A DNA stretch of 63,972 bases, filler included, from Basidioascus undulatus (GCA_000826855.1; 9 parts of 9 records of this genome joined end to end with filler, not necessarily neighbours in it); one strand, 5' to 3'; counted from the first letter of the whole stretch, positions 1-63,972 are shown. Notes: generated by a model not told the origin, from the sequence alone. A program made the numbers and translations.

Positions 1-92
1 AGGTGGAGCTGGGGGGTTGGGAGGAAGGAGCGGGGGTGCGCCGTTCGCCGGCTGAAGACACAAGGCAGTCATGAGCCCGCCGAGTCGCATAC

Positions 93-760
93 AAGCGTGA
101 AGTGAGGGGCGTACTGCAGAAGAAGTGGAGCCAGTGGTTGAAGTTTCCGTAAGCGACGGAATCGCCGGTTTGCCCAACCATGCGTCAGGTAGAGCTGGGA
201 GCCGAGTCGATGAAAGCACTGACCGCAGCCTATTGAGTGAGCGGCGTCCAGTACGCGGCGGCCACTGCATCTCCAGAGCTGCGTATCTTAACATTAGTGA
301 ACGCTCAGTATCAGGAAGAAGCTGACAGATTCACGGCCAAGAGGCCGACCCGACCTGTGACAGCGGGCTGAAGTACAGGTAGATGTAGTTCTGCCGGGTA
401 ACGGGGCAGCCACCAGCTACCCATGCACAGTCACCGACAATACCAGCGTAGACCTGCATGGAATAGGATCTCCCGGAATTAAAAAGGATGGAGACAAGAG
501 AAGAAAGAAAAGCAGCTGCACACGTTGTAGTCGAGATTCTGGGCCTGGCGAGGGGTATCGCTCGACGGCGTGTTGCCTGCCTGGCACGCAAGAGAGGTGA
601 AGAGCGAGGCGGCCTGTCTAGATCGCGTGCTCTTTCAGCATCATGTACCGCTCCCGCTGGGATAGCGTATGCACTCACACCAGTACACGTCGCTGCCGCA
701 ACGCAAACTTTGTTCGTCCAGATATTGGCAGCTGCGAACTGCCAGATCCCAAGATGCGTC
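93..760 (-). pseudogene. Relic of an uncharacterised Cys/Trp-rich, probably extracellular, fungal domain protein
   Basis: Manual splicing gives NIWTNKVCVAAATCTG / ..AQNLDYN / VYAGIVGDCAWVAGGCPVTRQNYIYLYFSPLSQVGSASWP / SGDAVAAAYWTPLTQ*AA / TGDSVAYGNFNHWLHF. There is an in-frame TAG at 230-232 and an acceptor reading AA instead of AG at 170-171. The family resemblance to basidiomycete hypothetical proteins is from memory. Confidence 0.55.
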
Positions 761-2502
761 AGTCCCTCGCCCCTGCAATCCCCTTATCCGTGCCTTTTCT
801 ATCTAGAATATGATTCGTACCTGTCCTGCCACGTACGAGTCGGCGCAGTTTGCGACGAGCGCGTGCAGCTCGCATCAGCTGTCTGGACATACGCCGGGTT
901 CTTGCGAGTGGACAGCCTGGCGCGGCCAGGGTGCCGCTAGCGAGGAAGGCCAGGAGGAGCGAGGCGGGCTACCTCATGTCGAAGGGGGCATAGGTATGGG
1001 GTCTGGTCAAGCCGCAAGAGAAGAACAGCCTTTATGGGATGCGCCGTCGTCGAGGTGGACTGCTGCCTGCAGGCAATCAGGCCGATTGCTGCGCGCTTCG
1101 GAGACAAGGGGAAAACTGGAGACTGTACAACGTGCGCTAGAGGGTGTGTCTGCTGAACTACACCCGCTTCAGCGGCAGTAGTGCACATGTACTTGCAAGA
1201 GCATGCGGCTTTTGCCATCCAGCCCCGCAACTCCTCGTTTCACCCAGTCTTCTTCCATCTTCATCCAACTGGTATGCACTTTTGCCACTGTAGCCGAATA
1301 AGACCTTGCGTCGGCAATGAAGAAATAGCCCTGCAGCGCAGCGCTTCATATCGATCTGCCTACGCGTGCAAGGGGAAGGCACATACATGCCGTCTCCCAA
1401 GACGCTCAGACCAGAGACTGCAGGGGACCGCTTTTCCTTTCCCTACCTTCTCCGGCACCATTTTCTAGCGCCTGTCCGTAGCCCCTCAGAGTTCATACTT
1501 TGAACGATCCTAACGTCAGCGAACCGGTCGAGCTGAGATCGCGGACTCCCCAGCGGCTTTCACCCACACCACCATGTCCTCCTCACGCTCTATCGAGACC
1601 AGCCCATCCGAGCTGCCTTACGGCGGCTACCCTGTCATCCGCCTCGCCTTTTCCCGTCCTTCCACTAACGCTCTCTGGGATCGCCTCGTTTCCCATATCC
1701 GCTCCATCCCGCACGATCTCCCCGCGGTCCTCATCTCCGACCGTGGGCGAGGAATACGCGGAGGTCACGGCGGGAACGCGGGGGAAGGGGGACGTGTGGA
1801 AGATGGTTTTCTTGGCGGATGAGAGGACGTTTAGAGAGCTAGCGGAGGAAGGGAGGGAGGTCGAGAAGGTGAGCTTGGAGGTTGTGAACATTGGGGAGAG
1901 GGAGCCGGGTGAGATGCGAGATCCGCATAGGGATGCTTGGCGCACGCGTTCGTTCAATTAGCCTTTCTTCTGCTTTGAAGGAGAAGGCTTACGCTTTTTT
2001 CGCAGTTCGGATGCCCCTCAAGTTCATGGGAGACTTTGTTGGAAACGTCTCCTTGGTGCGTTGCTCCTTCAGGTCTTCACGGAGTCCGCTGAACCTCTGT
2101 CCGCAACAGGGGAACATGAACTTCCGCGTCTTCTGCGTGGTCGGCGATGATGGCGTTTTCGATGGGTTCGGTGACACGGACTCCCAAGATGAATGATGTG
2201 GATGAGCTTCTTTTCGACACTTAGGCGACATCGGGTGCGTGCTCTCGCAGTCCGGGTTCATCGTGCCGGCGTTTGTTAGGATGGCGAGAGATAAGACGAG
2301 GAGGAGGACTGAGCGAGACGGAATGAAAGACGACGCGCCACATCACGCACAAGTCCCACGCGGCGCACGGCCACCTCAGACAGTATCGTCTGGCTAGAAA
2401 CAAGGCGACTACGCACTCAGCCAGCACTGCGTAACCCAACACCTGCGTCAGCACGAACCGGCGCACGATTTGAGAAGGAAACGAGAACGCACAAGAGGAT
2501 GA

Positions 2503-3680
2503 ATGAACGACCGCCCCACCGCGGAGGACACGCTGCGGGAGACGGTGAAGGACATCGAGGCGCGCCGGGTACAAGCGCTGGGCGTGCTGGGGGGACGTTA
2601 CGGCGCCGGAGGAGGTGAACGAGAATGTCGGGCAGGTCGGGCGTGCAGGAGCTGGGGGGGGCTGGACGTCGCGGTGCGTAGTTACTTCTTGCAGGGATCT
2701 GCAGTATGCCTTTCAGGCGCTGGAGAAGAACTGACGCATTTTACTTTTAGATCGCGAACGCGGGGGTCGTTTTTGTGCGTGGTGTGAGATATTCTACCGT
2801 GGCCCTCCGGTGCTGAGAAATATGTCACAGATCAAATCCATACTTGACTACCCAGCCGACGAGTTCGACCGCGTGTGCGTCTCACACCTTACAGCCACCT
2901 TGTACTCAGGCTGCCTTGACTAGACCTGCTGCGGACGGGCAAACCGTCACAGGTTCAAAATCAACGTGCGCGGCGTGCTCAACACGTACCAGGCCGCGGT
3001 CCGGCACTTTATCCAGCAGGACAGGGGAGGGAAGCTGATCGGTACGTGTGCGCTTTCATATGGCGTACGCTGTCTGTTTGCTCACGAGGAGAACTGAAAC
3101 TGCGGCCAACAGCCGTCGGCTCGGGCGCGAGCTTTTGGGGCGAGGCGTACCTGCCTGCGTACTGTTCGAGGTACGCGACCAGTGTTTTCATGGGAGAGAT
3201 AGACGGAATCGACTTGGAACATGCAATGCGCACCGCAAGCATGCTGTGAAAGGCTTGAACGAGTCTGCGGCGCCCGAGCTGGCTAATTATGGGATCACGG
3301 GTGCGTCTAGGCCCTATCAACATTCTTTCCTTTGGGTATAATCAAATGCAAAGGAACCGCTTGGGCCGATGGAGCTGCCCTGCGCGGGCTCCTCCAGCCA
3401 ACTGCTACGCACCCAGCCTCGCGGAGACGCCCATGATGAGCGAAACCGCGAAGCGCGTGCAGGACGTCACTGCCGGTGAGAGCAAGAGCTCGCACCAGAT
3501 GGAGCAGGTGCGCTTCCAAACGCTTCAGATGCATACTTGGCCCAAAAGTACTGAGCTCTCCCGACGTGCACGCAGTTTGGCCCCGACGTGCTCCTCGGGC
3601 GCCTCGCGACGCCCACGGACGTCGCGAACCTCGTGTCGTTCTTGGCCTCTACTGACTCAGACTACATTACTGGGAAAGGC
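2503..3680 (+). pseudogene. Short-chain dehydrogenase/reductase (acetoin/diacetyl reductase-like), degenerate and 5'-truncated
   Basis: Pieces: VQELGGLDVA, INVRGVLNTYQAAVRHFIQQDRGGKLIG, AYCS(S)KHAVKGLNESAAPELANYGIT (YxxxK), [39 protein letters not shown]. Frameshifts lie around 2590-2650, one acceptor is damaged, and no TGxxxGIG motif was found upstream. Confidence 0.7.
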
Positions 3681-4421
3681 GAGAGAAGTTTCAATTGTGG
3701 AAGAGGCACAAAGGCAGGCATGGGAGCTGAAGGGTGGGGTGGCACTCGCCTGCAGCTATCCTTGTGGATGGGGGTTCAGATCGGTAGCTGAGGGTTTGAT
3801 GGCTCAAATGGTTGCGGACGGGATTTATTGTACTGGAAGAGGATTACATGCTTGCTTGAGGTCTGAAGTTGCTGGTGAGCACGAGGGAAGCTGTGACCTG
3901 TCCTGTCGAGTTTTGTTGTTGACGGGAAAAAGCTGTCTGCCTGCAGTCACCCCGTGGCCCGCTGAGGTGCAAGACCTTTAACCTGAGATAGACTGTTTTC
4001 TGATCCTCTCTTCTACCGAAGTACAGTACCTGCAACAAAAAACACCCGCTCTGTCCAACTTAGACGCACTGGCAAGCTTCCTTAAACACCCGCGGAGGCG
4101 CTCGATGCGACGACGTGTTTTCAGGCTTCTCGGCCATCGCAAATGGCGGTCCGACACGCCCCAACATGCTTTATTCTCTCGCCAGTCTCACGTATGCAGT
4201 TCTCGAATGTCAGTTTGAGAGGGGACGGCCTTGTTGTCCCAGTCCAAATAATTGCACGTGGCATGCTCATCAACGCGGCGGCGCGCGTGCCCTCTTCGTC
4301 TTGGTCCGCGCCCTACGTCTCGTCGTTGGTTGAGCATCCAGCGAACCCCAAACTGCCGTCCTCCGACCCCTGCATCTCCCATCGATCCATATAATTCACG
4401 ACTAGGCCTATACTCCCCACG

Positions 4422-7400
4422 ATGGTCAACACTCCTACCCGCCCACCGCCGTTCACGCCCAAGCGCGCACCCGCCGCAACAGCGACCGCATCAACATCAA
4501 CGACCAGCATGCCACCCTCAACGACCACGACATCCGCATCCACCCGCCGAGTATCAGGCATTCCTGCCCCGCTCCATCCATCAAACTCGCTCCTCCACCC
4601 GCCCGCATCCGCCTCCCGCGCCGCCCCCTCCCGCTCCGCATCGCCCCTCCCCGGAAACACCGAGAACCACGCGTTCAAGGTGCCTGCGCTCCCAAAGCAC
4701 GCCGCGGAGACGCCCATAGTCCTGCGCGCCAAAGTGAGCGAGGAGAGCAGGGTCCGCAGGAAGGGCGGGCTCGTCGGCGCGCAGAGGGCGGAGAGGCCAC
4801 CGCCGTTGGGAGCGCTCGGGGCGAGCAGGAGCCCCGCGGCGGCGGTGAGGACGGAGACGGTGCCGGTGCAGGAGGAGGCGTACGACTTCGGTGGGGACGC
4901 GCCGACGTGGGAGGAGGAGGACGAGCTCCCCAAGGCGACGGACGAGAACGTCCTCGTCTCCATCCGGTGCGTCTCCCCTTCCCTACCCGTGGCCACACCA
5001 TCTTTCCCCAACGCCCCGCTCACAACCCACCCCCCAGACTCCGCCCAACCAAGGACCTCCCCGCCTGGGCCGCCTCATCCTCGACCGTCCAGCTCGCCTC
5101 CTCTCACGCAACGCGCTCTACCCACTCCCAAGAATGGCGGTTCGATCAAGTCCTGAGTGAGGGCGGGAACGCCGATGTGTATCGCCAGGCGGCGAGGGGA
5201 CATGTCCGGTGCGCAGTCGTCCCTTTCATCCCATGACGTTAGGGCGAGCTGATCGATGGGATGGAGGAATCAGGAGCGCGATGGACGGGCTGAACGCTGT
5301 CATCTTCGCGTATGGCCAGACGGCCTCCGGAAAGACGCATACGCTTGTACGTGTCTTCCCCCCAATCCCCTATCATCACGCCTTCGCTGATTCACGAGTG
5401 CGCAGTCCGGAACGCCCAAAGAGCCGGGTGTCATTCCCCGCGCAGTGGACGACGTGTTCGAGTATATCAAGAAGGTGCGTGTGTCTTGGCCGTCTGTTTC
5501 ATTTCCGTTGTGATGATGCTCATGCTGTTGGACGACGCAGAACCCCTCGCGAGAGTTCTTGCTGCGGGTAGCTTACGTGCGTCTCCCTCCCCACCCGTTT
5601 CTTCCCTTCCTGGCGGGTGCTGACCCACCACCTGCTTTTGCACACCAACAGGTCGAGATCTAGTCAGTCCTCCTCCCATCCACCCTCCCTGTCTCCCGCT
5701 CACTCCCTTCCTCCCATGCAGCAACGAGCAGATCCATGACCTGCTCTCCCCAACGCCCACCACTCTCGAGCTCCGCACCGCGCTCGACCCGCGCACGCGC
5801 AAGCCGCTCGTCGTCCTCACGCCGCTGCACGAGGAGGTGTGCACGTCACCCGAGGCGGTGCGCGAGCTCCTCCGCCGCGGGACGGAGCGGAGGCACACGT
5901 CTGAGACGGACTGGAACGCCCGCAGCTCGCGGAGCCATGTCGTTTTCCAGCTGGTGCGTTGCGCTCGTGTCGGCTTCGAGGATGGGATGGGGGATGGGCA
6001 CTCATGTCTGACTGGTTGGTGGGTGGGTGCCACAGACGATTGAGAGCTGCGACCGCGGGAGAGGGCCAGAGCGCGTCAACTCCCCCGCGCCGTGTGCCGT
6101 CCCGCAGACGCAGGGCGGGATTCGCCTGCGCGGGAACGCGGTGCGGACGTCGACGCTGGTAAGTCCTTCTACCTCCGCACTCCCATCCTTCGCGACAGAC
6201 GCTCATCTGCAACGGTGGGGACGGCAGAGCCTGATCGACCTCGCCGGCTCGGAGAAGGCGACGAGCCAGGTCGAGCGCCGGCTCGAGGGTGCCAACATCA
6301 ACAAGAGCTTGTTGACGCTTGGCATGGTCATTCAGAAGCTGGTGGAGTCTGGCAGGAAGGGCGGGAAGAGGTGCGTGGGCTTCTTCAGTCGTGGACTGGC
6401 TAGGGAAGATGCGGGTCCTGAAACGATTTGGGGTACACAGCGGGCACGTCCCGTACCGCGACTCGAAGGTACGCTGTCTAGCATTTCGTTCCCAACGCCG
6501 TTAAGCTGACATATGCTGGACGGGTACCTCCAGCTCACACGCCTGCTCGAGCCCTCCCTCTCCGGCAACGCGCGCGTTAGCGTGATCTGCACGCTAAACC
6601 CGTCGCATTCGCAGATCGACGAGTCCGTCTCGACGCTGCAGTTCGCCTCGCGCGTGAAGAAGGTCGAGCTCCGCGCCGAGCGCGGCGAGGTTGTCGACGC
6701 CGGCGCGCTCCTCGAGGTGTACAAGCGCGAGATCGAGAACCTGCGCAGGGCGCTGCGGGAGAAGGAGGACGGCGGGGGCAAGGCTGATGAGGGCAAGGGG
6801 CCGGGGAGGGGGGGGAGGAAGAGGACGGAGGAGGAGGACGCGCTGGAGGGGCTGAGGGGTCGGATCGAGCAGCTTACGAAGCTTATTTTGCACTCGAGCT
6901 CGGTGGACGAGCAGGCGAACCAGGTGCGTGGCCGTGCCTTTACCTGTCCTGCCTCTGCTTTCTCCTGATGTCCCGTATTCCTATTCCCGCAGGTCAACGG
7001 CCGGCCCGTCTCGCCCTCGAAGGCACGCGCCTCCCTGCCCGTCTCCTACCTCCCCTCTGCGTTTCCTCCCCCAACTCCTACGCTCCCGCCCTCCGAAGAG
7101 CTGTTCCACCTGCGTCGCTCCAATGCCGACCTCCGCGCGCGGATCAGCGAGCTGGAAGCGGCCGTGCCGTCGCTCCCCGCGGACGCGCCCGAGTCGGACA
7201 AGGACCGGCGCATCCGCGAGCTCGAGATGGAGAACCGCGGGCTCAAGATCGTCGTTAAGGAGCTGGAGGAGATGAAGGTTGGCGAGGCGCTCAGGGAGAC
7301 GAGGGAGGACGTTGAGAGGGAGTGGAAGGCCGGCGTGGATGCGCTCAGGAGGGAGCTCGAGGATAAGAAGGCTTGGGCGCAGGAACTGCTTAAGGGGCTG

Positions 7401-7890
7401 GAGAAGGAGAAGCGGGTGTGTAACATAGTTCCAGGCCTCTCAACCGCATTGCTGCTGAAGGCTCACTTCATGTTCCGTTGCCTACCAGGTCAACCGCGAC
7501 CTCCAGCTCCTCGCACTGTCCAACATGAACCAGCTCCTGACCCCCTCCGCCCCGCGCACCTCCGCCTCCCGGACCGCCGCCGCGGCGCACTTCCCCACCT
7601 CCCCCACGCGCCGGCGCTCCTACTCCATCTCCTCGCCCGACGCGTCCCTGCCCTCCGCCCCGCGCGCCATGAGCCTCACCGCCGAGACGCCCGACCCGGC
7701 GACCTGGCGCCCGCGGCAGTCCGTCTGGGGCGCCGACGAAGACGACGCGCGAGCCGAGAGCGAGGCGTGGGACAGCCCGAGAAGGCCGGGGAGGAGGGAG
7801 AGCGCCGCGGGCGACTTGATGGGGTTCGATGATGTCGTTGAGGGGTGGATGGGCGCGGAGAAAGCGCGGATGCCGAAGGTTGAAGAGTGA
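4422..7890 (+). CDS. Kinesin-7 family motor (Kip2/KipA/CENP-E-like), multi-exon
   Basis: ENVLVSIR, IFAYGQTASGKTHT (P-loop), NARSSRSH (switch I), LIDLAGSEKA (switch II), [41 protein letters not shown]. It has a Pro/Ser-rich N-terminus, a coiled-coil tail and GT-AG introns. Confidence 0.9.
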
Positions 7891-8424
7891 GGGTTGGGGA
7901 AGTGGGTTTTGATTTCGTTGTTGGAGTGGACAGTTTCGTCGTTTCGTTGGCCCTGCTTGCTTTTCGCTTTCCTTTTCGTATTAGTTCCCGTATCGCAATC
8001 TTCAGTCCTTGCACGTACACGCGCATTCTGACTGGACGGCTTCGAGAGAGGCTCAAAGTGAGAGCGACAGTAGGAGCATCACGGCACTCCGGTTCACTGT
8101 TCTCAGTGCCAAGCAGCCTCAAGAACATGTTTAGAGGAAAGCAACACTGGCAGCTGTAGCAACAGGTGAAGCGTGTTGAAGGACTCGGTTCGCCACGACA
8201 AAGCTGAACCGCCCTGTCTCACTCTCTGAAAAGTATAGCGTTATGCAAGTCCCAGTCTGTATTTCAGCAGAGTGAGAATACTGTCTTATGACAAGACCTG
8301 TGAATCCTGTAGAGTGCGGAGATCCCAAAGTCTGCGCGTCTTCGCGTCTCGCGTCTTCGCTGGACTCTCTTGGGACGCTCTCGTCTTCCTTCTCTTCCTC
8401 CTTCGCCACCCACCCATAGCAGCC

Positions 8425-9326
8425 ATGCCTGTGCTGAGCCGACCGCCTCTACACTCTCTTCCTCCGAGATCGTCTTCCCGATGGAGCTCTGCATCAAATC
8501 ATCAAGCTCGTACACGCCAAGTACGTCACGAAGAAGTTCCCGTACGGCCGGCCGGCTCACAGAGATCTTCTCTCGCTGAGCGGCGTTTCGCGCGCGTTCG
8601 AAGCGCTCGTGAACCTCCTCGTCTTCGAGCACGTCCAGTTCTGGAGCTCGGAGGGTGCAGCCGGCGTCGCCTCCATCATCATTTCCCGCTCCGACGTGGC
8701 GGAGCTCGTACGGACCGTGATCGTGGGCCACTGCACCCGAGACGCCGCAGTCGCGCTCGTGTCGTGCCCTCGCCTCGAGCGCCTCGAGCTGTCGGTAGGC
8801 GAGGCGTTGTTCGACGTGGACACGGGCACCGCGAAGTTCTCATCTATTCCTTCTTCGCTCCTTCCAAGCACTCGCCGCATCCACCGCCGCGCACCATGGC
8901 TCTCAGCATCAGCGATCCGGATCCCTGATTCGAAGGCTTCGATGACTTCAGGCACATGTTCTACTGAACTATGCGCCAAGCGTGGGCCCCGGTCAAGGTC
9001 GCCCAGTTCCACGACAACTCGTACCTCCCGTTCGTCCCGCTGCTCATGCGGTCACGCCAAACTTGGAGGAGGAGGAGGAGGAGGAGGAATCCCGGCGCAC
9101 GTTCAAGCACGTCACAATTGGCTTGATCATGATATTTTTCGACTCGGACCAGCTGATGGGTATCATCAAGAACCCTTCGATCAAGTTGCTCGAGAGATCC
9201 GCTTCGCCGAGGGCGCGTTCGAGAAGGTCGATCTCCCCCAGCTCCTCGAGCACGAGCCGCCGAGCACCAGGCGCAAGGTACGCTTCGTACCGCTCCACAA
9301 CCGGAGAGCTATTAGTATTTGATTAG
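8425..9326 (+). pseudogene. F-box-like/LRR-type protein, degenerate
   Basis: HSLPP(E)IV..RDLLSLSGVSRAFEALVNLLVFEHVQF..VAELVRTVIV..SCPRLERLELSV, spread over several frames with stops. Confidence 0.5.
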
Positions 9327-10941
9327 AGGGACTACGTTTGGCACCCGGTTGGCTGCTAGGCCTATACATTGAGATGCTCTCTGCCGGATAGACAAGAAGT
9401 GCGCGTGGTTTCTGGAGTCCAAATGTCGACATTTTCTTAAATCAAAGTGCTTGACCCTATAATATACCGAACTTTCCTTTTTTCTTGGTATGAGGAGTCC
9501 TCAGAAGAGGAGTAGTGTATGCGAAACCGACGACCGGGTGCTGTTGATGTTGCTTGCGCTTCGCAGTTGTGGGAGTACAGTAGCTAGCCGCGGGAATTGG
9601 GTCGCCGTGAGCCATCCTGTGCAGCCATCCCGTGCAGCCTGTTCTTGAGTGGTAGCTCACGTCTAGCTGTAGAGAACAAGAGGTAAGACGAACATTTCGT
9701 GAGAGATTGAGAAAGGACTCTTCCCGGTTGCCAGTTCGTGCGAGAGGACGTTTCTGGCAGTACCCACCCCACCTTGACGCCTATTATTCCACTTCCACGG
9801 ACGAGCTCACCAACTGGGAGACTCCCTACCCAGGTCCTTCAATTGGGAAGTATCCAAAACCTGTTCGTCTGCCGCACCCTAACGGGAGACCAGGGGACGA
9901 CTGCACTTCACACGTCGCAGCCTGTGCTGCGACGTGCTGAACATCATCATTGATCTTCCCGTGACCCAGCCACCCGTGGAGGTCGTAAACGCCATTTAAA
10001 GCGTATTACATTTGCGCACACTCGGCGTCCTCAAATTGCAAAGCCGCCCTCGAAGTCACAGCGTGTGAGGCGGGCGGCTCCGGCACAAGAGCGGAAAATA
10101 TGGTCGATGTGAATTCGAATGGGATACACCTGTAACATTCGAGTATGTGTCCCGGACTGTGTTGTACCGAAGTGCACGTAGCAGCAGAAGGCGCCCGACG
10201 GTCTGTATAGATAGTTAGTCTTAAATGGAAGACGGCCGCCACATTGATAGCAAAGGAGCGAGTAGAACAGTGCACTGGACCGTCGTCATGCGTCTTCCGG
10301 CCAGCGTCGACAGTCGTGCATACGTCCTTGCTTTCAATGTCTTTGCGCTTCTCGGCCAGCGCATACAGGTACCGCGCATCAGATGACAAGGCCAACATAA
10401 TATTGACTTGTTGCTGGCTCACAATTCCAAAAGATAATATTGCTCGTGCGGTCCAGTATTGAGGCCATGCGGCTGGTTGACAGGACGGCTCGCTGATATT
10501 CGAGCTCGGCAAATTTGTGAGCGTTGCCGAGGTACATTAGCAACGTACTTATCAACGGTTATCATTCTCCTCACATTCCTATCCCAGGAAACCCCAAACA
10601 CCATACCCCGCTTTTGACGCATCGCAGGCCTTGAACACTATTTATCTGCCGGGCCGTCCAAGGTGCCGCTTCGATGCCGCTGCGGAGGGAACGGTGGTGC
10701 TGCAAGAACAACGTCCGCAAATGAACATGAACTGACACACACTCTCCGAAGCTGTACAGGCATCCGACATGCAGTTACCAGGCTTTCAAAGTCAATGACC
10801 TCCGCGCAGGATGTAACTCTCACGCAAGCCCGGTCATAAGCGTGTGAGACAGCTGCTCATGACCGGCATTCCAGAATCAATAGAGAAAGATACGCAATCA
10901 AGAAGACATTTCCGTGTCTCTACATTGCACACGGACACCGA

Positions 10942-12261
10942 TCAAATAGACTGCGACAGCCTGTCCATAATGCCCATGCAAAACTCGCCGTGCTTGTTGA
11001 GGAAAGGAGTCTGCTCGATGATCTCGGCGTCCTCCCCGCTGCACTCAATGCAGGCTCCTGAGAAAGGGGATCAGCACTCAGACTAAAGGCTTAAAGTAAA
11101 CCGACTTTGTTTCTCATCCGATAGGGATGGCTGGAGCGCCATCTCAAACGCCTGTATGACAGTGCTCATCGGGGTCGCGTGCTTCTCGAAGAACGACTTC
11201 CCCGTAGCCTCCACCATCGGTGGTCACTGTTATGATGAGCTAGCTTAATTAGGTTTCTTAGCAAGAGTACAGGTTATTTGTTCTTACTGACGATGTTGGG
11301 GCACACTGCGATACAAAGGATGTTGCGAGACGTCAGCAACAAAACTACGCAGAACTCAAGGGCAGCGGAGGCGCTCATCGGCGTTGACCGTGATGCCCTC
11401 TCCCACAGTTTCACGACCCAGGATCGGAAGAGACCTGCAAGTGCGTGCTTCGATGCCGAGTAGCAGGCGAAGGGCTTGTTTGCATAGAACGATCTTCACA
11501 GTGCGCTTCAGCTTAGTCCGACCGCGACACAACAGCAACGCTCGCGTAAGTCACTCACATCATCGAGGAAGTAATGATAACCTTTCCGCTCTTGGTGCCG
11601 TACTTCCTAAAATCTTGAAGAGCCAGCGACGTGCTGTAAAGAACACCAGTCAAGTTGACGTCGAGCAGGGAAAGGTCGGGCTTGATATAGTCGGAACCAT
11701 TGCCGGTGTCGAGAAAGGCATTCGGAGCTTCACCGACGCCGGCGTTCGCAAACACTGAAGTAATAGGAACAGTGAACAGGATTTAAATAGACAAATATCC
11801 TTTGGTACTCATCTTGATCGATGGAGCCGAACGCATCGCGAGCAGCGCTGAATAGTGCAACTGCTTCAAACGACGAAATGTCCATCTTCACGAAGATGGC
11901 ACAACTGCGTCTGAAGGTGAGCGAAATGGCAATGATCCACAAAGGTAAATCGGCTCACCCAGGAGTGGCCTTGTTGAACTCATTGACGATAGACTGGCCG
12001 GCGGCGACGTTACGACCCGCAATGACGACTCGATGTCTGTAACATGGTTATGCTCAGTCGGTGTTGTAAAATGAGATAGATGGGTTACCTTACTCCCTCT
12101 TTGCAAGGTGCCTGACAATGCGAATCCGATGCGGGAGGTACCTCCTGCATGCCAGAATACAGGCGATGTGAACGGCAGCAGGCAGATGCGATGCGCCTCA
12201 CCCAGCTCGCCACCCGCCCTCCCGACTTACCGGTGAGGATCAATACTGGGCCGATAAACAT
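10942..12261 (-). pseudogene. Short-chain dehydrogenase/reductase (15-hydroxyprostaglandin dehydrogenase-like), frameshifted
   Basis: MFIGPVLILTG/GTSRIG (damaged TGxxxGIG), HRVVIAGRN, VFANAGV, LDVNLTGVLYST, GKVIITSS, YSASKHALAGLFRS (YxxxK), then a 1-nt frameshift to GEGITVNA, and ..RLSQSI*. Confidence 0.75.
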
Positions 12262-12662
12262 GTCGAGTTGAGAATGAATAGAGAAGGGATGAGGGAGAAA
12301 GCGCAATGTCACTGCTGCACGGGGGTTCAAGTTCTCCGCTGGCGGGCTGGATCCTGCGTGGGTTCCCACTGCAGATATTTGCTGCCGCAGCTTCGCGCCC
12401 AGCAAGCGCACTACCATTTCTGCTGCATGAAAGCGCATCGCACGCTGATAAGGTCACTGGAAATGTGCAAAGCAGGTGTAAGTATCTTTCCAGCGGCAGC
12501 GACAGTCTGGTCGTTCATGAGACCCGCTGCAGCACTTCGCGCGCGTCGGGAGGCCAGCCCTTGCTTGCCAGTCGCTCGGAAAATCCACGCTAGCCAAGTC
12601 TATGTCCCTCTGCAGCAGTCTGGCCTCGTCTACAGATATAGAACCCACAACTCTAGAGTGTA

Positions 12663-15285
12663 CTACTGCTGCCTGCCTGCTCCCCCGCGCCCACCACCAC
12701 CGCCGCCGCGGCCGCCCCTGCCGCCGCGGCCGCCACCGCGGCCGCCCGACGACCCAGGCAGCTCCTTGACAATTACCAGGCCGTGGGTGCCGCGGAGCCC
12801 CATCATGCCGACAGTCTTGGCTGCAAGTCCAATAGTCGGTCAGAACAGGTTCAGCGGAACAGCGTAGCGCAACGAAGACGACCGACCAAGCAGTCCGGGG
12901 ACCTCGCCCGTCCCGCCCTTGTACTTGAGCACCTGCACGGCATAACGGTTCATCTCCTGCACGAGAATCTCCGGTGTCCAGCCAATCTGAAAGGAGCAAA
13001 AAAGTCAATTTGCCTGCACTTACCTACGGCAGCTGGGCGAGAATTAATCACCTGACGAAGGGAACCCTTGTAGTAGCCGAGCGACGCCGAGTAGGCCTGC
13101 GCCTTGACCTCGTCGCTGACGTTCGCGAGTGCTCGGTCGACCTCTTGCCGCAGAGCCCCGAGCTCTGCGGGGCCCGGCAGAGGGAGCTCGGTGAGGGGGA
13201 GGGCGGCGATCTGGCGCTGGCGGAGGAAGGACGTCTCGAATGGCGAGAGGATGAGGAGGCCCTGGCCATCGCGGCCTGCGCGCGCAGTACGACCAAGGCG
13301 GTGGATGTCTGGATTAGTTGAATGGGTCAGTAAACCGTCAATGAGATAAACAATGCTGGAGGAGTGCGTACATTGTTCGGCCGAGGCAGGGAGACCGGCT
13401 TGAATGACAAGGGAGACCTGCAGGAGGACGATATGTCAGCTTCGAGTCAGCTGGGGCACAGTAGCTATCACGCACATTGGGGAAGTCAACGCCGCGCGCC
13501 GAGACGTCCGACGAGAACAGCACGCCCTTCCCGGTGGCGCGGAAGGCGTCGGCAGCGGCTGTACGCTGGGACTGGGACTTGCGTGAGTGAACTAGGAAAG
13601 AGGCATTAAATTTCATGAGACATATTCAGAAAGAAACAGCAGCAGGGAAACGTCCGAAACGTCCGACTCACTCTCCCACACAGGCAGTCCACCAAGATTC
13701 AGGCCCTTGAAGACCTGGAACGCCAGGCCTGTGGCACGCGCAGTTGGAAGGAAGACGATAACCTGTTGCAAGTATCAGTTTCTAATCAACCAATCAGTGG
13801 AAACACGTCGAGGAGAATGCGGGCCGACCTTCCCACCACCCTCCAGCGCCGCGTCCTCGCGAACCGCACGCGCGATGAGGCCCAGCTGATCGTCGATCAG
13901 CGCGACTCCCACGCGCTGAACGACGCGCTGATGCGTGTTGTTGTCCTCCGGCTTCAAAGTCGTCACGAATTCATGCGACGGGAGGAGCGCGACGTGCGCG
14001 ACGTCACGGACCTCGCGGGGAATGGTCGCGGAGAAGAGCAGGGTCTGGCGCGGGCTGGTCTCGCGGGGTGGGAGGAGGGCTACGAAGGGTTACTGTGAGC
14101 GCATGGGGATGCATTAAGGACAGGATTGTGCTCACCGAAAATCTTCAGCAGCTCCTGTCGGAAACCGCTTTCCAAAAGGCGGTCGGCCTGGACAGGAAAG
14201 ACCATCAGAAAAGACCGTATAGGCACCGAGGCTTATGACGAACCTCGTCGAGGATGAGGTACTTCAGTCCTGCCAGACGAGGGGCGAGACCTTCGTTCTG
14301 AAGATGGTCGAGGAGACGGCCAGGGGTCGCGACGAGAACGTCGGCGCGCTCCTCGCGCAGCCTGCGAACCTCGGAGCGCATGGCAGTGCCCCCAACGACG
14401 TGCTGCGCCTTGAAGGGGTGATGCGCCAGGAGCTGTTGTGCCCTGCTCTCACGACACGGTTAGCTGCGCGGGTACGCGACAAGAAACGGCAACGCACTCG
14501 ACCTCGATCTGCATGGCCAGCTCGCGCGTCGGGGAAATGACAAGGATGGACGTCTGGTTCTTCGGGGGGTTGATCGCGGCGAGGCGGTCGATGGTAGGGA
14601 GGAGAAAAGCTGGGTGCAGGGCGTTGGGAGATAGATGTTAGGCAGCCCGAGGGATGGTGATTTTCGCCCCGCGCACGCACCAATGGTCTTGCCAGTGCCT
14701 AGAGTGGGTACCGGCGTTCAAAAAAAGCATCACAGTGAAGGAAACGTAGTACAGCTCACCGGTCTTGGCCTGAGCGAGAACGTCCTTGCCCGTCATGATC
14801 ACAGGCATCGTGGCAGCCTGCACCTCCGTCGCGAACTGCGTCCCGAAGCCGTCTCAATGTCTGGTCCACGTTTATCCATATACAGAGCAGAATCTCACCT
14901 CATGCTTAAGCCCCTTCCCCGTCGTCTCGCTGATGGTCCCCGACTTGACCCAGTCCGCGAACCGGAGATCCGACAGGTGCGCAAGCTTCTCGCTGCCCGG
15001 CGCCGCGACAGGCGTAGCGACTCCGCTCTCCGGCGGCGTAGGGAGAGCTTGCCTGGCGGCTTGGCTCTTCTGCTGGGCCCGGGGCCCTGTGGGGAGTCGA
15101 GGAGCGGCCTCGTCGCCGTCTGCAGCTGCCGCTTGGGGGCGACCGCCGCGTCCCCCGCCGCCACCGCCACGGCGACGATTGCGGTTGCGCGAGGGGCCCG
15201 GTCCGCCAGCGCGGGGGGCCTGTTGGATCGGGGTGGGGGCGCTCATCCGGAAGTTACGAAGGAATGTGGTGATGGCCCTGTTCAT
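12663..15285 (-). CDS. MSS116: DEAD-box RNA helicase, Mss116/CYT-19 subfamily, multi-exon
   Basis: VQAATMP..DVLAQAKTG/TGKT, SPTRELAMQI, VATPGRLLDHL, LDE|ADRLL, HSRKSQSQR, SSDVSARGVDFPNV, HRLGRTARAG, AYSAWLGYYKG (Mss116-type C-terminal extension) and an RGG-rich basic tail. Confidence 0.85.
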
Positions 15286-15896
15286 CCGCTAGTTGCGGAA
15301 ATGATGTGGTGCTGGACCAAAAGATCTTGCGAGGCGAGAAGGCACCGTCGTCGGCTGCGACGCGACCGCGGTTGAGGACCTTTCTACCGTAAGGTGCGGA
15401 ACACCGGCGGATGGCCTTTCCGGGGTTCAAATCGAGTTCACACAAATCCTGGTTCACACAAATCCTGTTTCATCCATCGAACGAACCAATCACAATATAC
15501 TCGACCACGTATTGTCATAGTCTGTGATGACAATGCTTGTGCCGGCTGGTTACATGATAGCGAGGCCGCGTTCTCCAAAGCCATACATAGCACGTAAAGT
15601 CGCCTGTAAGTTCGCCCAAAGACTGTGACGACGAGGTCAAAACATTCCACGCAGGCAGAAACTCAGCGCGCAAGATGCGTAAAATGCTGCGAAGTCGAAT
15701 GAACGATTACAAAAAGGGGTGGCGTTCCGCGGGGTGACAATTCCGAAGCGCATGACAGATCAATAACTTAGGGTATGGTTGTGGGTGGGGTGAATGAGTG
15801 TACGCGTGTTCGCGAAGTAATAAATATGATTAACACGAAGAAGGGTATGAGACGGAGTCGAAGTGTCCGCGGCAAGAGAGGTGAGAAACAGAATCG

Positions 15897-17994
15897 CTAT
15901 CGCAAGCCGCCGATGCCGCCGAAGAGCATGCCCTGCCCGGCGACGCTGGCGGCGCGCATGAGCGGTGCGCGCCCGAGCTCGCCGGCCCGCTTCGTCATGA
16001 GCGTGCCCTTGCCGAGGTCGAAGGACAGCGCGCCGCCGCCGCCGTGCCTGCGCCCGCCGGGGAGCGGGCTGCCGCCGCCGTTAAAGTGGTTCTCTTTCCC
16101 ACTCACGCCGCCGCCACAGGGGCTCGAGCTGTGCTCGCTCTCCTCCTTGATCGGGAACTGGAAGGGCGTCCCGCCGGCGCCCTCGATGAAGAGGCGCGCG
16201 TCGCCGAACGCGAAGCTGCGCGCACGACAAAACGTCTTGCGCGGGGTGCGACATTTGGACAGGTCAGACGCGAGCATGGGCACGTACGCGCCCGGGCGCG
16301 GAACGCAGAGGGACGGAGCGGACGTCATGAAGGCGTGGTAGCCGCCTTGGAGGATGTAGAGCTCGGGATAGTGGATGCGCGGGTAGACGGACGCGTTCAG
16401 GTGGCGGTCGTGGTTGCGGAGGAAGCAGGCACTGTAGGATTGGCAGATTGTCAGGTCCCGAACACGGTGCGAAGAGGCAAGGCGAGGCAGCAGACTATTG
16501 TGTGAGGGGAATACGTACAGTGACGGCGCGCGCTTCTCAGAAAACTCGCAATGCAGAACGATGACCGTCCGTCCCTCGCCGAGCTCCGCGCTGGTGGAAG
16601 GCTCGGGTACGCCGGCGCCGTCGTCGGAGAAGAGATACGATTTCAGCGACTCCCTGGTCGACAGATTGACCGAGCCGGGTATGCGCCCGCCCTCGTGCTC
16701 GTACTCGAACCGACAGTCGATGACATGCAGCTTGGTGATCGTCGGCGGAAGCGGCTTGGAGACAAGTTCGGCGAGCTGCTCGGGCGCCCACGTCAGTTCA
16801 ATCTGGATACGAGCGAACATTAACGCTGATCGCACGCACCGTAGCAGCGGTAATACGCATCAGGCCATCCTCCGTGACGTTGAAGCAGTCGAGAAGCTTG
16901 CCGTCCGCCTCCGACTCACCATGGCGCGGCATGCCCGCGGCGTGCTCGCCGTGCAGGCTCGCCTCGGCAAAACTAGCGCTGACGCCGTGCGCGGGCCGAA
17001 AGCTCGTCGAGCCGTCGGCAAAGGTGGCCGCGTGCATGCTGTGCAGTGCCGCGTACTCCTGAGCCGCGGGCGACGTCGCCGGCTGCGCGAACGTCGGGTT
17101 GCTGACCGAGTGATGACGACGAAACTTGGGCGGAAGCCTCGCGCCGCGGGTGAGGAAGGGGTTGTCTGGGTCGCGTGCGTCGTCGGACGCGGGCACCTGG
17201 AGGACCGGGTACGCCGTCTGCGCGGACTCGCGCATGGTCGGGCGGCGCGCGTACGGCTGCCCGCGCGACGTGGAGGTAATGGAAGAGGAGCGCGTGTGTC
17301 GGAGGCAGAGGGTTGTCGGGGAGGAGGGGGGAGAGCGGTGCGGCGAAGAGAGTGGGGAGTGGTCGGCGGTGGGGAAGCGGACGGAGGGGCGTTGAGTGAC
17401 GAAGGGAGAGGTGGAGTCCGTTGCAGTGACGAAGGTGGATGAGGGATCCGAGTGAGGGCCAAAGGGGGACGAAGGTGTGGTGGTGGCGTTTCCGAGGTCG
17501 AGAGGAGGGGGTCGGGAGGCGGGGAAGCGGAACTGGGTCTTGACCGGAGGAGGCTGAACGTCGTCGACGTCCATGTCGTCCTCGTGGACGGCCGCGACCG
17601 AGCCTGTCCGTACGACCGGGAATGACTGAGGGCACCACCGAATCCAATGCTTTAAGAAATGCCCTCTCCTCCCCCTGCCACAAGATGGCGAAAGCAGACT
17701 CACCTCGCGTCGCGACAATGTCCGTCCGCCCGTCGCCGGCCACGCACCGCGCTTCGTCGGAAGCGGCGGAGGTCCCATCATCGTGTTTGACTGCAACTCA
17801 CGCCCGAACACGCGCGTTGCCGTGCACGGGGACGGCACGCCATCGAGGTTGGTCGCGCTGAAACGCGCGTCGACGCCGGTGGGGGCGGACGGGTAGGCGT
17901 CCGACGGAGAGTCGGGGCCAACGGGGAGGCAGAAGTACGAGAACTCCGAAGCGGGGGAGGAGCTGAGCATGCCGGCGGCGGTGATGGACGACAT
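15897..17994 (-). CDS. cdc25: M-phase inducer phosphatase Cdc25/Mih1, multi-exon
   Basis: VIDCRFEYEHEGGRIPG, LHCEFSEKRAP (HCX5R active site), RNHDR..YPRIHYPELYILQGGY. There is a long Ser/Pro-rich N-terminal regulatory region. The start codon is inferred. Confidence 0.9.
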
Positions 17995-20371
17995 CCCTGA
18001 GAAGAGGAGGTGCGGAACGGGCTGGAATGTGGTGTGCTGCGGTCGGACACGAGCTGCATACGATGTAAGGTGGAAGGGCGATGCGGTGTGAAGAGAGAAA
18101 ACAAAATGAAGGGGGGTAGAATGAATGTTGAGGACGTCGAGCCCTGAGATGCCGATGCGAGAGGGAGCCGGGAAGAGAGATGCAGCGCGGTCGCACAAGA
18201 GCGGTCCAGCGGCGTGCGTGACACTGGAGGAGGTCGACAGCGCTCAGGATGAGGGTGTCGAGAATGATCGGGATAGTAGAGGAGGATGCTGCTGGTAGAC
18301 GGGTCGGGTCGAGGAAGGAGGGAGAGGAAGAGGAGGGGCAGTGTCGAAGGATGAGATGGTGAAGAAGGGGGACGAAGCGAGATGCTGCCTATCGCTAGCC
18401 TGGTGTTGGCGACGACGGTCAGAATGTCAAGTGTGAGGAGGCGGGTGGGTAAGCTGTGGGCGATCTTCTAAAATGAACCGAGCTCGGGAGGCGGGTCATG
18501 ACGCCCCATTGACATCAATGACTGCCGTGGTCGGTCGAGGTCGAAAGTTGAGAGTGTTCGATTATGAAACTGAACCCTGTGTGAATCGGTTTTTGAAAGA
18601 ACCGGTAATTAGTAATAATAGTGAGTGTATGGTATCGGCCGCGAGCGATGCGAGCCGGCACATGGCAAGCAGCTCCGAGACAAACGACCAGCAATGACGA
18701 GCCGCGATGATGGGAAGAGGGCAAGGTGCCACGTGCGCCCGCCTCCTGCCTTGGACCTTTCCGATCGAGCCCGTTATCGCCGACTACCATCTTGGACGCT
18801 GGCCTATTTCGAAGAGCCCATTGGAAGCCCTATCTGCCGTAAATGGCATTATGCTCTTAGGTTTTTGGATAGTCTGGCCTGTAGATCCACGCTTAAAAGC
18901 TAGACTCGACCACAAGCGAACCGGGTTAGAAGCGTTGAGGCCATCCTCGCCCAACCTGTTGCTTGTCCGATGACAATTCTCCGAACGCCTTCGGTCGCCA
19001 CATGGCAATGCTGCACACGTGAAGCTTTGTGCCATGCTTTGCACGAAGCATGGCCTGCACATGGCCGACATGCGAATCGTGCAGTGCTGCAGTGCCTTCG
19101 ATGTTCTTTGTTCTGCCCCCTCTTCGACGTACTTCTTACGACCACCCAGCCCAGACATTAAGAGCTTTCTCCAGCCAGCAGGAGATCGGGCTTATTCACG
19201 ATCGCAACGTGCCCAAATCGATTTAAAGTACAGCTCGACTCGGCTCGACCCGCCCCCCTGTCGCCCCTGGCGCCCACGCTTCCGTGTATGCTCCGATCCC
19301 ACTCGATCCCAAGCCTCGTGGTAAGGCACGCTTTTGCAATGAAGTCTGCAGGAACCCACGACATGTGCCTGAACCGACAACGGGGAATAATCTGGCGGAA
19401 CTGCATGCAAGAAGATGCAAGGCGAGGTGGACACACACATCCATGAGGTCCGAATACTTACGTCCATCGAGATGGGCTTGTCAAGAGCTGAAAGCAGTCT
19501 TGCTATTCTCCCATCGTGATTGTCTGGTTCTTATGCCAAAGTCAAAAGTAAATGAACTTTTCACACTAACAGCTGGTGCAAGATCGCTACGGTGGCGTTA
19601 TAGCAGCGACGGCCGCAACCTGGTACTTCTTAGCCTTTTACTCAAGTAAAGCACAAGGTCTTACCTCTCGTGTTAAATGGGCAGACGCTCTTTTCTGGCC
19701 TGGTCAATGAAGAGCTTGCCGGTGGCTGACACCACGGAGCATCACACTTGCATGTTGACTGAGAGTGCTGACGCGGTGTCTAAGTACTAATTGCTGCCAT
19801 AGATTCTATAAGGCCTGTTTACTGTCCCTTGTGATATTCTTACCATCAGAGCTTTGTACCATAGGTCATTAAGGATGGTGCGAGGGGTGGGACAGCTGGT
19901 AAATGTAGAATCTCATGGGCCCGTGGGTCCGTGTTGCTGAAGAAGGTGGAAACAGCTCTATTCCATCTAGGGCCGCCTAGAAATTGCATTAGTTGGTCAA
20001 GTCTATGTTCTTACATTCCTGCAAGCACTTCTGGTTCAACTGAATGCGCAGTTGCACTGTGGCAGCGTCACGAGCACGACTGACATTACTGAACCGCCTT
20101 GCTGTATCGTGCTTGTCACCTTCCTTTATTGACATTTTCCAATGCGCATTTATTACAGCTCTCAGCCCGGAGCCGTTCACCGAGAAGTACCAGCAACACG
20201 AAAGAGACAAGGTGCAAGGCTGCGTTGTGTACATATCGGTCTTATGGACTTTGGTGTGCCGATAGTGTCTTGGGCATGACGCCCAGATCTCCCCTCTTGT
20301 GCCTTCCTCCTTCCCACATCGAGACAGCTCGCTCTCTCGCTCACACACAGTACTCAACCTAATCTCGATCA

Positions 20372-22921
20372 ATGAGCTCATCGTCCGAGGAGACCTCAAC
20401 GCCCGCGGCGTCCTCCGCGCCCACCTCGCCTCCCCTCTCGAACCTCTCGATCAAGTCCGAGACGGATGGGCCGCAGTCGCTGGGGGATGTGACGGACGAG
20501 GCCAAGGCGGAGGCGGAGAAGCTGAAGGCGGAGGCGAACAAGGTCTTTGCAGGTGCGCTTCTGGCATTTGCTCTGGACGCGCAGGGGCGAGTGCAGGCTG
20601 AGCGGGAAGGGCAAGGCGACAGAGCACGACTACTTGAAAGCCGCCACGCTTTACTCCGCTGCAATCGACAAAAACGCTTTCAACCACATTCTCTTCGCCA
20701 ACCGGGCTATGGTAGGTGGGAGCCATAGCGCTCCATCTCCCCTTACTGACGCTGCTTGTGTTTCTGCGGACAGGCGAGAATACGTCTCGAGGAGCACGGT
20801 CTCGCCATTGCTGATGCCTGTGAGTCAAGCCTGTTGTCACTTACGGAAGGGGCCCTTTGTGGTCTAATCGGGAATGCTTGGCAGCTCGGTCTATCGAGCT
20901 CAACGACAAGTACGCGAAGGCGTACTTCCGGAGAGCGTCCGCGTACCTCGCCATTCTGAACGCTTCCGCTGCGATTGCGGACTTCAAAAAGGCGCTTGCG
21001 CTCGAGCCGAACAATAAACAGACTCGGGCTCAGCTTGATGCCACGACCAAGCTTCATCGGCGGTCCGTCGATCTCCTCCATTGCGTACGGATTGGGTATG
21101 AGCCTGACAGTCGGACTGCAGGATCCAGTTCGAGAAGGCCATTGCTGCGGATGAGGAGGAGCTGGCGTCGGATAAGGTCCGGAAGCTGATAGCCGACGGC
21201 GCTGGCGACATCGAGGCGAGCTACGAGGGGCCCCGGCTCGAGACGGACCCGGAGACGGGCAAGTTCAAGCCGACCGAGGCCTTCGTTGACGAGATGATCG
21301 ACCACTTCAAGGCTGGCAAGGCGCTGCACAAGCGCGTAGCGTGGGAGATCGTGCTCGGCACGCGCGAGGTTCTCGTCAACGAGCCCAGCTTGGTGGAGGC
21401 GGTTGTGGAAGACGGGTGCACGCTCGACGTGATCGGTGACACGCACGGTGCGTGTCTTCACCTTTTGAGCGCTGCAGGCCCAGTTGGCTAACAGAAAGGG
21501 TTCAGGCCAATTCTACGACCTCCTCAACCTTGTCGAGAAGACGGGCCGGCCGTGTCCCACGCACGCTCTGCTTTGTACGTACCCTCAACGTCGCTGTGTC
21601 GATTCTGCAGCTGACAACTTCGACTACAGTCAATGGCGACTTTGTTGACCGGGGGAGCTGGTCAACTGAAGTATGAATTTTTCCTCTCAGCGTTGGCCTA
21701 CTCGGTACTCATCGCTTCTTCCTCAGGTTGTCCTGCTTCTCTTCTTATGGAAGTGGCTGTACCCGAACCGCGTCTTCCTCAACCGCGGCAACCACGAGAC
21801 CAACGACATGAACAAGTGCGACCCTCCAGGCGTTCAGGTGCCCATGGCCTTCGGACTGATCTTGTAAACACGGTACAGGGTCTACGGCTTCGAGGGGGAG
21901 GTAAAGCACAAATACTCCGACTTGAGTAGGTCTCCGCTTCACCCGCGTGCAGCGCTGTACTAATGGTCGACCGCCCTGCCCAGCCTTCAAGCTCTTCTCC
22001 GACGTCTTCACCACCCTTCCCATTGCCACCCTCGTCTCTCCCACTCTCCCCCCTACCTCTACCACCCCGAACGACTTCCTCTCTCCCGAAGGCCGAAAGC
22101 GTTACTTCGTCGTCCACGGCGGCCTGTTCTCCAAGGACGGCGTCACGCTCGACGATATCCGCGCTGTGAAGCGTTTCGGCCGTCAGCCGGGCCAGGAGGG
22201 CATCATGTGTGCGTTGCTGTTGTGCAGGACTGGACCGCGATAAGATTCAGCTGACTCGCGCCTTTCCGCTCAGGCGAAGCTCTGTGGACCGATCCTCAGG
22301 AGTCGAACGGGCGGGGACCGAGCAAGCGGGTGCGTCGTTATGATCGGGAATAAGCGCGGTCGTCCTCGAAGCTCATCCACCATCATAGGGCGTCGGCGTC
22401 GGCTTCGGTCCGGACGTCACGCGAGACTGGTGCAAGCTGAACAGCGTAACGGCGGTCTTGCGCAGCCACGAGGTTCGGCAAGAAGGGTGCGTGACGTATT
22501 CCTGACCCCTTAAGTCACGGAATGCTGATGCACAGCCGATGAACAGCTACGCTGTCGAGCACGATGGCCGGTGCATTACCGTCTTCAGGTACGGCACGCT
22601 GGCATGCACCCCGCCAAATCATCGTTCACCTTACCAACTCTCACAGTGCCCCGAACTACGTCGACTCTACCGGGAACAAGGGCGCCTTCGTGAGTGGCAT
22701 CTCGTGTCAATCTCGCCCTGGTAGATGCTGATGCACGGACGGCAACAGGTTCGCATCGACGCAGACGGTACTCTGCATTACAACCAGTTCGAAGCTGTGC
22801 GTTTTCTGCAGCCCCTGCGATGGGCGGCTTTGCCCTTTGCTCAAGCGGAATCCCATAGGTGCCTCATCCTCCGATTCGGCCCATGGCGTACTCTTCCGGG
22901 TTCTCCGGCCTCATGGGATGA
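20372..22921 (+). CDS. PPT1: Serine/threonine protein phosphatase 5 (TPR + PPP domain), multi-exon
   Basis: TPR region ([37 protein letters not shown]), then [41 protein letters not shown], and the PP5 C-terminus [15 protein letters not shown]. Confidence 0.95.
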
Positions 22922-23478
22922 AGGACGGGGCAATGAATTGCTGTTCAACTTGATGTTTGCTGTGCCTTGACGGCAAGTCTATGCGAATCGCCTCGATCGA
23001 CGACTGTTGCCCAGCGAACGCTTCGTCTCTGCGAGTCTCCAGACAAGGCATGTCCAGCTGAATTGCTGTTTGAACATCCCTCTGACACACTGTACAGCCT
23101 CATGATTTGAACGCTCGCGGTCCGCTACCTACCTCTCCCACTCTGTGCACTCGCAGTGCCGCCTTCAGACGTTGGCAGCTCAGTTGTCCAGTCTGCGGGA
23201 GCCCACGCTGAAGGTGTATTTGTAACCTCGGGGTCGACCGCTTTGACGAATGGCTGCAAGCTGCAACACAGTGTTCTCGGGCGTTGCCATTCCGAGCCAG
23301 TGCGGGTGGCTGGGGCCACGAGCGGCACAAAGCAGGGGCTGTGTAAAGCTAGAATGATGTCCAGAAGAGCTGTGCAGAGGCGCAATCAATCCACTCAGCC
23401 TTTGATTAGCTCGATAAATACCCAATCCTTCTAGTCTATCCGTTCCACGCGTGCCTCCCCATCCTCACACCCTCACCC

Positions 23479-24925
23479 TCAATCCAACTTCTTCCAACCC
23501 CTCCTCCCGCCCAAGCCCGCCGCCGACCCCCCAGCACCCGCGGCGTCCCACCTGCGCGCGCCCGCGCCCTCCTCCATCTCGTCCAGCCCCGCGGCGCCCC
23601 TCCCGCGCGACGAGCCCGTCCGCTCGGGCGTGAGCGCCTTGCCGAGCGCAGTCGTCAGCGCGTGGGCCGGGAGCAGGAGGTGCAGCCTTGTTGCTGCGCC
23701 TGAGGGGGGCTCGAGCGGGAGGGGGTGCGCATGGGTGGCGAGGAGGAGGTACTGCGTTTCGCGAGAGGGGGGATAGTTAGTGAGGGACAGCAAAGAGAAA
23801 GGAGAGGGTGAAGGGGGTGGGTGGATGGAGATGCACGAGCGGAAAAAGCCCGGCAAAGATGACTACCCCGCCCGCAAGGCCGCCTGCCCAGGATGGGCCC
23901 CACGAGAGGAGCGTGACGGGCGCGCCGAAGCCGGTGGCCCACGCCCAGCGCTCCTCGAGGAAGCGCAGGCGCTGCGTGAGCGTGAATCGGTGCGCCGCGA
24001 GGGGCGGATCGAAGAGGTAGAATCTGTGCAGGGCGGTGGAGGGAGGCGTGTGAGGATGGGGAGGGGCTGGGAAGGTGGGGAGGTGGGAAGGTGGGAAGGT
24101 GGGAAGGTGGGAAGGTGGGAAGGTGGGAAGGGGACGCACGAGGAGATGAATGAGAGGTAGAGGAATGTGAGGGGGGTACGGAGGAGGGGGATCGAGGAGA
24201 GAAGGAAGGAGAACGGCAGGTAGGCAAGGAGGAGGAGCGGGCGATAGGAGGTCTCGAGGAGGAGGGGAAGGAGACTGCGTCGTTCCCACATCACCTGCAT
24301 TAGCTTTCCTGCTCCCTCCTCCCAACAGTTAAAGCAAACAGAGTCGTACCCAACATGGCTCTTACTCGGTATCGGCCTGGCATAAAAGACCTCAAACGCC
24401 CTGAGCAAGACGACCCTCGAGGACAGCCCGGAGAAGAGGACCGCGAACCCAGTGGTGGACCACACCCACCCCAGGGTCCACAGCGAGGGGAGGAGGTGCG
24501 TCTCCCACTGCGCGCGGGTGGGCACGAGGGAGGCGGTGGCGTCGTGCCAGATGAGGATGAGGAGGAGGAGGGCGCTGAGGGCGAGGGGTCGGAGGACTGC
24601 CAAAAGGAAGGGGGTCAGCTACGGGGAGCCGAGTGAAGAAGCGGGAAAGAGACGCACTGTTATCCCTGATCTTCGCATCCCGCCCCAGCGCATCAATCGT
24701 GATCCCAACCCGCAGCGCCGCCTTGAGCCCGTCCAGCGCGAGCCTCGCATGATACCCCACAGCGGCGGGCACGTCTGCCGGCGCGTCGAAGCCGCTGCTG
24801 CTCGTCGCTGATGCCGCCCAGTATGATTCCGGGGGGAGGAGCGGCAGGGGTGGGGCCGCGCTGGATATGGATGTGCGTCGGCGGTAGTGTGCCGAGCGGG
24901 AGGAGGGCGAGGGCGAGTGGAGCAT
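23479..24925 (-). CDS. EI24-like multi-pass membrane protein, multi-exon
   Basis: Several hydrophobic helices, with TLTQRLRFLEERWAWATGFGAP and IFAGLFP..YLLLATHAHPLP, matching the EI24-family pattern as I recall it. Confidence 0.7.
24068..24131 (+). repeat. Tandem repeat (TGGGAAGG)x8 inside an EI24 intron
   Basis: Eight 8-nt units read directly, one of them the variant TGGGGAGG. Confidence 0.9.
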
Positions 24926-25118
24926 GGCGGGGGGAGGAAGGAAGGGAGGAGGAAGGGAGGAAGGCAAGCCAAACGCGCTCGCGGTTGCAGGTGAAGCTCG
25001 CTGGCTGGACTGGACGTTGCCTTCGCACCTTCTCCTACCCAACCTGGCTTTCCGCTGCTTTCCTTGCGCATTATTGCTACTCACCCTCATTCTTTCGATC
25101 ACACTCGCTCGACCAGTC

Positions 25119-25703
25119 ATGTCCCTCACCGCCGCGCAGCCCGCATTCGTCATGCTCGGGGACTCGCTCACCCAGGGCTCGTTCGACGCGGGCGGGACCG
25201 GACAGCGCTTGAACTGTCCGTCCCGTCTTAAGTACTCGCACAAACCAGGAGGAGGGAAGGAGGACTGATGAGAAAGGAGGGTGTGGGCGGGGGTGCCACA
25301 GTCTTGTACGCCCGCAGGCTGGACGTGATCAACCGCGGCTTGAGCGGGTACAACACCGAGTGGTGCGTCTTCCTTTCTTGCGCCGTAGGAGCTGGGAGCG
25401 CTGACGGGCATGGTGTGCAGGGCTCTTCCGGTTGCGGAGCAGGTGCTCGGGAAGGAGGGTGGCCCGGAAGTCAAGATCGCTACGATCTGGTTCGGTGCGT
25501 CTATCCCCTCAGCCTTGCGTCCCCACATTACACTTATCCCTCCTCCGACAGGCGCCAACGATGCGAGCCTCCCTCCCTCCGACCAATACGTGTGTCTCCC
25601 CTGCTCCTCCTTCCTCCGCTCCCCGCCTCACCCCCGCTCCTCAGGTGACCCTCGACCGCTTCCGCGTCAACCTGCACTCCATCTCCTCCCTCCTGCTCAC
25701 CTC
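25119..25703 (+). CDS. IAH1: SGNH/GDSL hydrolase, isoamyl acetate-hydrolysing esterase-like; 3' end cut by contig edge
   Basis: FVMLGDSLTQ (block I), YARRLDVINRGLSGYNTEW (block II), TIWFGANDA (block III). Confidence 0.85.
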
Positions 25704-25803
25704 NNNNNNNNNNNNNNNNNNNNNNNNNNNNNNNNNNNNNNNNNNNNTTAATTAATTAANNNNNNNNNNNNNNNNNNNNNNNNNNNNNNNNNNNNNNNNN
25801 NNN
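25704..25803. other. Artificial contig linker
   Basis: 44 N + TTAATTAATTAA (stops in all six frames) + 44 N. Confidence 0.98.
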
Positions 25804-25868
25804 AGGGGGAGGAGCCGGATCCGATGATGGCTATGATGGGGTTCAGTGGGTTCGCGTCGAAGAAATAG
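25804..25868 (+). CDS. C-terminal fragment, probably a ZMAT2/Snu23-like spliceosomal protein
   Basis: GEEPDPMMAMMGFSGFASKK*. An MGFxGF motif right before the stop is typical of ZMAT2/Snu23, but only 20 codons are visible. Confidence 0.45.
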
Positions 25869-27111
25869 GGTGGGGAAGGTGTATTAGCGGATGGAGCATT
25901 TTGTAGCAACAGTCACGATCACGCTTGCATCGCGACTCATCTTGGTCTTCCAGGTGGTGCTACACCAGGTGTATGGGCTTGTAGGAGTACTGACCATCGG
26001 CAAGCTGTCCGTGAGCAGACCGCGACTGGCGAGCGTTACTGGCAGGGGGTCAAACGGCACTGCGCAGCGTGGCAGGGCATCACCGGCAATTTCTGACGCC
26101 CTTTCATAATAGTCGATGCTGCGCTGAATCTTGAGGGATAAGCGAGCATATGTGGATCTCTGATGCTCGACGGCAGGCCCGAGGGCTCTACTGGAAGCGG
26201 CGCGCTGCATGTGAGTTTCCGCTCGCAGCCTTGCAGCTGGCGATGAGAGTACTGGTCTCAAAATACAGAGATACTTTGGGAACTTGGAGTTTCTGAATAT
26301 TCAAATGACATATCGGAGTAAATCAAGAGTGCTAGTACCCCAAGAAGACAAGACATCGAGTCCACGCTGTCGTGCCGCTTGCGCCGCAACCGCCTAGTCA
26401 TGGCTCAAGAGCCAGCTCTCAGGAATGTGTAAGTAGTTCTCCTTCTAAAGTTTACCCTATTCCCCTACTGGAGTCGTCCGCCGGCTCGTCCGACGACGAG
26501 TCACCAAGCGACAGACCAGGCAGGCCCCCCAGACCCCATCATGTCGACCCGGACACCCACCCGAGGTACTCAAAACCCGACCGCTCGCGCTCCAAGGGCC
26601 ATTTCCGCCCCGATATTTCTACTTCTAACCACCGCCTCCCTGACGCAGAAGAGGGCTGCCCACCGCGCGGCCGAGACGCCCACGCCCTCGAAGAGCCCCA
26701 GCACTGTCGCGAGGTCGCTTCCGCTGAAGTCGAACGTGCGCCCGGACGGGCCTCATCGTGTCAGAGGTCCCAAACCTCCTCATCTTCCACAGTTTTTGAG
26801 GGGTCCGATCTGACCCAGTGAAGAACCCGCACGACACGCACCACGCAGGCGATGAGCATGTCTGAAAGCTTGCCCTCGCCCAGCGCTCGCATCGCTTCTG
26901 TACGGCGAGCAGGATGCGGCGTCCGTCCCGCATCGCGAGCATGCCTCCGATGAAGACGAGGTAGGTGGGCATGTACTCCCGATACTCTGGTTTTTCGTGA
27001 GGGACGTATCCCAGGCCATGACGTCTTCCGAGTCCCGCAGCGGCGCGGACTCTGACTTGGCATGCGCTTGCGGCGCAGGGAAGCGGTGAGCTCAATGAGG
27101 ATGTCGTCCAG

Positions 27112-28100
27112 ATGGCTACGCAAAACACCGTCAGCCGGCTATGGCGTTCGGTGAGTGCGCTGCTCCTACTATTTTTTCCGATCGCAGCCAAGCTGACTTC
27201 CGGTCTTTCGACTCTGCCGCATCTCTGCTTCCTCGACTTTGTACGCCCCGGCGGCCGACACGCCTTCAGAACAGAATGGGACTGCCCCTGTTCGCTTCAT
27301 TCGCTCCTCGCCGCTCTGCCGACGCTCAAGGGTCTTCGACTGCGGTTCTTCTACTCCGCATACTCTGGTCGTCAGCTACTTCCCGATAACCTCGAATCGA
27401 GCTTCCTCCCCCGCTTTCATACTCTCGAAACGTCGGACTGCTTGGCACTCGGCAACCTCATCGCCAGCTCGCGCTCCCTGCGCTATCTCAAGTTGTTCTC
27501 GATCGTCGCCAGCCGCCGCTAGAAGCTCGAGGCTAGCAACAGGCATCAAGATACGCTGCGCAGCTCGCATGTCACCGCGCTCGAGGTGTGCCTGTGGAGC
27601 CTCGAATCTTGGACCGATCGCGCAACTCCAATGCCGGCAAAGCTCTTCCCTAGCACCTCGGACCTTGCTATTGTCGTTGGAGGTGGATGGGTTGAGCTGG
27701 ATCAAAGAGTATGTGCATAGTATTCACTCCCGTCCCACGCGGCAATGGCTAATAGAGTTACCCGCGCACACAGGAGTCTCTCCCCGACGCACTGTCGAAA
27801 TTCGAGCACCTGAAGCATCTCACACTGCGCTCTGCAGAATGGGTGCTCCACCCTGGGGAGGACTCTCCGTTCATTGGCTTCCATACGTGTCCCGGTGGCC
27901 TTCCATACGAATTGTCGCGCAACTGTCCGTCGCTCGAGAGCATCGCTCTTCGGTGCAAATTCGACGGGCGGGGGTGGGGGAACGGCCCCGAGTTGCGTGA
28001 ATACGAGCAGGGCCGTTATCTTCTGCGGAGGGATCGCTGGGGACCGGCCGGGTTAGGTTTGTTGAGAAGCGTGTGTTCGTCAGGGAAGACGACAACGAAG
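27112..28100 (+). pseudogene. F-box/RNI-like LRR protein, degenerate
   Basis: LPTLKGLRLR, SLRYLKL, FEHLKHLTLR and CPSLESIALR LRR-like strands, with an in-frame TAG at 27520-27522. Confidence 0.45.
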
Positions 28101-30203
28101 GTCCCGAGCGTCTTATTCATTGGCTTTGAGTTGCGTCTTGTTCGAAGGCGATTCTGTTACGGATTGATGCAATTGGAGGGCCATGACGGTCGGGATAGGA
28201 TAAGCCATGGGTATTGCGGAAGACTTTCGAGCGAAAGCACAGGAGTGCTGGCAATCGTGTTCCTTGTACATGTCAACCCGGAAAACCAAGCCCAACTTGC
28301 TCCGCGAGGTCTTGCATCCACGGGCGGTGAGCGGCCCGCATCGCTTCTGTCACGGCTTTATCATCGTCGACGATGCTGAACATGCACTTGCTGAACGGCG
28401 GCTGCCCATGCCCCAGGAACCACACGCCGGTTAGCGTTCCCGAGCCACAGCAAGAGAGGCAAGAGTACTGCCTACTGCGAACCTGAAGGGTATCTGGAGG
28501 GTGAGACAGGAACCTGTGGTCACAAAGAAAGCCAAACCCGGGCGACTCCGCGTTGTGCGGGACCGCCTGCTGCCTGACCTCGCGCCACTCGGCGAGCTGT
28601 GGCATGGCGCACTCGAAGTCCTTGATCGTGTACAGACCCGTTCCAGGGACGTTACGGTGAGACGCTTGACGAGCGGCGGGTCTACCTCGCCGGCGCGCCA
28701 GTCGCGCCATCATGAGCACGCAGTCTTGGCCGGTGCAGCGGTGCTCGGGCACGCTGATGTCGAACGCGCGGTGATATCTGCGATGAGCGTGGTATGCTGC
28801 GCGATCCATTCGGAGAGGATTTGGTACCCCTTCCCAGGGGGCGAGGCCTGGCGGGCGGGGGATCATGGTTGGGGCGCTGAGGATCAGAGTCTGCGTCGTT
28901 GAAAGGGTGGTGTAAGCATCCAAACTGCACAATAGTAGGATCGAGAGTGATGCTCACAAGCGGATATATGAGGCCTGGCAATGACCAAGTATATGGAGGT
29001 GATGGTAAAAGCACAAGTATGGAGGCTGCGGCGGTTGAACCGGTGGACGAGCGGCGAGCGCAGGGAAAAGGACCATGAGCATGCTCCGCGCCCCCGCGCC
29101 GGAGGATCAACGAGACGTCCACCACGACATTTTATATTGGAATATATTCAGGCAATTAGCCATGTTTATGATGGGGGTACTCCGGCTGAGGGCTTAGGGA
29201 TCAAACACACACCTCAAACAGTAGATTTTCGACTGTGCCGTCGTGTCATTACGCAGATGTGCTTTTCACGAAAGGCCCACACGGTCAGCTCAGCGGACAC
29301 AAAACCATCCACAGCACTTTAAGCCCTGGGAGAAGATCCTCATGATCAGTCGGTGACGCTGTAGGTCCGGCGCACGACCTGTTGCGCAGTGCAGTTTGTC
29401 TCCTTATCTGTGGGAGCCGCACCTGCTAAGAAAGATTCGACTTTCTAAAATAGCAGGACTTACCATTTGCTTCTCCTGACATGCAGGAAAAGAGCGCTCC
29501 CCACGTGGTGTTTTCGCTGCCGTGACAGTCGCTCAGCCCTTGAAAAGGCTGAGGATGGATACACTTACTTCCCTCCTCTGTCCAATTTCACCTCCAATTT
29601 CACGAGGTACAGCATGTTAAGAACATCCATCTGATTCTCAAGCGGTGTTCTGATGTACGTAAGTCAAGTCGCTCTGAGCCGGCCTTTCGTCCTGCACCCG
29701 AATGGATCCCGTTTGCTCAATGCGTCCTGGCCCAAGGCGGCGGCTACTCATTGCCTAGTTAGTAGATTCTATCCACCGCCCGCACCCACCCGGCCTCGCA
29801 ACCACGTGGTACAGTAACACATGCATGCAATGCGGCGCGAGAAACCAACAAAGATGAAGACAAAGACAAAAGACAAAGCGACAGGCGATATGGGATCATA
29901 CAGTGGGAGGGTCTGGGAGTACAGACAGTGTGCGGAACAGTGCAAGGAGAGTCAGGGAGTGAGAGGAAGAGATGAACGATGCTGCGCGGGGCGGGAGGGG
30001 AGAGGGAAGGGGGGAAGGGAAGCGGACGACGACCCGGGATAGAAAAGATGCGGAAGGAAATGAAAGTGAAAGTGCGTTCGGCTGGTTGAGGGAGGAAAGA
30101 AGGAACGGAAAGTAGGACCGAGTGACCGCGGAAGAGTTCGTTTTACAATGTCAGGGAGAAACAGCCAGTAAACAAAAGAATGTGGGATCCCCCTTGCTGA
30201 AGC

Positions 30204-30573
30204 TCACCCGAACAGATTCCTCCACCACTCCACGAACCGCTCCCACCACCCGCCCTTCCATCCTGCAATCCTCTCGCCCTCCTCCCGCCTTTCCACGCCC
30301 ACCCTACCCGTCGCGCTCCGCACCCACCCATCGTCGCCCTCCTCCAACCCCACTTCCACCTTCCCCCCGCGCGGCAGGCGCACGCGCAGCGCGCGGACAT
30401 CGCGCTTCACGAATGCGGGAAAACCGCGTGCGAGGGCGTGCACTTCGGGGTTGGAGATGTGCGGGGGGGCGTGCCAGACTCTCGTCTGTGGGGGAGAAGG
30501 ACAGGGGGAGGGTGGAGGGACGCACGAAGGTCTCGCAGGAGAACTTGGTTATGTGCCGAAGCCAGTTGGAGAG
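30204..30573 (-). CDS. 3' end of an unidentified spliced gene
   Basis: NWLRHITKFSCETF | GTGCGT..CACAG intron | TRVWHAPPHISNPEVHALARGFPAF..WWERFVEWWRNLFG*. The frame is preserved across a canonical intron. Confidence 0.55.
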
Positions 30574-30673
30574 NNNNNNNNNNNNNNNNNNNNNNNNNNN
30601 NNNNNNNNNNNNNNNNNTTAATTAATTAANNNNNNNNNNNNNNNNNNNNNNNNNNNNNNNNNNNNNNNNNNNN
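30574..30673. other. Artificial contig linker
   Basis: N44-TTAATTAATTAA-N44. Confidence 0.98.
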
Positions 30674-30674
30674 A

Positions 30675-30747
30675 AGCCCCACGCGGGGGTCGAACCCGCA
30701 GCCTTGAGATTAAGAGTCTCACGCTCTACCGATTGAGCTAGCGAGGC
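30675..30747 (-). tRNA. tRNA-Lys(CTT)
   Basis: GCCTCGCTAGCTCAATCGGTAGAGCG-TGAGA-CTCTTAA-TCTCA-AGGCTGCGGGTTCGACCCCCGCGTGGGGCT forms a full 73-nt cloverleaf. Confidence 0.95.
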
Positions 30748-30884
30748 TTGATGCTCAATACAGTCTCAATAACGTAAGTAAAACAGATGTTTCTCCCGCT
30801 TCATGTTCCTCCCGCCTCTTCGAGACCCCGCTTCATCCCACCCTCGTTCTTTGCTCTCCACTTCCGCCGCCCATCCCATTCGAC

Positions 30885-31907
30885 ATGCCAGCTCCTCAAC
30901 TCCCCAAGAGGTCTGGTCCCGCATATTTGAGCTCGTGATTGATGGGAGCCCGAACAACGGGACGGCGGTGTCGAACCCGGGCGCGAATATCGCCCTGGTC
31001 TGCCGGTCCTGGAATGTGAGTTTGCCTTCGTGCATCGGGTGCTGAAATAGTTGACATGCTATGACTGAACATCCGCACGCAGCATCTTTCTGAGCCACAT
31101 CGCTACCGCTCCGTGTGTCTCTCGGGCAGGCACTCGTTTCCATGCTTTGACTACATCCTCGTCCACCTCGATCTTGCGGGACATCAGCCCCTACGGCACA
31201 CTCTACCGCTCTCCATTGACATGCTTGACGAGCCCGACTACCAAATGCTCTATGGGACTATGCTTGTCCGTATTCTTTGCCTCACTCGCCAACTCCAGCG
31301 AGCTACACAACCAATGCACGCTGACTTCGCTCCCGCTTTTGGTGGACCCCAATAATCCCAAAGCCTCGGCTTTCTGCTTCTGAGCGAGCTTCAGGACCTT
31401 GAGTTGAAGCTCGTGAAAAATGACGAGGCGTCTGGCGCTGCCATGGACGAGCCTTCCTTCTCCGCCGCCCGACCTTTCAATCTTGCTAAATTTCGACGGT
31501 TCGGGCTGTTCATTTCAGCCGATGATGACGTTGGCGAAGTTGTACAGATTTTTGCGCGTGGCCGCTTTCCCGCTTTGGACGACATTCGCTTTGGGCACGG
31601 CACTCCTGCTGAAGTACTCCTCCCGATCATGCGGTCACATGGGTCTTTAGTCCGCCAGCTGAGGCGCTCTTGCTGATGCTGGAGCTCCAAATGCTCTTCC
31701 TTGAGTTCCAACTTGCTTGTACTCGTCGTGTCGGTGCGCAGGCGATGGAGCTGCCGTAGCCAGTCCAACTCGAGTCGCGCCGTGCGTGCGCTATACAAAG
31801 CTCTTCAAGTTCGAATCTGTGTTTCGTACTCAGTACGGAGTGCTTCTCATTCCAATTTCAAACAAGCGACGAGTAAACCCCGGCATTGTCTGTCAGATCT
31901 TTCTTGA
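30885..31907 (+). pseudogene. F-box-like protein, degenerate
   Basis: MPAPQLP/(frameshift)QEVWSRIFELV..NIALVCRSWN, LSELQDLELKL, FPALDDIRF, with stops and frameshifts. Confidence 0.55.
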
Positions 31908-33376
31908 AAAGTCACCACGAGACTCGACCCACCGCATTGGTGCCGGGGGGGTTTAATGTACTAATCCGTGACTGATGTGTAATATGCGCCCCTTTCTGTG
32001 TAGATAGACCAACCTGAACTTGGCGTCTGTTGTGGGACAGAACTGGAAACGCAGGGAGGAAAGGGGTAAGATGAAGGAATGGCAACTACCTTGAGACTTT
32101 TGTATCGCCGTAGACAGAAAGATATCACCATTTGGTTAACATTCCGCCTTGTGCTGTGCTCCTGCTCTGACACCTGCAGACGACTTGTGCAACTTGGCTC
32201 TCGCCATGGCAGCGCAAGCGTAAGTGTCACCCCCAACTGGAATGAGGGGCTCAGCGCAGATTGTCTCCGGGTAATGAGTCTTCTAAGGCACAGCCTACAT
32301 GTTAACATTAATGCTTGGTCTCGGAGAGCTACATGGAATGCCATCACGTTCAGCTGCGCTGCACGTTTCAGCTGGGCCTTTTCGACGGAAATAATCACTG
32401 ACTTGCGATCTAAGATAAAGCGTATCCTATGTTTGATTTTATTGCCTTCCGAAAGTGAAAATAAAGCAAGGAGAACGGAGAACCCTATATGGTCGCTCTA
32501 CTGATGGTCACGCCGGCCATCGCTGCAGCTGGCGGCCATGCAGCTTGTGCTCACTACCTCACCTGTCGGGATTTCTCGCCCAGCATCCCAAACCCCAAGC
32601 TTGTCTTATAGAGGCAATTTTCAAACACAGCGGGAGTCTAGAAAGCAGCCCATCTCGGAGGGGAGGGACGTCTTCGATTTGAAGAGGCTGACCCGCTGCG
32701 ACGGTAAGACCGCGATACCCTTAATCAGGCCTGTACCATACCAGAAGAAAAAATCAGTAGGAACACGAGCCCTCATTGTCCTTTCGAGCAGGAAATTATC
32801 GCTCAGAACTTAAATCTCCCAGAACACAGCCCAAGCCAAGTCGGAGGCTCGTCCGCAGGCAGCTGCCGGTGACCATCCGGGACTTCACAGGGAGCTGAGC
32901 TGAAAGTTTGTCGACGGCTCTCCTGCCTCCTTTGGTTCTTGTTGAGGAGACGCTGGATGAAGCTGCCTGGACGATAATGATAATTTTCACCGTATAGGTC
33001 GGCGCAGAAGACGCAAAAAAAAAAACATGATCGCCGTCGACCAGACTGCGCAGCTCATTGCGCTAGGAGTTCACCATATTAAGCCGCTCGATCAGCCCCA
33101 TAGAAAATTATTAGCAGGCGCGACTGATCGGCGGCCTGCCGCCACCGTACTCTAAATAGCGACTATACTACACGAGGCTGGGCAGAGCGCGACTCCACTC
33201 TTGGCCAGCCCTCGGTCGACCGGCAAGCAGCTCGCACTTCGTAACTGCCCCTTGCCCTCCGCCCGCCATCCACTCCTGTGTCTTCCTTACGCTCTCGCAT
33301 CCCGCCGCCCGCCGCCTAGTCGCTCCTTCTCATCCCCGCCAGGAACCTAAAGGAAACTTTTGAGACTCGTCTGACC

Positions 33377-34133
33377 ATGCGCCTCCCCCTCCTCGCCGTC
33401 CTCTCCGCCTCGCTCGCCCCGCTCGCGCTCGCGCAGCTCGAGCAATGGACAGACGCCGCGGGCAACACCGTGTACGGCTCTGTCGCGTACGGTGCGGACC
33501 TGCCGGGCGGTCTGCCTAACCCCACCCAGAGCTATCCTTCGTGAGTAGTCCCGAATCCCGGTGTGCCGGTGGGAGCAGGGGCTGAGCCGGACGGGCGGGG
33601 GATAGGACGACCGTCCTCGCGGGTGGGGCGGCCGCGACAGGGACGTCTTCGACCCAGAGCTCGCGGTCGAGCTCGTCGTCCACCACTCTTGCGGCGGACT
33701 TGACCACTGTGAGTTGCAGATGCGAAAGCTGGGAGAGAGAGAGAGCTGGCGGTGCTGATGAGCAAGCCGAGCAGACCTCGACCCCGGCCGCTTCCACCAC
33801 GCCGGTCTATGACGACGCCGACACCAGTGCGCTTCCCTTCCTCACACCTCCTTGCACGCCTTCCCACTCACACACGGGGCCCATACAGCCGCCCCCGCAA
33901 GCACGACCTCCTCCCGTCGCGGGGGATCCAACGCGCAGACGACGGCCGTCGCGGACGCGACGACGACGACGCGCACGGACCCGACCGTGTGGAACTACTC
34001 GGACTGGCTTAAGGCGCAGCAGACCGCCATGAGCGGCCGGGGGTCGAACGGCGCGACGGTCGCGGCGGGCCGCCCCGCGAGCGCCGCGCTCGCGCTCGTC
34101 GGTGCGTTCGTGGGCGCCATGCTGGTCGCGTAG
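33377..34133 (+). CDS. Small secreted Ser/Thr-rich, probably GPI-anchored protein (4 exons)
   Basis: Signal peptide MRLPLLAVLSASLAPLALA, Ser/Thr-rich body, PTVWNYSDWLK, then a hydrophobic tail after SNGA (..AALALVGAFVGAMLVA*). All three introns are GT-AG and keep the frame. Confidence 0.8.
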
Positions 34134-35440
34134 AGAAAGATGGGCGGGCTCTTCCTTTTCCCTGTTCCTCCCTCTGTCTCTCTTTCTCATCGCCGGCTAA
34201 TGGGCTCCCCCTCTCTCCCCATCCTCTTCCGGACGGACCTTTCTCCCCCTTCGCACTTGCCACCCTCCGCTCGCATCTCCCCGTATACGCATTTTGTTCT
34301 CTCCCTCGGGACTTCCGGAACGAACATCTTTTGATTACTTACTTTGCATCTCTCTTCGTCTCTCTTACTCTCCTCCCACACGTACTCTAGCACGACCTCA
34401 CCGATATGCACGCCTTGTTGTTCTCTTGCCTGAGCGTGGGAAGGCGGCCAGCAAGCCATCTCTCGCCTCGCGCGTCGCAATCAGCTACTTGCTGACGCGC
34501 CTTGCGCACGGGGCAGCACAGCCGACCTTGAGCTTCGTCAGTTTGTTCACGATGGCAGCGGACGATGGATGATCGTCCTTGAAGAGGAGGTGCACACGCT
34601 CGGGCAGACTGCAGGCACGCCTCGCAGCCTCGTGTATATCTTGACGCTCGCTCGGTTCCTGGCACAATGCATCGTCCGTTTCCGCACGCAATAGACTGCG
34701 GGAGTGCTCAGAGGAGGTCAGGACTACCGCATTCAGGAGTAGCGCAACTGCTGCGGGTTGCGCAGAGAATGGAGCGAAGGTCCGCGGATGGGGCGCGGAC
34801 AACAACGGTTGGGAAGGGGTGTTCCGTTCGCCTTTGCCGTTCAAATAAATGTGCATATTTTGCCGCCTGCCAGAAAATCATAATGGTGTAAATCAGTGTA
34901 TGGAAACGGAGGCTCAAAAAGCGAGTGCAGAAATTGTGTTGGATCTCGGCGAGGTTCATGATGCAAGCAAGAAGGCGCGTCGTGCATGTTGCCTCTTGCC
35001 CTCGACCCATCGCCTTCTCCGCGCGGTCTTCCCATGGCCTCCTCCGCAGCGCCACCGGCCACCCCAGAGCCTACATCAGCCTTCTCAAGCAGAATTACAA
35101 AGTCCGTCCCCGTCCCATCCGCTCTCACCGTCCAGCACCATGCTCACCGACGACCCCACCGCCCCGCCAGGCGCAAGCTCGACGACGCCATCTCCCTCCT
35201 CGACGCGGCCTTCCGCGAGCCCGAAGCAGTCCCGCGTTCCTATGCTTCTGGAGAATCCAGGAAGCGCGCGCTGCTGGCGGACTCGGGCGGGCTCGGACGC
35301 GAGCTGAGGAGGTGGGAGCTGGAGCGCGGGAGGAGGAAGCCCGCTCCTTCTGGCGCGGGCGTTGGCGTTGGATTCAAAGGGAAGGAAAAGGGAAAAACGT
35401 GCATTTCTCTGTGCTTTTCACTATTCCTCTCATGGCAGAC

Positions 35441-35540
35441 NNNNNNNNNNNNNNNNNNNNNNNNNNNNNNNNNNNNNNNNNNNNTTAATTAATTAANNNN
35501 NNNNNNNNNNNNNNNNNNNNNNNNNNNNNNNNNNNNNNNN
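35441..35540. other. Artificial contig linker
   Basis: N44-TTAATTAATTAA-N44. Confidence 0.98.
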
Positions 35541-35619
35541 CCATTCTACCCCCCCTCCCCGCCGCCCATCCAGACCTCGTTCTCGCTCTGCCTTTCTCAC
35601 ACCGCACCCCCTTCCGCAG

Positions 35620-36221
35620 TCCTCCAACTGGCAGCAATGAGCGTCTTCACCATCCTGGGGTTCGAGTTCACGCTCCGGCTTGTGTACGACTGGCCCGTCT
35701 CGGCGCCCGCGTCCGGCGAGCCCGAGGGCGACGAGCGCCCGCTTATGCATGCGGACGTCCGCACGCGGAGGAAGCAGCAGGCGCTGCTGTTCATGGTGCT
35801 GTTCACGACGCTGCTTGTGTTCGTGCGGTGTAGGTGTCTTCGTTCTCGGCTATCGGAAAACGTTAGTTACTTAATGGCGTACTTCGTTTCAGCGTTCTAC
35901 CGTGTGGTAGAACTGGCAGAGTAAGACCTCTCTTTGTCCTCCTTGCGTCTCTGGAAGGTCCAATCTGACGGGTATGCGGACGCAGTGGCTGGACGGGCAC
36001 CGTCATCCGCACCGAGCTCTACTTCGAGTGCGTTTCCTTCTACCCCAAACACGTTAACAAGCCTCCTTAACTCACCATCCTCTTGCCCTGACAGTGCGCT
36101 GGACGGCTTCCCGATCGTCACCGCCATGTGGGTTGCGAACATCCTCCCGCCCGCCTTCCTCCTCCACCGCGCCTCTTCCAAGCGCCTCTCGGCCTCGTCG
36201 GAGAAGGCTGTAGACGCTTAG
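35620..36221 (+). CDS. RTA1/Rsb1-like lipid-translocating exporter, C-terminal part
   Basis: VLQLAAMSVFTILGFEF, LLVFVR/AFYRVVELA, GTVIRTELYF, LDGFPIVTAMWVANILPP. The 5' part is lost at the contig edge. Confidence 0.8.
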
Positions 36222-36576
36222 ATTAGATATTTTAGTCTGTAATGTATTGATGGACGCTTAAATTCGGACAGCCTCAGTCTGCACTGGCGGGGTGGGCTCG
36301 TAAGACAACGGTTGCCACCCTGAACTGCCTCTCCTGTTCAATTCTTCGGTTTCTGTCTATCGACCTTTATTTTGGGATGCTCAGATCCTCTTTATCCCAT
36401 GTTCCTCGTACGCAGTACATCCAGGACATATTCAGGACCCTCGGTAATCACATCTGCGTGGTGTTCTCTCCCGCCAGCCGCTGCCGCTCGTCGCCAGCTC
36501 GGCCTGGTTGCCTTTGGCCTGCTTCGTCTGCTGTAGTTGTAAGATGTGAATGAAGGGTTTTTAGGAAAAAAAATTC

Positions 36577-36677
36577 TGCTCCCTGCCAGGCTCGAACTGG
36601 CGACCTTTGGATGTCCCTTCTCAAGGAGAGTTCATATTTCTATGAGACCACTGCGATACCAACTTCGCCAAGGAAGC
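36577..36677 (-). tRNA. Elongator tRNA-Met(CAT) with a 28-nt intron (36613-36640)
   Basis: GCTTCCT..AGGGAGC acceptor stem, D arm GCGA/TCGC, CTCATA followed by an intron at the canonical 37/38 position, T arm GCCAG-TTCGAGC-CTGGC, and a downstream T8 Pol III terminator. Confidence 0.9.
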
Positions 36678-37899
36678 TCTCTGACAAAAGTCGTTTTTAA
36701 TTTCTTGTCAGTCTTGCTTACAAAGGAACCATTTGTTTCTTCACAGTGTGAGAATGTCCTGTTGCGAAAACACGGAAAGGACTGAGCAGAGTCCATGTGG
36801 ATCAAGGCCTCCACGTTTCCTCCGATCCAATACAGGAAATCGCCGAGTCTGGACGAGCAAGGTCGGTGAAGGGACCAGTCTTCTGAGATACATATTCCTC
36901 TTACTGACCCGTGGGGTCAATCGCAGAGGCATATGCAATTACGTATGGGGAGTGCTCGCAGCCGCATGGCTGACCTCTCAGAAGTGCAAAGGAAGACGCT
37001 GTTGAGCGGAGGCGGCCACAGGCGCCGCGCCGCATCAATGGCCCTCTCTTCCTTCACTGCAATTTTATAGAGCCTCTTCGTTCAGTAGAAACAGGCCGTA
37101 TTGGAGTCGTAAATATCCCGGAAAATAGGCAAAGCCGCACCGACTGGGAAAGCTTTCATGGCCGACGTCGTTACACATTGGACGACGCCCTCCGTCGACC
37201 ATTCTCTCATTTCATGGGGGTATTCTGAAGACATTTTAACTTTCGAAAGTTCCCACAATAGAGGATTCTGAACCTTATTTACTCCATAGCTTGCTGAGTT
37301 CCCGCGCAATGCTCAAGTGGCAGCCCCACGTTCGTCAGAGCAATAGGGACGGCGCCTTGAGTGGCTCGATTGTCCTACTAGTCATTTTTGTACTTATAGT
37401 GGCGGTCGCCTGTCCCAGCTCTGAGTCTATGCATGTTGTATAACTGCAGGGTGAGAGGCTGCCATACTGAGCGCCCCAGACACCCTCGCCGAAACTCCGC
37501 AAAGATGCACAGCCATGTTTGTTTGCTCGTCTAGAGATGCAACCCTACTACACACTCAGAAAAAAACTATGGTAGGCAAATTTTATCGCGCCGCTCAGTT
37601 GCCCGTGCGGCCCGCGTCCGGTGACTCCACTCCAATGGCTCTCCCACCTACATGATGTACAGGATTTCATGACACAAACCTCTGCCTTTTCTTCATCCCA
37701 TAGTCAGCTTTGTTGAATTGCAGCGCCGTCTCGGTCTCGACGGTTGAGGGTCAAACAGACGCGGTTCATCAAAGAAACTTAGATTTGCTCCGTATGCCCA
37801 AGTAGGACCAAGGAAAGTTACCACCGGTCCCACTTGGCCAAAGGGGCTCCCCAGTCCCCCTACCCTTCCAGCTTCCATGGAGTTCCGTCGACGGTCCCA

Positions 37900-38652
37900 T
37901 CAACCACTGGATTCGACCCCGTTATACGCCAAGACCACCACCTTGACTTTGTATGCTTCAGGCAACGCATTTCTTATCATGGCGGGAGACCTCCAGTTCG
38001 CCAGATCCACCGCAAGTGCATTCTCGACATAGACGCCAAGAATGAGCTTGCACAGCCCGGGCGCGGCAGTCAGGAACCTTGAGACATCTGGGAGGTATGG
38101 CTCGCGATGCACGTCGGCGGGAATAAACAGCGATATGCGTGAGGCACGGCGTTCCGAGGAACTTTTCCACCTCGTGCGGACGATAGAAATCGATATCCGA
38201 CGCCACAAGGCGCTTGATTGTCTGCGACGCAAATGCAGATAACTCATAAAGGACATGGGGCGGGAAGGAACACTCTTCCAGAGTGAGAGAAGGGTTGTGG
38301 TCGCGCGGCGGGTCATCGTACTTGCAGAGGCGCCGCAGGCTCGTCATTCCCGAAAGAAGAACGCCATACTCTCTATCGGAAGGGCAGACGTAGCCATTTT
38401 CGAGGAGCAGTGAGTGAGAGCAAGAAGATGCGGTTTCGTTTCCGTGTGTTGATTAGCTTCGACATCTGCTTGTCGCTTGACACAGTGATGTAAGAGTAAA
38501 GCAGTGTCGTTGCAAGCGCGTTGAATGAGCGTGACACAAGGCAAAGGGAAGCGAGGTTGGCTTGATCCCTTTCGTAGGCGAACCGGTGCGAGGGAGCGCC
38601 GACCTCGGAGATGATGAGGGCGTGGATCTCGGGGAAGAGGCGGGAGGACCAT
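37900..38652 (-). pseudogene. F-box-like protein, degenerate
   Basis: MVLPPL/(frameshift)PEIHALIISEV..NLASLCLVSRSFNALATTLLYSYITV, MTSLRRL, PCLTHIAV, PGLCKLIL, with several frame changes. Confidence 0.6.
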
Positions 38653-39558
38653 TTCGAAGTATACCGCAAAAAATCGAAGGTAGATCAAGATTGATCGAAC
38701 GAAAAACGGCTTTGGTGGCAAGTGGTCGGGTGGCTAATGGTGATGATGGTGGCGGGAGACAAGAAACGGCGCGCGCGGACTTGTTCGTTTTCGCAAATGT
38801 GTGTTAGGACAAGGGCACTTCAATGGGATGGAAACTTTACAGTTGTTGCTGGATATTGTTTAACCACCTAAACTGGGCAGATCGCTGTGAGAGCCTTTTC
38901 GGCATCCGTCCCTAACGGCCGGATCATGGCTGTCTTCCTCCCGCGATGAGGGTGACAACGCAGGGGACGGCGTGAAGCTTCATCATGGCCTTCATGAAGG
39001 CTTGACTTGGATTGTATGACAAGGGCGAGGAGCGGAGGTGGGCCGGGGGGCCATGGCACACAGCCAGATGACCACAGGGTAGCTACAGCGGCACTGCATT
39101 TTCACGGGCTGAGATTTGGGAGGGTCTGGTCGGGAATGAAGCCATGAAGTGCTGCCCAACGCGGATCGAGAACACGGCGGACGCGTTGCAGCTCGAAACA
39201 TGGCTCGCAGGTCCTAGCTCATGGTCTGCTCATTTCAGCAGTGCATGTTCTGTTAGCCATGTAACGAAAGTCGCGCATTCAGCGCAGTGCGTTGCGAAGC
39301 GGGGGAAGGTTTGAGCGCGGAGCGAAGCCCAGGACCGCGGAGATCGAGAAACGACAGTCAACGTCCAGGCGCCTAAGAATTGAAGCGAAAGCGGCAAAGA
39401 CGCCAGCTGCGTCCGTGAGCCCCTCAGAAGCGCGCGACTGAACGTGAAAGCGGAATGGTATACAAAGAAAGAAGGAAGAATGATCATCGCAGGGTCCTAC
39501 AGCACAACCAGCGCCCGCGCGCGTCGACACCCTCGTTCGACAGGCGCACGGCCGACGC

Positions 39559-40305
39559 TCAGTAACCCGCAGCAGCGGGCCTGCCCAACGCACGCGCATC
39601 AGTACTGGGGGCACGCAACGGATGATTTGAAGAGGGAAAGAAGGGAGAAGGAAGGACTCACGCCCGCTCGCCCTGGCGCTTGAGGCTGAGGAGAACCTCC
39701 TTGAACCGGGGCACGTCCTTCCGTCCCATCGTCTTGGACTGTGAGTTTTCGAGCTCGACGAGATCGCAAATCCCTGTGAAGGGGAGGGAGGGATGAGTGG
39801 AATGGTGGGATGAGGGAGGGAGGGATGGAGGGAGGGGAGGGACGCACGCTCCCACGTCGTTCCCGACGCCAACGCATCCGTCCGCTTGGCTTGGAACTCG
39901 GCCTCCTCCTCCCTGCAGCACTCCAAACACGTAAGTATGTCTCCCTCAAAAGCACACACCCCTGTGGTCTTCTCGAACCCAGGAACGAACCGTCGACTCA
40001 CTTGTTCTTCGCGATGTTCGCCGCCTTGCGCTCATTGTACTCGGTGTAAAAATCGTCGATCGCCTTCTCAGCCTTCAGGACCGTCTCCTCCTTCTTCTTC
40101 TCGCTCTCCGCATCGCGCTCGGCGATCTCCGCCGCGCGCCGCTCGCGCCACGCGCGCACGGGCTCGGGCTCGGGGTCCGTCGGCAGGCGCGCGCAGAAGA
40201 GCGGCGGCTGGTGCGGCGCCGCGGGGGTAGTGGAGGTGAAGGAGGATTGTTGGGGGAATTTAATATCCAGCCTGCGAGTCTGGACAAGGTGGGAGAATGT
40301 GCAAT
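39559..40305 (-). CDS. CLC1: Clathrin light chain; 5' end cut by contig edge
   Basis: EPEPVRAWRERRAAEIAERDAESEKKKEETVLKAEKAIDDFYTEYN, GTTWER/ICDLVELENSQSKT, RFKEVLLSLKRQGERAPAAAGY*. Confidence 0.9.
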
Positions 40306-40405
40306 NNNNNNNNNNNNNNNNNNNNNNNNNNNNNNNNNNNNNNNNNNNNTTAATTAATTAANNNNNNNNNNNNNNNNNNNNNNNNNNNNNNNNNNNNNNN
40401 NNNNN
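40306..40405. other. Artificial contig linker
   Basis: N44-TTAATTAATTAA-N44. Confidence 0.98.
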
Positions 40406-40478
40406 TGTGATTCGAACACACGCTCCCAGAGGGAACTGCCTTAGCAGGGCAGCGCGTTAACCACTCCGCCAAAGCGCC
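40406..40478 (-). tRNA. tRNA-Ser(GCT); 3' end truncated by contig edge
   Basis: GGCGCTTTGGCGGAGTGGTTAACGCG-CTGCC-CTGCTAA-GGCAG, a long variable arm TTCCCTCTGGGAG, and GTGTGTTCGAATCACA. Confidence 0.9.
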
Positions 40479-42049
40479 GGCGGAAACTTATGCTATACGT
40501 CTTATATAATTCAGGGAGTACCGGGGAACTTGCTGATGTACGAGTCCGCATCTCAACGAGCAGGGGCAAGCCGGTAGATCTTCCACCGCTGACTCATGCC
40601 AGCTGGAAAATGGCATACTCAAGTTGCTGACACCCATCGCACCCTCGCAGGTTCCGCCATCTTCCCCTTCATGACCGGCGCACTTTCGTCCAAGGTCCGT
40701 TTCATGACGTCCTGCCTGTCTTCCCGGCTGCAACGTGCTCTTACCCGCCTTTCTCATCTGTGCTACCCTCCAAAAGTTCGGTGTCAAGGTCCTCCAGTCG
40801 CTCATCATCGTGCGTTTGTAGCGGTTCTCCCTTCTTCGCTGTTGCCCAGCGCGCCGCTATCGTGTGGCCTTCACTAACGCTCTGTCCGCCGCAACGCTGA
40901 GAATGCTCGCTATACAAATCGCTGTTTGGTTCCTCGTCCCGCGTATACCACGTCGCGTCGAGTAATCGCGGGTATCTGCAAAATAGGCCAGGAGTGCGCG
41001 AGAACTGCGGGTTGGCAGAGGCTCGTGGTCTCGCTCCGTACTGCGCAAGGGTTTGGTCGATAGAGTCGTGTTCCCGTAGACAATGTATTCCCTTTTTTTT
41101 TTGCGATGTTTTTTTTTCGCGGGGATTCGAGAAGACTACCTGGGTGCCTCCTGGAAGAATCGTGGTCGGGAGACAACTGCCATTTAGTAGGCGCCTGGCT
41201 CGTCACGTTGCAGGCAGTGGCGCCAGTCTTCCGTGCGTTTCGTGTTGATACCGCACATGCCTCAAAACTGACTCATTACCACAGTATTACACGAGCAGCT
41301 CGCCCAATTCGAGCTGACCTTCCTGCTGAAGCATATACAAGACCAGGGTTTGCGATGGCTGGGTCTCCGGCCTTCTCGAAATACTTTTAAAGGTCTGCGG
41401 ACGACTCTATCAAGACTTCGATACAGGCTCGCAGTCAGTTTATTTGTCCTATTCCCTCGTTCCTTGCACCCTGCTTATTACATTCATCAGGAAACTCGTA
41501 TTCGGACGGCATCGATCGTTCGATGATTGCTCTTGTTACGCCAAGCAAGCACACTTGTATGCTCGTTGAAAGCCTCGGATAGACTCTGTACCCTAACTGC
41601 TGACATGCTCATGTGCAGATGCTCCTCACATCGCGGCAATCCACAAGTTAACGAAGAATTCAGCCGTGAGCGCGTGAAGCCGTCGCAGTCTCTTTCAAAT
41701 GCACTCGGAGGTGCGCATACGAGCCCTTCAAATTTTCATCCAGATCTTGCTTGAACGTCTCTTGGCAGAATTCCGGTCGTCCACAAAATGGAGTTCGATC
41801 TGCGCACCGGATCCGGTAATCGCATTGAGTGCCGCATCAGCATCGGCATCTGCGATGAGCTACTGAAACGTCTTTGCTTTCCATAGATCTCGAATTTGCG
41901 AAGAAGATCCAGAGGGCTATGCGTAAATTCGAATACATAGGTATTGATGCTCTCGCTGACTGTGCCTTTCAGGCCCAAACACAAAGGGAGTGGTACGTCC
42001 CGTACACTGCGTCAGATCGAAATTAAATATCTCACTGCAACTTCAATTA

Positions 42050-43120
42050 CACAGCACCTGCAAAATCGTCCCACCTGGTGTCTAAGGCGCGCCTCGAGCG
42101 GGTTCTTCGACCCTTCGGCAGTCGAGCGTTTCGGCCCGACCGAGTTGCTCGAGCTGTGGGAGATCATCGACGACGCGAGACGGCCGCTCAACTCGCTACT
42201 CCCGTTCTCTCGGGCTGAATGCGCTGTCTTCGTCTATGCCGAGCCCAAGCCCGAGCCTCCTCCCCAGCCAAAGACTCTGCCGCCGCCGCGTTAGCTCAAG
42301 CCGTTCGAGTCGACGATTCCTATTACCGCTCCTGGCGAAACGGCAGCGCGTTCGGCGCATGAATACGTCGCGGGCCTGGAGCCGGTGAAGCAGAAGGTGA
42401 AGACGCGGAACGAGGATAATGAAGGTGCGCTGAAAGCCTGCGTTCCTTCTTTCTCTGCCCTTACCGGTCCAGGCAGCTCACAGATGGGACGATAGCAGCG
42501 ACGGAATTAGACGAGTTTCAGGCAGAGCTAGCCGACGTGGAAGCGCAGATTGCGGGCTTAGAAAAGCACACCCCCGCCGTCAAGCATGCCCCCGAGAAGC
42601 TTACCGACTCGTACACCGAACGGCTCCCCGCAGCGTCGGGCGCGCAGTTCATGGTGAGCCGCAAGGTCCGGAAGACTGGGACCAGCTCCTCAGGAAAAGC
42701 GAGTCGGCGGGTGAGAAGAAGGGCATCCTGCGCTGGGGGGACTTGGTCAGGGTGCGTCTGAGTTTTCTAGCTTGAGTATCGCCCCCGGATCAAAAACCGT
42801 GACCTTGTTTCATCCCACACCTCTACAGGCCGTGCGCGCCGTGTCTTTCGAGTCGATCGAGGCTGCCGGGTCTGCGGTGCGCTTCGAGCCGCGACCGAGC
42901 GGGAAGGAGGACCGCGACGAGTTCCTCAAAGACCGTCATGCCATTTCGTTCCACAAGCGCGCCTTTCTAGTTTCTCTGAATTTCCGCCCCTAGGGGCTGA
43001 ACTCTTCTTCGTTCAGGCCCCGCCCTGACTCGACGCTCTCTCCCTGCTGAGCCGCGTCTTCGGCCGGCGCCTGGAGCGCCGCCTGGGCATCACGTCTTGC
43101 AACTTCTCAGTTATCACCAC
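42050..43120 (+). pseudogene. Fungal protein with a C-terminal HicA-like domain, degenerate
   Basis: KQKVKTR.. FMVSRKV..KKGILRWGDLVR|AVRAVSFESIEAAGSAVRFEP..AISFHK|PRPDSTLS..RVFGRRLERRLGIT. There is a TAG at 42292-42294 and frameshifts near 42677 and 43044. The relic probably extends upstream to about 41350. Confidence 0.6.
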
Positions 43121-45168
43121 CACCTCTTTAATGCATTTGGTTTTGTTCTTGAAGCTCCGGTATGCGTTATAAATGTTGTGCTGCCAGCTGCTTGGACTGT
43201 ACAGACGCAATGGAAAATGACACTCGAATTCCCGGCGGACCCTTTCCTGTTGATCTATTGTGGACTGCGAGTAAATGCCCACAGGTCTCACCTCGAACGC
43301 TTATTAAAATGTTCCGGAAAATTCCTGTCAGCCTCGCGTTCTACACGAGACCCAGGACGCCTTTGTGCTGCACAAGTTGATGTCCTCCGCAGTGAGAAAT
43401 TGCCGTCTCATCCTCCCAACAACAACGTTGACATCCTCACCCCAGTCCAGACTCCTTCAACTTTGACAAAATAGCTGGTCGAGCTCCGCCCCTCGGCTTC
43501 TCGCAATCATGGAGGTCATTCACGGCACCTAGGCCTCGGTCAAGCGACAGCGAAGAGAGAACTCGTCGCTTGGTGGGACCGTGTGTATTCTCCTGCCTCA
43601 ACTGCTTCCACTCGTCGCGAGGCTCTGGTGCCCCTGAAAGGCATCCGATGATTCGAGTCTTGCGTTCGTTCGAGATTATCTGTGCTCAACTGCTGCTCGA
43701 GGAACTTTGGGACAACATCGCTCCACGCACAGGCACAAAGAAGGATATTCTCCGAATTGTTGTTGTCAAACGTATTTATTGCTATAAAGTGTTTGCCGGT
43801 GTCAAATAGTACAGTTTCTCGAACTCGTTTAAACGCTAAAGTGAGCATTGGTAGCAGACTGAGAGTCTGAGGATTCTGTAGACAGAAATCGCGTTGACCG
43901 ACACAGCCGCTGCATTGGGTTGTCTTCCGAAGTTACGTTTGGGCGCACAGGGAGATAACATGGGCCTCTTTCTGAAATTTTGGCCCTCGGGTGGCTCTCA
44001 AAGGCAGGACACACATTAAAGCAAGGACGCATGTGCGCAGGGCAGTTTGTGCGGTGCAACTTGTAGCACGCTGTGTAGCGCTTGTACAGCTACTGCCGGC
44101 TGGATATTGAGCTCAAAATGAAGAGAGGTTTTGGGAGGTATCATGCTCGGACAGTGTTATCGAGCCTAAAAGTCCCATGATCGCTTTGCCGTTGTCTCGT
44201 AAGCCACAGGCTGCCCCCCTGCGCATCGTGTCTGTCGCGCCGACCGAAATTGTCGGCTTAGCTGTGCGCTTTGAGCCGCGACGCAGCGGAAAGGAGCGAC
44301 ATGCCTTTTCAGTCCGCAAGCGAGTCTTTCGATTTGCTTTTTGAGACGTAGTAAAAATAAATTTACTCCGTGTTGGCCCGACTGGAAGATGTCTCTGGTG
44401 GGTGAAGGAAAAGGCTGCAAAAAAATGGTTCTTCCGTGGATTGAACACGGTACCTTCAGGACTTCAATCTGACGCTCTCCCAGATGAGCTAAAGAACCTC
44501 GACACCCGGGATCAAATGTTCATAAAACTATTCAAAATGCGGATCATCGTAGCTTCCTTACGATGTAGGGTCTCTGTACTTTAACTAGAGCCAGTTGCTT
44601 TTCTTTATGAAGATGGTCATGTGCGGTGAGTTCGGCAGTCTCCGCTTCTTGCTGCAGCATCTCCGACCCGGAGACTTTCAAGCTGCATTGATTTGGTCCT
44701 CTCGGTCTTGGCCCACATGGATCTCTAAAACTACCTATGTCTTGGGTCAGATACTGTGTGTTGTTTCCTGGGAGCTACAGATACGGCAGTGGGCAACCTG
44801 ACGAATTAAAGTCGCAAGGCACATGTCAATGCAGTGCAGGGTGCTGCCACATCAGACGTGATCCTCGAAATGTCACAGACAAGATACGGCAGCGATATTT
44901 CCAGTATTTCCTTGTATTTCCTGCTGTTTCTTCATACTGCGAGCTTTACAGCAAGCGTCTTGAAAGCGTGCAACTGTATCCCCGGCCAGCCCGCGGTTGA
45001 TTTCTTTGCAGCGAGCGGGCCGTTTTGGGCCCGTGCGGGCGGGCTTGTCGACGTCGCAGCAGGCTCGGAGTGCATCGTCGGACCTTCAAGCTTCGTACTT
45101 TTACCTCGTGCTTGCTTGACCCTCGTCCTCTGTCCGACCCCCGCCCCGCCCCGCCCCTCCCCCTCCCC

Positions 45169-45268
45169 NNNNNNNNNNNNNNNNNNNNNNNNNNNNNNNN
45201 NNNNNNNNNNNNTTAATTAATTAANNNNNNNNNNNNNNNNNNNNNNNNNNNNNNNNNNNNNNNNNNNN
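45169..45268. other. Artificial contig linker
   Basis: N44-TTAATTAATTAA-N44. Confidence 0.98.
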
Positions 45269-46664
45269 CGCCACGATGCAGTTCATCTCCGCCCAGCCGG
45301 CGCGTGCTCCCGGCGCTCCTCTCCGTTCTCCTCCCCCTCCCCCTCCCCCTCCTCCTCCTCCTCTTCCTCCTCCTCCCCCTCCTCCAGCAGCGCGTCCTCC
45401 TCCTCATCCAGGCTGTCCTCCCTCAGTCCACCCTGCACCGCGCGCGCACCCTCCGCCCTGGCAGGGGCCTCCGCGGGAGGGGAAGAAATAGAGGGCTTGG
45501 GCTTCCGCGCCTTGTCCTCCCCGGAGAGGACGACGTCCCCATCCGGCGTCACTTGCGTTGCGCCCCGCGCGAGGTTCCGCGTTTCGTAGAAACGGTAGAT
45601 CTCGGCCACTGCGGGGCGGCGCGGGAGGAGGAGCAGGTAATCGCGGAAGTCGGTGAACTGCTCGTAGGTGTCAGCCTGAGGGGAAGGTGCTGGGGGGAGG
45701 AGGTGGAAGAGGAAAACCTCGATGTGCCCCGACTTGTCCTGGTCGAGGGACGTGAAGAACTGCTCGAAGGCAGCTTCGGATGGGCGGATGCCTGGTGAAC
45801 CCTCATCAGCTCGGGGTTCCCTCTGCATTTTGGGAAGAAAAATAAACATACCAGCCCGCTCCAGCGCAGCTTTCAGCTCGTCCCTATCCAGACGCATGTC
45901 CTGGTTCTTATCCAGCTCCTGGTAGACCTCTGATCTCGCGCGCTTCCCTCCGTCAGCCTTCTCATCCACCTTCCCCCCGTCAAGAAGAACAAGCACGTAC
46001 GCCACAGCTCGCGCTCCTTCTCCTCGGCGTACGAGCAAAAGTCCCTCCACGTTACGCCGACGCGCTCCGTGCCCTCCTCCAACATATGGTGGTGGTGCTG
46101 CTGATCCAGCCTCTCCTGCCCCTCCTCGGGCGCTCCGCGCGGGCCCATCCCAGGCCCGACGCACTGTTTGACTAGCTCGCCCGCATAGTCCGGGGGCGCG
46201 GCAGGCGGGGGCGCGGGCGGGTGATCTGACCTTGCCGTGGCTGCGGAGGCAGGGCGGCGGTGATTCTCGCGCGTGGGCAGCCCCTCCCATACGCGCCGGA
46301 GCCGCTCGCGCCGGGCTTTCGCGCCCTCGCGGCGGCGGACGTCAGCGAGGTTGTGTGGGCGCGCGGGAGCGAGGGACCGGTGCGGATCGTCGGAACCGCG
46401 GAGGTTGGGGTCCACCCAGCTGTCGGTGCCGTGCGTCCCCGCGCCCCAGCCGCCACGCCACGCGCCCGAGAGCGTGCCGTGGAAGCGGTCGATGGCGGAG
46501 ATGGTCTGGCTCGTTTCGGGCGAGGAGGACGGGAAGGGCGGGGGCGGGATCTGGTAGATGTATACTGGCGGGGATGGAGAGGATGGCGGCGGGGATGAGG
46601 AGGATGAGGGCGCGGGTGGATGGGATGAAGGATTTGATGGTGGTTTTGGATCGGATGAAGACAT
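45269..46664 (-). CDS. SAL1: Ca2+-binding mitochondrial ATP-Mg/Pi carrier (SAL1/SCaMC), N-terminal EF-hand half; carrier domain beyond contig edge
   Basis: VTWRDFCSYAEEKERELW, EF-hands ELDKNQDMRLDRDEL and SLDQDKSGHIEFTDFRDYLLLLP, then EIYRFY..VTPDGDV. Confidence 0.85.
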
Positions 46665-47160
46665 TGTCGAGCGGCGGGCGGGGGGTCGGGCAAGCAGGCA
46701 AGGCGAAGACGCACGACCGAGGAAGGCTCGAGGAGAGGCCCCGCCAAGTCGCGTGGAACTTGCCGCGTAATCAAGTACGCTCGGAGGATCCTACAGCGCC
46801 CTTCTACGCTCAGAGCATAAGAGAGTGAGGGAGCGCGTTTGGGGGAGCGTCGGGACCGCTGGGGTGGTCGTCGTCGCTGTTGGTGATGGGGTGGGGGCTA
46901 GCCAAGGGAGTCGGGGCGCGACGGACTGCAAGTGCGTCAGTGGGACCTGAGACCATCCGGCCTCTCGCGAGAGCGCGGTTTGCTACACCATCAACAGTTG
47001 CCCCTGCCTCTGCGCAACAGCTTGCAGTTCAGCGCGTTGCCTGAATTTTTTGGACCTGCAGGCGACGTTCGATTGCCAGCCGTTCCTTTTGGCACCGCCA
47101 TGTTTCCGTCTTCACCCTCTCCCCGTCTTTCACCTGTTCCTCGACTTCCTACAAGTAGCC

Positions 47161-47680
47161 ATGTTCCCTCTCACTTCGATCCCAGTCGCCTTCGCCTCCC
47201 GCACCATTCTAATAACCGGTGCAGCCGGCCTGCTCGGCACTGCCCTCCTCTTCCGGCGTCTCGTTCCCACCGCACAGTTTGCTCTTCGTCCAGACGAGTG
47301 ATCCGGATCGTCCGCGGTCACGACGCCCGCGCGTTCTCGCCAATCTTGCGGACCGGTTTGGGCTGCAGGAGGAGGAATGGGAGGACTTGAGGCGGGGCGT
47401 GGAGATTGTCTTCCATACGGCGGAGGATCTCAACCTCGCTTGAGGACACATACAAGAGAAAGGTACGTGCTCTGACTACACAGCGCCCGACTGACTATTC
47501 CACAGGCTCATCGCGCTTTTCACGCCCCTCTCTTCCCGGGTAAAAGTCTTCGTAAACCTTTCCACTGTCAATGTCCACTCCGACCTCGCGGTCCGGCGAG
47601 GTGCCCGAGCGCCGGCGCGCACGGGGACGACAGCGCAAGAAGTGGAGGAGGTACCTTGAGCGGGCGGGGTGAAGCTAGAT
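47161..47680 (+). pseudogene. Fatty acyl-CoA reductase / NAD_binding_4-type reductase fragment
   Basis: TILITGAAGLLGTALLFR, FGLQEEEWEDLRRGVEIVFHTAEDLNL*, VKVFVNLST, with stops and internal deletions. Confidence 0.6.
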
Positions 47681-48060
47681 GGCTTGGCGGTGGTGGTTCA
47701 GAGAACATTAAGGGCGCTGCTCTTGACGTCGGTTTGTACCATACACGGAAGCTCATTCCCACAAGTTGTTCTGAAGCACAAGCTCTCAGAGACTCTTAGT
47801 TTATGATCATTCCCTTGGCTGGGAAGGCAGATCGGGGGTACGATCTGCTTGTAGATCTCTTTTTGCCCGGCTCAGTCGGGCAGAATGCGAGTGTTTCGAG
47901 TAACGTAACGGTCGGTCAATGCTCTGGAAAATATTCACAATAGGATGTTTTGACCCCTTTTTTTTTTGCCTGTTCTGCCTCGTTCTGGCCCTTGTGCACT
48001 TACCGCCACCACCGTTGTCCTTCACCACGCCCATAAACACCCACATAACATCGCCGCAGG

Positions 48061-49196
48061 ATGGGTTCGAGCCCATTCCGTCTTGCTCCTATCGAGATCA
48101 TTGAGCGCATCTTCGAGCTTGCTAGCCAAAGAGACGACGATGGCCTTTGCCACCAAGCTGGCTTTGACGGCCATATGCAAAGCTCTGAGGGTATGTCTCC
48201 CGCCGGTACTTCTACAAGGGAAACGGGCTCACGTGATATATCGTCTGAACAGGATGTTGGGGCACGCAACTTCTATCGAGACATCACGCTGTACACAGAA
48301 TCCGATCGAAGCGCTACTCACAGCACTTCACACTTCGCGCTCGCAAGGGGCTGACCTGGCCTCCCAAGTTGCTCTCTGACCGTTAGCATCATCGAGTGGA
48401 ATGACTTCATCGTATCTGCCTCGCTCGACATGACCGCGCTTCCGATACTACTCTCCGTGCTCTCCCATCTCGAAGCGTTCAGATCTTACCAGCTTCTTCA
48501 GAAGTATCAGTGGGTTCGCCCTGTCTGTTTATACACCCTGACTGTCCTGTCATTGGCCACTTTCTCCACCCTTCGTGTCCTCGGCGTTCAGCTCGACCTC
48601 ACTTGGGAACCCGCTTCGACATTGTCATGCATCGGCGAGTTCTCGCACTTGCGCACGTTGGAGGTTTCTTCAAGAACGCGCATTTTCATGTCTACATATC
48701 TCGATCCCTTCACCTCAAGGTGCTCACCAGGCTGGAATTCGGCAGTGAAGCCTTTCGCGACGGTGGCAGCAACTGGCTCGCGGGCTTGCATTTCGCCAAC
48801 CTTACCGATCTCATCCTTATTTTGAGAACCGAACTCCCTCAGTGGGAAGAATCGACATTTATGCAAAAGCACGGTCCTCGTCTGAACTGCTACGACTGGC
48901 CTATTCGGCTCCGGCTGCATTGCGACCGAAGGGGCGGCTGCTCAGCATGTGCCCCAACTTGCGTCGGCTGCATCTCGAAACTTTTCCGGTTCCGCCTGAT
49001 CTCGTTGAGTCGCTTCCACCACGTCTTAAAACTCTTCGCATTAGGATACACTCTGGCACACTATCCCAGTGGGGCTAATTTTCTGCGTAACTTGGTGGGG
49101 TCAGAGCCTGAAAGGCTGCGGGCTGTCTCTCTGACACGGTACACGCCCCTAGTCTTCACTTGGCATAGTTTTGTGGATACTTCGATGCCGGCTTGA
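48061..49196 (+). pseudogene. F-box/LRR protein, degenerate
   Basis: LAPIEIIERIFELA..LALTAICKAL..FYRDITL, FSHLRTLEV, FANLTDLIL, MCPNLRRLHL, LPPRLKTLRI, in shifting frames. Confidence 0.6.
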
Positions 49197-50030
49197 GCAA
49201 AGCATGATGCCGAGAGCGCACGGGATCGGGCTTGTCGACGAAGAGGGGTTGAGCAGCGCGATGTTGCATGATGTGATGTGATTTGTCATGCCTGAGTTGA
49301 ACGTCAGATTTGCTCGCCTCAAATCCTCGAGGATGTTGTATTCAAAGATATATGGTAGCTCACCATGAGATGAGCAATTCCAAGCTCTGTAGTCTCGCTT
49401 ACAGCCGCAGACACCGCAGAACGAGCACCCGAGAGGCAGGGCGCGGCACTGGACGCACATATCATCAATTGGCTGTTGAGCAAGTGTAACAGCCAGTTCC
49501 GCATAATATTTCAAAGAGAAGGACTAAATGCAGAAACCCGCCCAACAAAGCTTCCAGTTGTTCACCGCGCAGCGTTGTTGTCGCGCGGCGAACAGATGCC
49601 TTTGGACACGTTCGGGTTTACCAAGTAGCTCAGGGTGTCAGGCAGGTTGCCCATAATACCTTTTCGCTGCAGTTCTAAGTTGACGAAACATGCTACGCAC
49701 GGAAGCATTGACAGCAACCCCCCAGATGCCCCTCGAATGCAATGCGTAGTGCATGCCTGCCACGGTCGAACGGGGCGGAAGTTGCAGGTGGGCTGGGAAG
49801 AATGTAGTGACATGGTATTGTAAATTAAAATCGGAATGCATGTGCAAGGAAAGGTAACAGTACAGTACGAGTGTGCACGAGTGACCACATTCCGTAGAGG
49901 GGAAACTCGCGCGTCGAGGACCATGCCGATAGGTTCCTCTCCCTCCCCTGCAAGTTGACTTCAGCCGGCTCTCATCCCTGCTCCACCTTCGCACCCAAAC
50001 TTTTCAGGCTTCGCTAGAGACCGTAGACGA

Positions 50031-50130
50031 NNNNNNNNNNNNNNNNNNNNNNNNNNNNNNNNNNNNNNNNNNNNTTAATTAATTAANNNNNNNNNNNNNN
50101 NNNNNNNNNNNNNNNNNNNNNNNNNNNNNN
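50031..50130. other. Artificial contig linker
   Basis: N44-TTAATTAATTAA-N44. Confidence 0.98.
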
Positions 50131-51788
50131 AGGAGCGGGTTGAGGGCGGCGGCGGCGTTCACCTGATGAAGGAGCTTGATAATTGAGATGACTTTTGAAG
50201 GAGCGGAGGGAAGACAGAGCAGAAGACGCACCAGTAGGCGTCCCATCAATCGCTGAGTGCTCGCCCATCATCCCCGCCCTCGCCGCTACCCCTCTTCCTC
50301 CTTCTCCTCCCTCCTTGTCCTCCCAAACGATAAACTGCACCGGCTTGTCCATCCATCGGTTACCGACCTCCTGCGCGCGCTCGCCCGCGTGCCAGAGGTG
50401 CCTGCTCCGTCCGGCGGGCGTCGGCGTCGGGGAGGACGCGTCGAGCGAGAGAGTGAAGGCGGCGGACTCGAGGGCGTGGAGGGCGGGCGCGTTGGGGGGG
50501 GAGGAGAGGAGGCGGGCGCGATCCTATCGCCCAAATCCATACCCATGCCATATGAATTAGCTGTGACTCGTCACTTAGAAGGTAGGAAGGAAACCGCCTA
50601 CCGCAGCCCATGAATCCCGATCTTGCGCCGTGAGCGCCCCCACCCCCGCCTCGTCCTCGCGTCCCTCCGCCCCACGCAGGATCTCCTCCAGCGCACCCTC
50701 GATCTCCTCTGTCTCCAGCACGTCCCCCCCATCCGGCTCCCCGCCGTGCGTGGCGGGGAGGGCCCACCACAGCCCCTTGTGCGCGACGGCGACGTGCACG
50801 GGCGACGTGGAGGATGGCGAGCGGTGCACGGCGACGTAGTCCGCTGGGGAGGTGGAGGGGATGCGGGAGGCGTCGAACATGAACCTGTGCGGTTGAACAA
50901 GCATAATCAGGCGCGTTCAGTGGATGAAGTATGAAGTAGCAGTGTGAAGCAGGATAAGGAGAGGGAAAGAAAACGAACCGGTACGAGTCCATGCAAATCG
51001 GCTGCTTCGCCTTCCCGACCGTATCAGGCTGGAGCTCCCCGCGGAGCATCGCGCGGCGGAAAAGGAGCGCAGAGCGGACTATCTGCGCCGCGTAGCGCGC
51101 GACGGAGAGCTTCTCCTTGGGCGGGTAGAACCCATAGAAGTAGGATACGTTGATGACGACCGAGTCGCGGTAGGCCATGTCTGTCGGCCCCCCCCCCCTT
51201 CATCAGTCCCCCATCCCACTCCCAAGAAACTAGAGAGCAAGGAAGAAAAACTCACAAGCCCCATCATCCCACCACTCCTCCAACCAACTGCTCCTCCCCT
51301 CCCCATCCCTCCTCTCCACAAGCCTAGCCTGCAACCGCTCGCCCAGCCCGCCCGGCTTCCCGAACTCAGACACCTTGCGTTCGAGCTCCGACAGCTCGGC
51401 GTCGGAGCGTGCAAGTGCGCCGGCGGAGCGTAGGAGGCGGTCGAGCGTTTGGGGGAGCGGCGGGACGGGGAGGTGGGGCAGGAGGCGGTCGGAGGCGGTG
51501 AAGGGCGAGGTGGGGGAGAGGGACGCGGGGGGTCCGAGGGCCTTCCATGAGGGAGGGCGAGCGGTGGGCGCTGGGCGCGTTGAGTTGATGGTCAGAACGG
51601 GAGGAAGAAGGAAGTACTGGATTCGGATGGAGGTGGATGGGAGGGGCACACGCACCCGGCTGGCCAGGCTGCAGCGTTGCCATGTTCCGTTGCACTATCG
51701 CGAGAGGTCGCAGGTTCGCAGATGCAGATGAGCGGGCGAGAGCGCGCTGTGTGTTGGTGGTGATGGGAATGCGAAGACGAGGGAGCAT
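50131..51788 (-). CDS. CAT2: Carnitine O-acetyltransferase; 3' end cut by contig edge
   Basis: LPHLPVPPLPQTL, WLEEWWDDGAYMAYRDSVVINVSYF, PICMDSYRFMFDASRIP, GVGALTAQDRDSWA, NRWMDKPVQFIV, GEHSAIDG (catalytic His), plus an Arg/Ser-rich presequence. Confidence 0.9.
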
Positions 51789-52409
51789 CGTCCGGGTGTA
51801 AGAGCGAGATTGGAGAGTCTATGCAGGAAGAGCGTGAAAGAGGAGAGCAGCAGGAAGGTTGGGACTGAGGGTGTGGCCTTCCGGCTCGGTCCGGCGCAAA
51901 GAGACCGGAGCCGGAGGCGGTCTGAGAAGGAGCCCCGGTGAAGTGCCAAAATATACAGTCTTCCCCCATCAGAACAACACGCAAGGAGAGCCGACTAGAT
52001 CTAAAAGGAATCGGACGGTATTTCTCAGAGTGCGTGTAAAAATGGAGGAAGCCAAGGCACAGCCTGGCGAAAACATCCTCCGCCATGCTCTGCCCGGAGT
52101 TCCTCAATGCAGCCAAAGTGTGCGTGAAACAAACTCAGATGAGCCCATAGGATGGTGTCCGAAGTCTCCCATAAGTTGATTCTGTGACTCAAGAGAGTCC
52201 TGACCGCCGTCAGCGACCACCAGCTAGCCTACGGCGGGCAGCACGCGCTCACGCGGCAGCCCTTCACACATCTTATCATGATCACGCTCGTCAAGAATAA
52301 AAACACAGTCGTTCAGCTTTACGTTGCTCGTCATCATAACTATCACCATCTTCGCCTCACCCTCCTCTTGCTTCCCTCCCTTCCATCCCTCGCCGAGCTC
52401 GGGTCAAGC

Positions 52410-53239
52410 CTACTTCTCGCCGCACTTGCAGCCGCCCGCAGGGCACATGCACTCGCTGTCGCCCACCCGCGCTCAAGTCAGCTTCTTTCATCCTCGCCAG
52501 CGGACGATAACTCAGAGTGTGGGAGCAAAGGGACAAGGAAAGGCTAGGGAGTAGGTGACGTTGGTTGGGGGAGGAAAGATGGGAGGGGAAGAGGAAGGAG
52601 GGAAGGAAGAGAAGAACGCACGCCCCGCAAGTGCACCCATGCCCCCTGTGCTCCTTGTCCGCGCCGACGTGCGCGCCACCCGGGGCAGGCGCCTTGCTCC
52701 CGCAGTCGCACGCGCCGGGCGCGCAGCGGCACATCACTGCGCCGGAGCTGTGTCCCCCTCCCTCCTATCAGCATCCGGGCCTTCGCGACGAAGTAGAGGG
52801 AGACGGAGACGGAGACGGCGGGGAGGAGAGAAAGGAGCGAAGGAAGAAGAGGCGAGGAGAGGGGAGAGAAGGAGGAGAGGAAGGTGGGGGAGAGAGGGAG
52901 GGACTCACGCCCCCCCGCAAGCGCACTGCTTCTCCTTGTTGCACGAGCACTTGGCGAGCTGCCCACCTCCTCCCCACATCAGTCCACATTCCCACCGCCC
53001 GACCTCCCCCCACCCCCTCCCGGCGTGGAGAGGAAGAGTTGGGGATGGGGAAGGAAGGAGGACGGAAAGACGCACGTCGCCCTCCGAGCACGGGTTGCAC
53101 GGGCATCCGAGGACCTTGCCGTTCGGGTCGGTCAGGTCGGGGCAGCCGCAGGACTTCGCATCCCCCCACAGCTACAATCAGTACTCACCCCTTCTCCCCC
53201 ACCTTCTCTTCCGCTCCGAACGAACTGACTCACAGGCAT
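52410..53239 (-). CDS. Modular metallothionein (107 aa, 19 Cys, 5 exons)
   Basis: Exons 53239-53234, 53171-53076, 52958-52909, 52747-52622 and 52455-52410, all GT-AG and frame-preserving. Product: MPLWGDAKSCGCPDLTDPNGKVLGCPCNPCSEGDLAKCSCNKEKQCACGGASGAVMCRCAPGACDCGSKAPAPGGAHVGADKEHRGHGCTCGAECMCPAGGCKCGEK*, with nine CxC pairs. Confidence 0.85.
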
Positions 53240-53467
53240 TCTGATTCTTCTGTTCTTGAGCTTGTGGCGGTACGAAAGGCGAAGGAAACCCAAGTCTGAA
53301 GACCGGTCGTTGGCGAGAGAGTAAGAAGAGCCTCAGCGGATCGGAGGGGGGGGGGTTTGTTCTTTCCTCTTCCTCGCCTGCCCGCACGCGCTCACCCGTC
53401 CGCAGGGCTGCGGCACTTGTGCGCGGATGCAAAGGCGAGCTTCGACGCGACTGCGCGAGCGTGGGGG

Positions 53468-53504
53468 TTGCGCAAAGCGCGCGATCTTTGCGCACAGCGC
53501 GCGA
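53468..53504. promoter_or_regulatory. Direct repeat upstream of the metallothionein; candidate metal-responsive element
   Basis: TTGCGCAAAGCGCGCGA (53468-53484) and TTGCGCACAGCGCGCGA (53488-53504) are 16/17 identical with a 20-bp period. The function is inferred from position only. Confidence 0.35.
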
Positions 53505-53950
53505 GGATTGCCTGCCCGCTCACGTCCGACGTCCACAATTGGCCGATGACGCCACCTGAACCAACTGAATCTCGCCGGCGGGCTTCAGGAGCTGCCAACT
53601 GCGTGTTGATGATTCGCTCTCCCCTTCTCCTCTGCATCTTTCAACGTCCCAACTCCTTGCATGGACAAAACTGAAGGAGCAGTGAAGGAGCAGCCTTGTG
53701 GCTCTTATGCTGCACGGCTCTCCACAGGGTTCCCCAGAAGCGAGCGATCAGCGAGCGAGCGGCCGACACTCAGCGAGGCTGCAGAGCTCCGCGCATCAAG
53801 GTCTCGCATGCTGTCGAAGACTCCAAAACTCGCAGTCGAGCAACGACAGACATGCGAAAGCGAGCGCCTGCACCCCTGATATCCGCATTATCGTAGCATA
53901 ATGTATATCTCTCGAAGCCCAATGTCCATGTCCAAGTCCGCGTCTACATA

Positions 53951-54888
53951 TCACTCCGCCTTCAAGTCCTCCTCGCGTATCAAAAACAGTGGGAGCGTCG
54001 CGACGACGCTGATGGCCTGTGCGGACCATCCCCCATCGTCAGCTCTCCGACCAGCGCTCCCCACCCCACCCGCACACACAACCGAAAAAAGCCCCGAAAG
54101 AAAGAAAGCATGAAAGCGAAGGAGAAACACTAACCCCTATCACCACAAAAACGACCCAGCCCGCCTTCTCCACCGTCGCGGCATACACGGCGCCCATGAG
54201 CACGGGGCTGACGACCTGCCCGAGCGCGTCGACGACGAACAGCGCCGCGAGGGCTTGCGCGCGCTCGTGCCGCTCCACGAGGGACACCATCACGGCCTTC
54301 AGGGCGGGAGGGGCGCCGGAGCCGAAGGCGAGGCAGCAGATCACTGCGGGGCGGGGGACGGGGTCAGCACGTGGGCGTTGGGGGGACGAAGGGGAGAGGG
54401 AGGGATGCGGAGAGGAGAACGGGGAAAGGGGAAGAAGGAAGGCGAAAGGGAGAGTGGGAGGAAGGGGAAGAGGGAATACCCAGGGGGGAAGAGAAGAGGG
54501 AGAGGGGGAAGCGGAGCGGAGGGGGAAGGAGGGAGTGAGGAAAGGTAGATGGACGGACGCACCAAAAGCAGTAGCCACCGGCGTGCTCACCAGTCCCACC
54601 AGGACCGTGAACGCGCCATCCAGCAAAAAGCTCAGCCGAATCACAATAACGTCAAAGAAGCTCGCAAGCTCCTGCTCCTGCTCCGCATACTGCTCCGCTC
54701 CATCCTCCGCATCCCCATCCTCGGAGGAAGAGGGGGTGGCGGAAGGAGAGCAAGAGGAGGTAACGGTTGTGCGGCAACGGTGCGCTTGGTACTTCTTCCG
54801 CCCGAGGTGGAGGACGTGCGGGAAGATGAGGACGAGGAAGAGGGAGGGTGACTCTAAGGCCTTAGTCAGTGCAGCTATGGGTCTGAAT
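53951..54888 (-). CDS. Major facilitator superfamily transporter, C-terminal part
   Basis: FDVIVIRLSFLLDG.., LAFGSGAPPALKAVMVSLV..AQALAALFVVDALGQVVSPVLMGAVYAAT, ..LFLIREEDLKAE*. Confidence 0.75.
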
Positions 54889-54988
54889 NNNNNNNNNNNN
54901 NNNNNNNNNNNNNNNNNNNNNNNNNNNNNNNNTTAATTAATTAANNNNNNNNNNNNNNNNNNNNNNNNNNNNNNNNNNNNNNNNNNNN
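54889..54988. other. Artificial contig linker
   Basis: N44-TTAATTAATTAA-N44. Confidence 0.98.
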
Positions 54989-56692
54989 GCGAGGGGCGGG
55001 CGGGGGACTGTGTGGTGGTGATGGGGAATGAGGGCGGAGGTAAGTTGTCGTTCTGTCCTTCTGCAAGCAAAAGGGTCTTGAGCTGACGGAGGTGGTATGG
55101 TAGACCTCGACTCGATGACCTCTGCCCTCACCTGGGCGTACCACGTCGCGCACGTCCGCCCGCCGACCAAGGCCGTCGCGCTCCTCCAGACGCCGAAGGA
55201 CGCGCTCGACCTCCGGCCAGAGAACCAGCTCGCTTTGAAGAACGCCGGGATGGCGGTGGGGCATAAGGACCTGCTCAGTGCGTTTGTCCTATGTGGAAGG
55301 ACGGGAGGGCAGGCGAACTGACGGGGTCGGGGCGGGTTGAGCAGCGATTGACGAGCTCCCGGAGCCTGCGCCCGAGCTCGCACCCAAGCTGAAGGGCATC
55401 GCGCTGGTGGACCACAATGTGCCACTGACGAACTGGACCTCGGGCAAGACGTGTGTTCCTCCTCTCTCCTCCATCTTTTCACCCTCCCTCGCTTACACTC
55501 CCCCCTCCATTCCACAGCCTCTCCATAATCGACCACCACCACGACCGGCACCTCGCGCCGGACGCGTCTCCGCGCGTCCTCTCCCCGGTAGCATCCTGCT
55601 CTACGCTCGTCGCGCGCGAGGTCCTGCGCGAGCGCCGCGCGGGGAAGCCCGTCCACGGGGCCGACCTCCCCGTCGAGCTCGTGGACATGCTCCTCAGCGT
55701 CATTGCGCTCGACTCGGGCGGGCTGGGCAAGGGCACGGAGATCGATAAGGAGGTCGCGAGGGAGCTGCTTGGACTGAGCACGTGGAAGGGGGAGAGGCTG
55801 TTCAAGGTGCGTTGGGTTTGTGTGAGGGAGCGAGCCGGATCACAGGGGCTGAGAGAGGGGGTGGGACAGGTCATGGATGATCTGGACGACGAGATGAGCA
55901 AGGCGAAGAAGGACCTCGGGCACTTGACCGTGCGGGACCTTCTCCGTCGTGACTACAAGGGCGACATGTTCGTCCCCTATTTCCCGTCCCCCTCTCCCTT
56001 CTTCTCACTCCCCTTTATTTACCCCCCTCACCCGCTTCCCCACCTCCAGCGTGGACACCGTCTCGCCCAACACGCCCTCCCTGTACCTCGGCATCGCTTC
56101 TGTCCCGCTCTCCCTGTCGCAGCAAATCGAGCGCACGCCGAACGTGACGCTCGCGGGCTGGATCGCGATCGAGCGCGCGTGGACGGCGGAGATCACGGCG
56201 GACGTGTCGCTCGCGCTCACTTCGTTCCGACATCCCAAGGTCCGATTCTCCCTCCTTCTCCCCTTTTCCCTCTCCCCTTTTCCCTCTCCCCACTTTCTCC
56301 TCTCCCCCTCTCCCCTTCGCACAGGATTTTGACTGTTTGCGATGGGGCGGAAACAGACGGGTATCAAGACCCGCGAAATCACGCTCGTCGTGCGGTCCGA
56401 CGGCCGGCTAAACCTAGAGCAAGCGAACTCGCTCTTTGCGCGGCTGGTGAAGGGGATCGAGGACTCGGACGAGCTGGACGTGAACCCGTGGGAGGACGGG
56501 TCGCTCGAGGGCATCAGCGCGAGGAGGATGGTGTGGACCCAGCACCGGAGGGACGCGGGGAGGAAGGTGGTCAGACCGTGAGTAGATCGAGAAAGGGGGG
56601 GAGGAGAGGGAGAACGCAAGGGGAACTGACGGTGTGCTGGGCTGGCTGGGGCGGGCAGAGTCGTCGAGAACATCGTCATGGGGTGGAGCTGA
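54989..56692 (+). CDS. PPX1: Exopolyphosphatase, DHH/prune family; 5' end cut by contig edge
   Basis: VVMGNEGG/DLDS, LRPEN, LVDHN, IIDHH, ASCSTLV, IALDS, LRRDYK, RKVVRP. Confidence 0.9.
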
Positions 56693-57494
56693 GCGCGCGG
56701 CACCGTCGCGTCCGGCCCATCCTCTCTCACCTCTTCTTATCCTTCAACATATTTCTGCCTTTTAACATATATTCCAACCCACCTTCACTTCTTCAAAATA
56801 TCCCGTCCATCGTTCTCCGTTGTCTGTTCGTTGTTCCTTGTTCGCTGTTTCTCGTCATTGTCTTCTCGCCACGCATCTCACGTCTTTCACGATCTGGACC
56901 TTTGTGTTTCTATATTTCCAACCCCGCATTTCGTTGTGTATTTTGCATCCCATGTTTACCATCCTCAAGGAGGAGAAGGATCGCATCGATATCATTGTTT
57001 TTGCTGTATACTGCGTGCGCGTTTTAGTTCGGAGACTGGGGGAGTTGAAAACGAGAGTTGAGATCGGTCTTGAGATACAGCACTCCCTCAATGGGGTTGT
57101 TATAAGGTGTCCACAGTGCAAGTGTTACCCAACTAAGGGACAGGGCCAAAAGCAACTTCGGCAAGGGCAGAAGAGCTTCAAAAGAGCGACCGCTGCCACA
57201 CACCGCCTTGGCACTTCGTCTGTCAGTGTCTGTTTGAGCTCTCTAATTTGGCTCTATACAGTCACTAAATAGACCGCAGGTTGAAGAAAAAGTAGCAGCC
57301 AGAGTTATATACACCCTTCGAAGCCCACTTTTAGAACCTGCACACTGTCCGAAGCTAATTTCTGCAAAGTACGGAATGTATTCAGGCGTCCAGTCCAAAT
57401 GTCAAAAGTATCCTGGGACCCACCACGTCCGACACCATGGCATCAAACCCTTCACCTTTTCGGTTCTGTGGGCAGCAGACGTCGGCCGGGCGAT

Positions 57495-59643
57495 TTAGGC
57501 GCGGCGCTGGCGGGTCGGCTCGAGACTGATGCCCTCGCCGATGCGGCGACCGAGTTCCGAGTCGACCTGGACAGATCATATTGATGAGCGACCTGGGAAA
57601 ATAACCATGGTTTCCCCCCATAAAGTTGAACACGTACGCGAGCAAACATGTTGAGAGACCGCTGCTTCACCCCGTCAACGGTCACGGAGTTCAGCGCCTT
57701 GACGATGTTCGCAATCAGCGCCTCGCGCTCGTCGTCCTGGAACTCCTGCTCGGCATAGGGAGACATTGAGCATGGTGCACCTAAAGGAAATAAAGCCCAA
57801 CCCTGACCTTGTTGAAGAGGTCCCGGGGCTGCTCAAAGTCAAGGTCCTCAATCTCGTACGACGAAAGGACGAGCGGCGGGCCCGTGGGAGGGTCCGCGAT
57901 GGCGGAAAGGTTGTACGGACGCGCAGGGTAGGAGACAACCGGACTGTGAAAAGATCGCCTGTTCAGTTCAGCGCGTTTCTTAGACTTCGAAGAGGAGACG
58001 TGCGCGTAGGACGAAGGGTAGTTCTGCGCGTGAGGCGGGAGGGTGCCCGCGCCGCCGTCGACCCTCATCCAGCCCCCGCCTGGACCGCATCGTCAGATGG
58101 TGTCACAAGAAAAGGACGTTGGGAACTCACGCTGATAGTTCTGGACCATGAAGGGGCAGTTGACCGGGATCTGAAGGTGGTTCGGGCCCAGACGGTGCCT
58201 CGCAGTGTCCGAGTACGAGAACAGACGGGACTGCAGGACCGGGTCGTTCGAGGGCTCGATCTGTGGGTACGAGCGCAGCGATCAGCACAAAGTTTAAGGC
58301 TGCCAAAGTCTGCATATTGGTACTGACACCAGGGACCATATGGGCAGGCGAGAAGGCGACTGCGAAAGGTTCGTCAGGTCACGAGTGCGCACGATAAATT
58401 ATGGGAAAGGCGGTTACCCTGCTCGATTTCTGTATTGATCGGAGAACTTGTCAGCGCGGTTGGGGAAATCATACAGTAGCGACATCACAGACCCGAGAAC
58501 CAGTTGTCGGGGTTCTTGTCCAGAACGATCTTGCCGATCTCGCGGAGGGGGTACTGCCGAACTAGTGGATTAGCTGGAACTGATAGGGTATCTTGAAGTT
58601 GTTAATGTACCTGGTCCTCGGGCCAAATCTTCGTGAGGTCATTCTGACAGTCGTGCAGCCAAACGTGTCAGACCTGTAGTCTTGGAGCTTCTATGACCAG
58701 ACGTACCACATCGTAGCGGAACTCCTGGGCCTGTTCCGGGGTCATGGTCTGGATTGCCACCTTCCAAGTCGGAAGGTTGCCGGACTCAATGCGATCGCTA
58801 ATGGCCAGGGAGGTCAGCTGATCATTCGTGTGTATCAACGAGTACTCACTGCAGGTCCTCAGTCAGGAAGTCCGGGTTGCTACCGGCGAGGGACTGCGCC
58901 TCCTCGGCAGAGAGGTTCTCCAGGCCCTGCTGCGAGATGACCTTGACCTGCACGTAGTAGAACGTGCCGTCCGCCTTGACCCACTTGTAGGTGTGCCCAC
59001 TCCATCCGTGCATCTGTACACCCACAATTTGAATCGAGGGGCTACATTTTATCTAGAAAAGAAACCAGGCTTACCTGGGTCCACGACCGGGGCGCTAAGG
59101 TGAAAAGACACAGCTTAGCGGAGGAAAACAAGCTGGCTCAACGGGCAGAAGACGCTTACTGCCGCGGTTGGAGAAGAGAAGCATCACCTATAGTTCGAAT
59201 CAGTACAGTTTGGTGATTTGCTTTTTACTTCAAGTGTGGACGCCCACCTGATACACGCTCTCGGGATTTCTGGGCGAAGTGGGCAGGTGAGCAAGGGAAG
59301 GAATGATGGCCTGACTTTACAGCTCACTGAGACCAGTAGTCCCTGAAGGCTCAACATCGTCAGCGCTCACTGATGAGATGGCATCTATGGAGGTGAATGG
59401 ACAAACCACTGCACAGTAGGCGAGCGCAGGTTCGTCTTCGGGTCCCCTGCAACACTTAGTACCGTCAGCCCCTCTTCTAAATACTCAATATTCATATTGG
59501 CGGACTCTTTTGAGAATGAATAAAGAGGGGGAACTTGGTGGGGTCCCTCAGGAAGAACACCTGTTGGCAGGAACATGAGGTATGAGCTTCAGACACGGCC
59601 GAAAGCAAGAATCAGCAAAAACGTAAAGGAGTGTTATTGAACA
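57495..59643 (-). CDS. Small-subunit heme catalase, about 18 visible exons; N-terminus beyond contig edge
   Basis: [100 protein letters not shown] (proximal Tyr motif). Confidence 0.9.
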
Positions 59644-59746
59644 CTGAGTTTGCCGTAAGCCAGGGAACAACGGAAGCCAAAGGATGAGGAGAGCATGGGA
59701 AAAGGGGGGAAGAAGAATGAGGAGGAGGAGAAGGAGAAGGAGAAGA

Positions 59747-59846
59747 NNNNNNNNNNNNNNNNNNNNNNNNNNNNNNNNNNNNNNNNNNNNTTAATTAATT
59801 AANNNNNNNNNNNNNNNNNNNNNNNNNNNNNNNNNNNNNNNNNNNN
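59747..59846. other. Artificial contig linker
   Basis: N44-TTAATTAATTAA-N44. Confidence 0.98.
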
Positions 59847-62307
59847 CTCTTCACCGAAGCCTTCGACACGCCCTCTCACCCTGCCCCCCTCGCACCAACC
59901 TCCCCCTCCGGGCTCTTCCTCCACTCCGACCTCCGCACCCCCGCCGACTTCGGGCCCCTCGTCGAGCGCACCCTCCGCTCCTCGCGCCTCCTCGTCGACC
60001 GCATCTGCGCCGCGCCCGAGCGCGGGATCGACGAGCTCAGAAAGGTCGTCAAGAACTTAGATCGGCTCAGCGACGGGCTGTGCAGGGTAATTGATCTGGC
60101 GGAGCTGGTGCGGAACGTCCACCCCAATCAGGCGTGGGTCCAGGCGGCGGACGAAACGTACGAGGCACTGTGCAGCTATATGAACGAGCTGAACACGCAT
60201 GTGGGGCTGTACAACGTGCGCTCCACCTTCACATCCTTCCTCGACCCGTCTCCATCTCACCCTACCCCTGCAGGTTCTCTCCCACACGCTCTCCCACCCC
60301 GCGCTCTCGCTCGACTACTCCTCCCGCCAAGTCGCGCTCGTCTTCCTGAACGACTTCGAGAAGTCCGGGATCCACCTCCCCACCTCCTCCCGGCGGGCCT
60401 TCGTCTCCCTCTCAGACGAGATCATCTCACTGGGCCGGCGCTTCCTGACCTCAGCGGCCACGCCCTCGCCCGCGCGGGACGTCCTCTTGGACGCGTCCGA
60501 CCTCTCCGGGCACTCGCGCGAGTTCCTCACGGGCCTTCCCCCGCCCGAGGGGCGCACGGGCAAGCGCCGCGTGAGCGCGCAGAGCTGGGAGGCGCAGATG
60601 CTGCTGCGCTACTCGCCCAGAGAGGAGACGAGGCGGAAGATCTACGTCGCTGCGAACTCGGCGAGTGAGGACGAGGTCCAGACGCTCGAGGAGCTCTTGA
60701 GTGCGCGGAATCGGATGGCTAGGCTTGTCGGAAAGGAGAGCTACGCGGAGGTCGCGCTTGGGGATAAAATGGCTAAGACCCCTGGTGCGTCGTCTTCCCC
60801 TCCCCAATCTTCCCTCGCATGCCCCACTCACACCCCACCCTCAGAAAACGTCGCGATTTTCCTCTCCTCCCTCTCCTCCGTGCACCGCCCCCTCGCAGTT
60901 CGGGACATCGACTCCCTCTCTCGCTCCGCGCAATCCGCGCTGTCGCTCCCCACCCCGCCGCCCGTCCCCGCCTGGTCGCGGGACTACTACGCGCACCTCT
61001 CCACGCCGCACTCATCCCTCCCTCCGCTACACGAGTATTTCTCCCTCGGCACCGTCCTCTCTGGCCTCTCGCACATCTTTGACGCGCTCTACGGCGTGTC
61101 GCTCCACCCCGTGCCCCTCCGGGCGGGGGAGGCGTGGGACGCGGGCGTGCGGAAGCTCGAGGTGCGGGACGAGGCGGAGGGAGTAATTGGCACTGTCTAC
61201 GCGGACTTGTGGGCGCGGCATCCCAAGGGCGCCGGGGCCGCGCATTACACGGTTACGTGCTCCAGGAGAGTGGATGATGATGATCCGTGGGAGGGGGAGG
61301 AGGACTCTCGGGGCACCGGCGTGCAGGTCAGGGGGCGCGAGGGCGCGCACCAGCTGCCAGTTGTGGTCCTTGCGTGCGGGTTCGATGAGCCGAGCGTCGG
61401 GTGCCCGACCCTTCTTGCGTGGGGAGAGGTCGAGACGATCTTCCATGAGATGGGGCACGCGATCCATTGTGCGTCTTCCCTTCACCTTCCTCTTCCCTCT
61501 CTCGGTACTCATCCCCCTCTCCATCTCCAGCCATGCTCGGCCGCACGCCCTTCCAAAACGTCTCCGGCACGCGCTGCCCAACCGACTTCGTCGAGCTCCC
61601 CTCCATCCTCATGGAACACCTGCTCTCCTCCCCCGCGCTCCTGCCGCTCATCTCCTCGCACCACGTGACCGGCGCGCCGCTCCCGCCGGCGCTGCTCGAC
61701 GCGCACATGCGGAACCACAACGCGCTGCCCGCGCTCGAGACCCAGGGCCAGCTACTCATGGCCAAGCTCGACCAGGCGTACCACACGCGGGACGTGGATC
61801 GGCAGGGCAAGGAGGGCGGGGGGTGGTCGACTAGGGTTTGGTATGATTTGCAGGATACGGTGGGCGTTGTGGGAAGCGTGCAGCGGACGGCGTGGCAAAC
61901 TCAGTTCGGGCACTTGTTGTGCGTCCTGCCTTTTCCCTGTTCCTTTTCTTCCCACGATCTTCACGCTCTACCCCGCCATCTTCCCCGCTTTGCTGACAAC
62001 GAACCGGGCGGGGACTCCCAGCGGTTACGGCGCGACCTACTACTCCTACCTGTTCGACAGGTCGATCGCCTCGCGCGTGTACTCGCACCTCTTCTCGCGC
62101 GACCCGCTCAGTCGCGACGCAGGCGAGCGCTTCAAGCGCGACGTCTTGCGCTGGGGCGGCGGGCGCGACCCGTGGGCGATGCTCGGGGGGCTGCTCGACT
62201 CGCCCGAGACGCGCGAGGAGGCGGAGGTGGTGGGCAAGGGCGAGAGGGAGGCGATGGAGAGAGTTGGGCAGTGGGGCACGGGAGAGGTGGGGGTCGTACC
62301 GAAGTAG
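59847..62307 (+). CDS. OCT1: Mitochondrial intermediate peptidase (M3 family); 5' end cut by contig edge
   Basis: [57 protein letters not shown] (HEXXH), [37 protein letters not shown]. Confidence 0.95.
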
Positions 62308-62959
62308 ACGGGTGGGAGTACGGATATGTTGCCCGATTCATCATCATTGCCCACGGACCTGCACCCGGGCCGGCGCGTTTGGGCAGCTCGCCATCGTATC
62401 ACGGTTGAAACGCTAGCGGATGGAAATGCAGCGAGGTCGGATTGCTAGAACTAGCCTCCAAGCCGGATACCACCGCAAGCAAATTCTCAGCTTTTTGGCA
62501 TTCTATTTGCTCGTGAGAGCCCTTCAAGCATCGCTGTGCGCCTTTCATTGTGACGATGAGCGTGGGCGTCTGGCGACTGCAGCCTGTCAACCTTCCTCCG
62601 ATTTTTGACATGTGTTCGAGGAGCGCCAAACTCTTGACTATGCATGCTTTGTCGCGGTACAAACCAATTTGGAAGCTGAATGGAGCATCATTTCATAAGC
62701 CAAACAGTGAATTATCAGCTCACGCGGGACGCATAGCCGTTTTCCTTTGTTGTACGTTGTACACCGCAGCCTTGAGCCGAGCCGCTTATTGATTTTATGC
62801 CTGAAATTTCTAAGGGAGCTGAAGCTGAACTTCTCTTTCCTGCAGTGGCAGCCTCCTCAACATACGCAATAATGCCACCGTACGTTGGCACCCACTGTCG
62901 CACTTCTCTTTGCGGCTGTAGTACGTTGATCTTCCCGTAAACCTCGTTGAAATCTGCTG

Positions 62960-63900
<941 letters not shown>

Positions 63901-63972
63901 GTGACGGTCGACCACACCAGGACCATCGACCGGTCTGGATTTTTAATGATGGATCTGAGTAAGAGCATATAT

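What the first reader, a model, noticed from the sequence alone, without database searches (positions are those of the whole stretch)
59847..62330. Oscillating C-rich / G-rich blocks running through genes regardless of strand or exon structure
Seen by eye in OCT1 on the + strand: C/T-rich about 60230-60545, G/A-rich 60560-60780, C 60790-61110, G 61120-61460, C 61470-61760, G 61790-61910, C 61920-62110, G 62150-62320. The period is roughly 450-700 bp. The switches occur within single exons and appear to affect synonymous codons (CTC/TCC/CCC versus CTG/GCG/GGG) as well as introns. The same wave is visible in the kinesin, EI24/IAH1, SAL1, CAT2, MT, MFS and PPX1 genes on either strand, but is weak in PP5, catalase and the decayed zones. 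Ordinary transcription- or replication-linked skew keeps one sign along a gene, so it does not explain a repeated sign flip. Inference: a periodic strand-asymmetric mutation/repair or chromatin process, or selection for fold-back, R-loop or G4/triplex structures. Many contig ends fall in these tracts, which may explain the fragmented assembly.
Basis: partly seen in the sequence, partly recalled or inferred. Interest (0 to 1): 0.7.

Follow-up and report, generated by a model that had tools for sequence, protein, structure and literature searches.

The report
Exon-locked C-to-G skew wave
In this fungus each exon starts rich in C and ends rich in G, so the strand composition flips at every splice junction and near every exon midpoint, strongly enough to reshape codon choice and protein composition.

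Summary
The wave is real. Each of the five OCT1 exons beats all 300 codon shuffles.

It is not independent of exon structure, and it has no fixed period.
- Every G-to-C flip in OCT1 sits on a 5' splice site. Every C-to-G flip sits inside an exon.
- The "period" is simply exon plus intron length (427-686 nt).
- Across the window, 39 of 41 predicted exons of 150 nt or more run C-rich to G-rich on the sense strand, on both strands. The switch lies at a median 0.48 of exon length.
- The shift appears at 4-fold sites (skew -0.33 to +0.10). It also drags amino-acid composition.
- Introns are nearly all-pyrimidine or nearly all-purine.

OCT1 genes of other basidiomycete-like fungi, taken from metagenomes, show the same rule at third codon positions. 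The step follows intron presence or absence.

Most likely this is an extreme, exon-wide form of splicing-coupled strand asymmetry that keeps the pre-mRNA locally unpaired. That mechanism is inferred. An intron-anchored mutation bias is not excluded. Eight literature searches found no description of it.

The parts
59847..60215 (+). OCT1 exon A. It is cut at the contig start. C-rich to about 60017, G-rich from about 60018.
   Evidence: Frame and model. Step statistic 4.71, switch at +171 nt, 0 of 300 shuffles reach it.
60216..60273 (+). OCT1 intron 1, C-type (nearly all pyrimidine). The G-to-C flip sits at its donor.
   Evidence: Runs from a GTGCGC donor to a CAG acceptor. Interior skew -0.79. 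An intron at this position is shared by 12 metagenome loci.
60274..60784 (+). OCT1 exon B. C-rich 60274-60546, G-rich 60547-60784.
   Evidence: Pfam Peptidase_M3 profile positions 2-67 end at this exon's end. Switch at +273 nt, 0 of 300 shuffles.
60785..60844 (+). OCT1 intron 2, C-type.
   Evidence: Skew -0.82. The Pfam profile continues 67|70 across it.
60845..61468 (+). OCT1 exon C. It ends in the zinc-binding HEMGHAIH motif. C-rich 60845-61120, G-rich 61121-61468. The switch is sharp.
   Evidence: Pfam profile 70-253. Switch at +276 nt, 0 of 300 shuffles. Sequence read.
61469..61530 (+). OCT1 intron 3, C-type.
   Evidence: Skew -0.87. Pfam profile 253|255. Shared by 15 basidiomycete-like loci.
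61531..61918 (+). OCT1 exon D. C-rich 61531-61788, G-rich 61789-61918.
   Evidence: Pfam profile 255-380. Switch at +258 nt, 0 of 300 shuffles. The G-block is specific to this lineage: amino-acid index +0.47 here against -0.02 and -0.13 in homologues.
61919..62021 (+). OCT1 intron 4, C-type. It was found in none of the 22 other loci that could be scored.
   Evidence: The Pfam profile continues 380|384.
62022..62307 (+). OCT1 last exon, with the stop codon at 62305-62307. C-rich or neutral at first, strongly G-rich from about 62130 to about 50 nt past the stop.
4508..7890 (+). Kinesin gene. Its long exons (4508-4966, 5038-5208, 5722-5953, 6534-6923, 6993-7415, 7489-7890) each run C-rich to G-rich.
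   Evidence: Pfam Kinesin hits per exon. Steps tested. The gene finder fused an upstream gene to this model.
23479..24925 (-). EI24-like gene. All 4 of its exons of 150 nt or more run C-rich to G-rich on the sense (-) strand.
45283..46550 (-). EF-hand (SAL1-like) gene. Its two long exons run C-rich to G-rich.
50341..51570 (-). Carnitine acyltransferase (CAT2-like) gene. All four exons run C-rich to G-rich.
   Evidence: Pfam profile continuity 1-67|71-137|140-229|232-289. Steps. Third-position skew is +0.53 upstream and -0.52 downstream of its introns.
55097..56692 (+). PPX1-like (DHH/DHHA2) gene. It alternates C-type and G-type introns. G-to-C flips occur at the donors of the C-type introns.
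39658..40305 (-). Clathrin light chain gene, cut at the contig end. Its 304-nt exon runs C-rich to G-rich.
20372..22921 (+). PP5 gene. It is intact, with 16 mostly short exons. The wave is weak but has the same sign at third positions.
   Evidence: third-position skew -0.02 upstream and -0.25 downstream of introns.
57495..59013 (-). Catalase gene, with short exons. No wave at all sites. These are the only two exons with an opposite best step.

Best explanation
WHAT IT IS (shown).
- Protein-coding exons longer than about 150 nt in this GC-rich basidiomycete are two-domain units on the sense strand. The 5' domain is C- and pyrimidine-rich. The 3' domain is G- and purine-rich.
- The C-to-G switch lies near the exon midpoint.
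- The G-to-C switch coincides with a splice junction to within about 10 nt. It falls at the donor when the intron is nearly all pyrimidine (C-type) and at the acceptor when the intron is nearly all purine (G-type).
- The apparent wavelength is exon plus intron length.
- The force acts at all three codon positions, including 4-fold sites, and has shifted amino-acid usage. P, S, T, L, H and F are commoner in 5' halves. G, E, K, D and W are commoner in 3' halves.
- Because a C-block followed by a G-block is its own reverse complement, the wave looks the same for genes on either strand.

HOW IT MOST LIKELY WORKS (inferred).
- It is an extreme, exon-wide form of splicing-coupled strand asymmetry, produced by selection on the pre-mRNA.
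- In a genome with about 85% GC at third positions, mixed G+C sequence folds strongly.
- Segregating C and G into separate domains, and making introns all-Y or all-R, leaves the nascent RNA locally unpaired around splice sites and marks exon starts and exon ends differently for a machinery that defines short introns.
- Neighbouring sites reinforce one another. This gives square-wave domains rather than gradients.
For: Phase lock to exons.
- OCT1 exon junctions are verified by Pfam profile continuity: 2-67|70-253|255-380|384-444. All 4 G-to-C flips sit at donors.
- 39 of 41 predicted exons of 150 nt or more have their best step in the C-to-G direction (sign test p = 8e-10). In 25 of them the step passed p < 0.01 against 300 within-exon codon shuffles.
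- An unsupervised scan found 17 of 22 sharp genic G-to-C flips within 30 nt of a predicted intron, against 3 of 20 C-to-G flips (p = 6.5e-5).
- At 10-nt resolution, skew goes from about +0.1 in the exon to -0.80 at the donors of 14 C-type introns. At the acceptors of 4 G-type introns it goes from +0.5 in the intron to -0.2 in the exon.

Not explained by amino acids.
- 4-fold-site skew is -0.33 in first halves and +0.10 in second halves of exons.
- The exon half still predicts G versus C at 4-fold sites after controlling for local position-1+2 skew.

Comparative evidence.
- In 29 metagenome OCT1 loci, at four intron positions, where an intron is present the all-site step is positive in 38 of 41 cases and the third-position step in 35 of 41. 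Where the intron is absent the counts are 11 of 60 and 19 of 60 (Mann-Whitney p = 2.5e-13 and 4.5e-10).
- The lineage-specific intron 4 has a step of +0.47 here. The same site averages -0.44 in 11 basidiomycete-like loci that lack the intron.
- Third-position skew rises from first to second half in 30 of 32 exons of those loci. It rises in 14 of 34 equivalent intervals of intronless loci.

RNA-level consequence.
- Local 50-nt folding is weaker than in nulls with synonymous codons permuted, in 4 of 4 genes (z = 1.9 to 5.9). It is also weaker near junctions (z = 1.8 to 3.1).
- Whole-exon folding energy is unchanged.
- Introns are free of coding constraint and reach the most extreme skew, -0.8 to -1.0 or +0.35 to +0.66. 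Of 36 introns, 21 are C-type, 9 are G-type and 6 are neutral.
- The flip lies on the junction itself, at either end of the intron, rather than inside the intron. That fits a determinant defined by what is exon in the RNA.
Against: - No RNA data exist for this organism, so exon models rest on my own gene finder plus Pfam continuity. Some models are fused or imperfect.
- Selection has not been shown. Weaker local folding follows automatically from skewed composition, whatever its cause.
- The exon end upstream of a C-type intron is G-rich. This creates, rather than avoids, pairing potential across the donor.
- In L001 and L002 a G-to-C step persists at the intron-2 position although that intron is absent (third-position step +0.26 and +0.73). 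A present intron is therefore not strictly required.
- Intronless OCT1 genes in other fungi (L015, L026, L030) also carry strong skew blocks, with a different phase.
- The effect reaches 250-300 nt from splice sites and changes protein composition. That is far for a splicing signal.
- Synonymous sites in the conserved PP5 and catalase genes show only a weak effect.
- The comparative evidence comes from one gene, and the loci are phylogenetically related.
Confidence: 0.42

Rival explanations
1. An intron-anchored, strand-asymmetric mutation or repair bias, with no selection. One version: the non-template strand is exposed in co-transcriptional R-loops whose extent is reset by spliceosome assembly. 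Another version: single-stranded 3' tails are exposed after breaks in nucleosome-poor purine/pyrimidine introns and gene ends. Whichever strand is exposed loses C and gains T. The result is G(+T)-rich DNA on one side of the anchor and C(+A)-rich DNA on the other.
For: - The pattern is reverse-complement symmetric.
- It affects 4-fold sites and introns, and introns are the most extreme.
- At 4-fold sites the A:T ratio shifts with the blocks in the deamination-like direction: 98:103 in C halves against 58:137 in G halves (p = 1.4e-4). The shift goes towards T in 7 of 8 codon families.
- The polarity expected for break resection, G-rich to the left of the break and C-rich to the right, matches a break in the intron. 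This is my own derivation. Strand-coordinated mutation clusters that flip at breaks in yeast are recalled from Roberts et al. 2012, which I did not read here.
- High GC content and strong skew occur together within the window.
- The step persists at a lost-intron site in L001 and L002.
Against: - The flip lies on the splice junction to within about 10 nt, at the donor or the acceptor, and not inside the intron. Introns are uniformly of one type. A DNA-level process has no reason to respect RNA-processing boundaries.
- In OCT1 the skew forms plateaus with sharp mid-exon switches rather than gradients decaying with distance.
- Deamination would lower GC content, yet the wave regions are the most GC-rich.
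- In introns G goes with A and C goes with T. That is purine versus pyrimidine, not the keto/amino pattern seen at 4-fold sites.
- C-type introns outnumber G-type introns 21 to 9. This breaks the symmetry such a process predicts.
- Synonymous sites in PP5 and catalase are only weakly affected although those genes have many introns.
Confidence: 0.27
2. Selected fold-back structures. Each exon's C half pairs with its own G half, or the G half pairs across the intron with the next C half. Such RNA hairpins would serve exon definition, or would keep G-rich nascent RNA out of R-loops.
For: - The switch lies near the exon midpoint, which gives equal arms: median 0.48, and switch offset against exon length has slope 0.63 with r = 0.87 over 28 exons.
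- In the predicted structures of 8 exons, 53-84% of base pairs join the two halves.
- At 4-fold sites the composition is C+A against G+T, which is complementary.
Against: - There is no sequence-specific complementarity. The folding energies of 8 exons lie within z = -2.7 to +1.1 of shuffles that preserve each half's composition, and 7 of 8 lie within |z| < 2.
- Folding energy is no lower than in whole-exon shuffles, and cross-half pairing is no more frequent than in the null.
- Exon-length duplex RNA would be an odd thing to select in mRNAs.
Confidence: 0.12
3. One reading: a periodic chromatin, replication or repair process with a wavelength of about 450-700 bp that ignores exon structure.
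For: The block sizes in OCT1 happen to be fairly regular.
Against: - Unit length follows exon length from about 170 to about 760 nt (r = 0.87).
- The flips sit on splice junctions.
- The step appears or is missing together with the intron across loci.
- Non-genic parts of the window, at about 50% GC, have little skew.
Confidence: 0.03
4. A by-product of protein composition and ordinary codon usage, or an assembly artefact.
For: - An amino-acid index of obligate skew correlates between this protein and distant homologues (r = 0.71 to 0.84).
- Even Mucoromycota show a weak pattern of the same sign in 4 of 5 exons.
Against: - Codon shuffles and 4-fold sites reject it.
- Introns take part.
- Where this protein differs from the homologue majority, the change goes in the block's direction in 10 of 10 blocks, though five of the ten shifts are under 0.1 in size.
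- Independent metagenome contigs from other organisms show the same wave.
Confidence: 0.03

Closest known systems
Splicing-coupled strand asymmetry (Touchon et al. 2004, Nucleic Acids Res; Zhang, Li, Krainer and Zhang 2008, PNAS). I saw both only as cited and summarised in the review PMC10030826 (passages). The Touchon paper is not held in the library.
   Same: - Nucleotide skews change sign at splice sites.
- Non-coding and synonymous positions are involved.
- The skews are absent from intronless genes.
- They are proposed to help tell exons from introns.
   Different: - There, exons carry one sign and introns the opposite sign (introns T>A and G>C in human and mouse), with modest amplitude. 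The review states that the trends do not carry over to yeast.
- Here the sign flips inside every exon.
- Introns come in two opposite classes.
- Amplitude reaches 0.4-0.9, and protein composition is reshaped.
Skews in amino-acid and codon usage at exon ends, attributed to exonic splicing enhancers (Warnecke, Parmley and Hurst 2008, PMC2374712; passages read).
   Same: - Amino-acid usage depends on distance from the exon-intron boundary in intron-rich species.
- The paper reports 26 such trends in the basidiomycete Cryptococcus neoformans.
- It finds no correlation between the 5'-end and 3'-end trends there (rho = 0.02). That fits ends of opposite composition.
   Different: - Those trends are measured close to the boundaries, are mostly symmetric in animals (purine-rich at both ends), and are treated as motif usage.
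- Here whole exon halves up to about 300 nt, 4-fold sites and introns form a strand-skew square wave.
- GC skew was not described there, as far as the passages I read show.
Selection for weak local pre-mRNA folding around fungal splice sites (Zafrir and Tuller 2015, PMC4574748; passages read).
   Same: Folding is weaker near the donor, the branch site and the acceptor than null models that keep the protein and the codon usage. One search shows the same here.
   Different: - That study covers ascomycetes only. 'Cryptococcus' and 'basidiomyc' each occur 0 times in its text.
- It attributes the effect partly to lower GC near the sites.
- It does not describe C/G segregation or polarity within exons.
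GC skew and R-loops at gene ends (Ginno et al. 2013), and protection from R-loops by introns (Bonnet et al. 2017). Both are recalled and were not read here.
   Same: - G-rich non-template DNA lies at gene 3' ends.
- Splicing, nascent RNA and strand-asymmetric DNA exposure are linked.
   Different: - Gene 5' ends here are C-rich on the sense strand, not G-rich.
- The sign alternates exon by exon.

Membership tests
Splicing-coupled strand asymmetry | The skew changes at splice junctions | tested here: met
   All 4 OCT1 donors. 17 of 22 sharp genic G-to-C flips lie within 30 nt of an intron. Confirmed at 10-nt resolution.
Splicing-coupled strand asymmetry | It is present at non-coding and synonymous positions, so it is not a protein effect | tested here: met
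   4-fold sites and introns.
Splicing-coupled strand asymmetry | It is absent where there is no intron | tested here: inconclusive
   The all-site step is positive in 38 of 41 sites with an intron and 11 of 60 without. However, L001 and L002 keep a step at a site that lacks the intron, and intronless loci have other skew blocks.
Splicing-coupled strand asymmetry | One sign throughout exons and the opposite sign throughout introns | tested here: not met
   The sign flips within 39 of 41 exons. Introns are 21 C-type, 9 G-type and 6 neutral out of 36.
Exon-end skews of the splicing-enhancer type | Amino-acid usage varies with distance from the exon boundary | tested here: met
   Between first and second exon halves, P goes 10.8 to 6.2%, S 11.7 to 6.1%, G 4.7 to 10.8% and E 4.0 to 9.7%.
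Exon-end skews of the splicing-enhancer type | The bias is similar (purine-rich) at both exon ends and confined to the ends | tested here: not met
   The two ends have opposite bias, and the bias extends to the exon midpoint.
Replication- or transcription-type GC skew | One sign along a whole transcription unit or replichore | tested here: not met
   The sign alternates 9 times within the 2.5 kb of OCT1.
Periodic or tandem sequence feature | A fixed wavelength independent of gene structure | tested here: not met
   Units in OCT1 measure 427, 571, 686 and 491 nt. The switch offset scales with exon length (r = 0.87).
Inverted-repeat or fold-back element | Sequence-specific complementarity between the arms | tested here: not met
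   8 exons give z = -2.7 to +1.1 against block-preserving shuffles.
Peptidase M3 / mitochondrial intermediate peptidase (the host gene) | An M3 domain containing the HExxH zinc motif | tested here: met
   Pfam PF01432 matches four exons with E = 3e-9 to 3e-37. HEMGHAIH lies at the end of exon C. The best homologues carry the source name mitochondrial intermediate peptidase.

The most novel reading that the evidence does not exclude
Exons in a large group of basidiomycete fungi, extreme here and visible in Tremellomycete-like and other OCT1 genes, carry a previously undescribed polarity code. Each exon has a pyrimidine/C-rich 5' domain and a purine/G-rich 3' domain, with all-pyrimidine or all-purine introns. 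The code is strong enough to override synonymous codon preference and to steer protein sequence evolution. It also leaves 'ghosts' at the sites of lost introns. If so, strand composition alone would reveal exon structure, intron gain and intron loss in these genomes. It would also point to a way of recognising exons, or of handling nascent RNA, that differs from both the yeast and the animal models.
Probability: 0.4. Interest if true: 0.8.

Novelty: new variant of a known kind. Interest (0 to 1): 0.68.

Why it matters
- A nucleotide-level force tied to splicing would be shaping both synonymous and non-synonymous evolution across whole exons. This is not limited to a few codons at exon ends. 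Part of the proteome's composition would then be a by-product of gene architecture.
- It gives a direct handle on an open question: how short-intron, intron-rich fungi tell exons from introns when their splice signals are weak.
- It has practical uses.
  - Gene finders for such genomes could use skew polarity to place splice sites.
  - Intron gain and loss could be read from the skew steps.
  - Codon-usage, selection and phylogenetic models that assume stationary composition within genes would be biased.
- The purine and pyrimidine tracts also appear to break short-read assemblies. Of 16 contig ends, 11 lie in such tracts.

Tried and rejected
- **Whole genome.** None is held for this window. 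All statistics therefore come from the 64-kb window and from fetched loci.
- **Naive intron candidates.** Requiring a GT..AG pair with open frames on both sides gave 599 candidates and was too noisy in this GC-rich DNA. I replaced it with a self-trained exon-chaining gene finder that uses no intron composition. Its first run chained neighbouring genes. The final run still fuses some genes (2503-7890 and 12663-17994) and missed PP5, which I modelled separately.
- **Averaging skew around every GTGCGT.** The 65 sites gave only a weak signal of the right sign, +0.06 to +0.10 upstream and -0.04 to -0.14 downstream. False sites dilute it, so I did not use it.
- **First scoring of intron presence or absence.** It mis-scored the intron-1 position because tblastn alignments overlapped and read through in-frame introns. 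My first impression that L001 and L002 had long intronless exons was wrong. I redid the scoring.
- **Fold-back test.** The first run timed out. The smaller rerun on 8 exons found no specific complementarity.
- **Cryptic splice-site avoidance.** I considered this as the reason for the blocks and dropped it, because the G-blocks are full of GT dinucleotides (sequence).
- **CpG avoidance.** I considered this as the link between third positions and their neighbours and dropped it, because CG is abundant in both block types.
- **GC content as the determinant across species.** Not supported. Loci with 56-59% GC (L008, L010) have low skew amplitude, 0.15-0.17.
- **RNA evidence.** No RNA holder is listed. 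The 3 listed runs hold the stretch as DNA, and two may be the source sample. I did not lay reads.
- **Earlier notes of this scan.** Nothing on this genome or under these words.
- **Literature.** Eight full-text searches found no description of an intra-exon flip of GC skew in fungi. Subscription journals are largely outside that library, so a prior description cannot be excluded.
Full report
**Setting**

The window is not one locus. It consists of nine contigs joined by artificial spacers, each made of 44 N, a 12-base stop-codon linker, and 44 N. The finding lies on the last contig (59847-63972). No whole genome is held, so everything below comes from the 64-kb window and from sequences fetched elsewhere.

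**The observation**

One further C-then-G unit lies at the contig start. AT skew follows GC skew (r = 0.58), so the blocks are pyrimidine-rich and purine-rich. The region has 60-75% GC. Composition falls to about 50% GC with no skew within roughly 100 nt after the stop codon.

**Gene structure of OCT1**

Reading the three frames and the GT..AG candidates gives five exons: 59847-60215, 60274-60784, 60845-61468, 61531-61918 and 62022-62307. The four introns are 58-103 nt long and begin with GTGCG[TC]. Pfam confirms the junctions. The Peptidase_M3 profile runs 2-67, 70-253, 255-380 and 384-444 across the last four exons.

The C-to-G flips lie inside exons, and in the sequence they are abrupt. The 450-700 bp 'period' is therefore exon plus intron length.

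**Is this general in the window?**

I wrote an exon-chaining gene finder trained on Pfam-supported ORF pieces. It uses codon usage and short splice-site matrices but no intron composition. Per-exon Pfam hits support many of its junctions in the CAT2-like, kinesin, catalase, clathrin light chain and DEAD-box genes. Some models are fused or incomplete.

- Of 50 predicted exons of 100 nt or more, 42 have a more positive skew in their second half, with means of -0.24 and +0.10.
- Of 41 exons of 150 nt or more, 39 have their best two-segment step in the C-to-G direction. Both exceptions are in catalase. In 25 exons the step passed p < 0.01 against 300 within-exon codon shuffles. The median switch lies at 0.48 of exon length.
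- The switch offset scales with exon length: slope 0.63, r = 0.87, over 28 exons.
- An unsupervised scan for sharp flips found 22 G-to-C flips inside predicted genes. Of these, 17 lie within 30 nt of a predicted intron, compared with 3 of 20 C-to-G flips (p = 6.5e-5).
- Genes on both strands behave alike. This is expected, because a C-block followed by a G-block is its own reverse complement.

**Introns**

Of 36 introns in seven genes, 21 are strongly C/T-rich, 9 are strongly G/A-rich and 6 are neutral. Both extreme classes carry CTRAC-like branch sites. The G-type introns have no pyrimidine tract.

At 10-nt resolution the flip sits on the donor for C-type introns. There the exon skew is about +0.1 and the intron skew is -0.80 from position +7. 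For G-type introns followed by long exons the flip sits on the acceptor, going from about +0.5 in the intron to about -0.2 in the exon.

The invariant is therefore the exon. It starts C-rich and ends G-rich whatever the type of the neighbouring intron. The first C-block begins about 100 nt upstream of the ATG, and the last G-block ends about 50 nt past the stop.

**Not an amino-acid effect, although amino acids are dragged along**

Between first and second halves of exons, GC skew changes as follows:

| Site class | First half | Second half |
|---|---|---|
| Codon position 1 | -0.11 | +0.27 |
| Codon position 2 | -0.43 | -0.02 |
| Codon position 3 | -0.33 | +0.17 |
| 4-fold sites | -0.33 | +0.10 |

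- P, S, T, L, H and F are commoner in first halves. G, E, K, D and W are commoner in second halves.
- In a logistic model of G versus C at 4-fold sites, both the exon half (+0.53 +- 0.11) and the local skew of positions 1+2 (+0.98 +- 0.15) matter. There is a positional effect and also a coupling between neighbouring sites.
- Third-position skew is higher upstream than downstream of introns in all 8 genes examined. The difference is small in the conserved, short-exon PP5 and catalase genes. PP5 is intact, with 16 exons.

**Relatives**

The closest OCT1 homologues are only about 52% identical. By the names their sources give, they are Wallemia, Ceratobasidium, Calocera and Tremellomycetes. The organism is therefore a basidiomycete without a close sequenced relative in that collection.

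I aligned 55 full-length homologues, those of 690-880 aa among the 120 listed. An amino-acid index of obligate G-minus-C content shows the same block pattern at an amplitude of 0.41-0.60 in 21 sequences. All 21 but one unnamed sequence are named as Tremellomycetes. The other 34 show 0.17-0.32, and this protein shows 0.60. Where this protein differs from the homologue majority, the change goes in the block's direction in 10 of 10 blocks, though five of the ten shifts are under 0.1 in size.

A scan of metagenome contigs returned 80 loci. I analysed the 30 best and dropped one that duplicates another.

- Two loci have a wave as strong as the one here: L001, and L002, which is 66-73% identical to a Cryptococcus protein.
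- Introns 1, 2 and 3 are old. They are shared by 12, 13 and 15 basidiomycete-like loci. Intron 4 was found in none of the 22 loci that could be scored.
- Over all loci and the four positions, the G-to-C step (150 nt upstream minus 150 nt downstream) is positive at 38 of 41 sites with an intron. At third positions it is positive at 35 of 41. At sites without an intron the counts are 11 of 60 and 19 of 60.
- At the intron-4 position, the 11 basidiomycete-like loci that lack the intron average -0.44. This genome, which has the intron, shows +0.47 at all sites, and at third positions +0.45 upstream against -0.40 downstream.
- Third-position skew rises from the first to the second half in 30 of 32 exons of the basidiomycete-like loci. 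It rises in 14 of 34 equivalent intervals in the intronless loci.

Results that cut the other way:

- L001 and L002 lack intron 2 yet keep a step there. L004 lacks it and has none.
- L001 has an extra G-to-C flip near residue 226. The alignments of three other loci begin there, which may mark a lost intron. I did not verify this.
- Intronless OCT1 genes of other fungi (L015, L026, L030) carry strong skew blocks that are unrelated in phase to the ones here.
- All of this comparative evidence comes from one gene, and the loci are not phylogenetically independent.

**Mechanism**

*Specific fold-back pairing is not supported.* Eight exons fold no better than shuffles that keep each half's composition (z = -2.7 to +1.1), and no better than whole-exon shuffles.

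*The arrangement does weaken local folding.* Mean 50-nt folding energy is less negative than in nulls that permute synonymous codons within the gene, in 4 of 4 genes (z = 1.9 to 5.9). The same holds near junctions (z = 1.8 to 3.1).

*Why I rank selection on the pre-mRNA first.* I call this an extreme, exon-wide form of splicing-coupled strand asymmetry and give it a confidence of about 0.4. Three observations favour it:
- the flip sits on the splice junction itself, at either end of the intron;
- the unconstrained introns saturate as all-pyrimidine or all-purine;
- C-type introns outnumber G-type introns.

The selection itself is inferred and has not been shown.

*Why a mutation bias remains a serious rival.* I give an intron-anchored strand-asymmetric mutation or repair bias about 0.27. 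At 4-fold sites the A:T ratio shifts with the blocks in a deamination-like direction, 98:103 against 58:137. Steps also persist at a lost-intron site. Against it stand the junction-sharp boundaries, the plateaus, the high GC content and the weak effect in PP5 and catalase.

**What is known**

Skews that change at splice sites, with opposite signs in exons and introns, are described for animals. The review that summarises them says they do not carry over to yeast (PMC10030826, passages). It cites Touchon 2004 and Zhang 2008, which I did not read.

Amino-acid skews at exon ends are described for many species. They include 26 trends in Cryptococcus neoformans, with no correlation between the 5' and 3' ends (PMC2374712, passages).

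Weak folding near splice sites is described for ascomycetes (PMC4574748, passages).

None of the passages I read, and none of eight full-text searches, describes an intra-exon sign flip, two opposite intron classes, or an amplitude that reshapes proteins. I therefore file this as a new variant of a known kind.

**Verdict**

The mechanism remains open.

Noticed in passing
window 25704-25803, 30574-30673, 35441-35540, 40306-40405, 45169-45268, 50031-50130, 54889-54988, 59747-59846: The window is a chain of nine separate contigs joined by artificial spacers (44 N, a 12-base linker with stops in all frames, 44 N). Adjacency of genes across these points means nothing.
   Followed up: yes
window 24024-24139 (- strand intron of the EI24-like gene): A 116-nt intron made largely of tandem copies of an 8-base C-rich unit, with skew -0.89. 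It suggests that slippage helps build the all-pyrimidine introns.
   Followed up: no
window 55278-55344, 55807-55869, 56578-56658, 45930-46000, 5954-6035: Introns that are G/A-rich throughout. They have a normal branch-site-like CTGAC but no pyrimidine tract between the branch site and the acceptor. That is unusual for spliceosomal introns.
   Followed up: partly
window 61919-62021: OCT1 intron 4 has no counterpart in any of the 22 other OCT1 loci that could be scored. It is probably a gain specific to this lineage, and it comes with a lineage-specific G-block upstream (61789-61918).
   Followed up: yes
window 54135-54888 (- strand, MFS-like): This predicted 754-nt exon contains an internal G-to-C flip near 54558. 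It may hide an unrecognised in-frame intron, or it may be a two-unit exon.
   Followed up: no
window 8200-12500, 18500-20300, 36200-38000, 40400-45000, 62400-63972: Long stretches at about 45-55% GC with almost no skew and no Pfam hits in ORFs of 105 aa or more. They contrast sharply with gene bodies at 60-75% GC. Their nature (intergenic DNA, or decayed elements) was not examined.
   Followed up: no
L030:4250-6700 and L015, L026 (metagenome loci): Intronless OCT1 genes of other fungi also carry C-then-G blocks of 250-800 bp. The blocks include the gene's 3' end and the downstream neighbour, and their phase is unrelated to the blocks in this window. Skew domains are therefore not confined to intron-rich genes.
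   Followed up: partly
L001:700-900 and L002:3980-4000: G-to-C flips lie inside long exons at the positions where other basidiomycete loci have introns (residue 293, and perhaps residue 226 in L001). These may be compositional ghosts of lost introns.
   Followed up: partly
window 12663-17994 (- strand): My gene finder fused at least three genes here: one with DEAD-box helicase motifs, one with a rhodanese domain, and a long exon of unknown family at 16840-17603. The models in this stretch are unreliable.
   Followed up: no
window 33377-34133 (+ strand): A small four-exon gene whose first exon gives a weak Pfam DUF4124 hit (E = 6e-5). Its identity is unclear.
   Followed up: no
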